Shown here in pieces: positions 1 through 64,000 of a stretch of 64,000 bases of DNA (the stretch's first letter is position 1; the number at the start of each line of letters is the position of its first letter). This DNA comes from Candidatus Poribacteria bacterium (lineage in GTDB: Bacteria > Poribacteria > WGA-4E > WGA-3G). The notes under the pieces are model-generated. The model searched no databases and was not told the origin of the DNA. It saw nothing but the letters and a program-made list of their open reading frames with translations. The stretch lies in the NCBI GenBank assembly GCA_965214095.1, contig OZ243938.1, forward strand, positions 2,688,001 to 2,752,000. Reading direction: 5' to 3'. Position numbers and translations under genes: made by a program.

Positions 1-3000
1 GATCAACCCACTGTTTAACAACTTGATTGTCTTCACTGTTCTTTATATTCAACATCTTCTGTTTAATTGTATCATAGTGAAAACTTGCAGACCCTGCACA
101 CACACCTTCCGGAAAATTCGCCATCAACGAGCGTCTGACATCATCTCGTGTCCCATATCGTTTTAGGACTGATCGGACGAGAGAAGTTGACCATTCATTT
201 TCATCGTAGGTTTTAGGTACAAGTCTACGGGCAAGAATGTAGGCATGTTTTTCCACGTCTCTATCAACCCATTCCCATATTCTTTGACGTGGAAATAGGG
301 TTAATGCCCCCTTTCCTTTTTCTGTTTCTGATATATCCCCTTCTCTTAACCATCGATCTAAAGAAAGTTGCTTTGAAAAAGCTTTCTGTTTCTCTAAGTG
401 TTCTAAGCGTAGACATACGAGTTCCCATGTTTTTTCAGGTTGTTGTCTGCTTATTTTTGACAGAACCAAGGCTGGACTTGGATCAAATCCACCTACAATA
501 GTGCCTTCTGCTCCAAAGTGAGAAAGCATTATATCTGCCAATTCTAAACTTCTCTCAGGATAGAATTGCAGAAATGCGTTCGCTATTCCTGACCAATAGT
601 AATCTGTCATAGTATCATATCTATATCCTTTTGATTCTTCAAATAGCAATGGGTGTGTGAGTATTTGGAATGTAAAATCACATGGTAGTGTTTGCTTTGA
701 TTTTTCAGGAAAGAAGTAACAGAAGTAAAGATTTAATACAGTTGAAATAGCGGATTTTTCTGGAACATTTAACAGGAACTCAATCCATGCTTTGAACACT
801 TCATAGGATAAACTTTCAATCGTTTTGCCATAAACGAAAATTCGAAAATGTTTGATGTTGATGATTCCTTGTGTCGCAAGCTTAAGAATACGCAAACCTG
901 CCCTATCTGTCAAATCAGAACGAAGTGTAATATCTGGAATTAGCAGATTTAGCGTGCAATCTTCAACTAACTCATCAAGCTGTTCTTCCCATTCTGCAAT
1001 ATTGTTTTCAAATAATGTTCGAAAATAACCACCCAGAAGATAGCTACTTGCATTGTCACCTGCGTTTCGTTGGGCATCAAGAAGCATCGGTAGAAGCGTG
1101 AGATTCTTATCTTTCTTCCCAAGTTCATACCCAAATTTATCACCATTCTTAGCTTCAGTAGTTACAAGCCATGGAAGTTCTGAATGTAAAAGAGAAGAAT
1201 CTTTAACGGATTGTTGAGCGAGTTTTTCAAGATACGGTTGGATACGATCAATACCCTCTCTGCCTTTCTCAATTTGGTCTTCAACCAGATCCATACCAAC
1301 ATACCGTTGCATTTGGGAATGATAATCAGCATCAATCAATCCATCTCTTATTTTTTCAAAACGTTGACGCACTTCAGTGGGTAGTCCTTTATTCTCAACA
1401 TAAGAATTATCATGAAACAAGATTTTGCTAATAATTTCAATGACCTGTTTTTCGCTTGCATATTTCTTTTCGGTTATTGTTTCAACCGTAATTACAATCA
1501 TATTACCTAAAGCGGGTATTCTTCCAAGCGAACCTGCACGCCCAAGCAGAATGCCTACTGCTTCTTCACGTTCATCATCGGGTAAATGTTCTAATTGTTC
1601 TGATAGAAGTTGCCATACTTGGCGATAGGTATCCCACCATTCTGGGTATGTCTTAGGTTCCCAAAGTTTAGGTGGCTTACGTAATCCTTGAAATCTTCCA
1701 TTCGTTGATCGTGAGAAATATTCTGATTGTAAAGCAGCATTGCAAGCTTTTAATGCCAGGGCACGACGATCTTCTGAATCAGATTCAAACGTCTCTCTTA
1801 AGATCTGTAACCGTTCTAATGGATGGGCTTCAGTGGGGGCAACTCTTCCAGGACCTGGTGAAAAGAGTTCAGCAAATATGCCGCTGGCATTGTTCGAATA
1901 ACCTTCATTTTCTGCTTCACCAAGGGCAAGAAGTAATCTCGCTGCATCGGCAAACAACTCATTATATACGGCTATCTTTTCAAGTGCCCATACAATATAT
2001 CTACGCCCCTCTCTGAATTGTAAAAGTGTTTCTTTATCGTATGTCCCTAAGGTTCTCATAAGACATCTTAGCGCATATTTTGGATTCGCTTCAGTCAGTA
2101 CTGAAAAAAAATTGCTGCCCAACCTTGTATTTAGGAATTCGTCATCCACAAAAGGACCGTTCGGTCCGAGAAGATCCTTAACAATTCTTGATGCTGCATC
2201 TGACTCAGCTGCATACTGGAACATCTCATAAAACCACTCAACTAACTTTGGGGTTAAAGTCTGGCGAAATCTTTCAAAGTGAAATCCCTTTCCACGCCGA
2301 TCCCACCATTGCGACCACAACTTTATATGAAGTGCTTTTGGCGTAATATATAGGGTAAACTCACCTTGAAGGATTTTACGTTCCCTTAGTTCATAGACGA
2401 TTTCTTGGAACCTATCCCATGTGATTTGCGGATTAGCGTCTTCAATCATTTTGGAGATGACTTTAGCCTCATTGATAACAGGGCCTTCATAACCGAAACA
2501 CTTAAATAGTGCAAGATGCTGTAGTACTATTCGTCGTTGTTCAGTCTTTTCACTTTGTAATGCATCTCCTGCCGCGATATATCTCTCCCAGATATTGACT
2601 GTTGCAGGTGGTTTGAGTACATCTTCTGGATTATTCGTTAAGTTCCAGCCAATAATATGGGCTACCCTCGGGGAACCATCACAGAGCGTTGACCAACGGT
2701 CTGCTTGGTCTGGAGGTATCATATATTCCTGAATGAAGATATTACGAATCTGTTCATTTTCAAGAGGGGGAATAACATGATAAGCAATATCACCAGGTAT
2801 GTCTTCATAATCATTATAGATAGTAATTAATTTTATTCTTGGACTATAATGTTTCAGTTCATTCCATATCCGTGCACGACTGTCCGGATCGCATTCATCT
2901 ATTACTACGATAGCAGGAAGGTTATCATTAAATCTGAGCTCATTCATTACTGCCCCAGTTTCGATCTGAGAAGGTGATCTAAAATAGAGGACAAGTGGAG

Positions 3001-3772
3001 ATAAGTCGTCTGTCCTCGTTGCCTCTAAAACTAACCTTGTTTTTCCGATTCCAGGTTCTCCCCAGACTCTGACATGAATGGGATAATCGTCTCTCCGTAA
3101 ATCATCCTGAATTCTCTGTATTAATTCATTCTGCAAATGACCTTGGACAAATGGAACACGTAGATCAGGATATCGTGACCATCCACCGTGAGTTTGATAT
3201 TGTGCTTCATGAAACCCCTTGAGGTACAGTTCTAATAATGGAAAATCCTGCAGAAAACTGATCAGGATTTCTTGGTTCCATACCTTGATTTTGGGGGTAT
3301 CATATTCACATTGTCCTAAATATTCTATGATGTGTGAATTAGCTTTGTCTAATTGAGACTTTGAAAAGTTAATTCCAGTGCAAACCAAGATGTAAGTGCC
3401 CCCAGCATCAAGACATGTACGAATTCTTAAACCAAGATTTTCCTTATTGATAGGAGTTTTTTCGCCTCCAAAGAGTGCTTTTTGGATCATAGATTTCTGC
3501 CAAGGCTTAAATTCGGCACCAGATTTGACCTGATAGCCGTTTTTTCCAATATCAATTATTTCGCTTTCTGGTATAGATGTGTCCGCATCAACAATAGCAT
3601 CAATTCCTCCATCTGAGGCATCGGTATTAATTGGCGCATCAACTTTACAAGTTCCTGGACCAAGTTTACGCGCTTCTGCCCATAACAGATCTCTAACAAA
3701 TTGCTCGGATTGTGTTGAATTAAGTCTGCCAAGATGTTCTTTCTTAACGGTAGATATATTTTCGTTAATCAT
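1..3772 (-). CDS. Avs-like antiviral protein: N-terminal Mrr-like PD-(D/Q)xK nuclease + STAND NTPase + long helical C-terminal region (3' end runs off the window; >1250 aa)
   Basis: Hand translation from ATG at 3772: MINENISTVKKEHLGRL..DASDGGIDAIV..GYQVKSG..VRVWGEPGIGKTRLVLEA..AIVVIDEC. The same frame is open at the window start (..SEDNQVVKQWVD). No minus-strand ORF is listed here, consistent with one unterminated frame. Confidence 0.85.
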   Translation of the reverse strand, partial: MINENISTVKKEHLGRLNSTQSEQFVRDLLWAEARKLGPGTCKVDAPINTDASDGGIDAIVDADTSIPESEIIDIGKNGYQVKSGAEFKPWQKSMIQKALFGGEKTPINKENLGLRIRTCLDAGGTYILVCTGINFSKSQLDKANSHIIEYLGQCEYDTPKIKVWNQEILISFLQDFPLLELYLKGFHEAQYQTHGGWSRYPDLRVPFVQGHLQNELIQRIQDDLRRDDYPIHVRVWGEPGIGKTRLVLEATRTDDLSPLVLYFRSPSQIETGAVMNELRFNDNLPAIVVIDECDPDSRARIWNELKHYSPRIKLITIYNDYEDIPGDIAYHVIPPLENEQIRNIFIQEYMIPPDQADRWSTLCDGSPRVAHIIGWNLTNNPEDVLKPPATVNIWERYIAAGDALQSEKTEQRRIVLQHLALFKCFGYEGPVINEAKVISKMIEDANPQITWDRFQEIVYELRERKILQGEFTLYITPKALHIKLWSQWWDRRGKGFHFERFRQTLTPKLVEWFYEMFQYAAESDAASRIVKDLLGPNGPFVDDEFLNTRLGSNFFSVLTEANPKYALRCLMRTLGTYDKETLLQFREGRRYIVWALEKIAVYNELFADAARLLLALGEAENEGYSNNASGIFAELFSPGPGRVAPTEAHPLERLQILRETFESDSEDRRALALKACNAALQSEYFSRSTNGRFQGLRKPPKLWEPKTYPEWWDTYRQVWQLLSEQLEHLPDDEREEAVGILLGRAGSLGRIPALGNMIVITVETITEKKYASEKQVIEIISKILFHDNSYVENKGLPTEVRQRFEKIRDGLIDADYHSQMQRYVGMDLVEDQIEKGREGIDRIQPYLEKLAQQSVKDSSLLHSELPWLVTTEAKNGDKFGYELGKKDKNLTLLPMLLDAQRNAGDNASSYLLGGYFRTLFENNIAEWEEQLDELVEDCTLNLLIPDITLRSDLTDRAGLRILKLATQGIINIKHFRIFVYGKTIESLSYEVFKAWIEFLLNVPEKSAISTVLNLYFCYFFPEKSKQTLPCDFTFQILTHPLLFEESKGYRYDTMTDYYWSGIANAFLQFYPERSLELADIMLSHFGAEGTIVGGFDPSPALVLSKISRQQPEKTWELVCLRLEHLEKQKAFSKQLSLDRWLREGDISETEKGKGALTLFPRQRIWEWVDRDVEKHAYILARRLVPKTYDENEWSTSLVRSVLKRYGTRDDVRRSLMANFPEGVCAGSASFHYDTIKQKMLNIKNSEDNQVVKQWVD

Positions 3773-3855
3773 TATCTAACTCCAAGTGCTTAATGATAGA
3801 AACAGAATATCATAGGTTTTAGATATATGCCAAGTTCATTTATTTTGTCATTCTA

Positions 3856-5880
3856 CTAATCAGCATTTCCCTCTGCGGTTGCAAAATCTAATACCGGCTC
3901 ACTCTCAACCCGCTTACTCGGCAAACTCAACACCGCTTCCACAATCAATGCCACCAGCATAGCGATGAGGAAAATACGCCAGAGTTCATTCGCTAAGGAG
4001 GAGGTATCCCCAACCTCTACATCTATTCTCCGATATGATATGCCATTAAACAGCGCGTCCACAGCCTCTACTCCGGCAGCTTTAGCAGTATCTTCAGTTT
4101 CACTACGATTCACCGCTACCCAATATGTCTCATCTCGGTAGACACCTGCATGCATGCCACGTTGTGATACAGAAACTGTATCGCCTTCGGGGGCAACTGC
4201 TTTCCACTGTTCCCGATCTGTAAGGGCATCAGGTGCAGCGTCTCGTTGAGATGCCTCAGCCAATGCACGACACCCTTCAGCTAATGCACGTTGCAGCATG
4301 ACATAAAACACCACACCATCACGCTCAAGGGAAGAGTACTGTGCTGTCGGTAACGTACTACAAAAATATGCACCATTACGATCAGTATTTATACGGGTTA
4401 AAAGTGGAATATCAACACCATACCTTGCTAACGTTGTTCCGCTACTCTCAAGGGAACGATAACGATAGGTGCGGAGTTCGTTCAGTGGCAGTGAATCACC
4501 ACTTTCTGCGCGTGCCAATAAATCAGCATCGCTACGCCACCATGAGACATTGAAAAGTTGACCATCACTCGGATTCTGCCAGTCACTCCAACGGGTATCA
4601 TACATATTGTCCCCCGCATTCTGCTGACTCGGTGGGAAGAAAATAACGACCCGTCCATTGTTGACGAAATTCTGAATCTGTTCCGCTACTAATCCGTTAG
4701 GCAAAGCAGCCTGCCAGATCAATAACCCCGTATTTTCCCAGTCGATTTCTCCAACACGGTTCACAGACACCACATCTGCTTGATGTTGGAGTCGAGAATC
4801 TGGTGGTATGTCAAGTGCACGCCTGAATGATTCACCTATGCTTGCATCATCACTGACAATAACCGATCTGCGTACCGGGGGTTCAGAAAATACAAAGTAA
4901 AATCGGTTGTCCAATGGGTTAGCATCACCGGGTAACCCAACAGAACCCCACCCTGAAGTAAGTTCCCCGTCAATTGGGATACGATGTCCTTTTATAGATG
5001 CACCACGCACATCAAGTTCAACTTCCACCACAGAACGAATGTTGTTGACTTCAAACTCAATCGGGACTTGTCGTATTGCGGTAGTGTTGCCTTCAGCACG
5101 AACCATCACATCAAGAATGAGTTCTGCTTCGTTACCGCGTTGCCACCGCAGTACGTTTTGCACTCGGACAGATAAATTGTCCGAAGGTGGCGTTGCATAG
5201 GCAAGCAGGAAATGATGCACACCATCTAATAAGGCAAATTCTTCACGCAATGCATCCCAACGTCCGCTTTCAACAGTCCAATCGCTCTCTTGCAAGTCTG
5301 AACAGAGCCATACGTCTGCGCGTCCAGAATTGTTCGTTTTAAGATAGGTCAGAGCAGTTTCATACATACCCGGTATATTGGAACTGGTTGCAGTCGCTTC
5401 AGTCAATGGCAAACTTAACAGTGCCTTCGGTGAATCTACTTCATGCAGTTGTCCTGTGGCACCGTCAATCAAAATCAAGTGTGTTCCGTAATCTCCTTGT
5501 TCCAGCAATTGCGCGAGTCTTTTTAGTCCAGTAGATCTTTTAGATTCACCAGCCTGCAGGTCTTGTGCTTCCATACTTGCGGATCGGTCAAGCAGAACCA
5601 TAGTTACATCGGGTTTAGCTAAACCAATACTTCCTAACCATCCACCAGATAAGGGGCGGCTTATGGCAAATATTAAGGCAGCGATAGCAAGGGTGCGCAT
5701 GAGTAATATAAGAATGTGACGAATGCGTGCCATACCTCTACTCATGCGTTTCGCAGTCATCAGAAACATCATCGCTGCCCACGGCATAGTTCGGTGCCGT
5801 TGTTGATTGATTAGGTGAATGATGACCGGCAATAACATCAGTGGGAGTGCTATGAGCATTAAAGGTTGTAAAAAATTCAT
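3856..5880 (-). CDS. BatA N-terminal domain / VWA-like membrane protein
   Basis: MNFLQP..LPVIIHL..W.AMMFL BatA double-TM start, LLDRSASM VWA motif, C-terminal TM; downstream of MoxR-DUF58. Confidence 0.85.
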   Translation of the reverse strand: MNFLQPLMLIALPLMLLPVIIHLINQQRHRTMPWAAMMFLMTAKRMSRGMARIRHILILLMRTLAIAALIFAISRPLSGGWLGSIGLAKPDVTMVLLDRSASMEAQDLQAGESKRSTGLKRLAQLLEQGDYGTHLILIDGATGQLHEVDSPKALLSLPLTEATATSSNIPGMYETALTYLKTNNSGRADVWLCSDLQESDWTVESGRWDALREEFALLDGVHHFLLAYATPPSDNLSVRVQNVLRWQRGNEAELILDVMVRAEGNTTAIRQVPIEFEVNNIRSVVEVELDVRGASIKGHRIPIDGELTSGWGSVGLPGDANPLDNRFYFVFSEPPVRRSVIVSDDASIGESFRRALDIPPDSRLQHQADVVSVNRVGEIDWENTGLLIWQAALPNGLVAEQIQNFVNNGRVVIFFPPSQQNAGDNMYDTRWSDWQNPSDGQLFNVSWWRSDADLLARAESGDSLPLNELRTYRYRSLESSGTTLARYGVDIPLLTRINTDRNGAYFCSTLPTAQYSSLERDGVVFYVMLQRALAEGCRALAEASQRDAAPDALTDREQWKAVAPEGDTVSVSQRGMHAGVYRDETYWVAVNRSETEDTAKAAGVEAVDALFNGISYRRIDVEVGDTSSLANELWRIFLIAMLVALIVEAVLSLPSKRVESEPVLDFATAEGNAD

Positions 5881-5896
5881 AATTTGATCTCAATAA

Positions 5897-6058
5897 TCGG
5901 CTATCAGCCGTCAGTTTTCAGTTTATTTTGCATATAGTTCGTATTTATTTGATTTGCCGTATTAGCAAATTTAGTATATTTATCTTTTTGGGTATTATCT
6001 TTTTTATCGATTTAGGTTTATCTACTTTGAGACAGCCGACTACTGACCGCCAACAGCC
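5897..6058. repeat. Degenerate heptamer-repeat inverted pair (ctatcag/ccgtcag/ttttcag ... ctgaccg/caacagcc)
   Basis: Imperfect inverted arms at about 5897-5923 and 6031-6058 around an AT-rich spacer; similar to 58932-58998. Confidence 0.45.
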
Positions 6059-6060
6059 AT

Positions 6061-6966
6061 TTACGCACGTTTTTTCGGAGTTCTACTCAGGAGGAATTTC
6101 GCTAATACGTCTCCGTAATCTTCGTCAATACAGATACGATTGTAGTCAATCTCGGTGTCACGGATAACTTCGTTCATGCTCTCAATATACGTTTCAATTG
6201 CACGACGATACTGATCACCGATAATAATTGGATCCGCTAATACGGGTTCACCACCCTCTAAATCAACAAATCGAATGGGACGATCGAACTCAAAATCAAG
6301 TTCGCTTTGCTCCATCAGATGGAAAACTGCTACATCGTGCTTACGGAACCGTAGATGCTCAAAGCAGTTTCTCGCCACTTCAGGGTCAAAGAAGAGATCG
6401 GAAATGATGATAATCAACGCACGTTGTGAGATGCGTTCAGCCGTTTGGTGGAGTACTTCAGCTAACCCTGTTTCACCCGATGGTTCTACAGAACCGAGTT
6501 CATCAAGAACCGCGCTGAGGTGTGTAGCACTCCGCTTGGGTGGGATTTCTTTGTGGAACTGTGTACCTGCACAGTAGAGACCGACTGCATCACCTTGCAT
6601 CGCGGCCATATAGGCTAATGTGCCACCGATACGACGCGCATAGTCAAGTTTGCTCATACCATTATACGCGAATCCCATAGATCCGCTCGTATCAACAATT
6701 AGACATAAACGTAGGTTTGTGTCTGCCTCAAATTCTTTGATGTAGTAGCGATCGTTCCGCGCATAAGCACGCCAATCCAACCTACGGGTGTCATCACCCG
6801 GCACATACTTACGGTACTCCGCAAATTCAAGACTTGAACCGCGAATCGGACTGCGATGTTTACCGGATACGTTCCCGATCATCGGCAACCGAGCATGCAG
6901 TTGTAAAGTTGAGAGACGTTCCAGTACCTTCTGATTGAGATAATCTCGTTTGAGTTGCAGTGCCAT
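6061..6966 (-). CDS. DUF58 domain protein
   Basis: G.S.EFAEYRKYVPGDDTRRLDW..YAR..RYYIKEFE and DTSGSM motifs. Confidence 0.93.
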   Translation of the reverse strand: MALQLKRDYLNQKVLERLSTLQLHARLPMIGNVSGKHRSPIRGSSLEFAEYRKYVPGDDTRRLDWRAYARNDRYYIKEFEADTNLRLCLIVDTSGSMGFAYNGMSKLDYARRIGGTLAYMAAMQGDAVGLYCAGTQFHKEIPPKRSATHLSAVLDELGSVEPSGETGLAEVLHQTAERISQRALIIIISDLFFDPEVARNCFEHLRFRKHDVAVFHLMEQSELDFEFDRPIRFVDLEGGEPVLADPIIIGDQYRRAIETYIESMNEVIRDTEIDYNRICIDEDYGDVLAKFLLSRTPKKRA

Positions 6967-6969
6967 AGT

Positions 6970-7989
6970 TTACCCCTGCTCAGATAACTCTTCAACGAGA
7001 CGTTCAACGATATCTTGGCTTGTGATATTTTCGGATTCGGCAGCAAAGGATGTGATAACGCGGTGTGCAAGTACCGGATTTGCTACTGCGACTACATCTT
7101 CAAGGCGTGCCATGTAACTACCACTAAGTGCTGCACGTGCCTTGGCACCGAGGATAAGATATTGGACTGCACGAGGACCAGCACCCCAAGCGACAAGCGG
7201 TTTCAGCCAATCTGGCGCCGCATCGCTTTTTGGACGTGTACTACGCGCCAAATCAACTGCGAATTCATAGATATGTTCGGATACAGGCACACGACGAACG
7301 AGATTTTGAAACGCTATCACATGATCACCTGTGAGGACATGGTCTAACTCTGGCAAAGACATACCAGTTGTTGTCCGGGCAATTTCAATCTCTTCAGAAC
7401 GATCAGGATAATCCACATCTATTCTAAACATGAATCGGTCTAATTGTGCCTCTGGTAATGGATATGTTCCTTCCTGCTCAATCGGATTTTGCGTAGCTAA
7501 TACAAAGAACGGAGGATCCAACTGATAGGTTCTGCCGATTACTGTTATTTTGTGTTCCTGCATCGCTTCAAGCATCGCTGCTTGTGTTTTGGAAGGAGCG
7601 CGGTTAATCTCATCCGCGAGAATTAGGTTGGCAAAAAGCGGTCCCTTAACAAACTCAAACTCGCGTCTGCCACCGGGTATCTCTTGCAGAATATCAGTAC
7701 CAGTGATGTCCATCGGCATAAGGTCAGGTGTGAACTGAATGCGACTAAACCCCAATGCCATTGTTTCAGCAAACTTTCTTACTAAAAGAGTCTTTGCTAA
7801 TCCGGGGACACCCATAAGGAGCGCATGTCCTTGTGAAAATAGACAGATTGATAAATTCTCTATGACTTGTTCCTGACCGATGATGATTTTGGCAAGTGCT
7901 TCTTTTAACTGGGCGTAGACATCGCGTAATTCATCAATTGCAGCAACGTCATCGGCATCCATTTGGTCAACGTGTTGTGGTGTTTGCAT
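6970..7989 (-). CDS. moxR: MoxR-family AAA+ ATPase
   Basis: GVPGLAKT, RIQFTPDLMPMDITG, LADEINRAPSKTQAAMLEAM, ATQNPIEQEGTYPLPEAQLDRF. Confidence 0.95.
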   Translation of the reverse strand: MQTPQHVDQMDADDVAAIDELRDVYAQLKEALAKIIIGQEQVIENLSICLFSQGHALLMGVPGLAKTLLVRKFAETMALGFSRIQFTPDLMPMDITGTDILQEIPGGRREFEFVKGPLFANLILADEINRAPSKTQAAMLEAMQEHKITVIGRTYQLDPPFFVLATQNPIEQEGTYPLPEAQLDRFMFRIDVDYPDRSEEIEIARTTTGMSLPELDHVLTGDHVIAFQNLVRRVPVSEHIYEFAVDLARSTRPKSDAAPDWLKPLVAWGAGPRAVQYLILGAKARAALSGSYMARLEDVVAVANPVLAHRVITSFAAESENITSQDIVERLVEELSEQG

Positions 7990-8111
7990 TAGAATCCTTT
8001 ATGAATTATGGTTGTTTGAGTTTTTCAATTAAGTTGCGGTCTTTGACTTCTAACGAATATAATTGTCTGCACAAAGATTTATAGATTATAGGATGATAAA
8101 TGTGTATATGT

Positions 8112-8753
8112 TTATGAGGAAGAGTTTTCCTGTAATGTATTCGTGTGCTGTCCATTGCAACTCGCTTGGAAGACAGCATCAATTGCTCCGAATAATTGTG
8201 GTAAATTGTCCATCGTCACACTTGTTCTGTCTCGTATAAAAGCATCTCCAATGAGTTGCCCAAATTGCCACATTGTTCCGTCGCTTACAATACCGTAGAC
8301 ATGTATATCGGGATCGCCATTTATTTTTTGTGCAGCGAGCATCTCCGCGATGCATTGTCCCCAACCCATATCAAAGTCGTTCTTCTTCGCTTCAACAAGG
8401 ATAATCAAGGGGATTCCGACTACAGGAAGTCCTAATTCAGACCTTGTAGCGATAAGATAATCTGGAGTGCCGCTCAGTGTTTCATCATAAGAGATGGCTT
8501 TCTTAATCCAGAGTGCATAGTCTTTTGCGTAGGGTTTGTATACCTCTTTTAATATCGGAAATATAATCGCCTCACATCGTGCTGCCTCAGAGGCATAAAT
8601 ATCAATATGTTGCGTACAAAACTCAAATTCTTCCAAAAATTGTTTTGAAGGGGGACACGAAGCATCATCAATTTGAACAAAATTCTTCACTGCGTATGTG
8701 ATTCTGAACTTTTCAAGCACTTCTGAAATCGTTTTGAAATCACTAAAAGCCAT
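8112..8753 (-). CDS. PD-(D/E)xK-fold hypothetical protein (type I restriction N-terminal-like)
   Basis: Probable start MAFSDFKT after GGAGG RBS; PDY..VEAKK..G.GQC.AEM.AAQ..YGIVSDG.W.F motifs. Confidence 0.7.
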   Translation of the reverse strand: MAFSDFKTISEVLEKFRITYAVKNFVQIDDASCPPSKQFLEEFEFCTQHIDIYASEAARCEAIIFPILKEVYKPYAKDYALWIKKAISYDETLSGTPDYLIATRSELGLPVVGIPLIILVEAKKNDFDMGWGQCIAEMLAAQKINGDPDIHVYGIVSDGTMWQFGQLIGDAFIRDRTSVTMDNLPQLFGAIDAVFQASCNGQHTNTLQENSSS

Positions 8754-8886
8754 GTGTCTATCCTCCAACTTCACATATTTTAACGTATACCATGTCAATA
8801 TGTCAAGGGGTAGCGAAAACCATAATCAATTCAGGAACTAACACTATTTCTAATTGACCACCTTTCATTCAACAAGAAACACGTTT

Positions 8887-8908
8887 GTAGTCGCGCAATT
8901 CATTGCGC
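8887..8908 (+). repeat. GTAG-type REP, family B (gtagtcgcgcaattcattgcgc)
   Basis: Copies at 38959-38980 (reverse) and 46911-46932, with shared flanks (..cc(t/c)ggacatt). Confidence 0.8.
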
Positions 8909-9104
8909 CTTGGACATTATTCAACAAGGTCTCTGTGCCCTACGATTTTCCAACTATTAAACATAGCTGGACACAGAGACCCTTACAATTAATTTATGAG
9001 ATACGTTCTATACTAAACTCATGGTTTTACTACTATATTGCTTATTAAAGACTCCTCTTGACAGGTAAATGGTTGCATAATTCTGTTGTGAATCGTTGAA
9101 ATAA

Positions 9105-10634
9105 TTATTTGCCACGTTTGTTTGAACGACTATTCTGTTCGTATCTGCGGTGGGACCGGGGACGGTACTGATACTTTAACGGCAACAACTCAATATTATT
9201 ATCCATCCATTCAAGGTGCTCTTCTAACCAAACTTTCATATCATCTACTTCACCTTGATAGGTAATACGTCCCGGACCGCGGTTGCCAAAGATCGTACGT
9301 CCGAACACTGGCCATCTCTGAAAATTCAGTTTTTGTGCTTCTGACAAATATTCCACTGTTCGATCAATTTCATCAAAGATTGTTGAAGTCGAAAGTTCAT
9401 CTTTTCGCAGTGTTTTCCACTTCTTAACAAGTTTCTGTTTGAAGTCTTCATCTTGTAGCAGCCGATGCCACCAGAAAGGAACAGGATTTGTATAAATCAA
9501 CCAACTATCTGTCTCCCAACCGTTGTGGAAAACGGTGTTCCCCATAGACAAATTGAAATCCCATACCGGTCCCGTATTGAGTTTTCCACTTCTGTCTTTA
9601 TACATATAGGCACTGAACCGAAATCCATCTGTGTTTTTGAACATCTCATTGATGATGAAATGATCTATAAAAGAATCAATATCAATGTACTTAGCGTATC
9701 CCTTCTCTTTGTCTTTAAAATTCTGTCCTGCTAAAACAGACTCAAATTCGCTCATATATTTCTGAATCCAGGCTTTTTGAGTGTACGACAACCGATGTCC
9801 TTTCGGATAAACATGAGCAAGTTGTGTCCCACGACGAGTATAGAAAAAGGTCTCTCTCGAATCCATTTTATCAATCTTGAGGATATATCCACCAGTAATT
9901 TCAGGAAGTGTGTTTTGGTTTGGTTTTAACGATTGAATAGGAACACGTTCTTTTCCACGTGCTATCTTTTCTATAAGTAGATACACCCCGATATAATGTT
10001 TCGCTTGTATCTTCTTATCACCATAAGTGTTCAGGAATACTTCAACAAATTTTGTCCGACTGGCGTATCTACCAATCCTGTTGCTGAACTCATAAGCCAA
10101 ATAGTTACGCATGAGTGTCTTGTCTGAATAAGGTCCATTCAGCACCCAGTCCGATCCAGCAGGCAATTGAAGTATAGATACATCTTTGTCATTACCTTTA
10201 CGGTCTTGAAACTCAAACCCATACTGACTTTTCGGAAAACCACGCGACGTTTGACCTCTGAGTTCTATTCCGATTCTTCCTTCAAAATGTACCTTGGGTT
10301 TGTCTATGGAGTTTCTGCCCCCCGATTCATCATAGATTATTTTCATTTTTGCTGGAATCTTAGGTTCGTCCGGAATCCATCTGCCATCTGTGTCAATAAC
10401 GACAATTGGTAAGTTGGATGTATGTGGCCAAGGGATATTTACAGGTGTCTGACGGTATCGGTAATCTTGACGGTTCTGCACATTTCTGCGGGGTTGAAAT
10501 TCATCTCGGTATGTAGGTGTTTCTGGTGGAGAAGGTTTCTTGGGTGTATCGTTAAAACAACCAGTGAGAAAAGATAATATAATGCTACATAGAAGTATCA
10601 GTGTGGTTTTTTGAAATAGGTGTATAGACATCAA
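9105..10634 (-). CDS. CotH-family kinase lipoprotein
   Basis: Lipobox LTGC; RGQTS..FPKSQY, DKTLMRN, YIGVYLLIEKI, N.DG, GPVWDFNLSMGN. Confidence 0.9.
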   Translation of the reverse strand: MMSIHLFQKTTLILLCSIILSFLTGCFNDTPKKPSPPETPTYRDEFQPRRNVQNRQDYRYRQTPVNIPWPHTSNLPIVVIDTDGRWIPDEPKIPAKMKIIYDESGGRNSIDKPKVHFEGRIGIELRGQTSRGFPKSQYGFEFQDRKGNDKDVSILQLPAGSDWVLNGPYSDKTLMRNYLAYEFSNRIGRYASRTKFVEVFLNTYGDKKIQAKHYIGVYLLIEKIARGKERVPIQSLKPNQNTLPEITGGYILKIDKMDSRETFFYTRRGTQLAHVYPKGHRLSYTQKAWIQKYMSEFESVLAGQNFKDKEKGYAKYIDIDSFIDHFIINEMFKNTDGFRFSAYMYKDRSGKLNTGPVWDFNLSMGNTVFHNGWETDSWLIYTNPVPFWWHRLLQDEDFKQKLVKKWKTLRKDELSTSTIFDEIDRTVEYLSEAQKLNFQRWPVFGRTIFGNRGPGRITYQGEVDDMKVWLEEHLEWMDNNIELLPLKYQYRPRSHRRYEQNSRSNKRGK

Positions 10635-10747
10635 TTATCTCTTATTGCAGGGAAGTGGATGGGTAAAGTGACAACAATAAGTATATCAGAATAGTAAAAG
10701 TAATTGCAAATGAATAATGTCGGTTTGTCGGTTCTTCTATGAAATAG

Positions 10748-10776
10748 TTGACAAACAACAAGAATTATGGAAAACT
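10748..10776 (+). promoter_or_regulatory. sigma70-like promoter
   Basis: TTGACA-N17-AAAACT upstream of ATG 10809. Confidence 0.5.
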
Positions 10777-10808
10777 TAAGCACAAATTATTGAAAGGAAG
10801 TTATCACA

Positions 10809-11894
10809 ATGGCAGATTATGAAGATAAAGGATCACAAATCCGAGTGACAAACCTTGACGCTTACCCAATGGGTGAGAAGGCTTATGTAAAGATTGAAAC
10901 AAACATGGACGTTACTGGATGGGGTGAAATCAACAACATGGAGACGAATGTCACCTGTGCGTTGGCACGTTCCCTATCTGAACTGATCATGAATGAAAAC
11001 CCAACCCGCATTGAACATCATTGGCAACGGATGTATCGTGCCTATCGTAATATTCGCGGTGGCGGATTGATGGTGCATACAATCTCCGCTATTGATATGG
11101 CGTTGTGGGATATTGCTGGAAAACTATGGGGGGTGCCGGTCTATCGTCTCTTAGGAGGACCCTGTCGAGATAAAATATGGAAATATCCGAGTCCGAAGGC
11201 GATCAAAACTGGCGGAGGCGGCACAAAATCGTTTGCAGGAACACCTGATGAAATCGCAAGTATGGTGCAACGTGTCCGGGATGCTCGGGAAAAGGTCGGT
11301 TCGGATGGGGCAGTGATGTATGATGCACATAGCTGCATGCCACCACCTGTGGTCAAACAATTTGCAGGACACCTCAAATCCGATGATCTACTATTTCTTG
11401 AAGAAGCATGGGTTCCCGGAAACATTGAAGTGATGCGTAGGGTGCGGGAATTTGTCCCTGTTCCATTAGCAACCGGAGAACGTGACCGCACAATTTGGGA
11501 AGTACGTGAAATTCTTGAAGCACAAGTTATTGACATACTTCAACCTGATGTTGGACACGGTGGCGGTATCACCCAAGTCAAGAAAGTCGCTGCACTCGCA
11601 GAAGCACACCACGTCCCGATAGCACCGCACTGCACCATGTCCTATCTCGGTCTTACGGCAAGTTTCCACCTATCTGCATCCGTGCCGTTCTTCCTCATCC
11701 ACGAAGCGTATGAAAGCCGACTACCAGCTCACAAGACATGGGAGATGGATGATGAAGGTTATGTGTCACTACCAGAAGGTCCAGGTTTAGGGGTTGAAGT
11801 AGATGAGGCAAAGGTTATTGAAATTAGCAAACAAGGACATAAGTTCAATTGGCCGAACGCTCGCTTAGCAGACGGCTCTGTTGCTGACTATTAG
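10809..11894 (+). CDS. Mandelate racemase/muconate lactonizing enzyme family (DgoD-like acid-sugar dehydratase)
   Basis: SAIDMALWDIAGK..VPVYRLLGG, DAH, EE, ATGER, QPD, APH. Confidence 0.9.
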   Translation: MADYEDKGSQIRVTNLDAYPMGEKAYVKIETNMDVTGWGEINNMETNVTCALARSLSELIMNENPTRIEHHWQRMYRAYRNIRGGGLMVHTISAIDMALWDIAGKLWGVPVYRLLGGPCRDKIWKYPSPKAIKTGGGGTKSFAGTPDEIASMVQRVRDAREKVGSDGAVMYDAHSCMPPPVVKQFAGHLKSDDLLFLEEAWVPGNIEVMRRVREFVPVPLATGERDRTIWEVREILEAQVIDILQPDVGHGGGITQVKKVAALAEAHHVPIAPHCTMSYLGLTASFHLSASVPFFLIHEAYESRLPAHKTWEMDDEGYVSLPEGPGLGVEVDEAKVIEISKQGHKFNWPNARLADGSVADY

Positions 11895-11909
11895 TGCGTT
11901 TCTCACTTC

Positions 11910-12022
11910 TTGTTGGAGGGGTTTCTAACCCCGATGCTACAGGTTTATTGTAGCACGGGGTCTCTGTGCCCATCATATCAAATAGACAGAAATTACGACA
12001 GGGTACAGAGACCCCATCCTAC
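11910..12022. repeat. REP cluster between convergent genes (gttggaggggtttctaaccccga; ggtctctgtgccc / gggtacagagacccc)
   Basis: Related copies at 63207-63277 (inverted pair), 8927-8985 and 38646-38670. Confidence 0.7.
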
Positions 12023-12057
12023 AATGAAGTTGGATTTCTGATGTGAATAAGGTTTAA

Positions 12058-12561
12058 CTATTTCTGTGAGACACTGTTGCTTTCACTCATCTTCGTCATC
12101 AACGATTCCAGACCATATCCTTGATGTGGTGAATTGGCGATACCAAAACTTACTGCTGCAAGAACAATGTCCATAAACACTGTTCTCCAACTAACTGTTG
12201 TAATTTGAAATCCAATTATATCGAATAGACTAAACAGAAAATTACCACATCCACAATCTGATATAGGCAATTTCTTTAATATCACATTCGCCAATGCAAC
12301 TGCAAATATCAGAAAAAGGAAGGATGACAATATACCTGCACCTCGCGAAAAATAGCCAATGATTAATACCAAACCCAAAGTGATCTCAGCAGAAACAAGC
12401 AGATAACTTATAGGTTTGATAAATCCTGTCGGTAACATCTGATAACTGTCTACATTGACAATAAAAGCACCGAAATTTGAAAGTTTCGCAATTCCAGCAA
12501 AAAGCAGAATTGCACCAAGCAATATTCGTAGACACGTTATCAACATTGATAAAATTGTCAT
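12058..12561 (-). CDS. MauE/DoxX family membrane protein
   Basis: RILLGAILLFAGIAKL, AEITLG, DCGCG motif; likely start MTILSM overlapping the rhodanese stop (ATGA). Confidence 0.85.
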   Translation of the reverse strand: MTILSMLITCLRILLGAILLFAGIAKLSNFGAFIVNVDSYQMLPTGFIKPISYLLVSAEITLGLVLIIGYFSRGAGILSSFLFLIFAVALANVILKKLPISDCGCGNFLFSLFDIIGFQITTVSWRTVFMDIVLAAVSFGIANSPHQGYGLESLMTKMSESNSVSQK

Positions 12562-13055
12562 TCTGTTTTTAATGGGTATCCTAATGCCAACCAACCTCTC
12601 AAACCGCGCGGAAAAAAACGGACGTTTTGATAGCCATGTCCTAACAGCACATTCATCAACTGATAGGCGTTTGGACATGTAATACTGCCACAATATGTAA
12701 TCAATGGTGTTTCTTTATCTGTTGGTAAATCTTGTAAGTACAGTACAATTCGGTTTATAGGTACATTTATTGCACCTGGAATGTGTCCTCGTCTAAAATG
12801 TGCAGTAGAACGCGCATCCACGAATACAGCCTGTTTCTGTTTCCATATCTTGTGGACTGCTGGGAAATCAACTTGAAGGGTTGGATAACTTTGGACGTGT
12901 TGGGTAGTAGAAAGAAGTCCAAACCCGTCTGCTCCCCAAATCGTTAAGGCACCAAAACTGATCCATATACAGATGATTAGCAATTCCTTGATAATAGCGC
13001 GAAAAGTTCTGTGGTCAGAGTTGTTTTCTTGGGATTGCTTTAGAATGTTATACAT
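12558..13055 (-). CDS. Rhodanese-like domain protein with N-terminal TM
   Basis: FVDARS..F..GHIPGAINVP, ITYCGSITCPNA; probable start MYNILK. Confidence 0.88.
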   Translation of the reverse strand: MYNILKQSQENNSDHRTFRAIIKELLIICIWISFGALTIWGADGFGLLSTTQHVQSYPTLQVDFPAVHKIWKQKQAVFVDARSTAHFRRGHIPGAINVPINRIVLYLQDLPTDKETPLITYCGSITCPNAYQLMNVLLGHGYQNVRFFPRGLRGWLALGYPLKTE

Positions 13056-13774
13056 TATTTTCGCTTGAGTTGTGCCCAAGTTGAAGTCACTTTTTCTTCT
13101 GGAATAACGTTTTGCGCAGAAATGGTAAATGAATCTACCCAACCATTTCCAACCCATTCATTGGCAATATTGATACCTTCTACAACAAATCCAAGTGTAT
13201 CAATACGGTTGAAGTTCCGATCTCGGAATTTTGCTCGGAATTCACCATCCGCGAACAGAACAAATAAACCAGAATTAAAATGTAACTCCATCGTATTCAA
13301 TTCATCTGTTTCCCACCGAGTGCGAGGTTCTCTGGACAATCGACTATGAAAAGGATGACTATTCCCTTTACCATTAAAACGTCTTGCTCTAATTTCATCT
13401 GTGAAAAACACATAAAAAAACGGGTCTTCTGTTGGTGTGTCAGGAAAACGCCGTCCAACGCAAAAACCGAGACGTATTTTATCTCCACCGATATCCTTTA
13501 TAATGATAGAAAAGTCTCTATACGGGGTTGGAAACGCTGTAAGTTGATAAAGCTCGTATTGAACTGCCCAATCCCGATCCACCGTAATACGCAGAAATCC
13601 ATCTTCAACTTTCCACACATCATCGTTGCCTACGATGTTCCAAGCGTCTGGATTATCGGTGTCAAAGTCATCGTGCCAGATATCTGCAGATGCCGACACC
13701 ACACTGCTGACTATGATCATCATGAGGGTAATTATTCTAAAGATGGTTTGCATCATAATTCTGTTTCTGACCAC
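13055..13774 (-). CDS. Secreted ConA/DUF1080-like paralog 7 with C-terminal TW.xLK motif
   Basis: Signal peptide; WHDDFD..W.VEDGFL; ends EEKVTSTWAQLKRK. Confidence 0.75.
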   Translation of the reverse strand: MVRNRIMMQTIFRIITLMMIIVSSVVSASADIWHDDFDTDNPDAWNIVGNDDVWKVEDGFLRITVDRDWAVQYELYQLTAFPTPYRDFSIIIKDIGGDKIRLGFCVGRRFPDTPTEDPFFYVFFTDEIRARRFNGKGNSHPFHSRLSREPRTRWETDELNTMELHFNSGLFVLFADGEFRAKFRDRNFNRIDTLGFVVEGINIANEWVGNGWVDSFTISAQNVIPEEKVTSTWAQLKRK

Positions 13775-13890
13775 GGTAGACGAGGTTTCCTAACATCGTC
13801 TATGCAAAACGTTTAATTCTAAAGTCTACTATAGTTGAGAATTCCAACTATTTGCTATACGAAGATCGCTCGGACAGCTTATGTATTAAC

Positions 13891-14652
13891 TTATCTTGGT
13901 GATTCATCTAAACTGATTTTTATGCAATCGTACCAACGGTTAGTTCGCTTTCCCTTCCGACTGATTACGCCTGGTTTTCTCTCAACAGGAAAACCGAAAT
14001 CTCCATCTTTTTGTATTAAGACATGCCAGTCAGGTGGAAACCAAGTGCGTAGAGTTCTGCAATGGACTTCAAGACTTTCACCTTGCCATCCACCAATTTT
14101 GTAATACATAGGACAGACCCATCGTTCTCTCCCTCGTGAATATCGCCGCCATCCCATCACAGAAGCTTGTGCTCGGATTATGTTGCCATCACGCCAGTGA
14201 CGTTCAATCCCACTCCAAGGATAGCCTGTCGTTCCGCCACCAGAACTAATCTCACTCCAACCGAGGTCATCCTGAAGTGTGATATAAGAGACATCAGTAC
14301 CCCAAGGTGTTTCATCGCCCGCAAATCCCCATTTCTGTCGTCTATACCAGTGTAATGCTCCATCAATACTTGACTTAGATACTACCGCATTTTCAATGGT
14401 TTCTACGATGTCAAATTGACCTCTATTGTTGTAGGGATTATGAACACCTTGGCAAAGCGTTAAGGAGTTTATTTCAGGTCCGAACCACTTACGGTTTTTG
14501 CCGGGTGTTCGATAATATGCCCCTGATGCAGCAGGTTCCGCGCGTTCCCCAGGATTCAACTTCGCCTTCGCAAAAGTACTCCAGAACCCAACGCCTAAAA
14601 CAACGAATAGCAAAAACACATCAAAGATTAGGTCTAAATTCTTCCGTAACAT
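13891..14652 (-). CDS. Orphan secreted Trp/Gly/Arg-rich protein with 4 Cys
   Basis: 253-aa ORF with signal peptide, co-oriented in the cluster; no family recognised. Confidence 0.7.
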   Translation of the reverse strand: MLRKNLDLIFDVFLLFVVLGVGFWSTFAKAKLNPGERAEPAASGAYYRTPGKNRKWFGPEINSLTLCQGVHNPYNNRGQFDIVETIENAVVSKSSIDGALHWYRRQKWGFAGDETPWGTDVSYITLQDDLGWSEISSGGGTTGYPWSGIERHWRDGNIIRAQASVMGWRRYSRGRERWVCPMYYKIGGWQGESLEVHCRTLRTWFPPDWHVLIQKDGDFGFPVERKPGVISRKGKRTNRWYDCIKISLDESPR

Positions 14653-14671
14653 TATTCCCTTATTTTATGAA

Positions 14672-15364
14672 CTATTCCTGCTTCAAATTTCCCCAGATAG
14701 TTGTTAGTTTGTTTTTAGGTGATACTGCCAAACCAGATATGGTAATCTTCTCCACCCAGGCATCATCCGTAATCTCTCTATCTGTAACATAAGCAACGAA
14801 CACAAAGCCGATAATATCAATTGTTGATAAGTTCGCGTCAATAAAATCCAAGCGAGCGTCTCCATCACCGAACAATTGAAATCTTCCACTGTCAAATTGA
14901 AGCACCATCTCGTTGAGCACGTCAGTAGGCCAACGTCTGCCAGGTCCGAGGAACACTTTACCATTTCTTGACGCTTGCATATCGTTTGTGAAAAACAGGT
15001 AATATCCAGTTTCCTCAACTTCTCCAGTGTCATTTAAGAAGTGTTTTCCAAGTGCTATACCGATTCTGCTCTCACCAGATGTGCCAATGTTTTCTATATC
15101 AATCGTAATGGTATTATATGGTCCGGGGAATGCTATAAATTGATAAAATTCAAATAGTGTTTGCCACTGTTTCTGCGTATTAATTCTTGCTCTTAAGAAA
15201 CCTTGTTCAATCTGCCAGATAGAATCGCTACCCTGAAGTTGCCAACTATCCTCTAATTCAATCTCAAAATCATCTTGCCATGTAACAGCATTAGCATTTC
15301 CTTGTAAAACAAGTAAGGCAATAATCGTGAGGAGTATTATCAAAATGTTTACACTGTCTTTCAT
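14672..15364 (-). CDS. Secreted ConA/DUF1080-like paralog 6
   Basis: WQDDFE..WQIEQGFL; ends VSPKNKLTTIWGNLKQE. Confidence 0.8.
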   Translation of the reverse strand: MKDSVNILIILLTIIALLVLQGNANAVTWQDDFEIELEDSWQLQGSDSIWQIEQGFLRARINTQKQWQTLFEFYQFIAFPGPYNTITIDIENIGTSGESRIGIALGKHFLNDTGEVEETGYYLFFTNDMQASRNGKVFLGPGRRWPTDVLNEMVLQFDSGRFQLFGDGDARLDFIDANLSTIDIIGFVFVAYVTDREITDDAWVEKITISGLAVSPKNKLTTIWGNLKQE

Positions 15365-15431
15365 GTCATGTCTATCTTCTGTATCTTCTGTTAGTTAATT
15401 TGATGATTTTGCTTCTATTTTCTCTTATGAT

Positions 15432-15875
15432 TTAGACTGTTGCTGGGTCAACTGCTACTATTCTCTTAGAGTTGTAGCGTGCAAAGTCGGATGTATTGAA
15501 AGTCAGGATATGTGTCACTCCATGAACCAACATCGTAGCGACTAACCGCGCATCGTGAACCTGTACACCAGATACACCATAGTTAACGACAAGTTCTCGC
15601 CATTCAGCATATACGCCAGGTGAATCGGGAAGTAAAGGAAAAGTAGATTCTAAATCATGCAAAAGATCGTCTGTTTCCACCAAAGTGAGTCCCAAACCGT
15701 TTCTATCAATGGGACGAGTCGAGACGTTCCAAAATTCAGCGAAATTTTGCATTGTCGTCTGTAATAGATCCTTTTTATTTTTCAATTTGTTTACACATGA
15801 TCTAACAAGTCTGTATCGTTCATCGGATCGGTGTGCAATCCGTAATAAGATGTTTGTATCAACAAGATAAATCAT
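15432..15875 (-). CDS. vapC: PIN-domain (VapC-like) toxin
   Basis: YLVDTNILLR, EFWNV.TRP..NGLG, QVHDARLVA, LTFN.DF. Confidence 0.9.
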   Translation of the reverse strand: MIYLVDTNILLRIAHRSDERYRLVRSCVNKLKNKKDLLQTTMQNFAEFWNVSTRPIDRNGLGLTLVETDDLLHDLESTFPLLPDSPGVYAEWRELVVNYGVSGVQVHDARLVATMLVHGVTHILTFNTSDFARYNSKRIVAVDPATV

Positions 15876-15877
15876 AC

Positions 15878-16153
15878 TTATAAATGATCTTCGTATATTC
15901 CTTCGCGACTCAGCGCGTAATCGGACAAGGGTGGAACATCCGGTCCAACATATTTCATGAACTTTTCTGCTAATTGATCCAACTTTGCCTCAAATTCCTC
16001 AACAGAAAGTGATGGGTTCTCATTCATTAACACATCCACCGTTGGTTCAACTGCATCTACTAACAAATGCCGTACAGCATCTTTATCTCCATTTGATATA
16101 TTTTCGTTTAACCGTTTCTCAATATCTGGTGGAATATAAACTGTAATTGTCAT
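15878..16153 (-). CDS. Cognate antitoxin
   Basis: Small gene directly upstream of the PIN gene; C-terminal PLSDYALSREGIYEDH typical of such antitoxins. Confidence 0.75.
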   Translation of the reverse strand: MTITVYIPPDIEKRLNENISNGDKDAVRHLLVDAVEPTVDVLMNENPSLSVEEFEAKLDQLAEKFMKYVGPDVPPLSDYALSREGIYEDHL

Positions 16154-16208
16154 TTACTCAACCTCCATATTGCTGAAAATTATCTTATAAATAGCACACA
16201 CCTTGTGT

Positions 16209-18308
16209 CTACTGCTTTGCAAATGGTGTTCCATCCGCTTTTCCAAGATAGATCGAATGTGTATCATCACTGCAAAACGGAATCGTTACCTGCTTTTGAA
16301 TATGAACGCGTTGATATGTTTGTGTCTCTTTATCAAATACCGATTGGACCACACGGATATGTAAATTATAACGTTCCTGTGTCAAATTTGTAAACGCAAA
16401 TCTGCCTTGTGCATCGGACTCTGTTTCAAAACGGTCTAATGTTAATGACATATCGTATCGGCTTAATTCCCACGGATACCAAGAGCGAGAAATCAAGGCA
16501 TTTTTCACAGGTTCACCGGTGTCCGTCCAAAGCACTTGTCCATATAAAGCAACCGTAGGTCTGTCTGCTACAATCAACACCTCATTACCATTTGCAGATG
16601 CTTTCACATCAGTTTCGGTTGCAGCAAAGCGGTTTCCTACAATATAGAGTTTATACTTTTCTTCAAACAGACCATCTAAGACAAATGACGTTTCTGTCAC
16701 TGGAAATCGTTTTGACAGCAAAGGTCTGTTCAATACCAATGGATTTAACGTTGACTCCATTTCGGCATCTTCAGGGAACACCTTCACCTCATAATACCCA
16801 TCAATAGGAACATTCTGCGGGAGAATAACACGCCCCTTAACAGCAAACCCTTTTTCAAGTGCAATAATCAGAGGTTCATTGTCAATCTCTATGATCGGAT
16901 GTACTCTTGTCAGATAACCTTTTTTTGATACCTCTATGGAAAGCAAATGTGGTTTTGTGTCTATTAACGGAATTTGAAAAGTGCCGTTTGCATCCGTTTG
17001 CGTCATTGCTAAGAGAACACGGTGTCCGTTAGGGTTTTCACTACGACGTGCTACATAGAGACTCGCATCTGTAATAGGACGTTGCTGTGTATCAACGACT
17101 CTACCGTCTAATATCTTTGTTTTTGGCAAGCGGATTTTAATCGGTTTTTTATGCTGTGGGTTGACCGCCTCTAAAAATGCAATGGTAACATTATTTCGGG
17201 AAATTGTCAAACTGTATTCAATCGGATGGAGTTCTGAGAAGACGAAATTACCTTCTGCATCGGTTTGAACAGTGTGTTCAGGTTGTGCACCAGAGCGAAA
17301 GAAATCACTGGGTTTGTTGTGCATCTTTATCTGCACTGTGAGTCCTCCAACTGTGTAATCTGGTTTTGACTTTTGGACCTTACCTTGTAGTGACAGAAAT
17401 GGTTTCAGTTCAAGTTCGCCTAATGCATATTCAAATTTCTCAGGAGACATATCCCATCGCCAATGGTGCGTTTGATACCGTGGATGCGATGCAATGAGCG
17501 TGAATCCATAATAGGTATCGGAATCATTCGGTATTGTTAGATGGAATTCTCCGTTTGTGTCTGTTTTTGTCTGGTGTGCAAAAGTGCTGTCAGGATAAAC
17601 GGTATCCCTCACTTCAGATGCCGCGTTGATGCTGACTCCTGAGATGTGGAACCCGCTCTCTGCATCAAGGAAAACACCTGAGAGATATGCCCCCGGTTTC
17701 AAAAATACTCCCACACCACCAACATGACTATTCGGATAAATCTTCACCAGAGGTGCTTCGGACATAGCAAAAACATATCCATCAAAAGCATCAATAATGA
17801 CGTACCGGCCCGACAACAGATTTTTGACCTCAAAATATCCGTTAGATACCTCACCTTGGTATGTCCTTTCTATTCGTTCCTTGTCATGTGTGAGCAGGCC
17901 AATCTGGACTTTACCCGTAATTGACAACGGGAGTTTACTAACGGCATCAAGCAGGAAACCTGAAACGGTTCCTGTGCCTTCAATCACAAAATCGGCTTTA
18001 ATTTCGGTTTCTGAAGTGACCGTAATTTCACGTTGTGAAAGTAGTGCGCTGAAGTGTCGGACTTGAACATCCCAAGTGCCAGCAGGAAGGTTTGTGAGCG
18101 AAAATTGCCCACCAGAATCGGTTTTAGCGGCGTAAGTCACCTTGTCTGTTTGTGAAATCGTAGAGACGGTGTACTCTGAGAGTGGGTTGTTCTGTTTATC
18201 TGTTACCTGTCCCTGAATTGTGCCAACATTTTGGGATTGACAGATTCCAATAGAAGTACCAAAACATAGCAGAAGCAAGACGACATAAATAAGGAAAGTG
18301 TTGTACAT
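16209..18308 (-). CDS. Secreted protein with multiple carboxypeptidase-regulatory-like (CnaB/Ig-like) repeats
   Basis: Repeated G.V.D...P / TD..G.F...L motifs; signal peptide. Confidence 0.85.
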   Translation of the reverse strand: MYNTFLIYVVLLLLCFGTSIGICQSQNVGTIQGQVTDKQNNPLSEYTVSTISQTDKVTYAAKTDSGGQFSLTNLPAGTWDVQVRHFSALLSQREITVTSETEIKADFVIEGTGTVSGFLLDAVSKLPLSITGKVQIGLLTHDKERIERTYQGEVSNGYFEVKNLLSGRYVIIDAFDGYVFAMSEAPLVKIYPNSHVGGVGVFLKPGAYLSGVFLDAESGFHISGVSINAASEVRDTVYPDSTFAHQTKTDTNGEFHLTIPNDSDTYYGFTLIASHPRYQTHHWRWDMSPEKFEYALGELELKPFLSLQGKVQKSKPDYTVGGLTVQIKMHNKPSDFFRSGAQPEHTVQTDAEGNFVFSELHPIEYSLTISRNNVTIAFLEAVNPQHKKPIKIRLPKTKILDGRVVDTQQRPITDASLYVARRSENPNGHRVLLAMTQTDANGTFQIPLIDTKPHLLSIEVSKKGYLTRVHPIIEIDNEPLIIALEKGFAVKGRVILPQNVPIDGYYEVKVFPEDAEMESTLNPLVLNRPLLSKRFPVTETSFVLDGLFEEKYKLYIVGNRFAATETDVKASANGNEVLIVADRPTVALYGQVLWTDTGEPVKNALISRSWYPWELSRYDMSLTLDRFETESDAQGRFAFTNLTQERYNLHIRVVQSVFDKETQTYQRVHIQKQVTIPFCSDDTHSIYLGKADGTPFAKQ

Positions 18309-18420
18309 AAGGTTTGCATTTTCTCACTAAGTATAGCATGGACTTAGTATAACTACTGATGTTGCTTGAGTGTTCCCCATGTTGTTGCTAACTTTGTTTG
18401 TGGTGAAACGGATAACCCCC
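18031..18420. repeat. Direct repeat copy 1 (offset 3130 from copy 2)
   Basis: 18031-18279 vs 21161-21409 differ at only 3 positions by eye; weaker similarity extends on both sides. Confidence 0.92.
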
Positions 18421-19240
18421 GTCCCGATATCTTGAATGAATCCACCCATGCATGTCCAACAAGATGAATATCATAACCTGTTACAACAAATCCAATGATT
18501 TCAATTGAAGAAAACCCAGGATCTATAAAGTCTGTCCGTTTTTTACCATTCGCGAACCATTGGAAACGGCCTTTATTGAAATGGATAACCATAGATTCCA
18601 ACTCAAAAGTATTCCAGAAGATGTCAGGATGATGCGGTGCCCGCCAAAATATGAACGAGGCCTCTCCACCCCACCCAGTCAACCGTACTGCTTCTATCCT
18701 GTGTGTTAAAAATAAATAGAAAAAAGGGGCAGGTCCAGGAAAGTTAGGAAATCGCTTCCCAAGTGCAATGCCAAAAGATGCATTATTTGTTCCGATGTCT
18801 TGGACGGTAATGGTAAAGTTTTCATGTCCCGGTTTTTTTATATGTTTCTGAATTTTTTCATCGCCATAGAAAAACTCAAAGTTCTGATAGGGTGGAGGAA
18901 AACCTTTGAATTGTAATACTTCATTTTCTATTATAAAAGGTGTTTGAATCGTTGTTCTTAAAAAGCCTTCCTTTACTTTCCAATCAGAACGATCTCCCCA
19001 AAGATCCCAATCATTTTTTTCCAAAACATCAAAATCATCTTGATAAACTTGAGCGAAAGTGGAATTATTAAAGACACCAAACGAAATAAATAATGTAATA
19101 ACAAGTAAGATACGCATGATACATCTCATTCTACAAATTATCGTAATAGTTACATTTTTCATATATTCGATTTTGATTAGAACCACTTCAAATCTCCCCA
19201 AGTTGTTGTAAGGTGCGTTTCTTGCAACTGGACAGCCCAA
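18353..19240 (-). CDS. Secreted ConA/DUF1080-like paralog 5 (true start probably ~19129-19117)
   Basis: YQDDFDVLEKNDW..WKVKEGFL; ends VSPQTKLATTWGTLKQHQ. Confidence 0.8.
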   Translation of the reverse strand: MGCPVARNAPYNNLGRFEVVLIKIEYMKNVTITIICRMRCIMRILLVITLFISFGVFNNSTFAQVYQDDFDVLEKNDWDLWGDRSDWKVKEGFLRTTIQTPFIIENEVLQFKGFPPPYQNFEFFYGDEKIQKHIKKPGHENFTITVQDIGTNNASFGIALGKRFPNFPGPAPFFYLFLTHRIEAVRLTGWGGEASFIFWRAPHHPDIFWNTFELESMVIHFNKGRFQWFANGKKRTDFIDPGFSSIEIIGFVVTGYDIHLVGHAWVDSFKISGRGLSVSPQTKLATTWGTLKQHQ

Positions 19241-19998
19241 TTCTTGTTAGGAATGCTATCGCCGGAAACCGAGAAACTTGATATGTTTGCCACAAACCAT
19301 TCTCCGCCAAAATGACACGTTATGAGCAATCCTACAACATCAATCTTAGCATATCTATTGTCAACGAATTGGGTTAGCAAAACTCCGTTCGTATACACAC
19401 GGAAATTCCCTGAATTAAAAACAACATTTAGATGCTGGCTAGTCAGTGGGAATTTGTTCCCGTACCTCGCTATCATTCTACCTTTACTAAAATCGTTCTT
19501 TTTCGAAAACGTTGCTTCTCTAATCTCTTCAGGACTGAATATGTACCCTTCAACTGCAAAGTCAACGATGCGGAGTTTTTTCCCAAGAAACAAGCAAATT
19601 TCACCATCGCTATTTGGTCCTTCCTGTACGTAATTCATCTCTACACCAGTCACCTTCAATTTATCAAGTCTAAATTGAAGGGCGTTCCAGTGGAGAAAAT
19701 CAGCAGCAGTATTCTCACATCTTGGGCTGTTCCGCGGTTTACGAATTTGTGAAAAAAGGATACCATCAAAGACTTCCCACTTTGCGTTCCAAATATTGTG
19801 CTCTGCAGTGCGTTCCCATCCGTTAAGTTCATTTCCATCAAACGTGTCTCGCCATGTTCCAGCGGAACTGTGCCTGCACAGAAAGGCACTTAAAAACACT
19901 AAACATAAAAAGGTTTTTATGATTAGCTGTTTTCTATCCACAACAAGATTGAAGAGATTTAAAGACCTACGGAACTCCTTATACACTCTATTTTTCAT
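19177..19998 (-). CDS. Secreted ConA/DUF1080-like paralog 4
   Basis: WRDTFD..LNGWER; ADFLHW; GEICLFLGK; ends LTTTWGDLKWF. Confidence 0.8.
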   Translation of the reverse strand: MKNRVYKEFRRSLNLFNLVVDRKQLIIKTFLCLVFLSAFLCRHSSAGTWRDTFDGNELNGWERTAEHNIWNAKWEVFDGILFSQIRKPRNSPRCENTAADFLHWNALQFRLDKLKVTGVEMNYVQEGPNSDGEICLFLGKKLRIVDFAVEGYIFSPEEIREATFSKKNDFSKGRMIARYGNKFPLTSQHLNVVFNSGNFRVYTNGVLLTQFVDNRYAKIDVVGLLITCHFGGEWFVANISSFSVSGDSIPNKNWAVQLQETHLTTTWGDLKWF

Positions 19999-20004
19999 AA
20001 TAGC

Positions 20005-21438
20005 TTACCTCTTTGTGGTTGGGTGCGTTTCACCTTCAGTGGCACGAATCAGTCCGTAGACAGGAATAGTTATCGGCATCGTTTCTGCTGTAGTTAGTAC
20101 TTTGATTTCTTCGCGCAGCAGTTCAGGTGAATTTGCCACATCCCAAAAAACCTTGTACCGTTTTTCTTGTTTTGCGTGCGCGTTGTAAGCATGCAAGGAT
20201 TGTGACCAATCGTCGGGCGCAGCAACTTGTAAAAAGTTAGGCACCTGAATACTGAGCACCTTGAAATTCTTTTTCGCAGAAAGTGTGAACTCGGCAGATG
20301 GGTTTGCGTCTTTGTCCACTGCTCCATAAGAGAGGGTTTGCGGTTGAACCGTCACGGGTCGCACGATTCTCGCAGCAATCGGCAACGACAAGGTTCGCTC
20401 ATTCGGAAAAGCGACGGTAAGTATTGAGGTAAATAGTTTTTCAGCAGTGTCCGGTTCCAATTTTTTCGGAGCCCGTAACTGAATTGTGATAAGGTAGCAT
20501 TCTGAATTCAGATCTGGAGACATTTTCCAAGTTAAACTCGGGTGTGCTGATGGCATGAGTCGGACTTCCTGTAAATTAAGTGGCGCGTTTACACACAGTT
20601 TAATTTTCTTTTCATGTGTCGTTTCAGATAGGATCTGTCCGAAATCACATATATCAGCACTCAGTGTGGCGAACCGCTTTGATGCAGCTACAATTGTTAG
20701 ATAAACTTGTGGGGTTCTTGGACTATCTGTGAAAATTATAGCTGTTGCTAGTGTTGCGTCAGGTGGAACAAGTTCTGGATCAAGCACAACGTTATCAACG
20801 AAACTGTCAGAGAGAGATGCCCCAGGTTTCAAAAACACTTCCACGCCACCGACATGACCATTAGGATACACTCTCATCTGATAGGAATCGGGTCTTGCAA
20901 AAACATAGCCATCAAAGGAATCTCTAATTTGGTAGTGTCCTGACAACAGATGATTGACCTTGAAATACCCGTTTGATACTTCACCTTGGAAAGTCCTCTC
21001 TATCAATTCATCATCAGAATTGAGCAGACCAATCTCTATCTTATCTGTGATCGGCAATGGGAGTCTATTAACAGAATCAAGTAGGAAACCTGAAATAACA
21101 CCTATGCCTTCAATCACAAAATCGGCGTTAACTTCGGTGTTTTCAGTAATGGTAACTTCACGTTGTGAAAGTAGTGCGCTGAGGTGTCGGACTTGGACAT
21201 CCCAAGTGCCAGCAGGAAGGTTTGTGAGCGAAAATTGCCCACCAGAATCGGTTTTAGCGGCGTAAGTCACCTTGTCTATTTGTGAAATCGTAGAGACGGT
21301 GTACTCTGAGAGTGGGTTGTTCTGTTTATCTGTTACCTGTCCCTGAATTGTGCCAACATTTTGGGATTGACAGATTCCAATAGAAGTACCAAAACATAGC
21401 AGAAGCAAGGCGATATAAGTAAGGATAATGTTGTACAT
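20005..21438 (-). CDS. Chimeric carboxypeptidase-regulatory-like / DUF1573-like Ig-fold protein
   Basis: First ~210 aa duplicate the 16209-18308 protein, then switch to I.TD.P..P / DFGQI / P.TLSYG Ig-like repeats. Confidence 0.75.
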   Translation of the reverse strand: MYNIILTYIALLLLCFGTSIGICQSQNVGTIQGQVTDKQNNPLSEYTVSTISQIDKVTYAAKTDSGGQFSLTNLPAGTWDVQVRHLSALLSQREVTITENTEVNADFVIEGIGVISGFLLDSVNRLPLPITDKIEIGLLNSDDELIERTFQGEVSNGYFKVNHLLSGHYQIRDSFDGYVFARPDSYQMRVYPNGHVGGVEVFLKPGASLSDSFVDNVVLDPELVPPDATLATAIIFTDSPRTPQVYLTIVAASKRFATLSADICDFGQILSETTHEKKIKLCVNAPLNLQEVRLMPSAHPSLTWKMSPDLNSECYLITIQLRAPKKLEPDTAEKLFTSILTVAFPNERTLSLPIAARIVRPVTVQPQTLSYGAVDKDANPSAEFTLSAKKNFKVLSIQVPNFLQVAAPDDWSQSLHAYNAHAKQEKRYKVFWDVANSPELLREEIKVLTTAETMPITIPVYGLIRATEGETHPTTKR

Positions 21439-21550
21439 AAGGTTTGCATTTTCTCACTAAGTATAGCATGGACTTGGTATTACTACTAACGCTGCTTGAG
21501 TTGTCCCCAAGTTGTTGTTAACTTTGCTTGTGGGGAAACGGATAACCCCG
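21161..21550. repeat. Direct repeat copy 2
   Basis: See copy 1 at 18031-18420. Confidence 0.92.
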
Positions 21551-22316
21551 GTCCCGTTATCTTGAGTGAATCGACCCGTCCATGTCCAACACCAAGCCCA
21601 TCGCTTGTAATGAAAAACCCAAAAATCTCAACCGAAGGGAATTCAGGGTCTTCAAATTCCTCGCGTTTTTCACCATTCCCGAACCACTGAAAATGTCCAC
21701 GATTAAAACGAATTTCCATAGATGCTAATTCCGGTGTTTTCCATCGGTTTATAACCTCCAGAATAAACCCCTGTTTTAGCGGCTCCAAAGGTTTAGTATT
21801 AAACGGTGCTCCACCACCGTCCCGCGGACTGACATGCGCAGCGTAAATATCAGTTGGATAAAACAGATAGAAAAATGGGGCGGCTCCAGGGAAGTGGTGA
21901 TGCCGCCTCCCGAGGGCAATCCCAAAACCCTTCTGCTTTCGAGCTATATTTTTTACTGTCATAGTGATGTTTTTATATCCCGGAATTTTTACCAGTCTCT
22001 GAATAAATTCTTGATCGTTGATTTTAAAATCTACAATAGAACCACTGGGATCTTTAAATTGGAGTAGTTCTAATGAGGGATGTAGATCTCCGCCACCGTC
22101 TGGTGACTGTAACCATCCCTTTAAAAATCCATCTTCGGTTTTCCATATAGCATGTTTGCCCCAATGTTCCCAGTTTCTCTCTCTCAAAACATCAAAACCA
22201 TCATGGTAACCTTGTGAAAAAGCAGATGGACAAAAAATACCGGACACAAAGAATAACGTAAGTCCTATTAAGATGCGTATGATATGCTTCATGTTACAAC
22301 TCCTTATCTTAACCAC
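21486..22316 (-). CDS. Secreted ConA/DUF1080-like paralog 3
   Basis: YHDGFD..WKTEDGFL; APFFYLF; ends VSPQAKLTTTWGQLKQR. Confidence 0.8.
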   Translation of the reverse strand: MVKIRSCNMKHIIRILIGLTLFFVSGIFCPSAFSQGYHDGFDVLRERNWEHWGKHAIWKTEDGFLKGWLQSPDGGGDLHPSLELLQFKDPSGSIVDFKINDQEFIQRLVKIPGYKNITMTVKNIARKQKGFGIALGRRHHHFPGAAPFFYLFYPTDIYAAHVSPRDGGGAPFNTKPLEPLKQGFILEVINRWKTPELASMEIRFNRGHFQWFGNGEKREEFEDPEFPSVEIFGFFITSDGLGVGHGRVDSLKITGPGLSVSPQAKLTTTWGQLKQR

Positions 22317-22331
22317 ACGTTTTGATTTTGA

Positions 22332-23159
22332 TTAGAATCGCTTCAACGTTCCCCAAGTTGTCGTGAGTTGTGTCCCTCGTAATTGTACAGCAAGATTAGG
22401 TTTGATTATTGCTTTATCAGAAATCGAGATACTTGATATCCTGCTGCCAAACCAATGTCCTCCGATGTGACACGTAATGAGCAATCCCACAATATCAATA
22501 GTTTCTAAGTTCTCATCAGTGAATTCAGTTATCAGATCGTCGTTTGTGTATACCTGGAAATGGCCAGTATCAAAAACAGCTGTAAGATTGCGTGTTGTGT
22601 TTTGGAATATGTCCCCATACCACGCTTTCGTCTTCCCTCTACTATATTTACCGATCTCCGAAAAGGTAACCTTACTTACCTCTTCGGGACTAACGATATA
22701 ACCTTGGACTGCTAAATCATGATCATCTTGACGTTTCCCAATAAACAAGCAGAGTTCCCCCATTCCATCTCCTCCTTCCTGTGGATAAGTAATCTCTTCA
22801 CCTACTATTGTTAACTGCTCAAAGTTAAATTGGACGATTTTCCAGTGCAGAAAAGAGGCTGTGTTCTTATCACATCTTGGAGGGAGAGCATTTGCCCGAA
22901 TATTGGCAAAGAGGAATCCCGCAACAGCTTCCCATTTGGTATCCCCATTTCCCAGCCAAAATCGTTCCCATCCTTTGAGCTCCTCATCATCAAACGAATC
23001 GTTCCATACCTCACTGTAACTGTGTCCTACTGAAAACATACTCAACAAGACTATACAGATACCGATGTATACAATTCGCAAATTCCGACAGACATCAAAA
23101 TTGAAAACAAACAAGTATTTACGATATTGGTATCTATTTCTGGTCGTTTGATTTCTCAT
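22332..23159 (-). CDS. Secreted ConA/DUF1080-like paralog 2
   Basis: WNDSFD..LKGWER; ASFLHW; GELCLFIGK; ends LTTTWGTLKRF. Confidence 0.8.
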   Translation of the reverse strand: MRNQTTRNRYQYRKYLFVFNFDVCRNLRIVYIGICIVLLSMFSVGHSYSEVWNDSFDDEELKGWERFWLGNGDTKWEAVAGFLFANIRANALPPRCDKNTASFLHWKIVQFNFEQLTIVGEEITYPQEGGDGMGELCLFIGKRQDDHDLAVQGYIVSPEEVSKVTFSEIGKYSRGKTKAWYGDIFQNTTRNLTAVFDTGHFQVYTNDDLITEFTDENLETIDIVGLLITCHIGGHWFGSRISSISISDKAIIKPNLAVQLRGTQLTTTWGTLKRF

Positions 23160-23192
23160 ATATTATGCTTCTCTGTTTTGGTATTCTTATAT

Positions 23193-24146
23193 TCAGAAAC
23201 GTTTTATTTTTCCCCAAGTCGTAGTCAATTGAGTGTTTCCCAACTGCACATCAAAAGCATTATTGGTAGGGATACCTTGCCCAGAAATCGAAAAGGTTGA
23301 GATAGTCCCATCAAACCATTGTCCTGGGAATTCAAACACGCTCATCAAACCAACAACATCAATCATGGGAATCTCATCGTCAAAAAATTCTGTAATTAGA
23401 AGGTCTTGCGTCCAGAGTTGAAACTTACCAGTATCAAAAACAACCCTTATATTACCTGAAGTCAATCGAAACATGAGACCGTAATCAGCTTTCACTTCAC
23501 CTTTCTTGTAAATGCCGTTTTCGGTAAATTGTATTTTTGTTGTCTTTTCAGGACTGAAAATATAACCTGCTGCAAAGTCAGGTGAAGGTTGCCGTTTGCC
23601 GAGGAATAAGCAAAGTTCACCAGAAATGTCTGGAGCAGGATTATTTGGATCACCACGTGGGTAACGGACTTCCTCACCTATCACTGTTATCTTGTCAAGT
23701 TGAAATTGGTGGACATTCCAGTGTAGGAAATCTGCAGCTGTTACATGCTCCTGTTTTGGTTTCCCTATTATTGCAAGAAGGTATCCAGTAGTAAATGGGG
23801 AAACTTCCCATTCTGCAAACCAAGGGACTTCCTCAACAATACGTTCCCAACCATTGAGGGCTATGTCATCAAAATCATCTATCCAAGTTCTAGCATAACC
23901 GTGTCCGATTGCAAAAGCAAACAAGACCACTGCACATAGAACGTATTTCATGATACTCTTCATAATTGTTGTTGTGGGAATAAGTAAGCTACCATTCTTG
24001 TTGAATCGACAGATAAGGTTTGTTCCTTTTGTTCTCATAAAAATCACCTCAAAGTCCATCTGAATAAGAAAATTTTGGATTGGGATACGATGGATACTAA
24101 GTGTATGGAAAGGCAAGTCAAGATTCTCTAAAATGCATATCTGCAT
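23193..24146 (-). CDS. Secreted ConA/DUF1080-like paralog 1 (true start probably ~24038 or ~23963)
   Basis: WIDDFD..LNGWER; ADFLHW; GELCLFLGK; ends LTTTWGKIKRF. Confidence 0.8.
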   Translation of the reverse strand: MQICILENLDLPFHTLSIHRIPIQNFLIQMDFEVIFMRTKGTNLICRFNKNGSLLIPTTTIMKSIMKYVLCAVVLFAFAIGHGYARTWIDDFDDIALNGWERIVEEVPWFAEWEVSPFTTGYLLAIIGKPKQEHVTAADFLHWNVHQFQLDKITVIGEEVRYPRGDPNNPAPDISGELCLFLGKRQPSPDFAAGYIFSPEKTTKIQFTENGIYKKGEVKADYGLMFRLTSGNIRVVFDTGKFQLWTQDLLITEFFDDEIPMIDVVGLMSVFEFPGQWFDGTISTFSISGQGIPTNNAFDVQLGNTQLTTTWGKIKRF

Positions 24147-24205
24147 TCAATCTGTTCTTCAGTATAACCTATCTGATAAAAAGAAACAAGATATTCACTA
24201 AATCT

Positions 24206-24817
24206 TTATTGTTTCAAAGTTGACCAAACTATAGGCAGCAACGGTTCATTCTCAATCAGAATCTCTTCCGCTTTATACGCTTCATCATACCATTCAACGA
24301 TACGCCATTCCCCATCTCTTTTTTCAAAGATAAACAGATTATCTCCTTCAGCAAACCATCCCGTATATTCACCTTGAAATAATTCCCCTGTTCCCACGGA
24401 ACCTTGTATTCGGTAATGAGTTCGCACTTCGGATCGAGTTTTGTCCATATCAATGGATATTTCTGGACGAGATGAGAGTTGTATATTTATATCTTGGAAT
24501 TCACTAAAGACCTTATTCGCTGCATCACGTTCTTCACGTATGTCATCAAATTCTGTGTCATCAGTCTTATCGCCTTCTGTTCCCATATCCCCAACATAAC
24601 GAAAACCTTCCGACCAATACGCGCTCATGTATGTTTCAATATCTTCAATTTCATATCCTTCACGCCACTGTTTTATGACATTGTTGATTGCTAAGACATC
24701 TTCTGGCGGTACTATATCGCTCTTGTCCGGTTCCACAGGAGAAAGGTCTGTATTGCAGGCATAAAAAAGGACGAAGAAAATAAGCACACATCCTATCTTC
24801 GCAAATAGGTTGAACAT
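24206..24817 (-). CDS. NTF2/SnoaL-like lipoprotein
   Basis: Lipobox FYAC; I..VI.QW..GYE..DIE.Y...Y; F.FEKRDGEWRIVEW; ends IVWSTLKQ. Confidence 0.75.
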   Translation of the reverse strand: MFNLFAKIGCVLIFFVLFYACNTDLSPVEPDKSDIVPPEDVLAINNVIKQWREGYEIEDIETYMSAYWSEGFRYVGDMGTEGDKTDDTEFDDIREERDAANKVFSEFQDINIQLSSRPEISIDMDKTRSEVRTHYRIQGSVGTGELFQGEYTGWFAEGDNLFIFEKRDGEWRIVEWYDEAYKAEEILIENEPLLPIVWSTLKQ

Positions 24818-24900
24818 AAATTTATTTCTCCAATTTCATTGTAAGACCAGATTTGATGTATATTCTACTTTATCATTAGTTTTCTAACAATACGTTTTTC

Positions 24901-25008
24901 TTTATAGTGGAATGTAAAAATACGTGCACACTCTCGGTAGATGCGGTTTCCTAACCGCATCTATGAGACTGAACAAACACCAGTTCGGTTTGGAAACCGA
25001 ACCTACCG
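24901..25008. repeat. Composite REP doublet, family A (gtagatgcggtttcctaaccgcatc ... gttcggtttggaaaccgaacctac) with TATAGTG end
   Basis: Near-exact reverse complement of 59561-59668; related to 29767-29962. Confidence 0.85.
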
Positions 25009-25131
25009 TCGTGTATAAATAATTTCTGATATTTTTACAGTTGACCTTAACCTAACAACAATCTGTCTTTTTAACACTTGTAATAGAAGGTATCAATAAT
25101 ACCGAAAACTAAATTACGTTATAGGTTTTAC

Positions 25132-25488
25132 GGGTGTGTAAAGTTTTTGGCAAAATGGACACAGACATCCTGTAGGAGGGATCTCCGAATCGCGAACTGT
25201 CGGGAATCGGATGCCCGCCTGCAAGTGGACATTGGTCAGAAAACAGCAATTATTCAACGATTAAATACCTCTGCGTATGTCATGAATGTTTGCATTAATT
25301 GCATTAATTACTACTATAATTTGGATTTATTTATGAAAAAACCTTCGCGAAAAAATAGCGTTCGATTCAGTCATAATAAGGGATTATCGGTGAGCTGGGT
25401 GTACTTCTGAGGCTGAAAGAATGCGGGGCACGGAGACTCCGCAAGACAATGGTTGGTGAGAACTTAGTGCCAAAAACTTTACATACCC
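25132..25488. mobile_element. Non-autonomous MITE (357 bp)
   Basis: 21-bp TIR GGGTGTGTAAAGTTTTTGGCA / TGCCAAAAACTTTACATACCC (1 mismatch); 8-bp flanking duplication GGTTTTAC at 25124-25131 and 25489-25496; solo end at 35645-35665. Confidence 0.85.
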
Positions 25489-25503
25489 GGTTTTACTATA
25501 AAC

Positions 25504-25532
25504 TTGCTATTACAATAGATTTTCAGTATAAT
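25504..25532 (+). promoter_or_regulatory. sigma70-like promoter
   Basis: TTGCTA-N17-TATAAT upstream of 25630. Confidence 0.55.
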
Positions 25533-25629
25533 AAATTCAGGATAGTTTAGACATTTATCATCATCGATGTTAAGTTATAAGAAACATTTAGAATTATTGG
25601 GTAATGTCAATAAAGGTAGGAGATAGCGG

Positions 25630-25887
25630 ATGAATTACGAGGGATTAAGCGGTTGGATGTTAGATATAATGAGATGTATTAAAGTAATTGATAAATCCCA
25701 ATTTACACTTCAAGAAATGTATGATTTTGAAGTGGCATTAAAGCGCAAACATCCTGACAATGGCAATATAAAACCTAAGATTCGACAACAATTACAGTTA
25801 TTATCAAAACGAGGTCATATCAAATATTTAGGTGATGGAATATACGAATTAACAAATAGTACTAGTGCTGTGTCTACTCTTATTTGA
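25630..25887 (+). CDS. Stand-alone DpnI C-terminal / Dam-replacing winged-helix domain protein
   Basis: GWMLDIMRCI..FTLQEMYDFE..L..KHPDN.NIKPKIRQQLQ.L...G.I..LG.G.Y matches the DpnI_C signature; AGGAG RBS. Confidence 0.85.
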   Translation: MNYEGLSGWMLDIMRCIKVIDKSQFTLQEMYDFEVALKRKHPDNGNIKPKIRQQLQLLSKRGHIKYLGDGIYELTNSTSAVSTLI

Positions 25888-25897
25888 TAGGTAAATA

Positions 25898-26021
25898 TCG
25901 CGATTCGGAGATCGCTCCTACTGAATATAGCTTTGTCGTTGTAGGTCGGGTTTCGTGCCTCTACCCGACATGCATCCCTTTATCATCAATAAAGTCGGGT
26001 TTCGTGCCTCTACCCGACCTA
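25898..26021. repeat. REP cluster (tcgcgattcggagatcgctcctac; two copies of gtcgggtttcgtgcctctacccgac)
   Basis: First unit is the inverse of 25172-25195; the second unit occurs twice (~25945-25969, ~25994-26018). Confidence 0.75.
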
Positions 26022-26057
26022 CAATATAAGAATGGACACTCTACTAGTTAGTATTAA

Positions 26058-26354
26058 AACTTTTCAAAACCCAATGCTTTAGTTTTGGGATGTAGAACGG
26101 AACCAACGATGTGCGGGGTATCACTGACTGCCCAACGAAAGATTAGATGTAATACTACATCGTCAACCATGTAGGTAGGTGGAGAGCATCCATATCATGC
26201 CAGTCGAATGCGAACTGGAACACGTGAGCGGGTTGATATGCAGCACATATCTGCAATATGCGTTACCAAAGTCGCTAAATAGCGAACTCTCAAAAGGAGC
26301 GAGTAGACATATTGTATAAAAGCCCTCCCTGCTTTAGCTGGGGGAGTATGTCAA
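26058..26354 (+). mobile_element. Protein-less IS200/IS605-family mini-element enclosing a hairpin-rich (possible ncRNA) sequence
   Basis: Left-end-like AAAACCCAATGCTTTAGTTTTGGGATGTAG; right-end-like AAGCCCTCCCTGCTTTAGCTGGGGGAGTATGTCAA; several internal hairpins; no ORF listed. Confidence 0.65.
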
Positions 26355-26394
26355 AACGTATTGGATATAGATTGTTTCACACGAGGAACACCAA

Positions 26395-27453
26395 ATGGAG
26401 CAAGTAAAAGAACTGCGCATATCAAACGATGCAATCAACGACCCTGAAGAGTTACGCACACGGATGGCAGAAGAAGGTTATCTCTTTTTCAAGAAACTAC
26501 AAAACCCCGATAAACTCTGGGAATTGCGACGTGAAATGCTAACGACAATGCAAGAAGGCGGTTGGCTTATTGCTGGGACTGATCCAATGGATGGCATTGC
26601 CGACATATCAACACAATGCACCGAGGGTGATGCAGAATACACAGACGTATATCATGAAGTGTATAAATTACAGGCATTCCATCGTTCAGCACATTGGAAT
26701 GAAGTCGTTGATATGGTGGAGAAAATTATCGGTAGAGAAGTCCTACCGCATCCACAGAAGATAGCGCGCCTATGGTATCCGAAGTATACCGAACACACAA
26801 CACCGATACACCAAGATTTCGTTCACTTTCAAGGCAATTTCCAAACCTATACATGTTGGGCACCCGTTGGTGATTGTCCGATAGAATTGGGCGGATTAGC
26901 AGTCCTACCCGGTTCTCATAAAATAAATGAGGTGATGGAACACCATTTTTCACTCGGTGCGGGTGGACTGTGCGTGAACACGGATGAACTAAACGGTGAA
27001 TGGCATTCAACAAACTATGAAATTGGTGACACTTTGATTTTTCCTGCTTTGACAATCCACAAAGCATTGCCGAATTTGACAGAAGATCGACTGCGTGTAT
27101 CACTTGACAACCGCTATCAGGCAGTAGATGACCCTATTGCTGAACACATGCTTGAACCACATCTGAACATATTTAACTCACTGAAGTGGGAGGATGTATA
27201 TCAAAATTGGGAATCTGACGAACTCCAATATTACTGGAAAGACTACGATCTCACTGTGATACCGAGAGATTTTAGTTACAACAACAAAGGATTTGAGGAA
27301 GCATTGGAGTTAGCAAAAGATGGTGATAATCGCGCAGCATACCAGTTAAATCGAATTATCAAACGAGATCCCACTACCGATATGGCAAAGAGAGCTACCG
27401 AAGTTTTGCAGGAGATGGATATAGATATTGCAATTGATAGACGGTGTATGTGA
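26395..27453 (+). CDS. Phytanoyl-CoA dioxygenase (PhyH) family Fe/2OG enzyme
   Basis: EEGYL, TPIHQD, TCWAPVGD, GGL.VLPGSH, TIH...PN, RVSLDNRY. Confidence 0.92.
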   Translation: MEQVKELRISNDAINDPEELRTRMAEEGYLFFKKLQNPDKLWELRREMLTTMQEGGWLIAGTDPMDGIADISTQCTEGDAEYTDVYHEVYKLQAFHRSAHWNEVVDMVEKIIGREVLPHPQKIARLWYPKYTEHTTPIHQDFVHFQGNFQTYTCWAPVGDCPIELGGLAVLPGSHKINEVMEHHFSLGAGGLCVNTDELNGEWHSTNYEIGDTLIFPALTIHKALPNLTEDRLRVSLDNRYQAVDDPIAEHMLEPHLNIFNSLKWEDVYQNWESDELQYYWKDYDLTVIPRDFSYNNKGFEEALELAKDGDNRAAYQLNRIIKRDPTTDMAKRATEVLQEMDIDIAIDRRCM

Positions 27454-27511
27454 GCACAACATTTGCCTCTGTCATAAATATTTTACGGCACGCGGAGCGT
27501 GCCTACTACTA

Positions 27512-29704
27512 TTAAGCAGATTGAAATGTGTTGTATATCTCGCGTGCTCTGTTTCCAACATCTTGTAAGTACTTTTCACCGATGTGTGTGCGGTAAAGTT
27601 CGGTGAGGTCACCACTTGTTTCACCGAAGGCTTTCGCATATTTTCGGCACCCGTCTTTGTCAGGACCGGATGCATAAGCTTTGGTCTTTGCATCTGTGCC
27701 AGACTTTCTCACCTCTACAAACATATCATCAAACTTCAGGTATGTCCCATCTCCAACAAATTTGATACTTTCAAGTGTTGAAAATTCAAGTTCGGGAAGT
27801 GCATCTGAAAGGATTGCGCGCGCTTGTTTAATGTCAATTTTCTCATCACGGAGTGCGATGGCAATACCGAGGAAAAACAGATCATTTTTATCGCGTTTCG
27901 CTTCTCCTTCTCGTTTTGCATCGCGTAGTTTTTCAGGATTCGGTTCAGATTCGTTATAATAAGTAATATCTTCCCTGACATCACAAGTAGCGGTGATTTG
28001 ACTCTCTACAAAGATAGAGGCGAGATAGTCAGATAATGGTATATCCTCACGTTTGCAATGTGCTGCGAGTGCTGTGACCAATACCATAGATTCACCTGCG
28101 GATTTTTCTCGCATTGCAATGGCAGTCCTTCCACCATGACTCTGTATCAGTTTTTCTGGACCAGTAATCATTCCACCGCTCTCTTCACCGGCAAAGATGA
28201 GCCGCGGCTGCACACCGAGTGAAATAGATTCACCGTAAACATCTTGGATAACTACTGGTTTGTTTGGGGTGTCAGCTATCTGCTTTTCAATCTTTTTCAT
28301 GATTGCAGCGATCTCTTTAAATCCGACCGGGACATTTATTGCCTGAACATCGTTTATTGCTCCCCATTGGTCCCAAGCAAGGGCGGATGGAGTTGTTTTT
28401 ATCATAAACCGTGGATGATCTTCCCATAATCCCGCAGCTTGTAGTTGTTTCCTGTGGAAATCCATCAGCATGAGGAATGCTTGGTTAGGGGTGTAAATCG
28501 TTAGTAGTCGATCTTCGTCAAGCATAAGATAATCGATGCCGAGTTTTTGTAGTGTTTCAGTACGCGATGCTTCCTCTATTTGACAAACGATGAGTCGGTC
28601 ACCATCTGGGTCGGTTGCTTCAATGACTGTACCGATAGGTTGGTTTTTGAGTTTGGTCGCATAATCAGCAGATTTCACAACGTCCAGTATACTAAAATCG
28701 CATCCGAGGTCATAAAATTCAGATTCACCTGTTTTGGGGTTCCTGTCCAGTTTGCCGATGTTGTGATAGAGTGGGTCTGGTTCAATGTGTAGCCAACGAA
28801 TAGAACTGGCAATGCCTAACCTTTCAAAGATTGCTCGCATAGGGCGATACATACATCCACCGACACAATCAACGACTATGGGTGGTTTTGTCTGTCGGAT
28901 GAGGTTTAGGTTGGCATCTGTGGCAACACCGCTTTTGAGATAACCGACATAAAGTTGCACACCATCGTGGAGTTCATCTAATCTTTCAAAATCAATATGT
29001 TCGTCTGTTTCTTCGCTGAACTGAATTGGATAGCTATCCGTTTCTGCGATTTTTAGGATCTCCTCTATCTTTCTGACAAACTGCATGGACTCTTCTGGGA
29101 GATATTGACTTCCTTGATTGTTGAGATCCTTCGTTGCGTTTTTTGTGCTGACCGAGTGACTTGATGTGACGTGCTCACCGCCATCTAAATCAAGCGTGAA
29201 GATGAGGAAGGATGCCATCCAGATTGGTATTGTGCCGAACCCTTTCGGTACATAGGTTCGTATCCCTTGTGCAGCTTGTATCCGAGCAATAAATTCTACG
29301 TATTTTTGTGAGTTGTAACGCACCTCACACCCTGCAAGTTTCTCTACTGATTGTCCATCTGCTTTTTCAGTTGCGACAAGGCTTTTGCCGAGTGTCGCCA
29401 AAATAATACCGACCTGATTAATCGGAAATCGAGTGTCCCATGGATATAGGACGTTTTGTGGTCCGCGTATTCCCGCAGTAGATACTTGTGCTTCTTTAGC
29501 ATAGTTGCGGAACCATTCCCATAGGTTCAAACGTTCTATGAGTTCCTTATCAAGTGTGAATGTGAATGCATCAGGATCGTCTTGGGGGAAAAGGGGTGTT
29601 TTGATTGAGTCGGGGGTGTTCTGCTCAACGACTGCAAAGAGATGTTGTTCGGTTTTGTTTCGTTTTTCAAGTGCGGCTGCGTCTACAGCGATTACCATCT
29701 CCAC
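27512..29704 (-). CDS. Alpha-D-phosphohexomutase (PGM/PMM) superfamily, divergent long form
   Basis: STAGIRG, TSSH (phospho-Ser), DPDGDR metal loop, VPVGFK, GEESGG, RKSGT. Confidence 0.85.
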   Translation of the reverse strand: MEMVIAVDAAALEKRNKTEQHLFAVVEQNTPDSIKTPLFPQDDPDAFTFTLDKELIERLNLWEWFRNYAKEAQVSTAGIRGPQNVLYPWDTRFPINQVGIILATLGKSLVATEKADGQSVEKLAGCEVRYNSQKYVEFIARIQAAQGIRTYVPKGFGTIPIWMASFLIFTLDLDGGEHVTSSHSVSTKNATKDLNNQGSQYLPEESMQFVRKIEEILKIAETDSYPIQFSEETDEHIDFERLDELHDGVQLYVGYLKSGVATDANLNLIRQTKPPIVVDCVGGCMYRPMRAIFERLGIASSIRWLHIEPDPLYHNIGKLDRNPKTGESEFYDLGCDFSILDVVKSADYATKLKNQPIGTVIEATDPDGDRLIVCQIEEASRTETLQKLGIDYLMLDEDRLLTIYTPNQAFLMLMDFHRKQLQAAGLWEDHPRFMIKTTPSALAWDQWGAINDVQAINVPVGFKEIAAIMKKIEKQIADTPNKPVVIQDVYGESISLGVQPRLIFAGEESGGMITGPEKLIQSHGGRTAIAMREKSAGESMVLVTALAAHCKREDIPLSDYLASIFVESQITATCDVREDITYYNESEPNPEKLRDAKREGEAKRDKNDLFFLGIAIALRDEKIDIKQARAILSDALPELEFSTLESIKFVGDGTYLKFDDMFVEVRKSGTDAKTKAYASGPDKDGCRKYAKAFGETSGDLTELYRTHIGEKYLQDVGNRAREIYNTFQSA

Positions 29705-29766
29705 TCTCCATAAAAAATTTTATGATTATTATAGCATATTCGTCTTTTTTGAGGGAGTTAATTTGG

Positions 29767-29962
29767 TAGGTTTGCTTAGGAAACCGAACCGGCTTTGTGC
29801 TAAATACCTTCATAGAGGTTCTCGCGTAGGATCCGGTTCGGTTAGGAAACCGAACCTACCAGCCTGGGGAAAACGCCTAATTTACACTAAATTGACGCCC
29901 ATGATGCGGTTAGGAAACCGCATCTACCGTGGAGTGTGCAAGTATTTTTACATGTCACTATA
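29767..29962. repeat. REP family A array with a solo IS4-type end (ctaaattgacgcccatg) and TATAGTG end
   Basis: Three ggt(t/g)cggttaggaaaccg-type hairpins; matches 24901-25008 and the IS4 right TIR. Confidence 0.8.
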
Positions 29963-30000
29963 ATCCGCGAAAATCCGAGATCCTGACATAAAAGGAAAAC

Positions 30001-30031
30001 AAAAAAGCCGTGTACCAAATACACGACTTTT
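30001..30031 (-). terminator. Probable intrinsic terminator
   Basis: aaaaaagccgtgta-ccaaa-tacacgactttt hairpin just downstream of the 30063-30992 gene. Confidence 0.6.
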
Positions 30032-30062
30032 CTATTATTTACGATCTAATCTATTAATACAA

Positions 30063-30992
30063 TTACTCATCACCCCAAGCACGACCGCGTTTAACCCATA
30101 AACGTTGTCCAACGCTTAGTTTGTTTCTATTAAAGATGTAATCGTCCTGATTTCCTGCGACTAACCGCGTCCACTTCTCGGCATCGTCATAAATCTCAGG
30201 ACGCGCAGCGATGTGTTTAAGTGCGGCTTCACCGTTAGCTTCTTCAATATCCTCTTCCTTTACGAGATATCTGTCAACCGGTTCAGGACTTGTCACACTA
30301 AAACTGAAACTGTAGGAGGATGCAAGGGTATTTCCTGCCATATCTGTTGCACCAGAAACGGTTACAGTATACATGCGTCCGGCACGCATCGGCATATCTG
30401 AAGTAAATGCCACAGAATCACCTTCACCGCTTACGGTACCAGAAAGTGTTGCTTCCGCAGGTTCGCTCATAGAGTCTTCTGTTTTAGCAACGGCAACATC
30501 AATTGTAACGCTATTTGCATTAATCGGTTCACTAAAGGTAACAGACAAGTTATCCCGGACATTCAAAGAGTTTTCGTACTCAGAGAAAACAGTGGCATCT
30601 GTAGGATCAGTGCTGGTTACCGTTGGTGGGGTTGCATCGGTGTATGTAAACTTTTGCGTAAGGGTAACAGGGGCATCTGGTTTTCCTTTATTGATAATAA
30701 CAACATCCACTGTTTGTCCTGCTGTGCCTGGAGGTGTATTCACAGTTACTTCTGTCTTACTCGGAACTGAAACATCAGTGCCTTGTTGTCCACCGAAAGT
30801 CACTGTAACACCGTTTTTCATGTCAAACTTTTCGCCAGTAATACGGACAGCTGTTCCACCGGTTTCTTTTCCCTCAAGTGGTGTCATTCCTGATGGCACC
30901 GGTTCAGGATTACAACCTCCGCATCCTACCATCCATGCACAGACAAATGCAAAGATCGCATAAATGGCTATATTTCTGTGTGTGTTCATCAA
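30063..30992 (-). CDS. Lipoprotein with IPT/TIG, bacterial Ig-like and degenerate LysM domains
   Basis: Lipobox VGC; P..G..TGGT.V.ITG..F; DATPPTVTSTDP..VTFSEPI..D.AGN; L..IAAR..IY.D...W..L...N..L.VGQ.L. Confidence 0.82.
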   Translation of the reverse strand: MMNTHRNIAIYAIFAFVCAWMVGCGGCNPEPVPSGMTPLEGKETGGTAVRITGEKFDMKNGVTVTFGGQQGTDVSVPSKTEVTVNTPPGTAGQTVDVVIINKGKPDAPVTLTQKFTYTDATPPTVTSTDPTDATVFSEYENSLNVRDNLSVTFSEPINANSVTIDVAVAKTEDSMSEPAEATLSGTVSGEGDSVAFTSDMPMRAGRMYTVTVSGATDMAGNTLASSYSFSFSVTSPEPVDRYLVKEEDIEEANGEAALKHIAARPEIYDDAEKWTRLVAGNQDDYIFNRNKLSVGQRLWVKRGRAWGDE

Positions 30993-31159
30993 TTACTTCT
31001 CCTTATCATCAAGAACGGGTATGTTCTATCTTACGAAGTATAATTTCTTGCAGTTTGGGTAATCGCATTCCAAGTTGTAATATCGGATTGAGTTACATCC
31101 TAAAATCACGATTTTCTAAAATTATACATGCAAACCTGTGTAGTTGTCAACCTTTTTTA

Positions 31160-32008
31160 TTATCCACGCCATGTGGTACGCTTTAACGGATCGTGGACGT
31201 TAACGACAAGTTCAGGACCAAAACCTTCAATTGCTAATTGTACCGTATCACCGTCACCAACCGCGGTAAGTGCCTCGTGATGCGTGCCTGTAGAGACTAC
31301 ATCACCCGGTTCCAATGTTAGCACGTTCGTTACCTCTGCAAGCAATTCTGGGACGAAACGCGCCATTGCGTTCGTGGAAAAATCGTGTTGCAATCTGTCA
31401 TTTATCCAGAGTTGTACATCGAGCGCATTCGGGTCGGGAACTTCATCAGCAGTGATAAGCACTGGTCCCATCGGGGCAAAAGTGTGCCAACTTTTCCCTA
31501 AGAAGAACCCACCCGGCAAACCGCGCGCAGATACATCAATAAATTGTGTGTATCCGAACACATGGTCAAGCGCATTTTCTTCGGTTAGGTGTTTGGCAGT
31601 TTTCCCGATGACAATCGCTAACTCAGGTTCAAAATGAAAAACAGTTACATCCGCTTCTGGGAGTTCAACTGTCTCTTTCGTAGGAATAACACCCGTTGGG
31701 GACTTAAGGAAGGCATTGAAATCACCACGAGATGGACTGTCCGGTTCAATGTAGTTACCAGCAAGACAAACAAGTTGTCCAGGACGCGGCAGTGGGGCAT
31801 TAAGGGTGACGTTATCTAACGAAATTGGGATGTCGTTTTCTGCTATATCCACAATTTTTGAATGCAGATTATCATAATCTGCAATTACCATTTGAATCAG
31901 TTCTTGTGGGGTATGGTATTGAATATCGTTGAGTGCATTGCTGATATCAACGATTCCATTTTCTTTTAATACACCAAGATGGTAATCATCAAAGAATGCA
32001 AGTTTCAT
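31160..32008 (-). CDS. Fumarylacetoacetate hydrolase family protein
   Basis: C.AGNY, HFEPELAIVIGK, DVSAR, GKSW.TFAPMGP, LEPGDVVSTGT. Confidence 0.93.
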   Translation of the reverse strand: MKLAFFDDYHLGVLKENGIVDISNALNDIQYHTPQELIQMVIADYDNLHSKIVDIAENDIPISLDNVTLNAPLPRPGQLVCLAGNYIEPDSPSRGDFNAFLKSPTGVIPTKETVELPEADVTVFHFEPELAIVIGKTAKHLTEENALDHVFGYTQFIDVSARGLPGGFFLGKSWHTFAPMGPVLITADEVPDPNALDVQLWINDRLQHDFSTNAMARFVPELLAEVTNVLTLEPGDVVSTGTHHEALTAVGDGDTVQLAIEGFGPELVVNVHDPLKRTTWRG

Positions 32009-32032
32009 TCAGTGTTTTGCTCCTATGTTAAA

Positions 32033-33133
32033 TTATTTGATAAGTGGATGACTCCGTTCTTTCAAAGGTAGTCGCACCTTTGAGGCGGAGAAATGTGACA
32101 CATAAGTAGCACTTACACACTCAAGAGAAGTAAGGGCATTGTGTCCACCGAGTTCTGGTTGATTTCCATTAAGTATTGCGTCTCTCATATTTTGAGCACT
32201 CCAGATCGTATGTCGAGACTTCCACGTTTTTCCAGAGATGATAAAAGCTGTTGCGTCAAGTTCTATCTGTTCCCAAACGGGTGTATGTGCTGCAAATGAA
32301 ACATCAAAAGGACAATACCACATCTCATCTATACCTGTCTGTGGGTTCGGTTTAATCATCAGTTGTCCTTCGGAACCGAGAAGATGTGGTCCCATCATCC
32401 ATCCGTGCCGTAGTTCGCGTTGATAAAGTTCCATGATGCCATAAGCACCGTTTGTACTACCGATATGTACAAGCATTGTATCACCTGCAACAATGCCGTT
32501 GTCACGCCTATCAGTTTTGCACAATTCACTGCTGTGCATGATATCAGCATCCGTTACATCGTGTCCTTGATAGGTAATATGTGCTTGAACCCACGAGATG
32601 CCGTCAAGGAAGAAATCCATTTCGTCAAAGTAGTGGACACCCATCTCCATCAGTTCAAATCCTGCTTCGCGTCCTTTGCCGACTTCACGGATTGATCGTA
32701 ATTCACCTATTTTCCCTGTATCAACTAACGACTTTGCGTGCCGAAACAGCGGCGTAAAACGAAATTGATGACTAACTGCTAAATGGACATCCGCTTCATT
32801 GCATGCAGCGAGCATCTGGTCTGCTGTCTCTAAATCAACTGAAAGTGGCTTTTCACATAAAACATGGATACCCGCTTTTGCCGCTGCAATTGTAATCGGC
32901 GCGTGTAATGGGGCATGCGTACATACGCTGACAATATCAAGCGTTTCATTCGCAAACATTTCATGATAGTCAGTGTATCGGTTTGAAACAACGTATTCAT
33001 CAGCGCGGCTGTTCAGGACATCACGATTGATGTCACACATTGCGACAAGTGCAACACCTCCTAAACCGTCATAAGCTGCAGCGTGGCTACGACTAATCCC
33101 ACCACAACCGACTATCCCTGCGCGTAATGTCAC
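32033..33133 (-). CDS. Gfo/Idh/MocA oxidoreductase
   Basis: GIVGCGGIS, HVLCEKPL, HQFRF. Confidence 0.92.
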   Translation of the reverse strand: MTLRAGIVGCGGISRSHAAAYDGLGGVALVAMCDINRDVLNSRADEYVVSNRYTDYHEMFANETLDIVSVCTHAPLHAPITIAAAKAGIHVLCEKPLSVDLETADQMLAACNEADVHLAVSHQFRFTPLFRHAKSLVDTGKIGELRSIREVGKGREAGFELMEMGVHYFDEMDFFLDGISWVQAHITYQGHDVTDADIMHSSELCKTDRRDNGIVAGDTMLVHIGSTNGAYGIMELYQRELRHGWMMGPHLLGSEGQLMIKPNPQTGIDEMWYCPFDVSFAAHTPVWEQIELDATAFIISGKTWKSRHTIWSAQNMRDAILNGNQPELGGHNALTSLECVSATYVSHFSASKVRLPLKERSHPLIK

Positions 33134-33163
33134 AATAAGCTCCGAATAAAATTTGTAGTTGTG

Positions 33164-34183
33164 TCAGTGTGCCTTGTTCTTATTCGTTTCCAACAATGCC
33201 TGCCACTGCTTTTCGTCAACAAGCACACCCTTTTCTAAACTCTCCTGCCGTGTGTGTAACATACCTTCTCCCGGGTACCGCACCTTTTCGTTTTCATCCA
33301 ACGGAACAGCGGTATGAAAGTCATTGATAATTGCTTCCACGGTTTCGTCTAATGCTGTCTGTCCCATCATACCAGAGGCATTGATAGCAATATAGACCTG
33401 AGAAACAGCATATTCTGATTTCTGTTTCCCAATCTGATGTGTCGCTTGTCCACCTGAAATAAGCGCAGCCATTGTGTCAAGCACCAATGCCAATCCAGAA
33501 CCTTTCCAATAGCCGATTGGGAGTGCTCTTTGGGAATTGAGAATCTCTGCAGGTTCAATCGTTAGTACACCCTGAGTATCATACCCACCCGGTAAGGGCA
33601 ACTGCTTGCCTTGTATTTTAAGCACCTCTAATTTCCCGTTTGAATACTGACTCATCGCCATATCAAGTAGAATATGTCCATCATCACGAGGTATAGCAAT
33701 CGCTAATGGATTGTTCCCAATCTTCTTCTCAGCAGAACCCCACGGCGGCATGAGTTTAGTCGTATTTGTCCAACACATTCCGATAAATCCAGACTCTGCT
33801 GCTTGTAGGGCATAAGCTCCACCACGCATCCAATGGTTTGTATTGGAAAGTCCCACACAACCGATACTGTGTGTTTCCGCAAGTTCCATTGCGCGTTGCA
33901 TACATGAGTGCGCGTTCACAAGACCTACACCCATCTTTCCATCCCAACGTTCTATCGCACCGAAACTCTCTATTTTTTCCGGTTGTGCCCGGAAATCAAT
34001 CTGTTTGCTTTTTAGTCCTGCCACAAATCCCGGAAACCGATTGAGACCGTGTGAATAAACACCATCACGTTGGTTTTCTGCGAACAAACGCGCGCATAAT
34101 CGCGCACGTTCATCTGCAAATCCAACAGACGAAAGCACACGATAGAATTCATCACATAAAGTTTGGAAAGGTACATGTATCAT
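33164..34183 (-). CDS. yiaK: 3-dehydro-L-gulonate 2-dehydrogenase (2,3-diketo-L-gulonate reductase)
   Basis: DGVYSHGLNRFP, NTNHWMRGG.Y, MPPWG, GNNPL, DMAMSQYS.GKLE, GYWKGSGL. Confidence 0.9.
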   Translation of the reverse strand: MIHVPFQTLCDEFYRVLSSVGFADERARLCARLFAENQRDGVYSHGLNRFPGFVAGLKSKQIDFRAQPEKIESFGAIERWDGKMGVGLVNAHSCMQRAMELAETHSIGCVGLSNTNHWMRGGAYALQAAESGFIGMCWTNTTKLMPPWGSAEKKIGNNPLAIAIPRDDGHILLDMAMSQYSNGKLEVLKIQGKQLPLPGGYDTQGVLTIEPAEILNSQRALPIGYWKGSGLALVLDTMAALISGGQATHQIGKQKSEYAVSQVYIAINASGMMGQTALDETVEAIINDFHTAVPLDENEKVRYPGEGMLHTRQESLEKGVLVDEKQWQALLETNKNKAH

Positions 34184-34187
34184 TACA

Positions 34188-35045
34188 CTACCACATTTCA
34201 AGCCAATCCATAAGGGTTGTTATAGGTTGTGTTTGGCTGCGGATTACCCATTTGAAATCAGGATCTTTCCAATAGATTGAACCCGGATGGTCTCCGTCAC
34301 GGAGATAACGGATGTCAATTGCCCAACGAATAATCTGGCTTGTGGTGTGTGGTATGGATCTATGGAGTGTGAGATTATGGAACACCAAGGCATCTCCCAT
34401 TTCCATCGGACAGGTCACAATACGATCATCATCCACAAGTTCATCCATGACCTCAAGGAATTTACCTTCGCGCTCTTCAGTATGATGATTAACAACGCCT
34501 AATTGATGTGAACCTGCAACCACCTGCAAACAACCGTTGGTTTCATCTACTGGAACGAGAGGAATCCATGTTGTTGGGATAAGTGATTCTTCACTGACTT
34601 TACCGAAATAACCACTGTCTTGGTGCCACGGAACAACGGTCAATTGCTGCCCGGGAAGTTTTGGACGCGCATTGAAGACCGGATGTCCGATGACATCTGT
34701 TCCTGTGAGCTGACCGATAGCATCTACGAGTGGACCGGCATAATGCAGATCAAATATTTCTGAAGTTGCGATCTGTCCACGCCAAGAACGACCGAAGCGG
34801 TTGGCATGATTTCCAGCGACTTTCAGTAATCGGGTTTCAAATGGAAGTTCTGTGCCTTCATCTTCCACGGTTCCCTGTTCTTTCAGTTGCCGAATTATGT
34901 CCTCTACGACACAAGCGAACCTGTGGCGTACACCATTTATAACGGGTTCGGGGATGACGTTTTTCAGCAATAAATATCCATCGTTTTCCCATTGATGCAT
35001 CTGTTCTGTAGTAAGGGGATGTATTTGTATCTGATTTGATTCCAT
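34188..35045 (-). CDS. PhyH family dioxygenase
   Basis: ENDGYL, VPWHQD, WIPL, NGCLQVVAGSH, TLHRS, RWAIDIRY. Confidence 0.92.
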   Translation of the reverse strand: MESNQIQIHPLTTEQMHQWENDGYLLLKNVIPEPVINGVRHRFACVVEDIIRQLKEQGTVEDEGTELPFETRLLKVAGNHANRFGRSWRGQIATSEIFDLHYAGPLVDAIGQLTGTDVIGHPVFNARPKLPGQQLTVVPWHQDSGYFGKVSEESLIPTTWIPLVPVDETNGCLQVVAGSHQLGVVNHHTEEREGKFLEVMDELVDDDRIVTCPMEMGDALVFHNLTLHRSIPHTTSQIIRWAIDIRYLRDGDHPGSIYWKDPDFKWVIRSQTQPITTLMDWLEMW

Positions 35046-35086
35046 ATTTCTCTCACTTCCGTATCAACATTTTCTATTCTGGTGAT

Positions 35087-35324
35087 TTACCGATGTGTTT
35101 CTATATATGCTCGGAGTACTGTATTTATACGCGTGTGGTAATGTTTTCCTCATTCTTTGAACCATTCTAAGATTTCATGGTCAATTTGAAGATAATTTTC
35201 AGGTACAATACGATTGGCATTTTCCCAGAAGTCATTTTCAAGTTCGGGATCTCTGATGTGTCAATCGCTTCCTCTGGAAGGTTCTCAATTTCAGATAACC
35301 GTGTCTTTGAAAGACGCTATCCAT
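35087..35324 (-). pseudogene. BrnA-family antitoxin pseudogene
   Basis: Pieces IDTSEI/PELENDFWENA..IDHEILEWFKE*GKHYHTRINTVLRAYIETHR with two frameshifts and an internal TGA. Confidence 0.75.
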
Positions 35325-35374
35325 AATAGTATATCACTTATTCGTAAAATTGACGAGTCTTTTCAATTCTACAG

Positions 35375-35665
35375 TAGGGTTATTTTGTTTTAGGATTTTT
35401 GTTCAACAATATTCACAAACGTTAGATTAATCATAGGTTTGTCCTCCCATTTGTCTGAACCAGGATTTGCAGGATTAGTAGATTTTCAGGATTATGAGTT
35501 TGGTACTCCACAGTGCCTATTCACAGTTTGACTTTTATTTTCTGACTGGCACTTTGATGTTTCAGACCTCTTATCCTGGAAATCCGTCAATCCTGCAAAT
35601 CCTGGTTCAGACAAGGAAGAACTCCACTAAATTGATGTCTATGATGCCAAAAACTTTACACACCC
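35375..35665. repeat. Dispersed repeat with tgtctgaaccaggatt..caggatt core, plus solo MITE/IS ends
   Basis: Homologous to 57880-58120 and, inverted, to 42388-42445; internal inverted aatcctggttcagacaa at ~35598-35614. Confidence 0.75.
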
Positions 35666-35756
35666 AATTCTACAGTTTGATGCTCTGAAAAATTGTCTTG
35701 ATGTCGTTGACATTTTATACTGAAACTGATACGTTACACACCAAGGAGGAAACAGT

Positions 35757-37130
35757 ATGTCAACTTTGACCCAAACAGAAAACCTTATCAGACCACTCTA
35801 TATTGACGGATATACCAACCAACTTAGTTACGCGCCTGGAGAAGAAATTGCGTTCAACGTGTCAACCAGTGCTGGCAGCTACGCTATGGAAATAGCACGT
35901 ATTGGTGCAGAGCGCGAAGTCGTTTTCAACGAATCTGGACTACCGGGAGAAGCACAGCCAATTCCTGTGAACGCATCATCACACGGATGCGGATGGAACG
36001 CTACTTTTACCTTTGAAGTGCCAGATACATGGCAAAGTGGATATTATGAAGCCATTATCCGCGCTGCTGATGGAGGCGGTGATCCCATCTATAGAAACCA
36101 TCGTACTGCTGAAAGTTCACTGTTCTTTATCATTCGTCCCGCACAACCGGGAGCAAACACCTCAATACTGTTTCAACTTTCCACTAATACATATAACGCC
36201 TACACCAACTGGGGTGGTTTCAGTCTTTACGGGTATCACGGTCAGAATGGCATGCAAGGACGACGGGTTTCGTTTGATCGACCCCTTGGAAGCCAATATA
36301 GGACTTGGGAGTTGCCATTTGTTGCGTGGGCAGAGCAGAATGGATATACCCTTGATTATGCAGCGAATAGTGACCTGGAATTCCGTCCTGAAATGTTGGA
36401 ACATTACAAGCTTGTCCTGAGCCTCGGACACGATGAATACTGGTCTGCACCGATGCGCGATAATCTTGAAGCATTCATTGCGAAAGGTGGGAATGTAGCG
36501 TTTTTCAGTGGGAATGCAGTATGTTGGCAGGTGCGTTCTGAAGACGAAGGACGCGCGCTCGTTTGTTGGAAGCAAAGCTACAACCAAGATCCTATCTATA
36601 AAACCGATGATTACAGCACACTCAGCACTTTGTGGAGCCACTATTTAGTAGAACGTCCTGAAAACCATTTGACTGGTGTCGGTTTCCTTCAAGGTGGCTA
36701 TCACTTGAGCCACGGGCAATTTATGGATGGAGATGGTGCATATACGGCACACCGTCCAGAACATTGGGTGTTTGAAGGCACAGACTTAGCAAGGGATGAC
36801 AAGTTTGGTGGGCAAAATACCGTTGTCGGCTACGAATGCGATGGCTGTGAATTTACGCTTGAAGATGGTTTACCTGTTCCGACTTATCAAGATGACACAC
36901 CTGAAGGATTTACCATCCTCGCCACTGCTCCTGTCCGATGGCATCCTGATGATTGCGAATGGTATGAACGTTGGGAACAAGGTCATACCGGTGCTGCAAC
37001 GATGGGTATTTATACAAAAGGTGGCACTGTCTTTACTGCTGCGACAACAGATTGGTCTCACGGATTGTCAGGTGGCGATGCAGTTGTTGAACAGATGACG
37101 CATAATGTTTTGAAGCAGCTTTCAAAATAA
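35757..37130 (+). CDS. N,N-dimethylformamidase large (beta) subunit-like protein
   Basis: SYAPGE.I.F.VS, TYNAY.NWGG.SLY, VSFDRP, GHDEYWS, GGNVAFFSGN, GYE.D. Confidence 0.85.
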   Translation: MSTLTQTENLIRPLYIDGYTNQLSYAPGEEIAFNVSTSAGSYAMEIARIGAEREVVFNESGLPGEAQPIPVNASSHGCGWNATFTFEVPDTWQSGYYEAIIRAADGGGDPIYRNHRTAESSLFFIIRPAQPGANTSILFQLSTNTYNAYTNWGGFSLYGYHGQNGMQGRRVSFDRPLGSQYRTWELPFVAWAEQNGYTLDYAANSDLEFRPEMLEHYKLVLSLGHDEYWSAPMRDNLEAFIAKGGNVAFFSGNAVCWQVRSEDEGRALVCWKQSYNQDPIYKTDDYSTLSTLWSHYLVERPENHLTGVGFLQGGYHLSHGQFMDGDGAYTAHRPEHWVFEGTDLARDDKFGGQNTVVGYECDGCEFTLEDGLPVPTYQDDTPEGFTILATAPVRWHPDDCEWYERWEQGHTGAATMGIYTKGGTVFTAATTDWSHGLSGGDAVVEQMTHNVLKQLSK

Positions 37131-37150
37131 TGAGATAAAATCATATAGAA

Positions 37151-38611
37151 ATGGAGTTCCAAATGCCTAACGACCAACCAAACGTCATCTTAATCACAAC
37201 TGATCAACAACGCGGTGACTGTCTCGGCATTGATCCAGACGGTCCCACTTGCCTACAAACACCCAACTTAGACTGGATCGGACACAGTGGCACCCACTTC
37301 CGCCGTGGATACGCCGAATGTCCGAGTTGTATCCCCGCACGACGCGGTCTAATGACAGGCACTGCCCCAGCAGCCAACGGAATGGTTGGATATATAGGCG
37401 CACAATGGAATCCACCACATACGCTCGCAGGCGAATTATCCGCAGCCGGTTATCAAACCGAGATGATTGGCAAACTACATCTATCACCACCACGCAAGCG
37501 ATACGGTTTTGATCACATACAGTTGTCCGATGCAACACATGGCACTGCTAACAACGACTATGTAGAATGGTTGCAACAATACCATCGTCGTAATGACTTT
37601 GAACCGGGTATGGCACACGGTGTTTCTGCCAACGGATGGGTCGGTCGTCCGCATCACCTTCCCGAAGAACAGATGCACACCTTCTGGTGTATTGACCGCG
37701 CCCTCAACTTCCTCAAAAAACGCGATCCATCGTCACCATTTTTTCTCAACATCTCCTTTATAGACCCGCATCCACCGTTGACTCCACCAGCACACTATTA
37801 TCAACGGTACATAGAGCGGGATCTTCCACCTCCTGTTAACGGCAGATGGTCTCTAGACCTTGACATTGAGGAGAAAGGTCAGAATCCAAATGCTTGGGAG
37901 ATTAACCTTGACAAGTACGACATGCAATGTGCACGTGCTGCCTATTATGGGATGATTAATTTTATTGACGATCAGATCGGTCGACTATTGCAAAACGCAG
38001 GTAATCTGAATGACTGTCTCGTTATCTTCACCTCCGACCACGGTGAGATGCTGGGGGATCACAACATGTTCCGTAAAACCTTTCCCTACGAAGCCAGTGC
38101 AAGAGTGCCTTTCCTCATGCGAGCACCTGCAAAATGGAGATATCCGAAAGAAACCGTTTGCAACAGTCCAGTTGGACTGCAGGACATCATGCCTACTATT
38201 CTTGATGCTGCAAACATTGATATTCCGGATACCTGTACCGGTAAAAGCTTATTACCCATCATGCAAGGAGATACTGACCGAGTGCGGGAATGCCTTCACG
38301 GGGAGCATTCAGGTTGCTACAATTACAATCACGGCAGCCACTATATAACTGATGGGAACTACAAGTACATCTGGTATTCTCAAACAGGTCGCGAACATCT
38401 CTTCAATCTGCACGAGGACCCGCATGAAACAATAGATTTATCACTTGAGGACGATGCGGAAACGCGTTTAACTCCTTGGCGAAATCGTCTGATTGAGTTT
38501 CTCCGCGACCGTCCCGAAGGTTTTACAGATGGGGATAGACTCATAGCAGGACAACGTCATAACGCGCTATTGCCAGACTATGATCCCGATGCTACCTATC
38601 CTTATTTGTAA
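37151..38611 (+). CDS. Cys-type sulfatase (arylsulfatase A family)
   Basis: PNVILITTDQQR, CIPARRGLMTG (CxPxR), GKLH, DPHPP, SDHGEMLG. Confidence 0.95.
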   Translation: MEFQMPNDQPNVILITTDQQRGDCLGIDPDGPTCLQTPNLDWIGHSGTHFRRGYAECPSCIPARRGLMTGTAPAANGMVGYIGAQWNPPHTLAGELSAAGYQTEMIGKLHLSPPRKRYGFDHIQLSDATHGTANNDYVEWLQQYHRRNDFEPGMAHGVSANGWVGRPHHLPEEQMHTFWCIDRALNFLKKRDPSSPFFLNISFIDPHPPLTPPAHYYQRYIERDLPPPVNGRWSLDLDIEEKGQNPNAWEINLDKYDMQCARAAYYGMINFIDDQIGRLLQNAGNLNDCLVIFTSDHGEMLGDHNMFRKTFPYEASARVPFLMRAPAKWRYPKETVCNSPVGLQDIMPTILDAANIDIPDTCTGKSLLPIMQGDTDRVRECLHGEHSGCYNYNHGSHYITDGNYKYIWYSQTGREHLFNLHEDPHETIDLSLEDDAETRLTPWRNRLIEFLRDRPEGFTDGDRLIAGQRHNALLPDYDPDATYPYL

Positions 38612-38741
38612 GACGCGACAGTGCTTGATCCGTTACTGTTGTATGTAGGTCAAGGTTTCTGTACCCTGACATACTTGTGCCGTAATAGAAAACAAAGACA
38701 ACAGTCAGCACCGAGAATTACAGAAGTATGATTCTGCTGAT

Positions 38742-38851
38742 AAGGATTAAGAAATAAATCCGGTAATTTCCTTGAGAAGTCCGGAGCGGTTAGGAAACCG
38801 CTCCTACCGGGTTTGGGAAAATGAGAATTACCCGTTTAATAAATTAATCTT
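38742..38851. mobile_element. Short REP-containing MITE; empty homologue of the element hit by IS4 at 54.8 kb
   Basis: aggattaa..ttaatctt ends; internal ggagcggttaggaaaccgctcc; colinear with 54818-54880 joined to 56369-56438. Confidence 0.8.
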
Positions 38852-38895
38852 CGTGAGCAGAACCCACCGAAGGGCAGTTTGTCACTATTCCGGTT

Positions 38896-39031
38896 TATAG
38901 TAAAATCTACAATTAATGAAACATATTGTCCCAATTGCCTATTCATAGAATGTCCGAGGCGCAATGAATTGCGCGACTACAAACGCGTTTTTCTAAATGT
39001 AAAGTGTATTGTTAATTTCAAATTTCACTAT
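38896..39031. mobile_element. MITE-like element with TATAGT ends carrying a family B REP
   Basis: tatagtaaaat ... atttcactata termini; central gcgcaatgaattgcgc palindrome. Confidence 0.6.
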
Positions 39032-39071
39032 AGTTTGTTAGGACAAGAGGCAGAATAAGGAGACAGAAACG

Positions 39072-41306
39072 ATGAAGAAGTTACTTTTGTTGTTAGTGCT
39101 ATTTACCTTTACTGTTTTATGTGTATCACCTACCTTCGCGCAATACGAACCATCTATGCAATTTGGTCTACCCGAAGGTGCAATAGCACGTTTCGGTAAA
39201 GGTGAAATACAGAATATGACGTATTCACCAGATGGCACGCGGTTTGCTGTCACTACGTCCATCGGTGTTTGGATTTATAATGCACAAACAGGTGAAGAAC
39301 TTGATCTAATAACAAGGGGACATAAGGGAAGAGTCTATGCCGCAGCATATTCACCTGATAGTAAAACAATTACGACTGTGGGTGAGGACAAAACAGTCAG
39401 ATTATGGGATGCATACACAGGACAACTCCAAAAAACGCTCAAAGGACATAAGGGCAGAGTTTATGCTGCCGCACATTCACCTGATGGTAATATACTTGCA
39501 ACTGGAAGCGCAGACAAAACAGTGAGACTTTGGAATGCTCATACTGGCAAAAAAATAAAAACACTCAAAGGACATACGGAAAGTGTTTTATCAATCGCGT
39601 TTTCTCCTGATGGTGCTATGTTCGCAACTGCCAGTGATAACAGTCCAGTAAGAATTTGGAATGTGCACAGTAGAAAACTAATCCATAAAATTACTGGATA
39701 TAGAAACATGATTGCCTATTCTCCAGATGGAAGGACGCTCTTGGTAGCACACGATCCAAATTATAATCCACATCGCCGACCAAACGCTGTGGGCGTAGTG
39801 GTATTAGATACAATATATGAAGTGCACATGTTAGATACATTTACAGGACAAGTGGTTAAAACACTTCCATCTTTGAATTATGTTAATTGTTCTGCGTATT
39901 CCCCAGATGGAAAAACGATCGCTATCAGTGATGGACAAAGGTTTGGACTGTGGGATGCGACTACTGGAAAACACCTAAAGACCTTGAGCGAGGGAACGCC
40001 TGAAGTCAAATCTATTGCGTATTCCCCAGATGGAAAAACGATCGCTACTGCAAGTTGGGAAGGTACAATGCGATGGTGGAATGCTCAAACAGGAGAAAAC
40101 ATAAAAACGTTTGCACGGTTTGAAAAGAATTACGGGCCTATAGGATACTCACCCGATGGAAAAACTATAGCAATTACTGATGGACGTGATATAAGTCTAT
40201 GGCATGCAATATCTGGAATGTATCTAACTACACTTGAAGGACATAAGGATTATATTTCTGGTTTCACGTTTTCATCAGACAGCAAGACTATCGCATCTGG
40301 CAGCAATGACGGGACAGCGCGGTTATGGAATGCAAATACTGGTGAAAACATAAAAACACTTGTTGGACATAAGAATCATGCCAGTGCTCCTATTCATATT
40401 GATACTCTTGTGTTTTCTCCAGATGGTAATATGCTCGCCGCTCGCAGTAAGGATACGGCATGGTTGTGGAACGCACACACAGGAGAAATCATAATGACAC
40501 TCAATGTAAAGACATTTTTTTCTAATAACATTGCGTTTTCTCCAGATAGCAAAATACTGGCAACTAGGTTTAAGTCCAATTCAGTCCAATTGTGGGATAT
40601 AAACACGGGAAAAAACATAAACACACTCATAGGGCATGTATATTCCTTCAGGTTTTCTCCAGATGGCAAATCAATCGCTACTTGTACCTACAATATGGTG
40701 AAGTTGTGGGATACAATTACCGGAGAAAACATCAATACACTTTTGTCACCGAATGCATTACACACCGCTGTTTTACATCTACATGGTAAACCATTCGCAA
40801 TTACTACCTACGAGGATAAAACATCGTCACTATGGGATGTTACCTCGGGGCAACTCATAAAAAAATATAAAAGACCTGGTGATAGTTTTTATAAATTCTT
40901 TAGATGGCTGCCTCGTGAAAAAATATCACGTTTATACTACGAAATCCAGTATTCACCGATCAGTAATACATTTGTGACTATTGCAGACCACACACCTGTC
41001 CGGTTGTGGAATATTACTACAGGGAAACTAATAGGAAAACCGTTAAAACATCTCAAAGGTGAGAATGGGTACATCCGCGTTATGTATTCACCAGATGGTA
41101 AAACAATCGCAACCATTCCAGTTGGTGATAATAATCAAGGTGGCACGGTGCGATTATGGGACGTTGCGACAGGTGAACACATAAAAACACTCAAGGGACA
41201 TTCTAACTGCAATTTTGAGTCAGTTGCGTATTCCCCCGATAGTAAAACAATCGCTACAGGACATCGAGATGGCACAGTGCTACTCTGGGACATCCCGCAC
41301 CGATAA
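39072..41306 (+). CDS. Secreted WD40-repeat beta-propeller protein
   Basis: Many GH...V...AYSPDG..IAT.S.D.TVRLW repeats; LPEGAIARFGKG N-terminal motif. Confidence 0.95.
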   Translation: MKKLLLLLVLFTFTVLCVSPTFAQYEPSMQFGLPEGAIARFGKGEIQNMTYSPDGTRFAVTTSIGVWIYNAQTGEELDLITRGHKGRVYAAAYSPDSKTITTVGEDKTVRLWDAYTGQLQKTLKGHKGRVYAAAHSPDGNILATGSADKTVRLWNAHTGKKIKTLKGHTESVLSIAFSPDGAMFATASDNSPVRIWNVHSRKLIHKITGYRNMIAYSPDGRTLLVAHDPNYNPHRRPNAVGVVVLDTIYEVHMLDTFTGQVVKTLPSLNYVNCSAYSPDGKTIAISDGQRFGLWDATTGKHLKTLSEGTPEVKSIAYSPDGKTIATASWEGTMRWWNAQTGENIKTFARFEKNYGPIGYSPDGKTIAITDGRDISLWHAISGMYLTTLEGHKDYISGFTFSSDSKTIASGSNDGTARLWNANTGENIKTLVGHKNHASAPIHIDTLVFSPDGNMLAARSKDTAWLWNAHTGEIIMTLNVKTFFSNNIAFSPDSKILATRFKSNSVQLWDINTGKNINTLIGHVYSFRFSPDGKSIATCTYNMVKLWDTITGENINTLLSPNALHTAVLHLHGKPFAITTYEDKTSSLWDVTSGQLIKKYKRPGDSFYKFFRWLPREKISRLYYEIQYSPISNTFVTIADHTPVRLWNITTGKLIGKPLKHLKGENGYIRVMYSPDGKTIATIPVGDNNQGGTVRLWDVATGEHIKTLKGHSNCNFESVAYSPDSKTIATGHRDGTVLLWDIPHR

Positions 41307-41336
41307 ACTTCACACATCCAACAACAAAGGAGAAAT

Positions 41337-41453
41337 ATGCCAGAACAATTACATGAACTGTTCGGTTTAGAAACTGATCCCATTGCAGTAAAGTTCCACG
41401 ACACCAGAGGAAGCACAACGCGTGCAAAAACTGAGAAATCAGGTTGTACCTAA
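41337..41453 (+). pseudogene. Truncated gene remnant (DUF169-like N-terminus)
   Basis: AAGGAG RBS; MPEQLHELFGLETDPIAVKF.. ends after 38 aa. Confidence 0.4.
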
Positions 41454-41463
41454 AGGAGATTGA

Positions 41464-42255
41464 ATGAAACAGGTGGCAGTAATTACCGGGGCAGCAAGTG
41501 GCATCGGACGCGGTATGGTAGAACGATTTGTTACAGAGGGAATGGCTGTTGTCCTCGCAGATATTGAAGAAGCACCTTTAGCTAAACTGGAAACTGATCT
41601 ACGTGCTAAAGGTGCGAACGTTCTTGCTGTCAGAACAGATGTATCAAACGCTAATGATGTTGAAAACCTTGCAGTGCAAACATATAACGCTTATGGTGCG
41701 GTGCATATCCTCTGCAACAATGCCGGTGTTGTCTGTAGTCGTCCTATTTGGGAACATACCATCGCTGATTGGGAGTGGGTATTGGGTGTAAACCTTTGGG
41801 GTGTTATCCACGGCATTCGAGCATTTGTTCCACGTATGCTTGCACAAGAAACCGAATGTCATATTGTCAATACTGCATCGATCCTCGGTTTAATACGTGC
41901 TCCAGGTGAAGGTATCTATAAGGTGAGTAAACATGGTGTAGTCGCTCTTTCAGAAACCCTCGCTGATGAATTGGCACAAAAAGGTTCTCAAATTCAGGTG
42001 CATGTGTTATGTCCCGGTTGGGTGCGGACAGGGATTTTAGACTCATCCCGAAACCGGACAGATAGTGAATCTCACCACCATAATCGCAATATGACAGATA
42101 ACCGCAATGTGCATGCTGAGATGGAAGCCGGCATGTCTCCTGCGGAAGTCGCAGATCTTGTCTACAATGCTATCCAGAACGACATATTCTATATACACAC
42201 ACATCCAGAACACAAAGCATGGGTGCAGGCGCGTATGGAAGACATCCTCAAATAA
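41464..42255 (+). CDS. Short-chain dehydrogenase/reductase
   Basis: TGAASGIG, NNAGV, YKVSK, LCPGWV. Confidence 0.95.
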   Translation: MKQVAVITGAASGIGRGMVERFVTEGMAVVLADIEEAPLAKLETDLRAKGANVLAVRTDVSNANDVENLAVQTYNAYGAVHILCNNAGVVCSRPIWEHTIADWEWVLGVNLWGVIHGIRAFVPRMLAQETECHIVNTASILGLIRAPGEGIYKVSKHGVVALSETLADELAQKGSQIQVHVLCPGWVRTGILDSSRNRTDSESHHHNRNMTDNRNVHAEMEAGMSPAEVADLVYNAIQNDIFYIHTHPEHKAWVQARMEDILK

Positions 42256-42671
42256 TCCGTATGTTGACTTCTAGTGGAGTGTCCATTCGGACAAGATTAG
42301 TGTAGACAGAACACTATGCACACAATATTCACACAAAATATTCGGTCATTAGATAAAGGTCATCTTTTAGATAGGGACTTCGGAGTGGCAAACTCTAATC
42401 CTGAGAATCTACTAATCTTGTAAATCCTGGTTCAGACAAATAGAAATCAAACCGTGAGAACTCAGAACAACTTCAATGTAACAATCACACAAAAGGAACA
42501 AGCATGAAGGGACTTCATTAACAATTCCAAGTCTTTAGACTTGGGTCAAAAAAGTTTGTATATTAATCTATTTTTTTATGGTATACTATTTAGACTGTTT
42601 CGGTGGTAGATGCTACTAACATCTACCACACCTTTAGGGTGAAACAGAATCTGCATAGAAGCAGTGATGCC

Positions 42672-43392
42672 ATGTATAAGACACATGAAATAACATTAGA
42701 TCCTACATTTAGACAAAGGCATTGGTTTTCACAGCAATGCGGTTATGTCCGATTGGCATATAATCATGCCTTATCTGATTTTAAGGTTGGTTTATGTAAA
42801 GACAATTTTCAATCTTGGCAAACGTGTCCGATTACCCAAGATTGGATGGGTAAAGATGTTTCAAGAGTTGCGTTTTATTGGTAAGATTATTAGTGTGACA
42901 ATTTCAAAAACGGTACATCGTTGGTTTATATCTATTACTGTAGAAACAGAGGACACCGAAGCAGTTGACAACTCAACGCGCCCTGTTATAGGTATAGATG
43001 TAGGTATCAACACACTTGCTACTTTGAGTGATGGCACTAAATATGAAAACCCAAGACCATTGAGACGTGATGAAAAAAAGTTGAAGCGTCAAAATCGTGC
43101 CTTGAGTAGAAAAGTGTATAAATCAAAAAACTGGTATAAAGCCAAAGAAAGCGTAGCACGTTTACATTACAAGATTGCCTGTATTAGAAATGACGCACAC
43201 CACAAAGCTACTACTTATTATTGTCCTGCAAGTGCTATCGGCATAGAAACCTTAAAAGTTGCTAATATGCTAAAGAATAAAAAGTTGGCAAAAGCATTAT
43301 CAGATAGAACATATCACTGTCCTAAATGTGATATAACTATAGATAGAGATGTTAACGCAGCTATAAATCTAAAACCAACTGCCGTCGGATAG
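42672..43392 (+). pseudogene. tnpB: TnpB RNA-guided nuclease pseudogene (frameshifts, internal deletions)
   Basis: HTH piece LDPT..CGYVRLAYN in one frame; LPKIGWVK, IGIDVG, IGIETL, C.KC...DRDVNAAINL in another. Confidence 0.85.
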
Positions 43393-43528
43393 ACGGGAAG
43401 TTACGCTTGTGGAGTCCAAATAAGACCTAACACCGTTCAGGAAAAGGCATGAGAGACGGAAACAAGAATCACATAGGGAGTTGTGTGCCAAAGAAGCACA
43501 CGGCTTTAGTCTCCGTAGTGAGTATCAC
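43379..43528 (+). ncRNA. Putative TnpB reRNA/omegaRNA scaffold
   Basis: ctgccgtcggatagacgggaagttacgcttgtggag..gaaacaagaa..right-end hairpin: typical position and sequence of IS605 reRNAs. Confidence 0.55.
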
Positions 43529-43529
43529 A

Positions 43530-44420
43530 CGAACACTACTAATTCATCCAGATATGCCCGATATTGAGAGAGAACACGGTTTCTCAAATATCAACGGTCC
43601 ATCGCTAATTCGCGTGCCAGATTGGGTAGAAAACCCTTTGGGTAAATACTACCTCTATTTCGCACACCATCGTGGATCCTATATCCGTTTAGCTTACGCT
43701 GATGAGATTGAGGGACCTTATACCGTTCATCGTCCCGGCACATTGCATCGTGACAACACTGTCTTTAAGGGTTGCGACCACATCGCATCACCCGATGTCC
43801 ACATTGACGAAGACAACCAACGTATCATAATGTATTTTCACGGCAATTATCGTGGTGGACAGGCAACTTGTTGGGCAACATCTGAAAATGGCATTGATTT
43901 CACAGCAACAGAGACATTAGAAAAACAGCAAGGACCTTATTTTAAAGTGTTTTGGTGGAATGGTTTGCCTTATGCAACAAATCACAACATGCTGAACCGC
44001 GGCAAAACAGCGGAATGGACGACTGTATTTGAAAGACGAGACGCGCCGCTCTTTCCCGGTGAACAGGGTAAAGGAAGAGACGGCACACCGCGCCATACAG
44101 CAAATCATCTTATCGGAGATACACTGACGGTCTATTATTCACTGTATGGGGATACACCTGAACGGATTTTGAAAAGCACGGTGGAACTGACGGAGGACTG
44201 GAATGATTGGCATGCCTCCCCACCGATGGAGGTTATCGCGCCAAAGTACGATTATGAAGGTGTGAATATACCGATTATTCCTTCAACAAACGGACTTGAC
44301 CGGGAAATGGTGCATCAACTTCGCGATCCGGATATCTATTGTGAAGGTGAAGATACATGGCTGCTCTATTCCGTGGCGGGTGAACAAGGAATTGGGATTA
44401 CAAAACTTCCATCTGAATAA
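43530..44420 (+). CDS. Five-bladed beta-propeller glycoside hydrolase-like protein (5' end disturbed by IS)
   Basis: NINGPSLIRVPDW..PLGKYYLYFAHH.G.YIRLAYAD, HIASPD, QLRDP, YSVAGE.GI; first 26 codons of the listed ORF derive from the IS end. Confidence 0.7.
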   Translation, partial: RTLLIHPDMPDIEREHGFSNINGPSLIRVPDWVENPLGKYYLYFAHHRGSYIRLAYADEIEGPYTVHRPGTLHRDNTVFKGCDHIASPDVHIDEDNQRIIMYFHGNYRGGQATCWATSENGIDFTATETLEKQQGPYFKVFWWNGLPYATNHNMLNRGKTAEWTTVFERRDAPLFPGEQGKGRDGTPRHTANHLIGDTLTVYYSLYGDTPERILKSTVELTEDWNDWHASPPMEVIAPKYDYEGVNIPIIPSTNGLDREMVHQLRDPDIYCEGEDTWLLYSVAGEQGIGITKLPSE

Positions 44421-44424
44421 GAAA

Positions 44425-45612
44425 TTAGTCTATTTCACTTGACAAGGCACGCAACCGATTGATTGTCTTTACAACTTCATCTGCGACAATATCAACTTCA
44501 TCCATCGTATTGAAACGTCCCAAGCCGAAACGAACAGCCGTCACTGCCAATTCATTCGGAATACCCATTGCAACTAACACATGCGATGCAGTTACGGATT
44601 CAGAATCGCATGCGGAACCTGTGGATACAGCAACATGCTTAAGTCCTGCCAAGAGGGCGTGACTTTGCACACCAGCAAAACATAGGTTTAGGTTTCCCAA
44701 CAACCGATTTTCAGGATGACCGTTGAGATGGATATCTGCCAACTGCGATGCTAATCTTTGGTGGAGGACATCACGTAATGGTCCAACCGATTTTTCTTCA
44801 GTTTTGAGTTCCATTGCAGCTTGACATGCCTCACATGCTGCACCCAAACCAACGATCCCCGCGACGTTCAGTGTTCCCGGTCGAATACCTTCTTCTTGTC
44901 CACCGCCATAGAATAGTGGATCCAAACGTGTACCTTCACGAACATAAAGTGCACCGATACCTTTAGGACCATAAATCTTATGAGCAGTGATGGATGCCAT
45001 ATCAAGACCCAACACATCCATACTTGACTCAAGTTTGCCAACACCTTGCACCGCATCTGAATGAAACACCACACCGTGCTTTGCAGCAATATCGGCTATG
45101 TCACGAATTGGGTTGATTGTGCCTACTTCATTATTGGCATACATGAAACTCATCAGGATGGTTTTCGGTGTAATAGCAGCTTCCACATCATTGGGGTTGA
45201 CCATACCGTATCTGTCAACAGGTAGATATGTGGTCTCAAAATCTTCCTTATCCAAGGCATGGCATGTATCAAGTACCGCGTGATGCTCTGCCGTGCTTGT
45301 GATGATGTGATTTCCTTTATCTTTGTAAGCGTAGGCAACACCTCTAATGGCAAGATTGTCTGATTCGGTCGCGCCACTTGTAAAGATAATTTCATCTGAG
45401 GAACAACCCAGCAGCTTTGCGACTTGATAACGTGCCTTGTCCACCGCATCTTTAGCGGTAACACCGAATGGATGTGTACTGGCAGCATTGCCGAAGTGTG
45501 TTGTTAAATAGGGCAGCATAGCATCAAACACTTCAGGGGCAATTGGTGTTGTTGCATGGTTATCCATGTAGATAATGTCATTCATACGGGTTGTCCCTTT
45601 ATTTATAGGCAC
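44425..45612 (-). CDS. iscS: Cysteine desulfurase (IscS/NifS)
   Basis: YMDNHATTP, FTSGATESDN, AHKIYGPKG, STGSAC. Confidence 0.93.
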   Translation of the reverse strand: MPINKGTTRMNDIIYMDNHATTPIAPEVFDAMLPYLTTHFGNAASTHPFGVTAKDAVDKARYQVAKLLGCSSDEIIFTSGATESDNLAIRGVAYAYKDKGNHIITSTAEHHAVLDTCHALDKEDFETTYLPVDRYGMVNPNDVEAAITPKTILMSFMYANNEVGTINPIRDIADIAAKHGVVFHSDAVQGVGKLESSMDVLGLDMASITAHKIYGPKGIGALYVREGTRLDPLFYGGGQEEGIRPGTLNVAGIVGLGAACEACQAAMELKTEEKSVGPLRDVLHQRLASQLADIHLNGHPENRLLGNLNLCFAGVQSHALLAGLKHVAVSTGSACDSESVTASHVLVAMGIPNELAVTAVRFGLGRFNTMDEVDIVADEVVKTINRLRALSSEID

Positions 45613-45662
45613 ACGCAGTCAATCTTTTTCAAGCACTACATATCTAAGCATATCTATATTCT

Positions 45663-46718
45663 CTATAGTCGTTCTCTAAACATGTCCATCATTCCATCTG
45701 GCGGATCGAACGGTAATTCAATGACTGTGTTGCTTATGCCGCTATAGTAGATACCAAGCAGCAAATTGAATTCCGCAAGGGATTGAGATAGGTTTGTAGG
45801 ATGCACCTTACTTTCATCGTCTAACCAATCAAATACTGCTTCAGTCAAATTTGTTTGGGCGACTGCATTTTGGTCACCATAACTTAGATTGCCACCTTCA
45901 TAACCACCCTCTGGTGTATAACGTTCCCAACTCTCAAACCGCCAGTGGACAAATCCTGTTTCACCAAAGACACAGACCCGTTTATGACGATTGTTACCTG
46001 TTCCAGGATTCACACGCGGTGCCATCTCTGGACCGAAAGCAACAGATGCCTGTACACCATTTTCATAGGTTACTAAACCGGTAGCATTCGCGGGTGAGGG
46101 TTGTGCTCCATCCAGATTACCTGCTCCAACTATTTGTCCCATTACCTTCACTGGTTGAGAGTTGTCAATATAGGAAGAGACTAATTGAAGAACGTGCGGT
46201 GCTTGGTCTACGGGAGGGTTGCGTGCACTTGCTTCAATGAACTTGATCGCACCAATTTTACCATCTGAGACATCACGTTTCAACTCAAGATTTTTGGGAT
46301 GAAAGTTGAGTTGTGTGTTGATACAGATCTTTGTCTTGGTACGTTTAGAGAGTTCATAGATTTGCCGCCAGTCTTCGCTTTCAACAGCAATCGGTTTTTC
46401 AATAATCACCGCAGGAACACCGTGTTCTGAAGCCTGATTCAGCAGCGAATACCGAATCCGTTCATTGCTACCACGCAAGACAGGGGCAGTCACAATGTGT
46501 AAGAGATCCGGTTTCTCTTTAGACAGCATTTCATCAAGATCTGTGTAGCGTGAATCTATATTGAATTCCTCACCGAAACCTTCAAGTAGGTCTTCCTTCA
46601 TATCACAAATAGCGGCAAGTTTTCCACCTTTGACATTATCGTAAGCACGTGCATGAGCACGGGCACGACCACGACACCCAAGAATCGCACATTTATACAT
46701 CTTGTTCTCCTTCAGCAA
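45663..46718 (-). CDS. Gfo/Idh/MocA oxidoreductase
   Basis: AILGCRGRA..H, EKPDLLHIVT, EKPIA. Confidence 0.88.
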   Translation of the reverse strand: MLKENKMYKCAILGCRGRARAHARAYDNVKGGKLAAICDMKEDLLEGFGEEFNIDSRYTDLDEMLSKEKPDLLHIVTAPVLRGSNERIRYSLLNQASEHGVPAVIIEKPIAVESEDWRQIYELSKRTKTKICINTQLNFHPKNLELKRDVSDGKIGAIKFIEASARNPPVDQAPHVLQLVSSYIDNSQPVKVMGQIVGAGNLDGAQPSPANATGLVTYENGVQASVAFGPEMAPRVNPGTGNNRHKRVCVFGETGFVHWRFESWERYTPEGGYEGGNLSYGDQNAVAQTNLTEAVFDWLDDESKVHPTNLSQSLAEFNLLLGIYYSGISNTVIELPFDPPDGMMDMFRERL

Positions 46719-47114
46719 AATTGTTCTATTTATCCGTATGTATGTATGATGGAATTACCAATCTCATACATCCGATATTATATGTGGATTGCACATTAAA
46801 AGCAAATTATATCCCTGGTAAATTAAAGTTTGTAATGCTATAGTATTTACTTGTCCTGCCATAACAGAACCATACAACTCTTTCTGATACCATGGACAAA
46901 ACATGCGTTCGTAGTCGCGCAATTCATTACGCCTCGGACATTCTTCACCTCAGTGTGAACCTATCATCTCAGAATAAGCACAATATTTGAGTCATCCTTA
47001 GACAAACCGTTTCCATAATTTTTGTCTTGATTAATAGTCATGTTAGGCAGTATAATGTTATATAAATTATTATTAATATTAATTATACTTTATATGATGA
47101 AAGGATAACCAAAA

Positions 47115-49220
47115 TTGAAAAAATTATTCATTCTTATTTCACTTTCTTTATTCTCCGGAATACATCTATCTTTATTTAATGTATCTGCACAGAATTGCAC
47201 ACAATTAAGCTTACCAGAAAATGCAATAGCGCGTTTATGTACGCAAGATAATCAACCTTTTGTAGATTTAGATTTTTCTCCAGATGGTAAGACTTTAGCA
47301 AGTGTAGTCAATTGGGTACGGAAGGTAGTTCTATGGGATATTGAAAATAAGACAGCAAAAATGACTATTAATGACGTTAATGGGAAATATGTTAGGTATT
47401 CCCCAGATGGTAGGACACTTGTATGTGGTGATGTAATATATGACACAACAACTGGAGAACCTAAGCTGCTACTATTAGATGGTGAAGGATATAGAGATTA
47501 TGTCCTCTTTTCTCCGGACGGTAAAACCTTAGCGGGAGCAGGACCAAAGGGAATTCGTTTTTGGAAATCAAATGTAGACGAACCAAATACAGATGCGTTG
47601 CCTGTAGGTGAAAGACCTATAAATGTCCTACCTACAGATGCATCGGTTATAGAAATGCCTGAAGCGAGTCCCACATCAGTTCCCTTTGCCACATCATCAA
47701 CAACAGTGACTGGGATTAAAGGATTAAGTTATTCTCCTGATGGGAAAGAATTAGCCGTAGCTTGTAGACTTGGTATTTGGGTATATAATACAGAACAAAA
47801 TACCGAAGTCGTATTACTTAAAAATCGAGATGATCAGGTTTTCTCTGTATCATATTCTCCAGATGGGAATATTTTAGCAGCGGGTGATCATCATAACATT
47901 TATTTACATGATACCAAAACAAAGAATTTGAAATTTAAATTTGACCGTAATTTCTGGATTATTTCATCACTTATCTTTCAAGACAATAATACACTTATAA
48001 GCAGTGATGCTCATGGCATAAATTTTCTTGATACTACAACTTTTGAATATAAACGGATATTATCCACAGAAGGCTTTCACTTTCACATGGCAATTTCTCC
48101 TGACGGTAATATATTAGCTGCTTCAGGTCGTGATGACACAGTTTTACTATACGATTTAATATCCTATCCAATTGTTAGCATTACACCAGATTCGGTTACA
48201 TCTTTAGCTGTCGGAGAAGAATTAGCATTTGATGTCAAAATTACGAACGGCAAAAACCTATCAGGTTATCAAGCAACAATAGAGTACGATCTAGACTCAC
48301 TTGAATATGTAGAAACAAAATATGGAGATTATTTATCTGGTGGAGTACCCGTTCAACCGATTGTTAGTACACGCAATGGCACAATACAACTCGCAGCACT
48401 CTCCTTAACGGGTGTTGAAAGCAATGGTGATGGAGTTATCGCAACGATTAAATTCAAAGTCAAAGCAATTAGGACTTCAAAATTAGGTTTACGAGATGTT
48501 ATCTTAACTAACAGTGAAGGGAAAGAATCTTATGCCTGGATTGATGGTGCACAATTACTAAAAACCGTGATTACAGAGGATGGAGAAAGTGTAACTTGCT
48601 CAACAAATATCAGCGAAGACGTGAATAAGGATTGTATTGTCAATATCCAAGATTTAGTGCTTGTTGCCACTAAGTTCGGAGATAGAGGCGGCATTCCAGC
48701 AGATGTTAATGGTGACGGAACGGTCAATATCGTAGATCTTGTCTTAGTCGCTGGTGCTTTTGGAAATACAGCGGACGCACCCGCAATCTATGCGGAGGGA
48801 CAAGAGATGCTCTCTGCGTTCAATGTGCAGCAATGGTTGCGTGAAGCGCGGACAGTTAACTCAATGGATCCTACTTTTCAACGAGGGATTCTCGTGCTTG
48901 AACAACTTCTGATGGCAGTACTTCCGCAAGAAACAGCACTTTTGTCTAACTATCCAAATCCATTCAATCCAGAGACGTGGATACCGTATCAGTTAGCAAC
49001 ACCTACCCCTGTCTTCATATCTATCTATTCTGCGGGTGGTAAGTTGGTTCGGACGCTGGCAATGGGTAATCAACCTGCGGGACTTTATCAGCATCGGAAC
49101 CGTGCGGCATATTGGGATGGGAAGAACAATGTTGGTGAGGCTGTATCAAGCGGAGTTTATTTCTATACCTTAACCGCAGGTGAATTCTCTGCAACGCGTA
49201 AGATGTTGATTTTGAAATAA
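47115..49220 (+). CDS. Secreted WD40 + cohesin-like + dockerin/EF-hand + FlgD/T9SS-like C-terminal domain protein
   Basis: SPDG repeats; GYQATIEYD..GDGVIATIKF; DVNKDCIVNIQDLV / DVNGDGTVNIVDLV; NYPNPFNPETWIPY..WDG.N..G..VSSGVYFY. Confidence 0.9.
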   Translation: MKKLFILISLSLFSGIHLSLFNVSAQNCTQLSLPENAIARLCTQDNQPFVDLDFSPDGKTLASVVNWVRKVVLWDIENKTAKMTINDVNGKYVRYSPDGRTLVCGDVIYDTTTGEPKLLLLDGEGYRDYVLFSPDGKTLAGAGPKGIRFWKSNVDEPNTDALPVGERPINVLPTDASVIEMPEASPTSVPFATSSTTVTGIKGLSYSPDGKELAVACRLGIWVYNTEQNTEVVLLKNRDDQVFSVSYSPDGNILAAGDHHNIYLHDTKTKNLKFKFDRNFWIISSLIFQDNNTLISSDAHGINFLDTTTFEYKRILSTEGFHFHMAISPDGNILAASGRDDTVLLYDLISYPIVSITPDSVTSLAVGEELAFDVKITNGKNLSGYQATIEYDLDSLEYVETKYGDYLSGGVPVQPIVSTRNGTIQLAALSLTGVESNGDGVIATIKFKVKAIRTSKLGLRDVILTNSEGKESYAWIDGAQLLKTVITEDGESVTCSTNISEDVNKDCIVNIQDLVLVATKFGDRGGIPADVNGDGTVNIVDLVLVAGAFGNTADAPAIYAEGQEMLSAFNVQQWLREARTVNSMDPTFQRGILVLEQLLMAVLPQETALLSNYPNPFNPETWIPYQLATPTPVFISIYSAGGKLVRTLAMGNQPAGLYQHRNRAAYWDGKNNVGEAVSSGVYFYTLTAGEFSATRKMLILK

Positions 49221-49260
49221 ATGATAATGTATGGTATAATGATATAAGGAGAATAATACA

Positions 49261-49500
49261 ATGCATATCTCACCCATCTATAAGGAAATCATAGATTTCA
49301 TCGCTGCAGGCACGACACCTCAAAATTTGGTAGAGTTTCGTCCTTCAAAAGAAGCAAAAGAACGGGTAGCAGATCTGATTCATCGTGAAAAGACAACTGG
49401 GTTGACATCTGAAGAAACAGCAGAACTCAACCACTGTTTGCAACTTGAGCATCTGATGCGTCTTGCAAAATCCAGCGCACGGCACTATCTGAAAGAATGA
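49261..49500 (+). CDS. Small conserved protein, antitoxin-like partner of the HNH gene
   Basis: YKEIIDFIAAG.TP...F.PS; ATGA overlap with the HNH gene. Confidence 0.7.
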   Translation: MHISPIYKEIIDFIAAGTTPQNLVEFRPSKEAKERVADLIHREKTTGLTSEETAELNHCLQLEHLMRLAKSSARHYLKE

Positions 49501-49940
49501 GTCGAACATACGTTTCTACTGCACTAAGACAGTTAGTCAAGACACGTGCAAATGGGTTATGTGAGTATTGTCTTATCCACGAAGAGGATACTTACTTTGG
49601 CTGTCAAGTAGACCATATTATCAGCGAAAAGCATGGTGGGTCAACTGAAGAAAATAACCTTGCTTACGCGTGCTCGTATTGTAACCGCAGCAAAGGTAGT
49701 GATATAGGTTCTATTGTGTTTCAGACCGAACAATTTAGTCGTTTCTTTAATCCGAGAATTGATCTATGGACAAACCACTTTAGGTTAGAAGGCGTAGAAA
49801 TAGTTACTCTCACACCTATTGGAGAAGTCACCGCCCGTATTTTGGATTTTAACCATGTTGATCGGTTGATTGAACGGCAGGAATTGGCAGGTCTTGGTCA
49901 ATATCCTTCACCAGATGCTCTCATGTTGATTGCAAAATAA
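49497..49940 (+). CDS. HNH endonuclease
   Basis: CEYC, VDHII..HGG, NLAYACSYCN..K. Confidence 0.92.
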   Translation: MSRTYVSTALRQLVKTRANGLCEYCLIHEEDTYFGCQVDHIISEKHGGSTEENNLAYACSYCNRSKGSDIGSIVFQTEQFSRFFNPRIDLWTNHFRLEGVEIVTLTPIGEVTARILDFNHVDRLIERQELAGLGQYPSPDALMLIAK

Positions 49941-49955
49941 CTCAACGATTCTATC

Positions 49956-50957
49956 CTACCGTGCACCCACTACACCAACAGCCTTACGAACCTTTCTCAT
50001 AATTGGCACAGCGATATCACGCGCTTTTTTGGCACCGCTCTCAAGCACTTTGTCCAATTCTCCGCGATTTTCCATCAACAGATTATATTGATTACGTTGT
50101 GCAGAAAACGTAGTCTCTAACAATTCAAATAGATCTTTTTTCATGTCACCATACGCGAGTCCACCGTCAACATAGAGTTGCCGTTTTGCTTCAACTGCAT
50201 CCGCATCCGCAAAGTGACGATAGATAGCAAAGACATTACATTCATCCGGATCCTTCGGTTCTTCAGGACGTTTGGAATCTGTAACAATACGCATCACCTG
50301 TTTTCTGACTTGGTTTGATGGTGCAAAAATCGGGATAACATTGTTATAACTTTTGCTCATTTTCCTGCCATCAAGTCCAGTGATTGTCATCACCTCTTTC
50401 CGAATAACTGCTTCTGGCACAACCAACACTTCACGATAATTATTATTAAACATCATAGCGACATCACGCGTGATTTCAAGGTGTTGTTGTTGGTCAAGTC
50501 CTACAGGAACGACGTGAGACCCGTATAGCAGTATATCTGCCGCCATCAGAACTGGATACGTATACAGACCCGTGTTGATACCTTTGTCCTCTTCGCGTCC
50601 CGCCGCCACATTATCATCCACAATAGTCTTGTATGCATGTGCTCGGTTAAGCAATCCTTTTGAAGTCCAGCAGGCTAACACCCATGCCAACTCGAATACC
50701 TCTGGTATATCAGATTGGCGAAAGAAAATCACATTGTCTGGGTTCAATCCTAATGCCAACCAAGTCGCTGTCACCTGATATGTCAAATCTTCCAATTCTT
50801 TCTTGTTCTTCACAGTGGTAAGTGCGTGGTAATCTGCAATGAAATAGAGTGCCTGATAATCCTGTGCAAGTTCAAGCGCAGGTTTGATCATACCGAGATA
50901 ATTACCGATATGGGGTTGTCCTGTCGGTTTTATACCCGTTAATGCTATCTGTTTCAA
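49956..50957 (-). CDS. trpS: Tryptophanyl-tRNA synthetase
   Basis: HIGN, YPVLMAADIL, VPVG.DQ, KMSKSY. Confidence 0.97.
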   Translation of the reverse strand: MKQIALTGIKPTGQPHIGNYLGMIKPALELAQDYQALYFIADYHALTTVKNKKELEDLTYQVTATWLALGLNPDNVIFFRQSDIPEVFELAWVLACWTSKGLLNRAHAYKTIVDDNVAAGREEDKGINTGLYTYPVLMAADILLYGSHVVPVGLDQQQHLEITRDVAMMFNNNYREVLVVPEAVIRKEVMTITGLDGRKMSKSYNNVIPIFAPSNQVRKQVMRIVTDSKRPEEPKDPDECNVFAIYRHFADADAVEAKRQLYVDGGLAYGDMKKDLFELLETTFSAQRNQYNLLMENRGELDKVLESGAKKARDIAVPIMRKVRKAVGVVGAR

Positions 50958-51011
50958 TTCTGTTCTCCTATATTTATTCTAACCATATTATAGCCTACAG
51001 ATTCTGAGATG

Positions 51012-51878
51012 TCAATTCAACCTATGCACAAGCACCTTATCACCAGATTCTAATCCTAAATGTGCTTCTGCATTGCCTAAATTTATCGCAATTTCTAACA
51101 ACCCAAAACTGCCTATAATTGCCAACGGTTTACCTGCTTCAGATTCAGTATAAGTGCCATTCAATTTCTTAAGACTTGTATTACCCGCTATTATCTCAAA
51201 TTGAGCAGACACTATGTATTTATCAAGTTCTTTAACTGTATCTTCATTCGATTCAGATGATAACAAAAAATCAGCGAGCATATTTTCAGTGATATTCGTA
51301 ATTAGATTACCAAAGCTATCAATATTGACAATTTGTCCTGTTAATGTATCATGTGTAGTGTGGATCGCCGGGAAAGGAAATCGGATGAGTTCTCGGATCG
51401 GAGTACCGATATCTACAAGTGAAACACCGAGTGATAAATGCGCAGCAACAGGTGCGAATATATCTCTGCCGTGGAAAGTATTGCAAACTCTCGGTAGAAT
51501 GTAAGTTGGATTTTCAATGGATACTGCCTTTACCGTCTCAGTTTCTTCGGTTTCAATGTGCTGAAGCAGATAACTTAACACCCCGTTGTTAGGACAAACA
51601 AAGAAACCGTCATCCGTTTTGCAAACCATCGCTTGCCGATCACTGCCAACGCCAGGATCTACGATGACGACATGTATCGTTCCTTTTGGAAAAAAGCGAT
51701 ATGCTGAGTTGATTGTAAAGGCAGCCTCATGGATGTTTTGTGGGGTGATGGCATGTGTGATGTCTACAATCTGCACATTCGGATTGATGTTTAGGATGAC
51801 CCCTTTCATCACACCAACGTATACATCGCTTGTGCCAAAATCGGTTGTTAATGTGATGAAAGGAGTAGGTCTGTTCAT
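51012..51878 (-). CDS. SAM hydroxide adenosyltransferase (DUF62; fluorinase/chlorinase superfamily)
   Basis: TTDFG, VDPGVG..R, TFHGRDIFAP, DSFGNLITN. Confidence 0.9.
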   Translation of the reverse strand: MNRPTPFITLTTDFGTSDVYVGVMKGVILNINPNVQIVDITHAITPQNIHEAAFTINSAYRFFPKGTIHVVIVDPGVGSDRQAMVCKTDDGFFVCPNNGVLSYLLQHIETEETETVKAVSIENPTYILPRVCNTFHGRDIFAPVAAHLSLGVSLVDIGTPIRELIRFPFPAIHTTHDTLTGQIVNIDSFGNLITNITENMLADFLLSSESNEDTVKELDKYIVSAQFEIIAGNTSLKKLNGTYTESEAGKPLAIIGSFGLLEIAINLGNAEAHLGLESGDKVLVHRLN

Positions 51879-51906
51879 TATTTGAAGGACTCAGGTTGAG
51901 TCGAAA

Positions 51907-52728
51907 TTACAAATTTTCCTGCATCCAGGCAAAACTCTTCCGTTGGCCAGTGCCATCATTTTCTCTACCTTCATATTCACAACACCAGACACCGTCATAA
52001 CCTGCTTCTTTCAAACAACTGATTGCTTTTGCCAGATCGATCTCACCTTCACCGAGTGCTTCACCACGATAATTTCCGCGTGAACCTGTACCGTCTTTCA
52101 GGTGCGTGTGTAGTGTCCAAGGTGCAATGATCTCATAGTATCTGCCCACTGTCTCTAAATCATGTCCCGCCCAACGGTAATTCATCGTATCCATATTTGC
52201 ACCAACGTGCTTAGAACCTACCTGTTCAAACAGCTCAACTTGCAAATCACCATCATTGGTAACCAATCCGTGGTTGTCTACAGCCAAGTAGACATCATCA
52301 CGTTCAGCAAATTCAAGGCATCGCTTCAAGCATCCAGCCATTGCTTCTACCCAACGACTTTCAGGTACAGAATCTTTCATAGACCCGCCTTCTGTACGTA
52401 AAACCGAAGTTCCTACAAGTTTTGCCAGTCCAGCAATCCGTTCCATCCGCTCAACTTGTGTCTGAATAGTTTCCTCATCTAACACAACAAAGTCATTTCC
52501 TGCTCCGAGTGCTGAGACCTGCAAACCGTAAGATTCAACTTGTTCTCTAACAGATTCCGCGTTCTTTTCCGGTTCAGCGGTATCCGATTTCCAAACATCA
52601 CCGATGGAAAGTTCAACGTACCCGAATCCTGTTTCGCTTGTAAATTTAAGGAAATCGTCAAGTGAATTGCCTGCGTAGTTATAATGGATTAATCCAAGTT
52701 TTGACATGATTGTATTCGTTCCTTCCAA
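51907..52728 (-). CDS. Sugar phosphate isomerase/epimerase (xylose isomerase-like TIM barrel)
   Basis: DNHG, MDTMN, HTHLKD, GEG.ID, GY.G...EYE. Confidence 0.88.
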   Translation of the reverse strand: MEGTNTIMSKLGLIHYNYAGNSLDDFLKFTSETGFGYVELSIGDVWKSDTAEPEKNAESVREQVESYGLQVSALGAGNDFVVLDEETIQTQVERMERIAGLAKLVGTSVLRTEGGSMKDSVPESRWVEAMAGCLKRCLEFAERDDVYLAVDNHGLVTNDGDLQVELFEQVGSKHVGANMDTMNYRWAGHDLETVGRYYEIIAPWTLHTHLKDGTGSRGNYRGEALGEGEIDLAKAISCLKEAGYDGVWCCEYEGRENDGTGQRKSFAWMQENL

Positions 52729-52738
52729 TAAAGAATTC

Positions 52739-52767
52739 TTGCATATATTTATGTGTTATGCTATAAT
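52739..52767 (+). promoter_or_regulatory. sigma70-like promoter for mqnE-mqnA
   Basis: TTGCAT-N17-TATAAT with extended -10 TG. Confidence 0.6.
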
Positions 52768-52833
52768 ACCTTTATAGTAGGATTGCTGTCAAGGAGAATC
52801 TTGAATACTGATTATGAATAGGTATAGACAATA

Positions 52834-53970
52834 ATGGAGAAATATAAAACTTTTACAGACCCGAAATTACATGATATTTACGAAAAAGTCATAGCAGAAG
52901 AACGTCTCTCTTTTCAAGAAGGGGTTACACTTTACGAAAGTTCTGATATTAATGGGGTTGGATTCATAGCGAACCATGTTCGTGAACGTCTAAACGGAAA
53001 CGTCACATACTACAATATCAACCAACACATAGACTATTCCAATGTGTGTATACTCCATGCGCGATGCCATTTTTGTGCTTTTGCACGGAAAAACATGCAA
53101 ACTGAAGGTGCATGGGAGATGAGTGTTGACGAATTTTTGGATAAAGCGATGTATTCTATCCAACACGGATGTACGGAAATACATAGTGTCGGAGGTCTGC
53201 ACCCGAAACTCCCGTTTGACTACTATCTACAGATTATCCGTGGTCTCAAAGAACGTATGCCCGATGTTCACCTAAAATTCTTTACTGCGGTTGAGATACA
53301 CCATTTTTCACGTATATTTAAAATGTCTATAGAGGAAGTATTAACGCAGCTAAGTGAAGCGGGTTTAGATTCAATTCCTGGAGGTGGTGCGGAAATATTT
53401 GCAGAAGAGACGCGTGAGAAAATCTGTCCCGGTAAACTAAGTGCCGAAGGTTGGCTTGAAATACACGGTATTGCTCATAGACTCGGTATTCCAACAAACG
53501 CAACGATGTTGTATGGACATCTTGAAACAGTTGAGGACAGAGTTGACCATCTCATCAGATTACGCGAACAGCAGGATAAATCCGATGGGTTCGTAACGTT
53601 CATTCCGCTTGCGTTTCATCCAGCGAACACCCGCATGGCTTATCTTCCCTCAACGTCAGGCTTGACCGATCTGCGAAACATCGCTGTATCACGACTAATC
53701 TTGGACAATATACCCCATATAAAAGTATATTGGATCATGACTGGGTTGAAAACGGCACAAATAGCACTCAGTTTTGGTTCTGACGACATCGATGGGACAG
53801 TGACAGAGGAAAAGATTACACACATGGCGGGGGCAGATACGCCAGAAGCTGTTTCAGTAGAGGCACTCACACGGCTCATTGAAGAAGCAGGTTATATTCC
53901 AGTAGAACGCGATACGTTGTATAATGAGATAATTCGAGAGGGAAATCAGTGGCACAGAAAAGCTGCTTGA
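52834..53970 (+). CDS. mqnE: Aminofutalosine synthase (radical SAM)
   Basis: VGGLHP, FTAVEI, PGGGAEIF, NATMLYGH, FIPLAF, HIKVYW, DGTV.EEKI.HMAG; adjacent to mqnA. Confidence 0.9.
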   Translation: MEKYKTFTDPKLHDIYEKVIAEERLSFQEGVTLYESSDINGVGFIANHVRERLNGNVTYYNINQHIDYSNVCILHARCHFCAFARKNMQTEGAWEMSVDEFLDKAMYSIQHGCTEIHSVGGLHPKLPFDYYLQIIRGLKERMPDVHLKFFTAVEIHHFSRIFKMSIEEVLTQLSEAGLDSIPGGGAEIFAEETREKICPGKLSAEGWLEIHGIAHRLGIPTNATMLYGHLETVEDRVDHLIRLREQQDKSDGFVTFIPLAFHPANTRMAYLPSTSGLTDLRNIAVSRLILDNIPHIKVYWIMTGLKTAQIALSFGSDDIDGTVTEEKITHMAGADTPEAVSVEALTRLIEEAGYIPVERDTLYNEIIREGNQWHRKAA

Positions 53971-54776
53971 GGATAGGTGCAGTATCGTTCTTGAATACGA
54001 AACCACTCATCTATCCGCTCTTGAACGGACAACTTCAAACAGAACAAATATCGCTTAGCGTTAGAGTTCCGAGTAGCCTTGCATCTCAATTAAGTATTGG
54101 TGAGTTAGATATCGGTTTAATTCCGATAATAGAATACTTTCGTGCAAATGCTACGGGAGTAGGTTACCGTATTCTTCCAAACATTGCGATTGGCTCGCGT
54201 GGAAGTGTCTTAAGTATCCAATTGTTCAGTCGTGTCCCAATCCAGGATATTCAACATATCTCATTAGATACAAGTTCGCGTTCATCTGTTGCACTACTAA
54301 AAATCTTACTCGCTGAAAAATATCAAATAAACCCAACGTTTAGGTCTTGTACCCCATCAATTGATCCCGTTACTGCAGATACAGATGCAGTGTTGCTCAT
54401 TGGAGATGCAGCACTCAAAAACATCGGAGCAACAGAATATAGCATTGATCTGGGGGAAGAATGGCAAAGATTAACAGGATTACCTTTCGTATACGCTTGT
54501 TGGGTAGCGAGGAAAGAGGTTAATCTTCAAAACGTGCCACAACTGCTAATAGAATCAAAAATACTTGGAATTAAACAGATTCCTGAAATTGCACAGATTG
54601 AAGCAACAAAACTCGGTTTCCCCGAAACCCTCTGTAGAGACTACCTGCAACACCACATCAATTATGATTTAGACCAGACGGCAATTGCGGGACTTGAGCT
54701 TTATTACAAACTTGCTGTAAAACACAAACTTGTTGAATCTGAAAAAACATTACCATTAAAAATTGTAGACTTATAA
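53967..54776 (+). CDS. mqnA: Chorismate dehydratase (futalosine pathway)
   Basis: RIGAVSFLNTKPL, V.SI.LFS, SRSSV.L, LLIGD.AL, DLG.EW..LTGLPFVYA.W; exact start uncertain. Confidence 0.9.
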   Translation: MRIGAVSFLNTKPLIYPLLNGQLQTEQISLSVRVPSSLASQLSIGELDIGLIPIIEYFRANATGVGYRILPNIAIGSRGSVLSIQLFSRVPIQDIQHISLDTSSRSSVALLKILLAEKYQINPTFRSCTPSIDPVTADTDAVLLIGDAALKNIGATEYSIDLGEEWQRLTGLPFVYACWVARKEVNLQNVPQLLIESKILGIKQIPEIAQIEATKLGFPETLCRDYLQHHINYDLDQTAIAGLELYYKLAVKHKLVESEKTLPLKIVDL

Positions 54777-54880
54777 CGTGAGTTCGGTATAAGCAATTCT
54801 TTATAGTGCAAACTTTATGAGGATTAAGAAATAAATTGGGTAATTTCCTTGAGAAGTCCGGTGCGGTTAGGAAACCGCAC

Positions 54881-56368
54881 CATAGGCGTCAATTTAAGGA
54901 TGCACCAAGACCGATAAGTGTCAACTTTTAATCAGAGGAAGTATAAATTATGAAATAAAACTTCTGTAAAAATGAAAACACCTCATATATAATGTAGATA
55001 TAGATTTATTATGGTCTACAAAGAGGTGTTTCCTAATGAATACATTATCACAAGTTCCCAAAGAAATGCAACATATTCTTACAACTATAGCCAATGATGC
55101 AGCTCTCAATACAGGTTTTGTCAAAAGAAGTTGTAAACTCAACGGTAGTCGTTTTGCTCAAATACTCATTTGGACTTGGTTAGAAAACCCAGATGCCACC
55201 TATACACAACTTGCGCAAACCGCTGGTGTGCTGGGGATTTCAATCTCACGACAAGCCATTGAACAACGATTTACATCTGAAGCAGCAGAGACCCTGAAAG
55301 TTATCCTTGATGCTACTGCGTCCAAGGTTATTTCTGCCGACCCGCAAACGCTTCCGCTCCTTGAAAAGTTCACTGGTGTCTATTTACAAGATAGTTCTTG
55401 GATTACACTCCCTGATGTGCTCCACGAAACTTGGGAAGGTGGAAGCAAAAAGAATAAACCGAACACAGCTGCCGTGAAACTCCACCTGCGTTTTGATAGT
55501 GCCACAGGCACTTTTGAACACTTTGAACTGACCAATGGTATCACCGCTGATAGTGCTATTGAAAAGCAGATTGACATGCTACCCGCCGGCAGTTTGCGCC
55601 TCGCAGACCTCGGCTATTATTCACTTGATACCTTCAAAAGACTTTCCGATGCAAACGTCTTTTGGATATCACGCTACAAAGTCCAGTGTTTTCTCTATGA
55701 TGAAACAGGTGCCCCTTTTTGCTTGCTAAAATGGCTCAAGAAGGGTTCTAATAACTTCAAGGACAAACAAATCTTTATAGGTAAAAACAAGCGTCTCAAA
55801 GCACGATTAGTTGTTCAAAGACTTTCAGAAACAGAAACCCAACAGCGTATTAAGGAGATAAAACATCGTGCAAAGCGGAAGTATACGAAACCTTCACCCA
55901 AACGACTTCAGCTCGCAAGATGGAATATCTACATTACTAATATAAAAGTAGACCATCTGACTGCTGAACAGATTTGTGCTGTCGCACGCATCCGATGGCA
56001 GGTTGAGTTGATGTTCAAGTGCTTCAAAAGCATTGGAAAAGTTGATACCTCCCGTAGCGACAAGCCATATAGAATCTTATGTGAGTTATATGCAAAACTC
56101 ATCGTCGCAATTATGCGGCACTGGATCATGTTAAGGGTCGGTTGGCGATGTCTAAAACATAGTCTAACAAAAACAGCAGAACTTATTAGCACCTTCGCAC
56201 GCACACTTGCAATAGGTTTCCGCAAGTCTATAATGTCTTTTCGGCAAACTTTTGATGAAATAAAACACGCTTTCCAAAATGGGTGCTACATTGAGAGACG
56301 TGCTAATAGAGACACAACATTAGAACACCTTGAAAATGCAGCAAAAAATCACTAAATTGACGCTTATG
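54881..56368 (+). mobile_element. IS4-family insertion sequence (1488 bp) inside a REP hairpin
   Basis: TIRs CATAGGCGTCAATTTA / TAAATTGACGCTTATG (15/16); flanking 20-bp direct repeat GTGCGGTTAGGAAACCGCAC. Confidence 0.9.
55036..56355 (+). CDS. IS4-family DDE transposase
   Basis: QDSS, ADLGYYS, YITN, RWQVELMFK; stop codon lies in the right TIR. Confidence 0.93.
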   Translation: MNTLSQVPKEMQHILTTIANDAALNTGFVKRSCKLNGSRFAQILIWTWLENPDATYTQLAQTAGVLGISISRQAIEQRFTSEAAETLKVILDATASKVISADPQTLPLLEKFTGVYLQDSSWITLPDVLHETWEGGSKKNKPNTAAVKLHLRFDSATGTFEHFELTNGITADSAIEKQIDMLPAGSLRLADLGYYSLDTFKRLSDANVFWISRYKVQCFLYDETGAPFCLLKWLKKGSNNFKDKQIFIGKNKRLKARLVVQRLSETETQQRIKEIKHRAKRKYTKPSPKRLQLARWNIYITNIKVDHLTAEQICAVARIRWQVELMFKCFKSIGKVDTSRSDKPYRILCELYAKLIVAIMRHWIMLRVGWRCLKHSLTKTAELISTFARTLAIGFRKSIMSFRQTFDEIKHAFQNGCYIERRANRDTTLEHLENAAKNH

Positions 56369-56556
56369 GTGCGGTTAGGAAACCGCACCTACCGGGTTTG
56401 GGTAAATGAGAATTACCCGTTTAATAAATTAATCTTCATTTAGTTTGCGTACACGAATGCATAGACTAAAAGTCTGTGCTACCTAAGAAATCTAATACAA
56501 ACGTCAACGAAGTCAGAAAATACTTGTAATAAATACAACACAAAATAGGTTAAAAA

Positions 56557-57066
56557 ATGAACGCTGATGAAGAAATTACCACTGCTGATGACTTTACACA
56601 ACAGTTCGAAGATTTTCTTAAAAGTTCTGGACTTCGTCTAACACAGAAGCGTATGGATGTTTTGAACCAAGTCTTCGCCTACCCTGGACACTTTCAGACA
56701 GAAGATCTTTTGGTACAGATGCGTCAAAACGGGTACAACGTTTCTCGTCCGACTATCTATCGCACTCTCCCGCTTCTTGTAAGAAGCGGTTTACTGACAG
56801 AATTTATTGATGCACAGAAAAACACGCGTTACGAGAGCATTCATTCTCTTAAGGAGCATGCCCACCTCATCTGCCTCCGATGTGGACAGATTGTTGAATT
56901 CAAAGAACCGCAGATTGATGCATTGCAAAAAGCAGTGTGTGAAGCACACCAATTTAAACCGGTGCGCTTCCGAAATGAGATAATCGGACACTGTTCTGAA
57001 TGTCAGGCTGAATTAGAGGCAACTGCTTCACCAGAAGCAGAACCGTCAGAAGTTAACGATTCTTGA
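56557..57066 (+). CDS. fur: Fur-family transcriptional regulator
   Basis: GLRLT..R, VSRPTIYRTL, HAHLICLRCG, G.CSEC. Confidence 0.92.
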   Translation: MNADEEITTADDFTQQFEDFLKSSGLRLTQKRMDVLNQVFAYPGHFQTEDLLVQMRQNGYNVSRPTIYRTLPLLVRSGLLTEFIDAQKNTRYESIHSLKEHAHLICLRCGQIVEFKEPQIDALQKAVCEAHQFKPVRFRNEIIGHCSECQAELEATASPEAEPSEVNDS

Positions 57067-57751
57067 GATTACCCCAAGTTGTCGTTAACAATCCTTTCGG
57101 ATTAACAGGCAAAGTTCCGACTTTAGCGTTTTCATAGTCCTCATCTGTAGCATCATAATCTAAATCGCTTGACCAACAAAAGACATCATATTCAAGAAGG
57201 TTTGAACTCTGACGATAATATATAATCATGACGTTTTCACCTTCCTGCAATTCATTGACGGTACCGCCATCCGCCCCAAAAATGCCGGTTCGCACCCAAT
57301 CCCAAGTAGGTGTATTTTCTTCAAAAATGATATCCACATCTTTTAAGAAGTGTCCGGGTTTTTGTTTAGGAATTTCATCTCCATCAGCACCCAGAACCCA
57401 TAACCAATCTGAGTGATTGTTTGGATTTATAACGCGTCCGATAAACCGCCAATCTCCGGCTTCTCCACCAGCATGACTAATATCAAAATTATAACGCAAC
57501 CATCCATCTCCACCTATGTTCGTGACGATATCGCCATAGGCACCATCAGTGGGAACTTTTGCATCTTCTGCCTTACCCAATTTGTAAGCCTCATTTGCAT
57601 CACGTTCATCAAAGTGTTCCGCCTCAAACCAAATTTGTTTGCCATTTCCATATTCAGAAATCTTGAACATTTCAACGGCAAAACTCATAGTTATACTCAA
57701 AAATAAAAAGCAGAGACATAACGTTAGTATCAATTGGAATTTGGTAATCAT
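57053..57751 (-). CDS. Secreted protein (CBM-like, WFEAE) with C-terminal TTTWGNLK motif
   Basis: Signal peptide; IWFEAEHFD; ends PVNPKGLLTTTWGNLKNR. Confidence 0.8.
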   Translation of the reverse strand: MITKFQLILTLCLCFLFLSITMSFAVEMFKISEYGNGKQIWFEAEHFDERDANEAYKLGKAEDAKVPTDGAYGDIVTNIGGDGWLRYNFDISHAGGEAGDWRFIGRVINPNNHSDWLWVLGADGDEIPKQKPGHFLKDVDIIFEENTPTWDWVRTGIFGADGGTVNELQEGENVMIIYYRQSSNLLEYDVFCWSSDLDYDATDEDYENAKVGTLPVNPKGLLTTTWGNLKNR

Positions 57752-57879
57752 GAGATTCCCTCCTTGGAATCCTTATATTTGTTTGCAGATAACCGTATTG
57801 ATTAATATGGTTTAGCTTAAATTAAAAGTTTCGGCAAGTTTAGCAAAATTGTATATTTGTTGCAACATTTTAAGTAATA

Positions 57880-58120
57880 GATAGGGTTCTTTAGTTTTAG
57901 GGTTTTTGTTCAATATAATTCACTAACGTTAAATTCATTATGGGTTTGTATTCCTATTTGTCTGAACCAGGATTATCAGGATTAGTAGATTTGGAAATCA
58001 AGAAATCAACGGTATGAACGCCTGTAAGCGTTCCCCGGGTATGAATGCCTTTTGGCATTCCCCGGGATTATGAGTTTGGCTCTCCAAAGTTCCTATTTCC
58101 AGGTTGACGTTTATTTTCTT
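57880..58120. repeat. Second copy of the tgtctgaaccaggatt repeat, with an insert of two ggtatgaa-hairpin-ttccccg units
   Basis: Colinear with 35375-35545; insert at ~57992-58066. Confidence 0.7.
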
Positions 58121-58220
58121 GACAAATATTATCATAATCTGATATTATAGTATTTAACATTTTGAGAGAAAAATAAAAAAGTAAATATCAATAATGCAAA
58201 CCAGTAATAGGAGTACTAAA

Positions 58221-58919
58221 ATGTTTTATAAATTCACTCTTATACTTACACTATTATCTTTTGTAGTGATTATGGCAGGTTGTGCTGCTTTACTGTCACC
58301 ACAAGAGTGGAGTGACAATTACGCCTTACTTGATGGCGCACAAGCAACCAGTATAGAGATGATTGATGGGGACATCAATACCGTAGGGGTGACAAGTACG
58401 CCCAAAAGTTCAGATTCTCGTACAGGAAGAAGTCCTGCTCCAGAAATTATCGTAAGTTTACCCGATAAAAAGGTTGTACGCAAAATAGTAATTCATTCAG
58501 ATAATATCAAAAATTTTGTCCTCTACGCAGACAAAGGTGGCAGTGCATTATCAGGGACAGACTGGCAAATGATAAAGACTGTCCAACGCGTTAAATCAAA
58601 CCCCATTGTAATACCCGTATTGTACTCTTTTCCAACAGACCGCATTCGTCTCACTGTTTTAGGAACGACAGACGATGCTGCACTGACGCGGAAGGAAAAT
58701 GCAAACGGAATTCGAAATCTTACGAGTGCAGCGGATTGTGCTACTGGCAGCACGTGAGGGTCGGGAGCATCTTTGGCGGCAGTTCGCCGTCGCGCACCTG
58801 CAAAAATTAGTGAAATTGAAATCTACGGATACAAGACTTCTGATGAAACTTTAGTTGAAAATGGAGATGACACAGTTGATGCTCCAACTGTAACAGAAAC
58901 CGAGTTGTTGTTGTATTAG
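58221..58919 (+). CDS. Discoidin/F5-8-like lipoprotein with in-frame TGA at 58755 (candidate selenoprotein, or nonsense mutant)
   Basis: AGGAG RBS, lipobox MAGC, IDGD..T; frame continues past TGA to APAKISEIEIYGYK and TAG at 58917. Confidence 0.7.
58758..58800 (+). promoter_or_regulatory. Candidate bacterial SECIS element
   Basis: Stem GGCGGC/GCCGTC with loop AGTTC starting 23 nt after the TGA; G at loop position 2; imperfect lower stem GGGAGC/GCACCT. Confidence 0.45.
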
Positions 58920-58931
58920 TGCACACACTAT

Positions 58932-58998
58932 TCAGTTATCAGTTATCAGTTAGTCAGATTCCGCATTTTTGTTTCATAAATAACTAACTGATAACTGA
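58932..58998. repeat. Heptamer tandem repeats in inverted arrangement
   Basis: (TCAGTTA)x3 ... (TAACTGA)x2. Confidence 0.75.
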
Positions 58999-59060
58999 TT
59001 AATCCAATTCAAAATATGCAGTTTTGACCATTCTTCAGTTCGAGCAATCAATACTATACC

Positions 59061-59555
59061 ATGAAATATTTTGCTTACGGATCAAATCTCAATGTGGATC
59101 AGATGCAGTGGCGGTGTAAGAATGCTGTCCCGCTTGGTCCATATACACTTCAAGGGTATCGTCTTGTTTTTCGATTCTACGCAGATATTACACCTGCCCC
59201 TGGTAAGTCTGTTAAAGGCGGTTTATGGGAAATTACCGATGAACATGAGGAATTACTTGATAGATATGAGGGATATCCGGATCTCTATGGCAAATATTAC
59301 GAAGATGATATTATGTTTTATCGTATGCGTGAGGATGCTTACGACTTGAGATTGCCGACCCTTGGATATCTTGGGGACATGCTTGAAGGTATGGAAAACT
59401 TCGGCTTTTCCGCACTGGAAGATTTGAATAAAAACCTTGGAAATCCACCCTCCCAAGACATAGAAGAGGAAGGTGACCTACTCCAGAATGCAATGCGTCT
59501 GATCGCAGAGTCAATGGGTATTGATCTTGTTCAAGAAGTATCAATGGCAATTTGA
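59061..59555 (+). CDS. Gamma-glutamylcyclotransferase (AIG2-like)
   Basis: YFAYGSNL...QM..RC, V.G.LW.I, LDRYEGYP..Y. Confidence 0.9.
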   Translation: MKYFAYGSNLNVDQMQWRCKNAVPLGPYTLQGYRLVFRFYADITPAPGKSVKGGLWEITDEHEELLDRYEGYPDLYGKYYEDDIMFYRMREDAYDLRLPTLGYLGDMLEGMENFGFSALEDLNKNLGNPPSQDIEEEGDLLQNAMRLIAESMGIDLVQEVSMAI

Positions 59556-59560
59556 TTACT

Positions 59561-59668
59561 ACGGTAGGTTCGGTTTCCTAACCGAACCGGTGTTTGTTCA
59601 GTCTCATAGATGCGGTTAGTAAACCGTATCTACCGGGGAGCGTGAACGTATTTTACATTTCACTATAA
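59561..59668. repeat. Composite REP doublet, family A (inverse of 24901-25008)
   Basis: Direct sequence comparison. Confidence 0.85.
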
Positions 59669-59717
59669 CTGGGATGTAAGAGGCGTATGAGTTGCGCTAT
59701 TGCGAACCAGTTTTGCT

Positions 59718-60643
59718 TTATAGAATAGTCAATTCGTCTTCTTCCCCACTCTCCTGTAATACATTATCCAATTCCGCAGCCACTGCTCCGAAGGCAGCCG
59801 CTTGTGGAGAATCTGGATGTCCGGCGACGATAGGCACACCAATATCCCCTGCTGTGCATACTTCAGCATCAAGTGGAATCTCACCCAGAAAAGAAACACT
59901 GAACTGTTCACTTGTTTTTCTTCCACCATCCGAACTGAAAATCTCTGTCTTTTCATTGCAGTGTGGACATAGGAAATAACTCATATTCTCAATAATCCCC
60001 AGAATCGGCACGCCGAGACGTTCAAACATAGCGACACCGCGCCGCACATCTGCCAAAGCAACATCCTGTGGTGTAGTCACAATCACCGCGCCTGTGAGTG
60101 GGATTGCTTGTGATAGGGTAAGGGCAACATCGCCCGTGCCGGGTGGTAGGTCAATGATGAGATAATCCAGTTCATCCCATTCCACATCAGTCAAAAATTG
60201 TCTGATAGCAGAATGCAACATCGGTCCGCGCCATATCATCGCTTGTTCTTCTGGCACCATAAACCCGATAGACATCAGTTTAATGTCATGACGTTCAAGC
60301 GGAATCAGTTTTCGTTTCGGACTAGTGCGTGGTTTTTCCTGTATACCCATCATCGTAGGGATACTGGGACCGTAAGCATCCGCGTCCATTAATCCCACAG
60401 CTGCACCGTTTTTGGCAAGAGAAATTGCTAAATTGGTAGCAACGGTGGACTTGCCGACTCCACCTTTACCACTTGCCACTGCAATTTTATACTTGATATT
60501 TGGTAATGTAATATTCTGTTGTGGTTGTTGTGGTGCTTGTTGCTGTTGTGGTGGTTGTTGCGTGCGTTTACCTGAGATTTCCTCGCCACTAATCACTTTT
60601 AGTTCAGGATGTGGTTTTGCTTCGGGATTCGCCTTCTCTACAT
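59718..60643 (-). CDS. apbC: Mrp/NBP35 Fe-S cluster carrier ATPase
   Basis: [40 protein letters not shown]; start uncertain. Confidence 0.93.
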
Positions 60644-60781
60644 CTTTGTCACCTTTTTTAAAGAATTTCAATGTTTGTCTCCTTCTCCATAATCTCTTTG
60701 TATAATAATGCCATGAAATTTTCAGAATTGCCAATCTATTTTCAAGGGTGTTATTTTAGCAATTGATTTCGGACCAAGTTG

Positions 60782-61987
60782 CTATGTCCGATAGTCTGCA
60801 TTTATACGGATGTAATCGTAGGAATAATCGCAGGTCCACATGGTTATCTCAGCATCGCCGGCGCGTAGGTCAATGGTAATCCGAACAGGATCGTTGTCAA
60901 ACAACTGCGTTGCTTTTTCTTCATCGTAGCCAGAGTCCATTCCGTTTTTGACAAGCGGATAATCTCCGAGTAGGACATCTACTTGATAAGGGTCAAATTC
61001 TGCACCAGATTTGCCGATAGCCATCATTATTCTTCCCCAATTGGCATCGTTCGCGAAAACTGCAGTTTTGACGAGAGGTGATTCTGCGACTGCACGTGCA
61101 GCTTTTTCTGCATCCTCTCTATTCTTCGCTTGTTTGATAATAACCTCCACAAGTTTGGTTGCGCCTTCCCCATCACGTGCTAACATTTTTACCAATTCTG
61201 TGCAGACGAACATCAACCCATCACAGAAGGCTTCATAATCCTGTCCACTTGTGTTAACTATTTCAGTATTTTCTACGTTCCCTGTGGCAAGAATGAGCAC
61301 GGTGTCGTTTGTGCTGCGGTCAGTGTCTACGGTAAGGAGGTTATAGGTGTTATCCACAACACGGGTTAGAGCAGATTGGAGCGTTTGACTATTGATATTC
61401 GCATCGGTTGTTAGGAATGAGAGCATTGTCGCCATATTCGGAGCGATCATCCCCGCGCCTTTGGCTATCCCACCGATCCGCACGGTTTTCCCACTGACCT
61501 CTATTTCAACGGCGGCTGACTTCGGAAATGTGTCGGTTGTCATAATCGCTTCCGCTGCGTCGTCCCCACCTTCGCTACTGAGTGCTTTTGCTGCCATCTG
61601 TATACCGTTTTCAATAGTCTCCATGGGCAATTGTTGTCCAATCACACCTGTGGACGCTACGAGGACCTGTTCCTCTTTGATGTTGAGTTGCTCTGCAGTC
61701 GCTGCCGCCATTCGATGCGCGTTTGTCATACCGAGGTTGCCAGTGCAGGCATTTGCGTTCCCACTGTTGACTATAATTGCTTGTACTGTTGGGTCGGTGA
61801 GGTGCTCACGGCAAACTAAAACAGGGGCAGCGGTGACGCTATTTGTGGTAAAGACACCCGCTGCTGTCGCAGGTGTATCCGTGTAAATAAGTGCTATATC
61901 TTTTGTTTCTGCCTTTTTTATTCCAGCGCGTATTCCTGCTGCTTGCACACCTTGAATTGCTGTAATTCCACCTTCAATCTGTTTCAT
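60782..61987 (-). CDS. argJ: Bifunctional glutamate N-acetyltransferase / amino-acid acetyltransferase
   Basis: NSGNANACTG, STGVIG, KGAGMIAPNMATML, STND, DGEGATK, INADYRT. Confidence 0.97.
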   Translation of the reverse strand: MKQIEGGITAIQGVQAAGIRAGIKKAETKDIALIYTDTPATAAGVFTTNSVTAAPVLVCREHLTDPTVQAIIVNSGNANACTGNLGMTNAHRMAAATAEQLNIKEEQVLVASTGVIGQQLPMETIENGIQMAAKALSSEGGDDAAEAIMTTDTFPKSAAVEIEVSGKTVRIGGIAKGAGMIAPNMATMLSFLTTDANINSQTLQSALTRVVDNTYNLLTVDTDRSTNDTVLILATGNVENTEIVNTSGQDYEAFCDGLMFVCTELVKMLARDGEGATKLVEVIIKQAKNREDAEKAARAVAESPLVKTAVFANDANWGRIMMAIGKSGAEFDPYQVDVLLGDYPLVKNGMDSGYDEEKATQLFDNDPVRITIDLRAGDAEITMWTCDYSYDYIRINADYRT

Positions 61988-62199
61988 AAATCGCTCCTTA
62001 CGGATAAAGTAAGTGAAATTCTAATACATGATAGAGGAATTGTCAAATGGAAAACACAGACAGGTGTGGATGGTTCTTGGTAATATCTATAAGTGTCAAT
62101 TGAATGTCTCTGTCAATCCGAATTACACAACTATTCTTGACATACTGTGATAGGTACGTAAAATAGACTTATGATATTTCCGACAATGGAGGAGAGAAT

Positions 62200-63201
62200 A
62201 TGGCGAAAATACGGATGGCACAATATGGGACGAAACACGGACATGCACGCGGTAAACTTCAGGCGATGCTTGGAAATCCTGATGTAGAGGTCGCTGGCGT
62301 TTATGAACCCGATGAAGAACGACGTGCTAAACATCAGGCAAATGGAAGTTGGTCTTACGATGTTTACTGGTATAAAGATGCAGCGGAGATGTTAGAAGAC
62401 GACACGATTGTTGCAATCGCTTCCGAGGGGAACAACGCAGAGAGTTTGGATCAGACAGAAGAGATAGTGAATGCTGGTAAACACGTGTGGTACGATAAAC
62501 CTGCTGGAGAAAACTGGGAACAGTGGCAACGCGTCATTGCTACTGCTCAGGAAAAGTCGCTATTAGTACAGATGGGGTATATGTTGCGGTATCATTCCAG
62601 TTTTAGACAGGTGACAGATTGGGCGCGATCTGGATTTTTGGGGAATGTGTTTTCAGTTCGGGCACACATGTCAACCAATATATCAAAGGAAGCGCGGACA
62701 CGAATTAGTCAACATATCGGTGGAATATTCTTTGATTTAGGTGGACATGTGTTGGATCAAATCGTCTGGATGTTAGGTAGACCAGAGAAGGTCACCAGTT
62801 TTCTACGCAACGATGGTGGTTCGGTGGAACCTTTCAAAGACAATACGCTCACGGTCTATGAGTATGAGGAGGGAATGGCATTTATCACAATTTCTGCATT
62901 GGAACCGCGTCCAGTAGCGCGACGGTTTGAGGTGTATGGCACCGAAGGGAGTGCTATTATCGTTGAACCTTTTGAACCGGGACACACTATTCGACTCTGT
63001 CTACAAGATGCTAAAGATGGGTATTCACAAGGTGAACAGATAGTCCAGATAGATGGTGAAAGCCGTCAGCGTACGTATGAGTTGGAGTTGGTTTCGTTTT
63101 TGGCAACTATCAAAGGGGAACAACCACCTGACAGACCGGTATCTCATGAGTTGTTAGTGCAAGAGACGTTATTGCGTGCGACTGGAGTGATAGCACAGTA
63201 A
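62200..63201 (+). CDS. Gfo/Idh/MocA oxidoreductase
   Basis: QYGTKHGHA, AGKHVWYDKP, GYMLRY, GG..FDLG.H..D. Confidence 0.9.
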   Translation: MAKIRMAQYGTKHGHARGKLQAMLGNPDVEVAGVYEPDEERRAKHQANGSWSYDVYWYKDAAEMLEDDTIVAIASEGNNAESLDQTEEIVNAGKHVWYDKPAGENWEQWQRVIATAQEKSLLVQMGYMLRYHSSFRQVTDWARSGFLGNVFSVRAHMSTNISKEARTRISQHIGGIFFDLGGHVLDQIVWMLGRPEKVTSFLRNDGGSVEPFKDNTLTVYEYEEGMAFITISALEPRPVARRFEVYGTEGSAIIVEPFEPGHTIRLCLQDAKDGYSQGEQIVQIDGESRQRTYELELVSFLATIKGEQPPDRPVSHELLVQETLLRATGVIAQ

Positions 63202-63206
63202 GGTAT

Positions 63207-63277
63207 TGTTGGAGAGGTTTCCAATCCCGAGTTTATAGGTTTAGATTCAAAATATCGGGTTAGAAACCCCTCCAACA
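63207..63277. repeat. Inverted REP pair between convergent genes
   Basis: ttgttggagaggtttccaatcccga ... tcgggttagaaacccctccaacaa. Confidence 0.75.
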
Positions 63278-63287
63278 ATATGAGCAA

Positions 63288-63953
63288 CTAATCTTCTAAT
63301 CCACCTGCCCATTTTAGGCATCCGGTGATGTGTTCGTGGAACCACGGTTGACTCCAAAGTGCATCCGGGTGTCCAAATGCAGTATACATCACGCGTCCTT
63401 CCCCGTATTTATGACACCACCCAAGAGCATAATCGTTGTCATCACGATTACCGCGAGAGACATCAATGGAATCGTTATCCAAACGCATCAATACATGCGT
63501 ATTTTCACGCGACCAGTTTTTGAATGTGTAGATTTCATCTACAACTTTGAAACTCTCTCCGAGCATACGCGTTGAGGGATGATCTGTATCCTCAACGATG
63601 ACGTTGACTTCTTCATGCCATGGATGTCCGTTGAAATAACCCCCGATCATTTCTCCGAATTCTTCCCAATCGTAACAAGTGTCGGTAGCATTGTGGATTC
63701 CAAAGAAACCCTTGCCATTTCGGACAAAGTTGAGCAACGCCTCTTTTTGTGCATCGTTGAACGGCAAGTTACCTGTTGTTGCGAATGCGACGACATCGTG
63801 TTTAGCTAAATTGTCTTCTGAGATGCGATCGCAACGGTGTGTTGTTGTGACTCGCCATCCGTTTGCTGCACCGATCTCTTTGAGGGCAACTTCGGCATTC
63901 GGCAAATAACTATGTTCAAAACCAGCAGAATGACGTAACATCAGTATGTTCAT
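63288..63953 (-). CDS. ThuA-like (class I glutamine amidotransferase-like) protein
   Basis: GFEHS, GKGF.GIH.ATD, GG.F.GHPW, DEIY.F, G.GRV.YTA.GH. Confidence 0.9.
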   Translation of the reverse strand: MNILMLRHSAGFEHSYLPNAEVALKEIGAANGWRVTTTHRCDRISEDNLAKHDVVAFATTGNLPFNDAQKEALLNFVRNGKGFFGIHNATDTCYDWEEFGEMIGGYFNGHPWHEEVNVIVEDTDHPSTRMLGESFKVVDEIYTFKNWSRENTHVLMRLDNDSIDVSRGNRDDNDYALGWCHKYGEGRVMYTAFGHPDALWSQPWFHEHITGCLKWAGGLED

Positions 63954-64000
63954 ATTTATATCCTTTCGGTGTTTGCAGTTTTGCTGGATATTATACAGGA

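Follow-up and report, generated by a model that had tools for sequence, protein, structure and literature searches.

A lineage-specific Poribacteria cassette encoding exported ConA-like proteins, an undescribed protein family and a rhodanese-MauE pair

Organization of the locus

The window analysed here is a 64,000-nucleotide stretch of contig OZ243938.1 from a Candidatus Poribacteria bacterium of the sponge-symbiont type. ORF calling in the window revealed 15 co-directional minus-strand ORFs at 12058-24817 (Table 1), in agreement with the tightly packed genes, and their order, reported in the initial annotation. The true start of P5 is probably downstream of its longest-ORF start, and P1 likely starts near 23963. 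The NTF2/SnoaL-like matches of the last gene listed were all sub-threshold in Pfam (E 0.003-0.03), and this gene is present in 11 near-clade loci. Consensus matching identified 9 terminator-like sites in the region against 10.8 expected.

Table 1. Genes and features of the cluster (window coordinates).
Feature	Position	Strand	Match or basis
Terminator-like hairpin, ~40 nt past the MauE stop	11997..12018	-	consensus match only
MauE/DoxX-type membrane protein, C-G-C motif	12058..12561	-	PF07291 2.2e-20
Rhodanese-like protein, exported or membrane-tethered, Y-C-x4-C-P loop	12558..13055	-	PF00581 2.2e-15
P7, core ConA-like paralog, B subtype, TTWG-type tail	13055..13774	-	
Orph, 253 aa, exported, undescribed family	13891..14652	-	
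P6, core ConA-like paralog, B subtype, TTWG tail	14672..15364	-	
PIN/VapC-type toxin, variable insertion	15432..15875	-	PF01850 2.5e-10
Small antitoxin-like ORF	15878..16153	-	position only, 2 nt upstream of PIN gene
Scaf2, 699 aa, exported, tandem CarboxypepD_reg (transthyretin-like) domains	16209..18308	-	PF13620 1.3e-44
P5, accessory B-subtype paralog, tagged	18353..19240	-	
P4, accessory A-subtype paralog, tagged	19177..19998	-	
Scaf1, chimeric gene, 477 aa	20005..21438	-	
P3, accessory B-subtype paralog, tagged	21486..22316	-	
P2, accessory A-subtype paralog, tagged	22332..23159	-	
P1, accessory A-subtype paralog, tagged	23193..24146	-	
NTF2/SnoaL-like exported protein, tag-like end …VWSTLKQ	24206..24817	-	SnoaL_3 E 0.003, below cut-off

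Seven exported paralogs with a ConA-like fold

The alignment of P1-P7 contains 16 invariant columns and displays the two subtypes proposed earlier together with their motifs (FLHW and CLF.GK; QF and FY.F). P7 shares 34-40% identity with members of its subtype and 19-21% with those of the other. All seven paralogs carry export signals and a common tag. The AF2 model of P6 (pLDDT 85) is a ConA-like jelly-roll, for which Foldseek matched GH16 enzymes and legume lectins at E 1e-7 and VIA returned a phage fibre tip, BT3469, a galactocerebrosidase lectin domain and CBM66 (Z 15.9-15.0); the lectin-like character suggested at the outset is supported at the level of fold. The initial annotation had the system matured by a dedicated thiol module; the paralogs are not disulfide-rich, as mature P5 and P6 contain no cysteine and P7 only one, making them poor clients for such a module. 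The best relatives of P5 share 32-53% identity, and the accessory paralogs P1-P5 turn over between close strains.

The LTTTWGxLK ending, previously read as part of the family framework, is instead a Poribacteria-wide C-terminal tag. The regular expression W[GSA].[LIVM]K.{0,5}$, run on 15,299 ORFs with a length of at least 60 aa, matched 148 ORFs genome-wide compared with 1 at a control offset; these are mostly 230-300 aa long, exported and scattered across the genome, and eight of them lie in the cluster (P1-P7 plus the NTF2-like protein). The tag was found in 173 of 176 Poribacteria genomes, including 11/11 and 7/7 genomes of two families (f2 and f4, respectively) in which Orph is absent (0/11 and 0/7). 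Because some tag-bearing families are without Orph, Orph is not a universal reader of the tag.

Scaffold proteins and the PIN gene

The two scaffolds, initially assigned to the Ig/CnaB type, carry transthyretin-like CarboxypepD_reg repeats in Pfam, with five stretches in Scaf2 and one in Scaf1. Sequence comparison identifies Scaf1, the second scaffold, as a chimera. Its residues 1-215 duplicate the N-terminal region of Scaf2, with 77% identity over 215 aa, and residues 217-477 correspond to the C-terminal portion of a DUF1573-like protein, aligning with residues 98-358 of L012:3145-4218 at 85% identity over 261 aa. Two downstream homologues of this portion, in loci L006 and L032, match PF07610 (DUF1573). 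The proposed toxin-antitoxin pair held for its PIN toxin, which matches PF01850 as well as TIGR00028 at 3e-12, below the cut-off of the latter, and not for the antitoxin-like ORF, which matched no family in Pfam or NCBIfam. The pair occurs in only some near-clade loci and is absent from 22/22 far-clade loci, a pattern that a mobile toxin-antitoxin insertion would produce.

A conserved core with variable add-ons

Synteny was determined across 45 loci from 45 Poribacteria assemblies, anchored on P6 orthologues. P6 has Scaf2 before it in 44 of these loci and Orph after it in 44, and Orph is in turn followed by P7 in 42, the misses sitting at contig ends with the exception of one locus (L008), while flanking genes outside the cassette are kept in only 4. 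The genes therefore form a co-conserved unit, as the initial annotation had supposed. The cassette recurs with the rhodanese, MauE and a DUF1573-like gene in two further families (genomes G034, G010 and G011), which brings the number of families with the unit to three. Genome G034 bears a second cassette without Orph (L048). The conserved unit consists of the putative stalk protein Scaf2, which is the first gene of the core, Orph, the ConA-like proteins, the rhodanese, MauE and the DUF1573-like protein; P1-P5, the NTF2-like gene, the toxin-antitoxin pair and the chimeric Scaf1 are additions that vary. Since all loci belong to a single phylum, common ancestry may account for part of the conserved order.

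Orph is the most conserved gene of the locus

The protein originally labelled an orphan is held by 114 of 176 Poribacteria genomes. The initial annotation had expected it to vary while MauE and the rhodanese stayed; the opposite was observed, as Orph is the most conserved gene of the locus, with a median identity to relatives in the near and far clades of 85% and 79%, respectively, compared with 73% and 65% for P7, 70% and 56% for P6, and 71% and 53% for Scaf2. Its alignment (A2) contains 55 invariant columns, and the protein opens with a hydrophobic helix, followed by two alanines (A28 and A30) that never vary and by a beta-rich domain in which three cysteines are likewise invariant. No match was obtained in Pfam or among PDB sequences; the AF2 model (pLDDT 76) retrieved nothing at E<=0.001 in Foldseek and no fold match in the wide VIA search (best Z only 3.2), and homologues made up only 38 clusters among 1.84 billion representatives. 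Orph is an undescribed, strongly conserved family without a recognisable fold.

Predicted P6-Orph-P7 complex

Co-folding of P6, P7 and Orph yielded ipSAE values of 0.82, 0.01 and 0.78 in three runs (median 0.78), whereas the best of three controls reached 0.00; Orph is placed between P6 and P7. In the calibration of the tool, 116 of 157 solved complexes attained this mark, as did 2 of 215 mismatched pairs; that calibration fits a three-chain co-fold with its own alignments only roughly. The runs share at least 16% of contacts, with a partner pLDDT of at least 58. On P6, the predicted interface covers residues 133-146, including three of the six near-invariant loop residues of alignment A3, and excludes the tail; when P7 was swapped for an unrelated protein, the placement of Orph on P6 was lost too (0.00). 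The predicted interface residues did not stand out from the rest in conservation (Orph 0.68 versus 0.72, P6 0.75 versus 0.77, P7 0.89 versus 0.83; p=0.13). Taken as a prediction, the co-fold supports binding of Orph to P6 and P7.

In one study, four RNA libraries from a strain 90-95% identical yielded contigs across 12.0-17.0 kb, one of them extending from P7 to Scaf2; as strand, transcript unity and freedom from DNA are not readable from contigs, they give a weak indication that the locus is expressed.

The rhodanese-MauE module

Both cysteine motifs noted at the outset, CGSITC in the rhodanese and DCGC in MauE, are present, and Y-C-x4-C-P of the former and C-G-C of the latter are invariant in the 27 orthologues examined (27/27). 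The start codon of MauE, at 12561, shares bases with the stop codon of the rhodanese (ATGA), as does the rhodanese start with the P7 stop (TAATG); judged from these overlaps, the pair is translationally coupled to P7 here. MauE, which also matches DoxX PF07681 at 7.3e-6, is single-copy in the genome. An orthologue occurs in 47 of 176 genomes, all 47 of which hold Orph, and in none of the 62 genomes without Orph; in 37 of the 47, including three genomes from two other families, MauE lies <5 kb from the Orph gene by coordinate comparison, and in G074 the rhodanese-MauE pair is located elsewhere in the genome.

MauE had been expected to stay with the locus. The pair is absent from 65/65 genomes of one genus (PF07291 in 0/5 of those tested); these genomes retain the core and the invariant cysteines of Orph, so a relay is not required and the thiol module is linked but dispensable. 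Neither DsbB nor VKOR was found in the present genome, and no DsbB or VKOR replacement was detected in 4 tested genomes of the MauE-less genus (0/4). The proposal of a dedicated thiol module is supported in that the pair accompanies the cassette in three families and is coupled to P7, and not supported in that the paralogs are cysteine-poor.

Discussion

The cassette is real, undescribed and lineage-specific. Its nearest redox comparisons are DsbB-DsbA and the MauE-centred disulfide pathway of Gonzalez et al. (10.64898/2026.03.05.709764), a preprint that shows MauE to be an oxidase of the DsbB type, quinone-linked and with CXC as its active site, which replaces DsbB in E. coli provided that the CXC motif is intact. 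As in that pathway, MauE here scores above the Pfam cut-off, has a CXC motif (C-G-C) and is accompanied by an exported two-cysteine partner. Unlike in that pathway, the partner is rhodanese-like with a C-x4-C loop rather than a thioredoxin-fold DsbA or MauD, and the pair lies inside a cassette of lectin-fold genes and has been lost from one genus; the word 'rhodanese' does not occur in the text of the preprint. The DoxX-SseA-SodA complex of Mycobacterium tuberculosis likewise combines a DoxX-type membrane protein with a rhodanese-type thiol oxidoreductase; according to its description (PMC6930017), it faces the cytoplasm and is linked to the detoxification of superoxide with SodA, whereas the present locus is without SodA and its proteins bear export signals and other cysteine motifs. 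The paralogs share their jelly-roll fold (Z 15-16), size and N-terminal W-x-D strand with DUF1080/PF06439 proteins, CBM66 and legume lectins; unlike DUF1080/PF06439 members they lie below the family cut-off and carry the TTWG tail and a loop predicted to bind Orph.

A somewhat unlikely alternative is that each paralog works independently as a secreted protein for feeding on sponge glycans, either an enzyme of the DUF1080 type (3-keto-disaccharide hydrolase family) or a carbohydrate binder. Only tandem duplication and a common need for export would then have brought the genes together, and their products would not assemble with Orph or with the stalk protein. In favour of this, P4 matches PF06439 at its N-terminus with 23.6 bits, short of the 26.8-bit cut-off (5.9e-5), the family profile gives weak N-terminal matches (E about 0.5) to six PDB chains annotated as putative glycosyl hydrolase or 3-keto-disaccharide hydrolase, the A1 profile matches a tagged ORF of this genome (786926-787651; 3.2e-6) that itself passes PF06439 (6.6e-14), BT3469 ranks third by VIA for P6 (Z 15.6), and the scattered tagged ORFs would fit such a repertoire. 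However, PF06439 is found at 5 places in the genome and at none in the locus, where no paralog (0/7) reaches its cut-off, and none of the 15 genes was recognised by Pfam as a glycoside hydrolase, a transporter or a partner that oxidises sugars; moreover, duplication alone leaves unexplained the order Scaf2-(Orph)-P6-Orph-P7 amid fast-changing flanks, and the P6-P7-Orph co-fold passed its controls.

It is also unlikely that rhodanese-MauE is the general disulfide-forming pathway of the cell and a mere neighbour, with no dedicated link to the lectin-fold proteins. The single MauE copy, the lack of a detected DsbB or VKOR, the generalist role argued for MauE in the preprint, the cysteine-free P5 and P6, and the persistence of the core without MauE would all agree with this explanation, whereas the restriction of MauE to Orph-bearing genomes, its usual proximity to Orph and the stop-start overlaps with P7 speak against it, and the missing DsbB/VKOR substitute in the MauE-less genus would be surprising if the pathway were a housekeeping one. 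A polymorphic system of the effector-immunity or toxin type that includes the PIN pair is very improbable: the accessory paralogs do turn over and a PIN toxin gene lies within the locus, but Pfam and NCBIfam revealed no toxin, nuclease or peptidase domain in P1-P7 and no secretion-system gene; nothing points to the effector or immunity roles once suggested; the paralogs are exported and tagged, unlike cytoplasmic immunity proteins, and the PIN pair is confined to part of the near clade.

We tentatively favour an envelope cassette specific to Poribacteria, made up of a conserved core and a variable extension, with Orph as hub and a redox relay; its products probably assemble into a binding complex within the cell envelope. 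The core comprises four exported proteins, namely a stalk-like transthyretin-type protein, Orph, and the ConA-like P6 and P7; in the model, Orph would hold P6 and P7 side by side via their common loop R..G....P..RW.T, leaving the TTWG tails free for a tag reader. In most lineages the cassette continues with the two-cysteine rhodanese-like protein and then MauE, which may form a disulfide relay with the rhodanese in the place of DsbA and with Orph, the DUF1573-like protein and the A-subtype paralogs, rather than cysteine-free P5 and P6, as candidate clients. P1-P5 and Scaf1 would have arisen via old tandem duplication and recombination. The lectin faces may bind a glycan of the sponge host matrix or of the cell's own envelope, and strain-to-strain differences in P1-P5 and Scaf1 would diversify the range of ligands.

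Organization of the cassette

ORF calling in the window yielded 15 closely spaced minus-strand ORFs, in the gene set and order that the initial annotation had described; their positions and family matches are collected in the table. The division of the seven ConA-like paralogs (P1–P7) into two subtypes likewise held, with identities of 34–40% within a subtype and 19–21% across subtypes, and 16 invariant columns in the seven-sequence alignment. Rfam and tRNA scans of 10–28 kb of the window found nothing, and a promoter scan was uninformative (35 sites versus 35.8 expected). Upstream of the locus lies a gene-poor stretch of 1.5 kb within the window's lowest-GC bin (0.37, 24001–26000); RNA-library contigs of high depth with many loose ends map there, and the Rfam and tRNA scans were negative for it as well.

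Features of the cassette from upstream to downstream, followed by associated features (window positions unless a genome contig is named; bit scores with family cut-offs)
Feature	Position	Description and family match
Whole locus	12058–24817	15 minus-strand ORFs
NTF2/SnoaL-like gene		Pfam matches all below threshold
P1		ConA-like paralog, A subtype
P2		ConA-like paralog, A subtype
P3		ConA-like paralog, B subtype
Scaf1	20005–21438	Second scaffold, 477 aa; PF13620 CarboxypepD_reg, 63.9 bits, one stretch, above cut-off
P4		ConA-like paralog, A subtype
P5		ConA-like paralog, B subtype
Scaf2		Stalk-like protein, 699 aa; PF13620 CarboxypepD_reg, tandem transthyretin-like domains, 150.9 bits, five stretches, above cut-off
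Small ORF	15432–16153 (with PIN gene)	91 aa; no antitoxin family match in Pfam or NCBIfam
PIN/VapC gene	15432–16153 (with small ORF)	PF01850, above cut-off; TIGR00028, 47 bits, under its cut-off of 73.6
P6		ConA-like paralog, B subtype
Orph		Exported protein, 253 aa
P7		ConA-like paralog, B subtype
Rhodanese gene		PF00581, 2.2e-15, 57.3 bits (cut-off 22.2)
MauE/DoxX gene		PF07291, 2.2e-20, 73.7 bits (cut-off 27)
Gene-poor stretch	24818–26394	Upstream of the locus
Paralog pair elsewhere in the window's genome (G000)	C1:4377066–4380192 (L053:5067–8193)	763-aa and 257-aa proteins
Broken MauE of a relative	G076:C1:1485763–1486233	Two in-frame TAG codons

A conserved core and a variable periphery

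A scan for relatives of P6 returned 45 loci, all titled Poribacteria, whose ORFs were labelled iteratively and which were split by closeness to the window into a near and a far clade. The initial annotation had staked its proposal on co-conservation among relatives, and across these loci the order of the core genes (Scaf2, P6, Orph and P7) was kept: Scaf2 preceded P6 in 44 of the 45 (the sole miss being a contig start), Orph followed P6 in 44 (the sole miss being a contig end), and P7 followed Orph in 42 (two contig ends and one rearranged locus, L008). Genes outside the locus (g10809, g9105 and g8112) were retained in only 4 of the 45. Rhodanese and MauE came immediately after P7 in 21 near-clade loci; the 22 far-clade loci (P6 54–62% identical) carried an extra copy of Orph between Scaf2 and P6, and no MauE.

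The presence of P1–P5, Scaf1, the NTF2-like gene and the PIN pair varied among relatives, with zero to about four paralogs upstream of Scaf2 in relatives and five in the window. The PIN gene and the small ORF ahead of it lie between Scaf2 and P6 in some near-clade genomes only, and all 22 far-clade loci lack them, which fits a mobile toxin–antitoxin pair inserted into the operon. An RNA-library contig (run X4) from a strain 90–95% identical to that of the window joins position 18157 to 24212 and thereby Scaf2 to the NTF2-like gene, the two separated by 173 nt of other sequence, so that the sampled strain probably lacks P1–P5 and Scaf1; we regard these genes as a probable strain-level presence/absence polymorphism. 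RNA-library contigs from four runs of one study cover 12.0–17.0 kb, one of them spanning P7 to Scaf2, and are compatible with expression of this part, although they are no proof of a transcript. None covered 18.5–24 kb, which is uninformative on expression in the window strain because the sampled strain probably lacks the array. The array of extra paralogs that had drawn the initial annotation to the locus is the fast-changing periphery of the cassette.

Part of this periphery is chimeric. Residues 1–215 of Scaf1 are 77% identical to the N-terminus of Scaf2, and residues 217–477 are 85% identical to residues 98–358 of another protein, 358 aa long, whose gene lies ahead of the A and B paralogs in a relative's locus (L012); relatives of the C-terminal part, located downstream of MauE or P7 in two loci (L006 and L032), match DUF1573. 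Scaf1 is a recombinant of the first 215 residues of Scaf2 and the final 261 of a DUF1573-like protein that is whole in relatives. At the DNA level the part taken from Scaf2 retains about 74% identity to the original, indicating that the underlying duplication is old. Scaf1 also appears to mark the joint left when a unit comprising an A paralog, a B paralog and a scaffold was duplicated in tandem long ago.

Fold of the paralogs and their C-terminal tag

The AlphaFold2 model of P6 (67 sequences; mean pLDDT 85) is a ConA-like jelly roll whose tail forms a low-confidence terminal helix. Foldseek matched the model to GH16 enzymes and legume lectins (E about 1e-7, TM about 0.5), and VIA gave Z scores of 15.0–15.9 to a mycobacteriophage fibre tip, BT3469 (4jqt), a galactocerebrosidase lectin domain and CBM66, with Z=15.6 and an rmsd of 3.4 over 173 residues for 4jqt. 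As modelled, P6 has the ConA-like beta-jelly-roll fold of PF06439 (DUF1080, 3-keto-disaccharide hydrolases). None of the seven paralogs reached the PF06439 gathering score (26.8 bits), the best scorer being P4 with 23.6 bits over its N-terminal 60 residues only; a genome scan with PF06439 found five places, none within the cassette; the paralog profile matched DUF1080 chains in the PDB weakly (E about 0.5); and there was one transitive link, a tagged ORF matched by the paralog profile that passes PF06439. Because these sequence links are weak, we name the paralogs ConA-like lectin-fold proteins, not PF06439 members. They are cysteine-poor, with no cysteine in mature P5 and P6 and one each in P7 and P1. 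Elsewhere in the window's genome the paralog family is represented by a single adjacent pair, one a 763-aa protein in which an N-terminal WD40 propeller is fused to a ConA-like domain and the tag described below, and the other a stand-alone protein of 257 aa; neither Orph nor a stalk protein lies near them.

The initial annotation had counted the shared C-terminus as part of a paralog framework; it is instead a genome-wide tag (TTWG tag), carried at the extreme C-terminus of 148 ORFs among the 15,299 that are 60 aa or longer in the 5.25-Mb genome, against 1 at a control offset. Its consensus over the final 15–20 residues of the paralogs is V-S/E-P-x-x-K-L-T-T-T-W-G-x-L-K-x-x. Defined as V-E/S-P-x-G-K-L-T/A-T-T-W-G/A-x-L/I-K ending at most five residues from the C-terminus of an exported protein, it occurs in all seven paralogs and the NTF2-like protein. 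The core motif occurs 203 times genome-wide, the 148 C-terminal cases included, and an N-terminal hydrophobic stretch was found in 133 of the 148 tagged ORFs versus 1220 of 3070 background ORFs (at least 200 aa). Of 176 genomes of the phylum, 173 contain a degenerate DNA pattern of the tag, and the reversed control pattern gave 0 matches. No other cluster in the window's genome has as many tagged ORFs as the cassette, with its eight against four in the runner-up.

Two explanations of the tag were considered and rejected. A tripartite sorting signal of the LPXTG, PEP-CTERM or GlyGly-CTERM kind would place a helix and a basic tail after the motif; both are absent, and there is no room for a transmembrane helix since the proteins stop 1–5 residues past the lysine of the motif. 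The other explanation, that Orph reads the tag, suffers from their distributions: Orph occurs in 114 of the 176 genomes that were searched for the tag, and two Poribacteria families lack Orph and are tagged throughout (f2, Orph in 0 of 11 genomes and tags in 11 of 11; f4, Orph in 0 of 7 and tags in 7 of 7). As tags exist in families without Orph, Orph is not their universal reader. In the co-fold model described below the tails lie outside the predicted interface.

Orph is the best-conserved protein of the locus

The label 'orphan' given to Orph in the initial annotation proved misleading, for Orph is the most conserved gene of the locus, with median identities to near- and far-clade relatives of 85% and 79%, compared with 73% and 65% for P7, 70% and 56% for P6, and 71% and 53% for Scaf2. 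In an alignment of 64 Orph sequences, 55 columns are invariant; among them are three cysteines and, directly past the N-terminal hydrophobic helix, an A-x-A, which suggests a cleaved signal peptide and not a membrane anchor. Within the phylum, Orph is concentrated in the window's own family (109 of 111 genomes); in other Poribacteria families it was found in 0 of 11, 0 of 7 and 0 of 8 genomes, and in two further families in 2 of 29 and 2 of 3. Searched against 1.84 billion representative proteins, the Orph profile recovered 38 clusters only, and of ten clusters looked up, the two bearing an organism name were both Poribacteria.

Orph had no Pfam, NCBIfam or PDB sequence match, and a PDB profile search gave 0 matches; across the 64 members, Pfam returned Zincin_1 only, in 17 members at E of at least 0.0057. 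The Orph model (pLDDT 76) consists for the most part of long antiparallel strands. Foldseek found no PDB match to it at E<=0.001, the best Z in a wide VIA search of 48,161 chains was 3.2, and an Atlas search with an Orph homologue (P0121) gave no usable match; weak or absent fold matches are not proof of a new fold. In a 3587-aa metagenome protein (P0144) with 20 CARDB stretches, the Orph profile matched 15 times over Orph positions 76–139 (summed E 1.7e-22). A distant relationship between part of Orph and CARDB is possible, although Pfam detected no CARDB in the 64 Orph sequences.

Mature P6, P7 and Orph were co-folded in three runs, with Orph as the scored partner, alongside three controls. 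The runs gave ipSAE values of 0.82, 0.01 and 0.78 (median 0.78), the best control reached 0.00, the runs shared at least 16% of contacts, and the partner pLDDT was at least 58. In calibration of the tool, 116 of the 157 solved complexes scored at or above its mark, as did 2 of the 215 mismatched pairs; this calibration is only a rough fit to a three-chain job with its own alignment. The predicted interface comprises Orph residues 164–166, 181–211 and 236–242, the P6 loop 133–146, which includes three of the six near-invariant residues of the family, and the equivalent P7 region (129–143 and 199–206). Against the complex stand the failed run and a control in which replacing P7 also abolished the Orph–P6 contact; conservation of interface residues added nothing, with no enrichment over other residues. 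On balance the model supports, but does not prove, binding of Orph to P6 and P7.

A rhodanese–MauE module linked to the core

The last three genes of the cassette overlap at their stop and start codons, TAATG between P7 and rhodanese and ATGA between rhodanese and MauE. MauE has the C-G-C form of the CXC motif in the window protein and in all 27 orthologues, and the rhodanese has Y-C-x4-C-P in 27 of 27 orthologues, its second loop cysteine being one that we take to be atypical. A DsbB-like oxidase of the MauE family (PF07291) would be expected to oxidize a thioredoxin-fold partner, DsbA or MauD; the gene next to this MauE and translationally coupled to it encodes a rhodanese domain (PF00581) instead, and Pfam assigned a thioredoxin fold to no gene of the cassette. 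A 2026 preprint reports that MauE proteins substitute for DsbB in Escherichia coli and require the CXC motif, and it makes no mention of rhodanese (10.64898/2026.03.05.709764). In Mycobacterium tuberculosis, DoxX, the rhodanese SseA and SodA form a membrane oxidoreductase complex (PMC6930017).

MauE orthologues occur in 47 of the 176 genomes, including 38 of 39 in the window's genus and 0 of 65 in its sister genus; PF07291 was absent from all five sister-genus-type genomes tested. All 47 also carry Orph. By comparison of coordinates, MauE and an Orph gene are no more than 5 kb apart in 37 of them, and in the remaining ten MauE is on a different contig or at another genome site. Outside the window's family, MauE was found in three genomes of two other families (G034, G010 and G011). 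The order in G034 is Scaf2, Orph, three ConA-like genes, rhodanese, MauE, DUF1573-like gene and an A-subtype paralog, and a second locus of this genome (L048, C21) has a stalk gene, two ConA-like genes, rhodanese, MauE and a DUF1573-like gene, without Orph. G010 has two ConA-like genes, rhodanese, MauE, DUF1573-like gene, an Orph-like gene and another ConA-like gene, and the relative G072 has Scaf2, P6, Orph, P7, a P5-like gene, rhodanese, MauE and a DUF1573-like gene. From these orders in distant genomes, rhodanese–MauE was probably ancestral to the cassette and lost from one genus. Although linked to the core, the module is dispensable to it; G074 has the core with a DUF1573-like gene, and its rhodanese–MauE lies at another genome site.

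The cassette-linked MauE of another relative (G076) is interrupted by in-frame stop codons, which suggests decay. Eleven short ORFs after P7 in the far clade, labelled rhodanese-like by iterative search, were discarded as rhodanese remnants and not counted because all six tested had no Pfam match. DsbB (PF02600) and VKOR (PF07884) were undetected in the window's genome and in four sister-genus-type genomes (G001, G003, G004 and G005); these four also lack MauE, so that all three known membrane disulfide oxidases went undetected in them.

Function and significance

Taken together, the cassette is real and lineage-specific, and its conserved unit consists of a stalk protein, Orph and tagged ConA-like proteins, joined in most lineages by rhodanese, MauE and a DUF1573-like protein. 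Narrow literature searches found no paper on a Poribacteria C-terminal sorting signal, no DUF1573 paper in combination with MauE and, for Poribacteria lectins or concanavalin, only a sponge-lectin review that mentions Poribacteria; the cassette may nevertheless have been published already. Most likely, we infer, it encodes an exported lectin-like binding complex built on Orph, with a MauE–rhodanese disulfide relay serving the cysteine-bearing members. A far more ambitious reading would make Orph a new fold and the assembly hub of a novel type of surface lectin complex, in which two TTWG-tagged ConA-like subunits are paired on a transthyretin-repeat stalk, strain-variable subunits tune the recognition of sponge glycans, and the hub is matured by the MauE–rhodanese relay as a DsbA-free disulfide pathway, the whole being a symbiosis-specific organelle of host recognition in Poribacteria; we consider this combination improbable.

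The cassette represents a natural case of a newly described MauE oxidase paired with a rhodanese and not with a DsbA-type partner. It also leaves fewer candidates for the reader of the TTWG tag, Orph being out as the universal one, connects the tagged proteins with Orph, which is strongly conserved and matches no known fold, and suggests a specific three-protein complex that can be tested. The complex, if confirmed together with a glycan ligand, would provide a first molecular handle on how Poribacteria, which are uncultivated but abundant symbionts of sponges, recognize or hold the host matrix.
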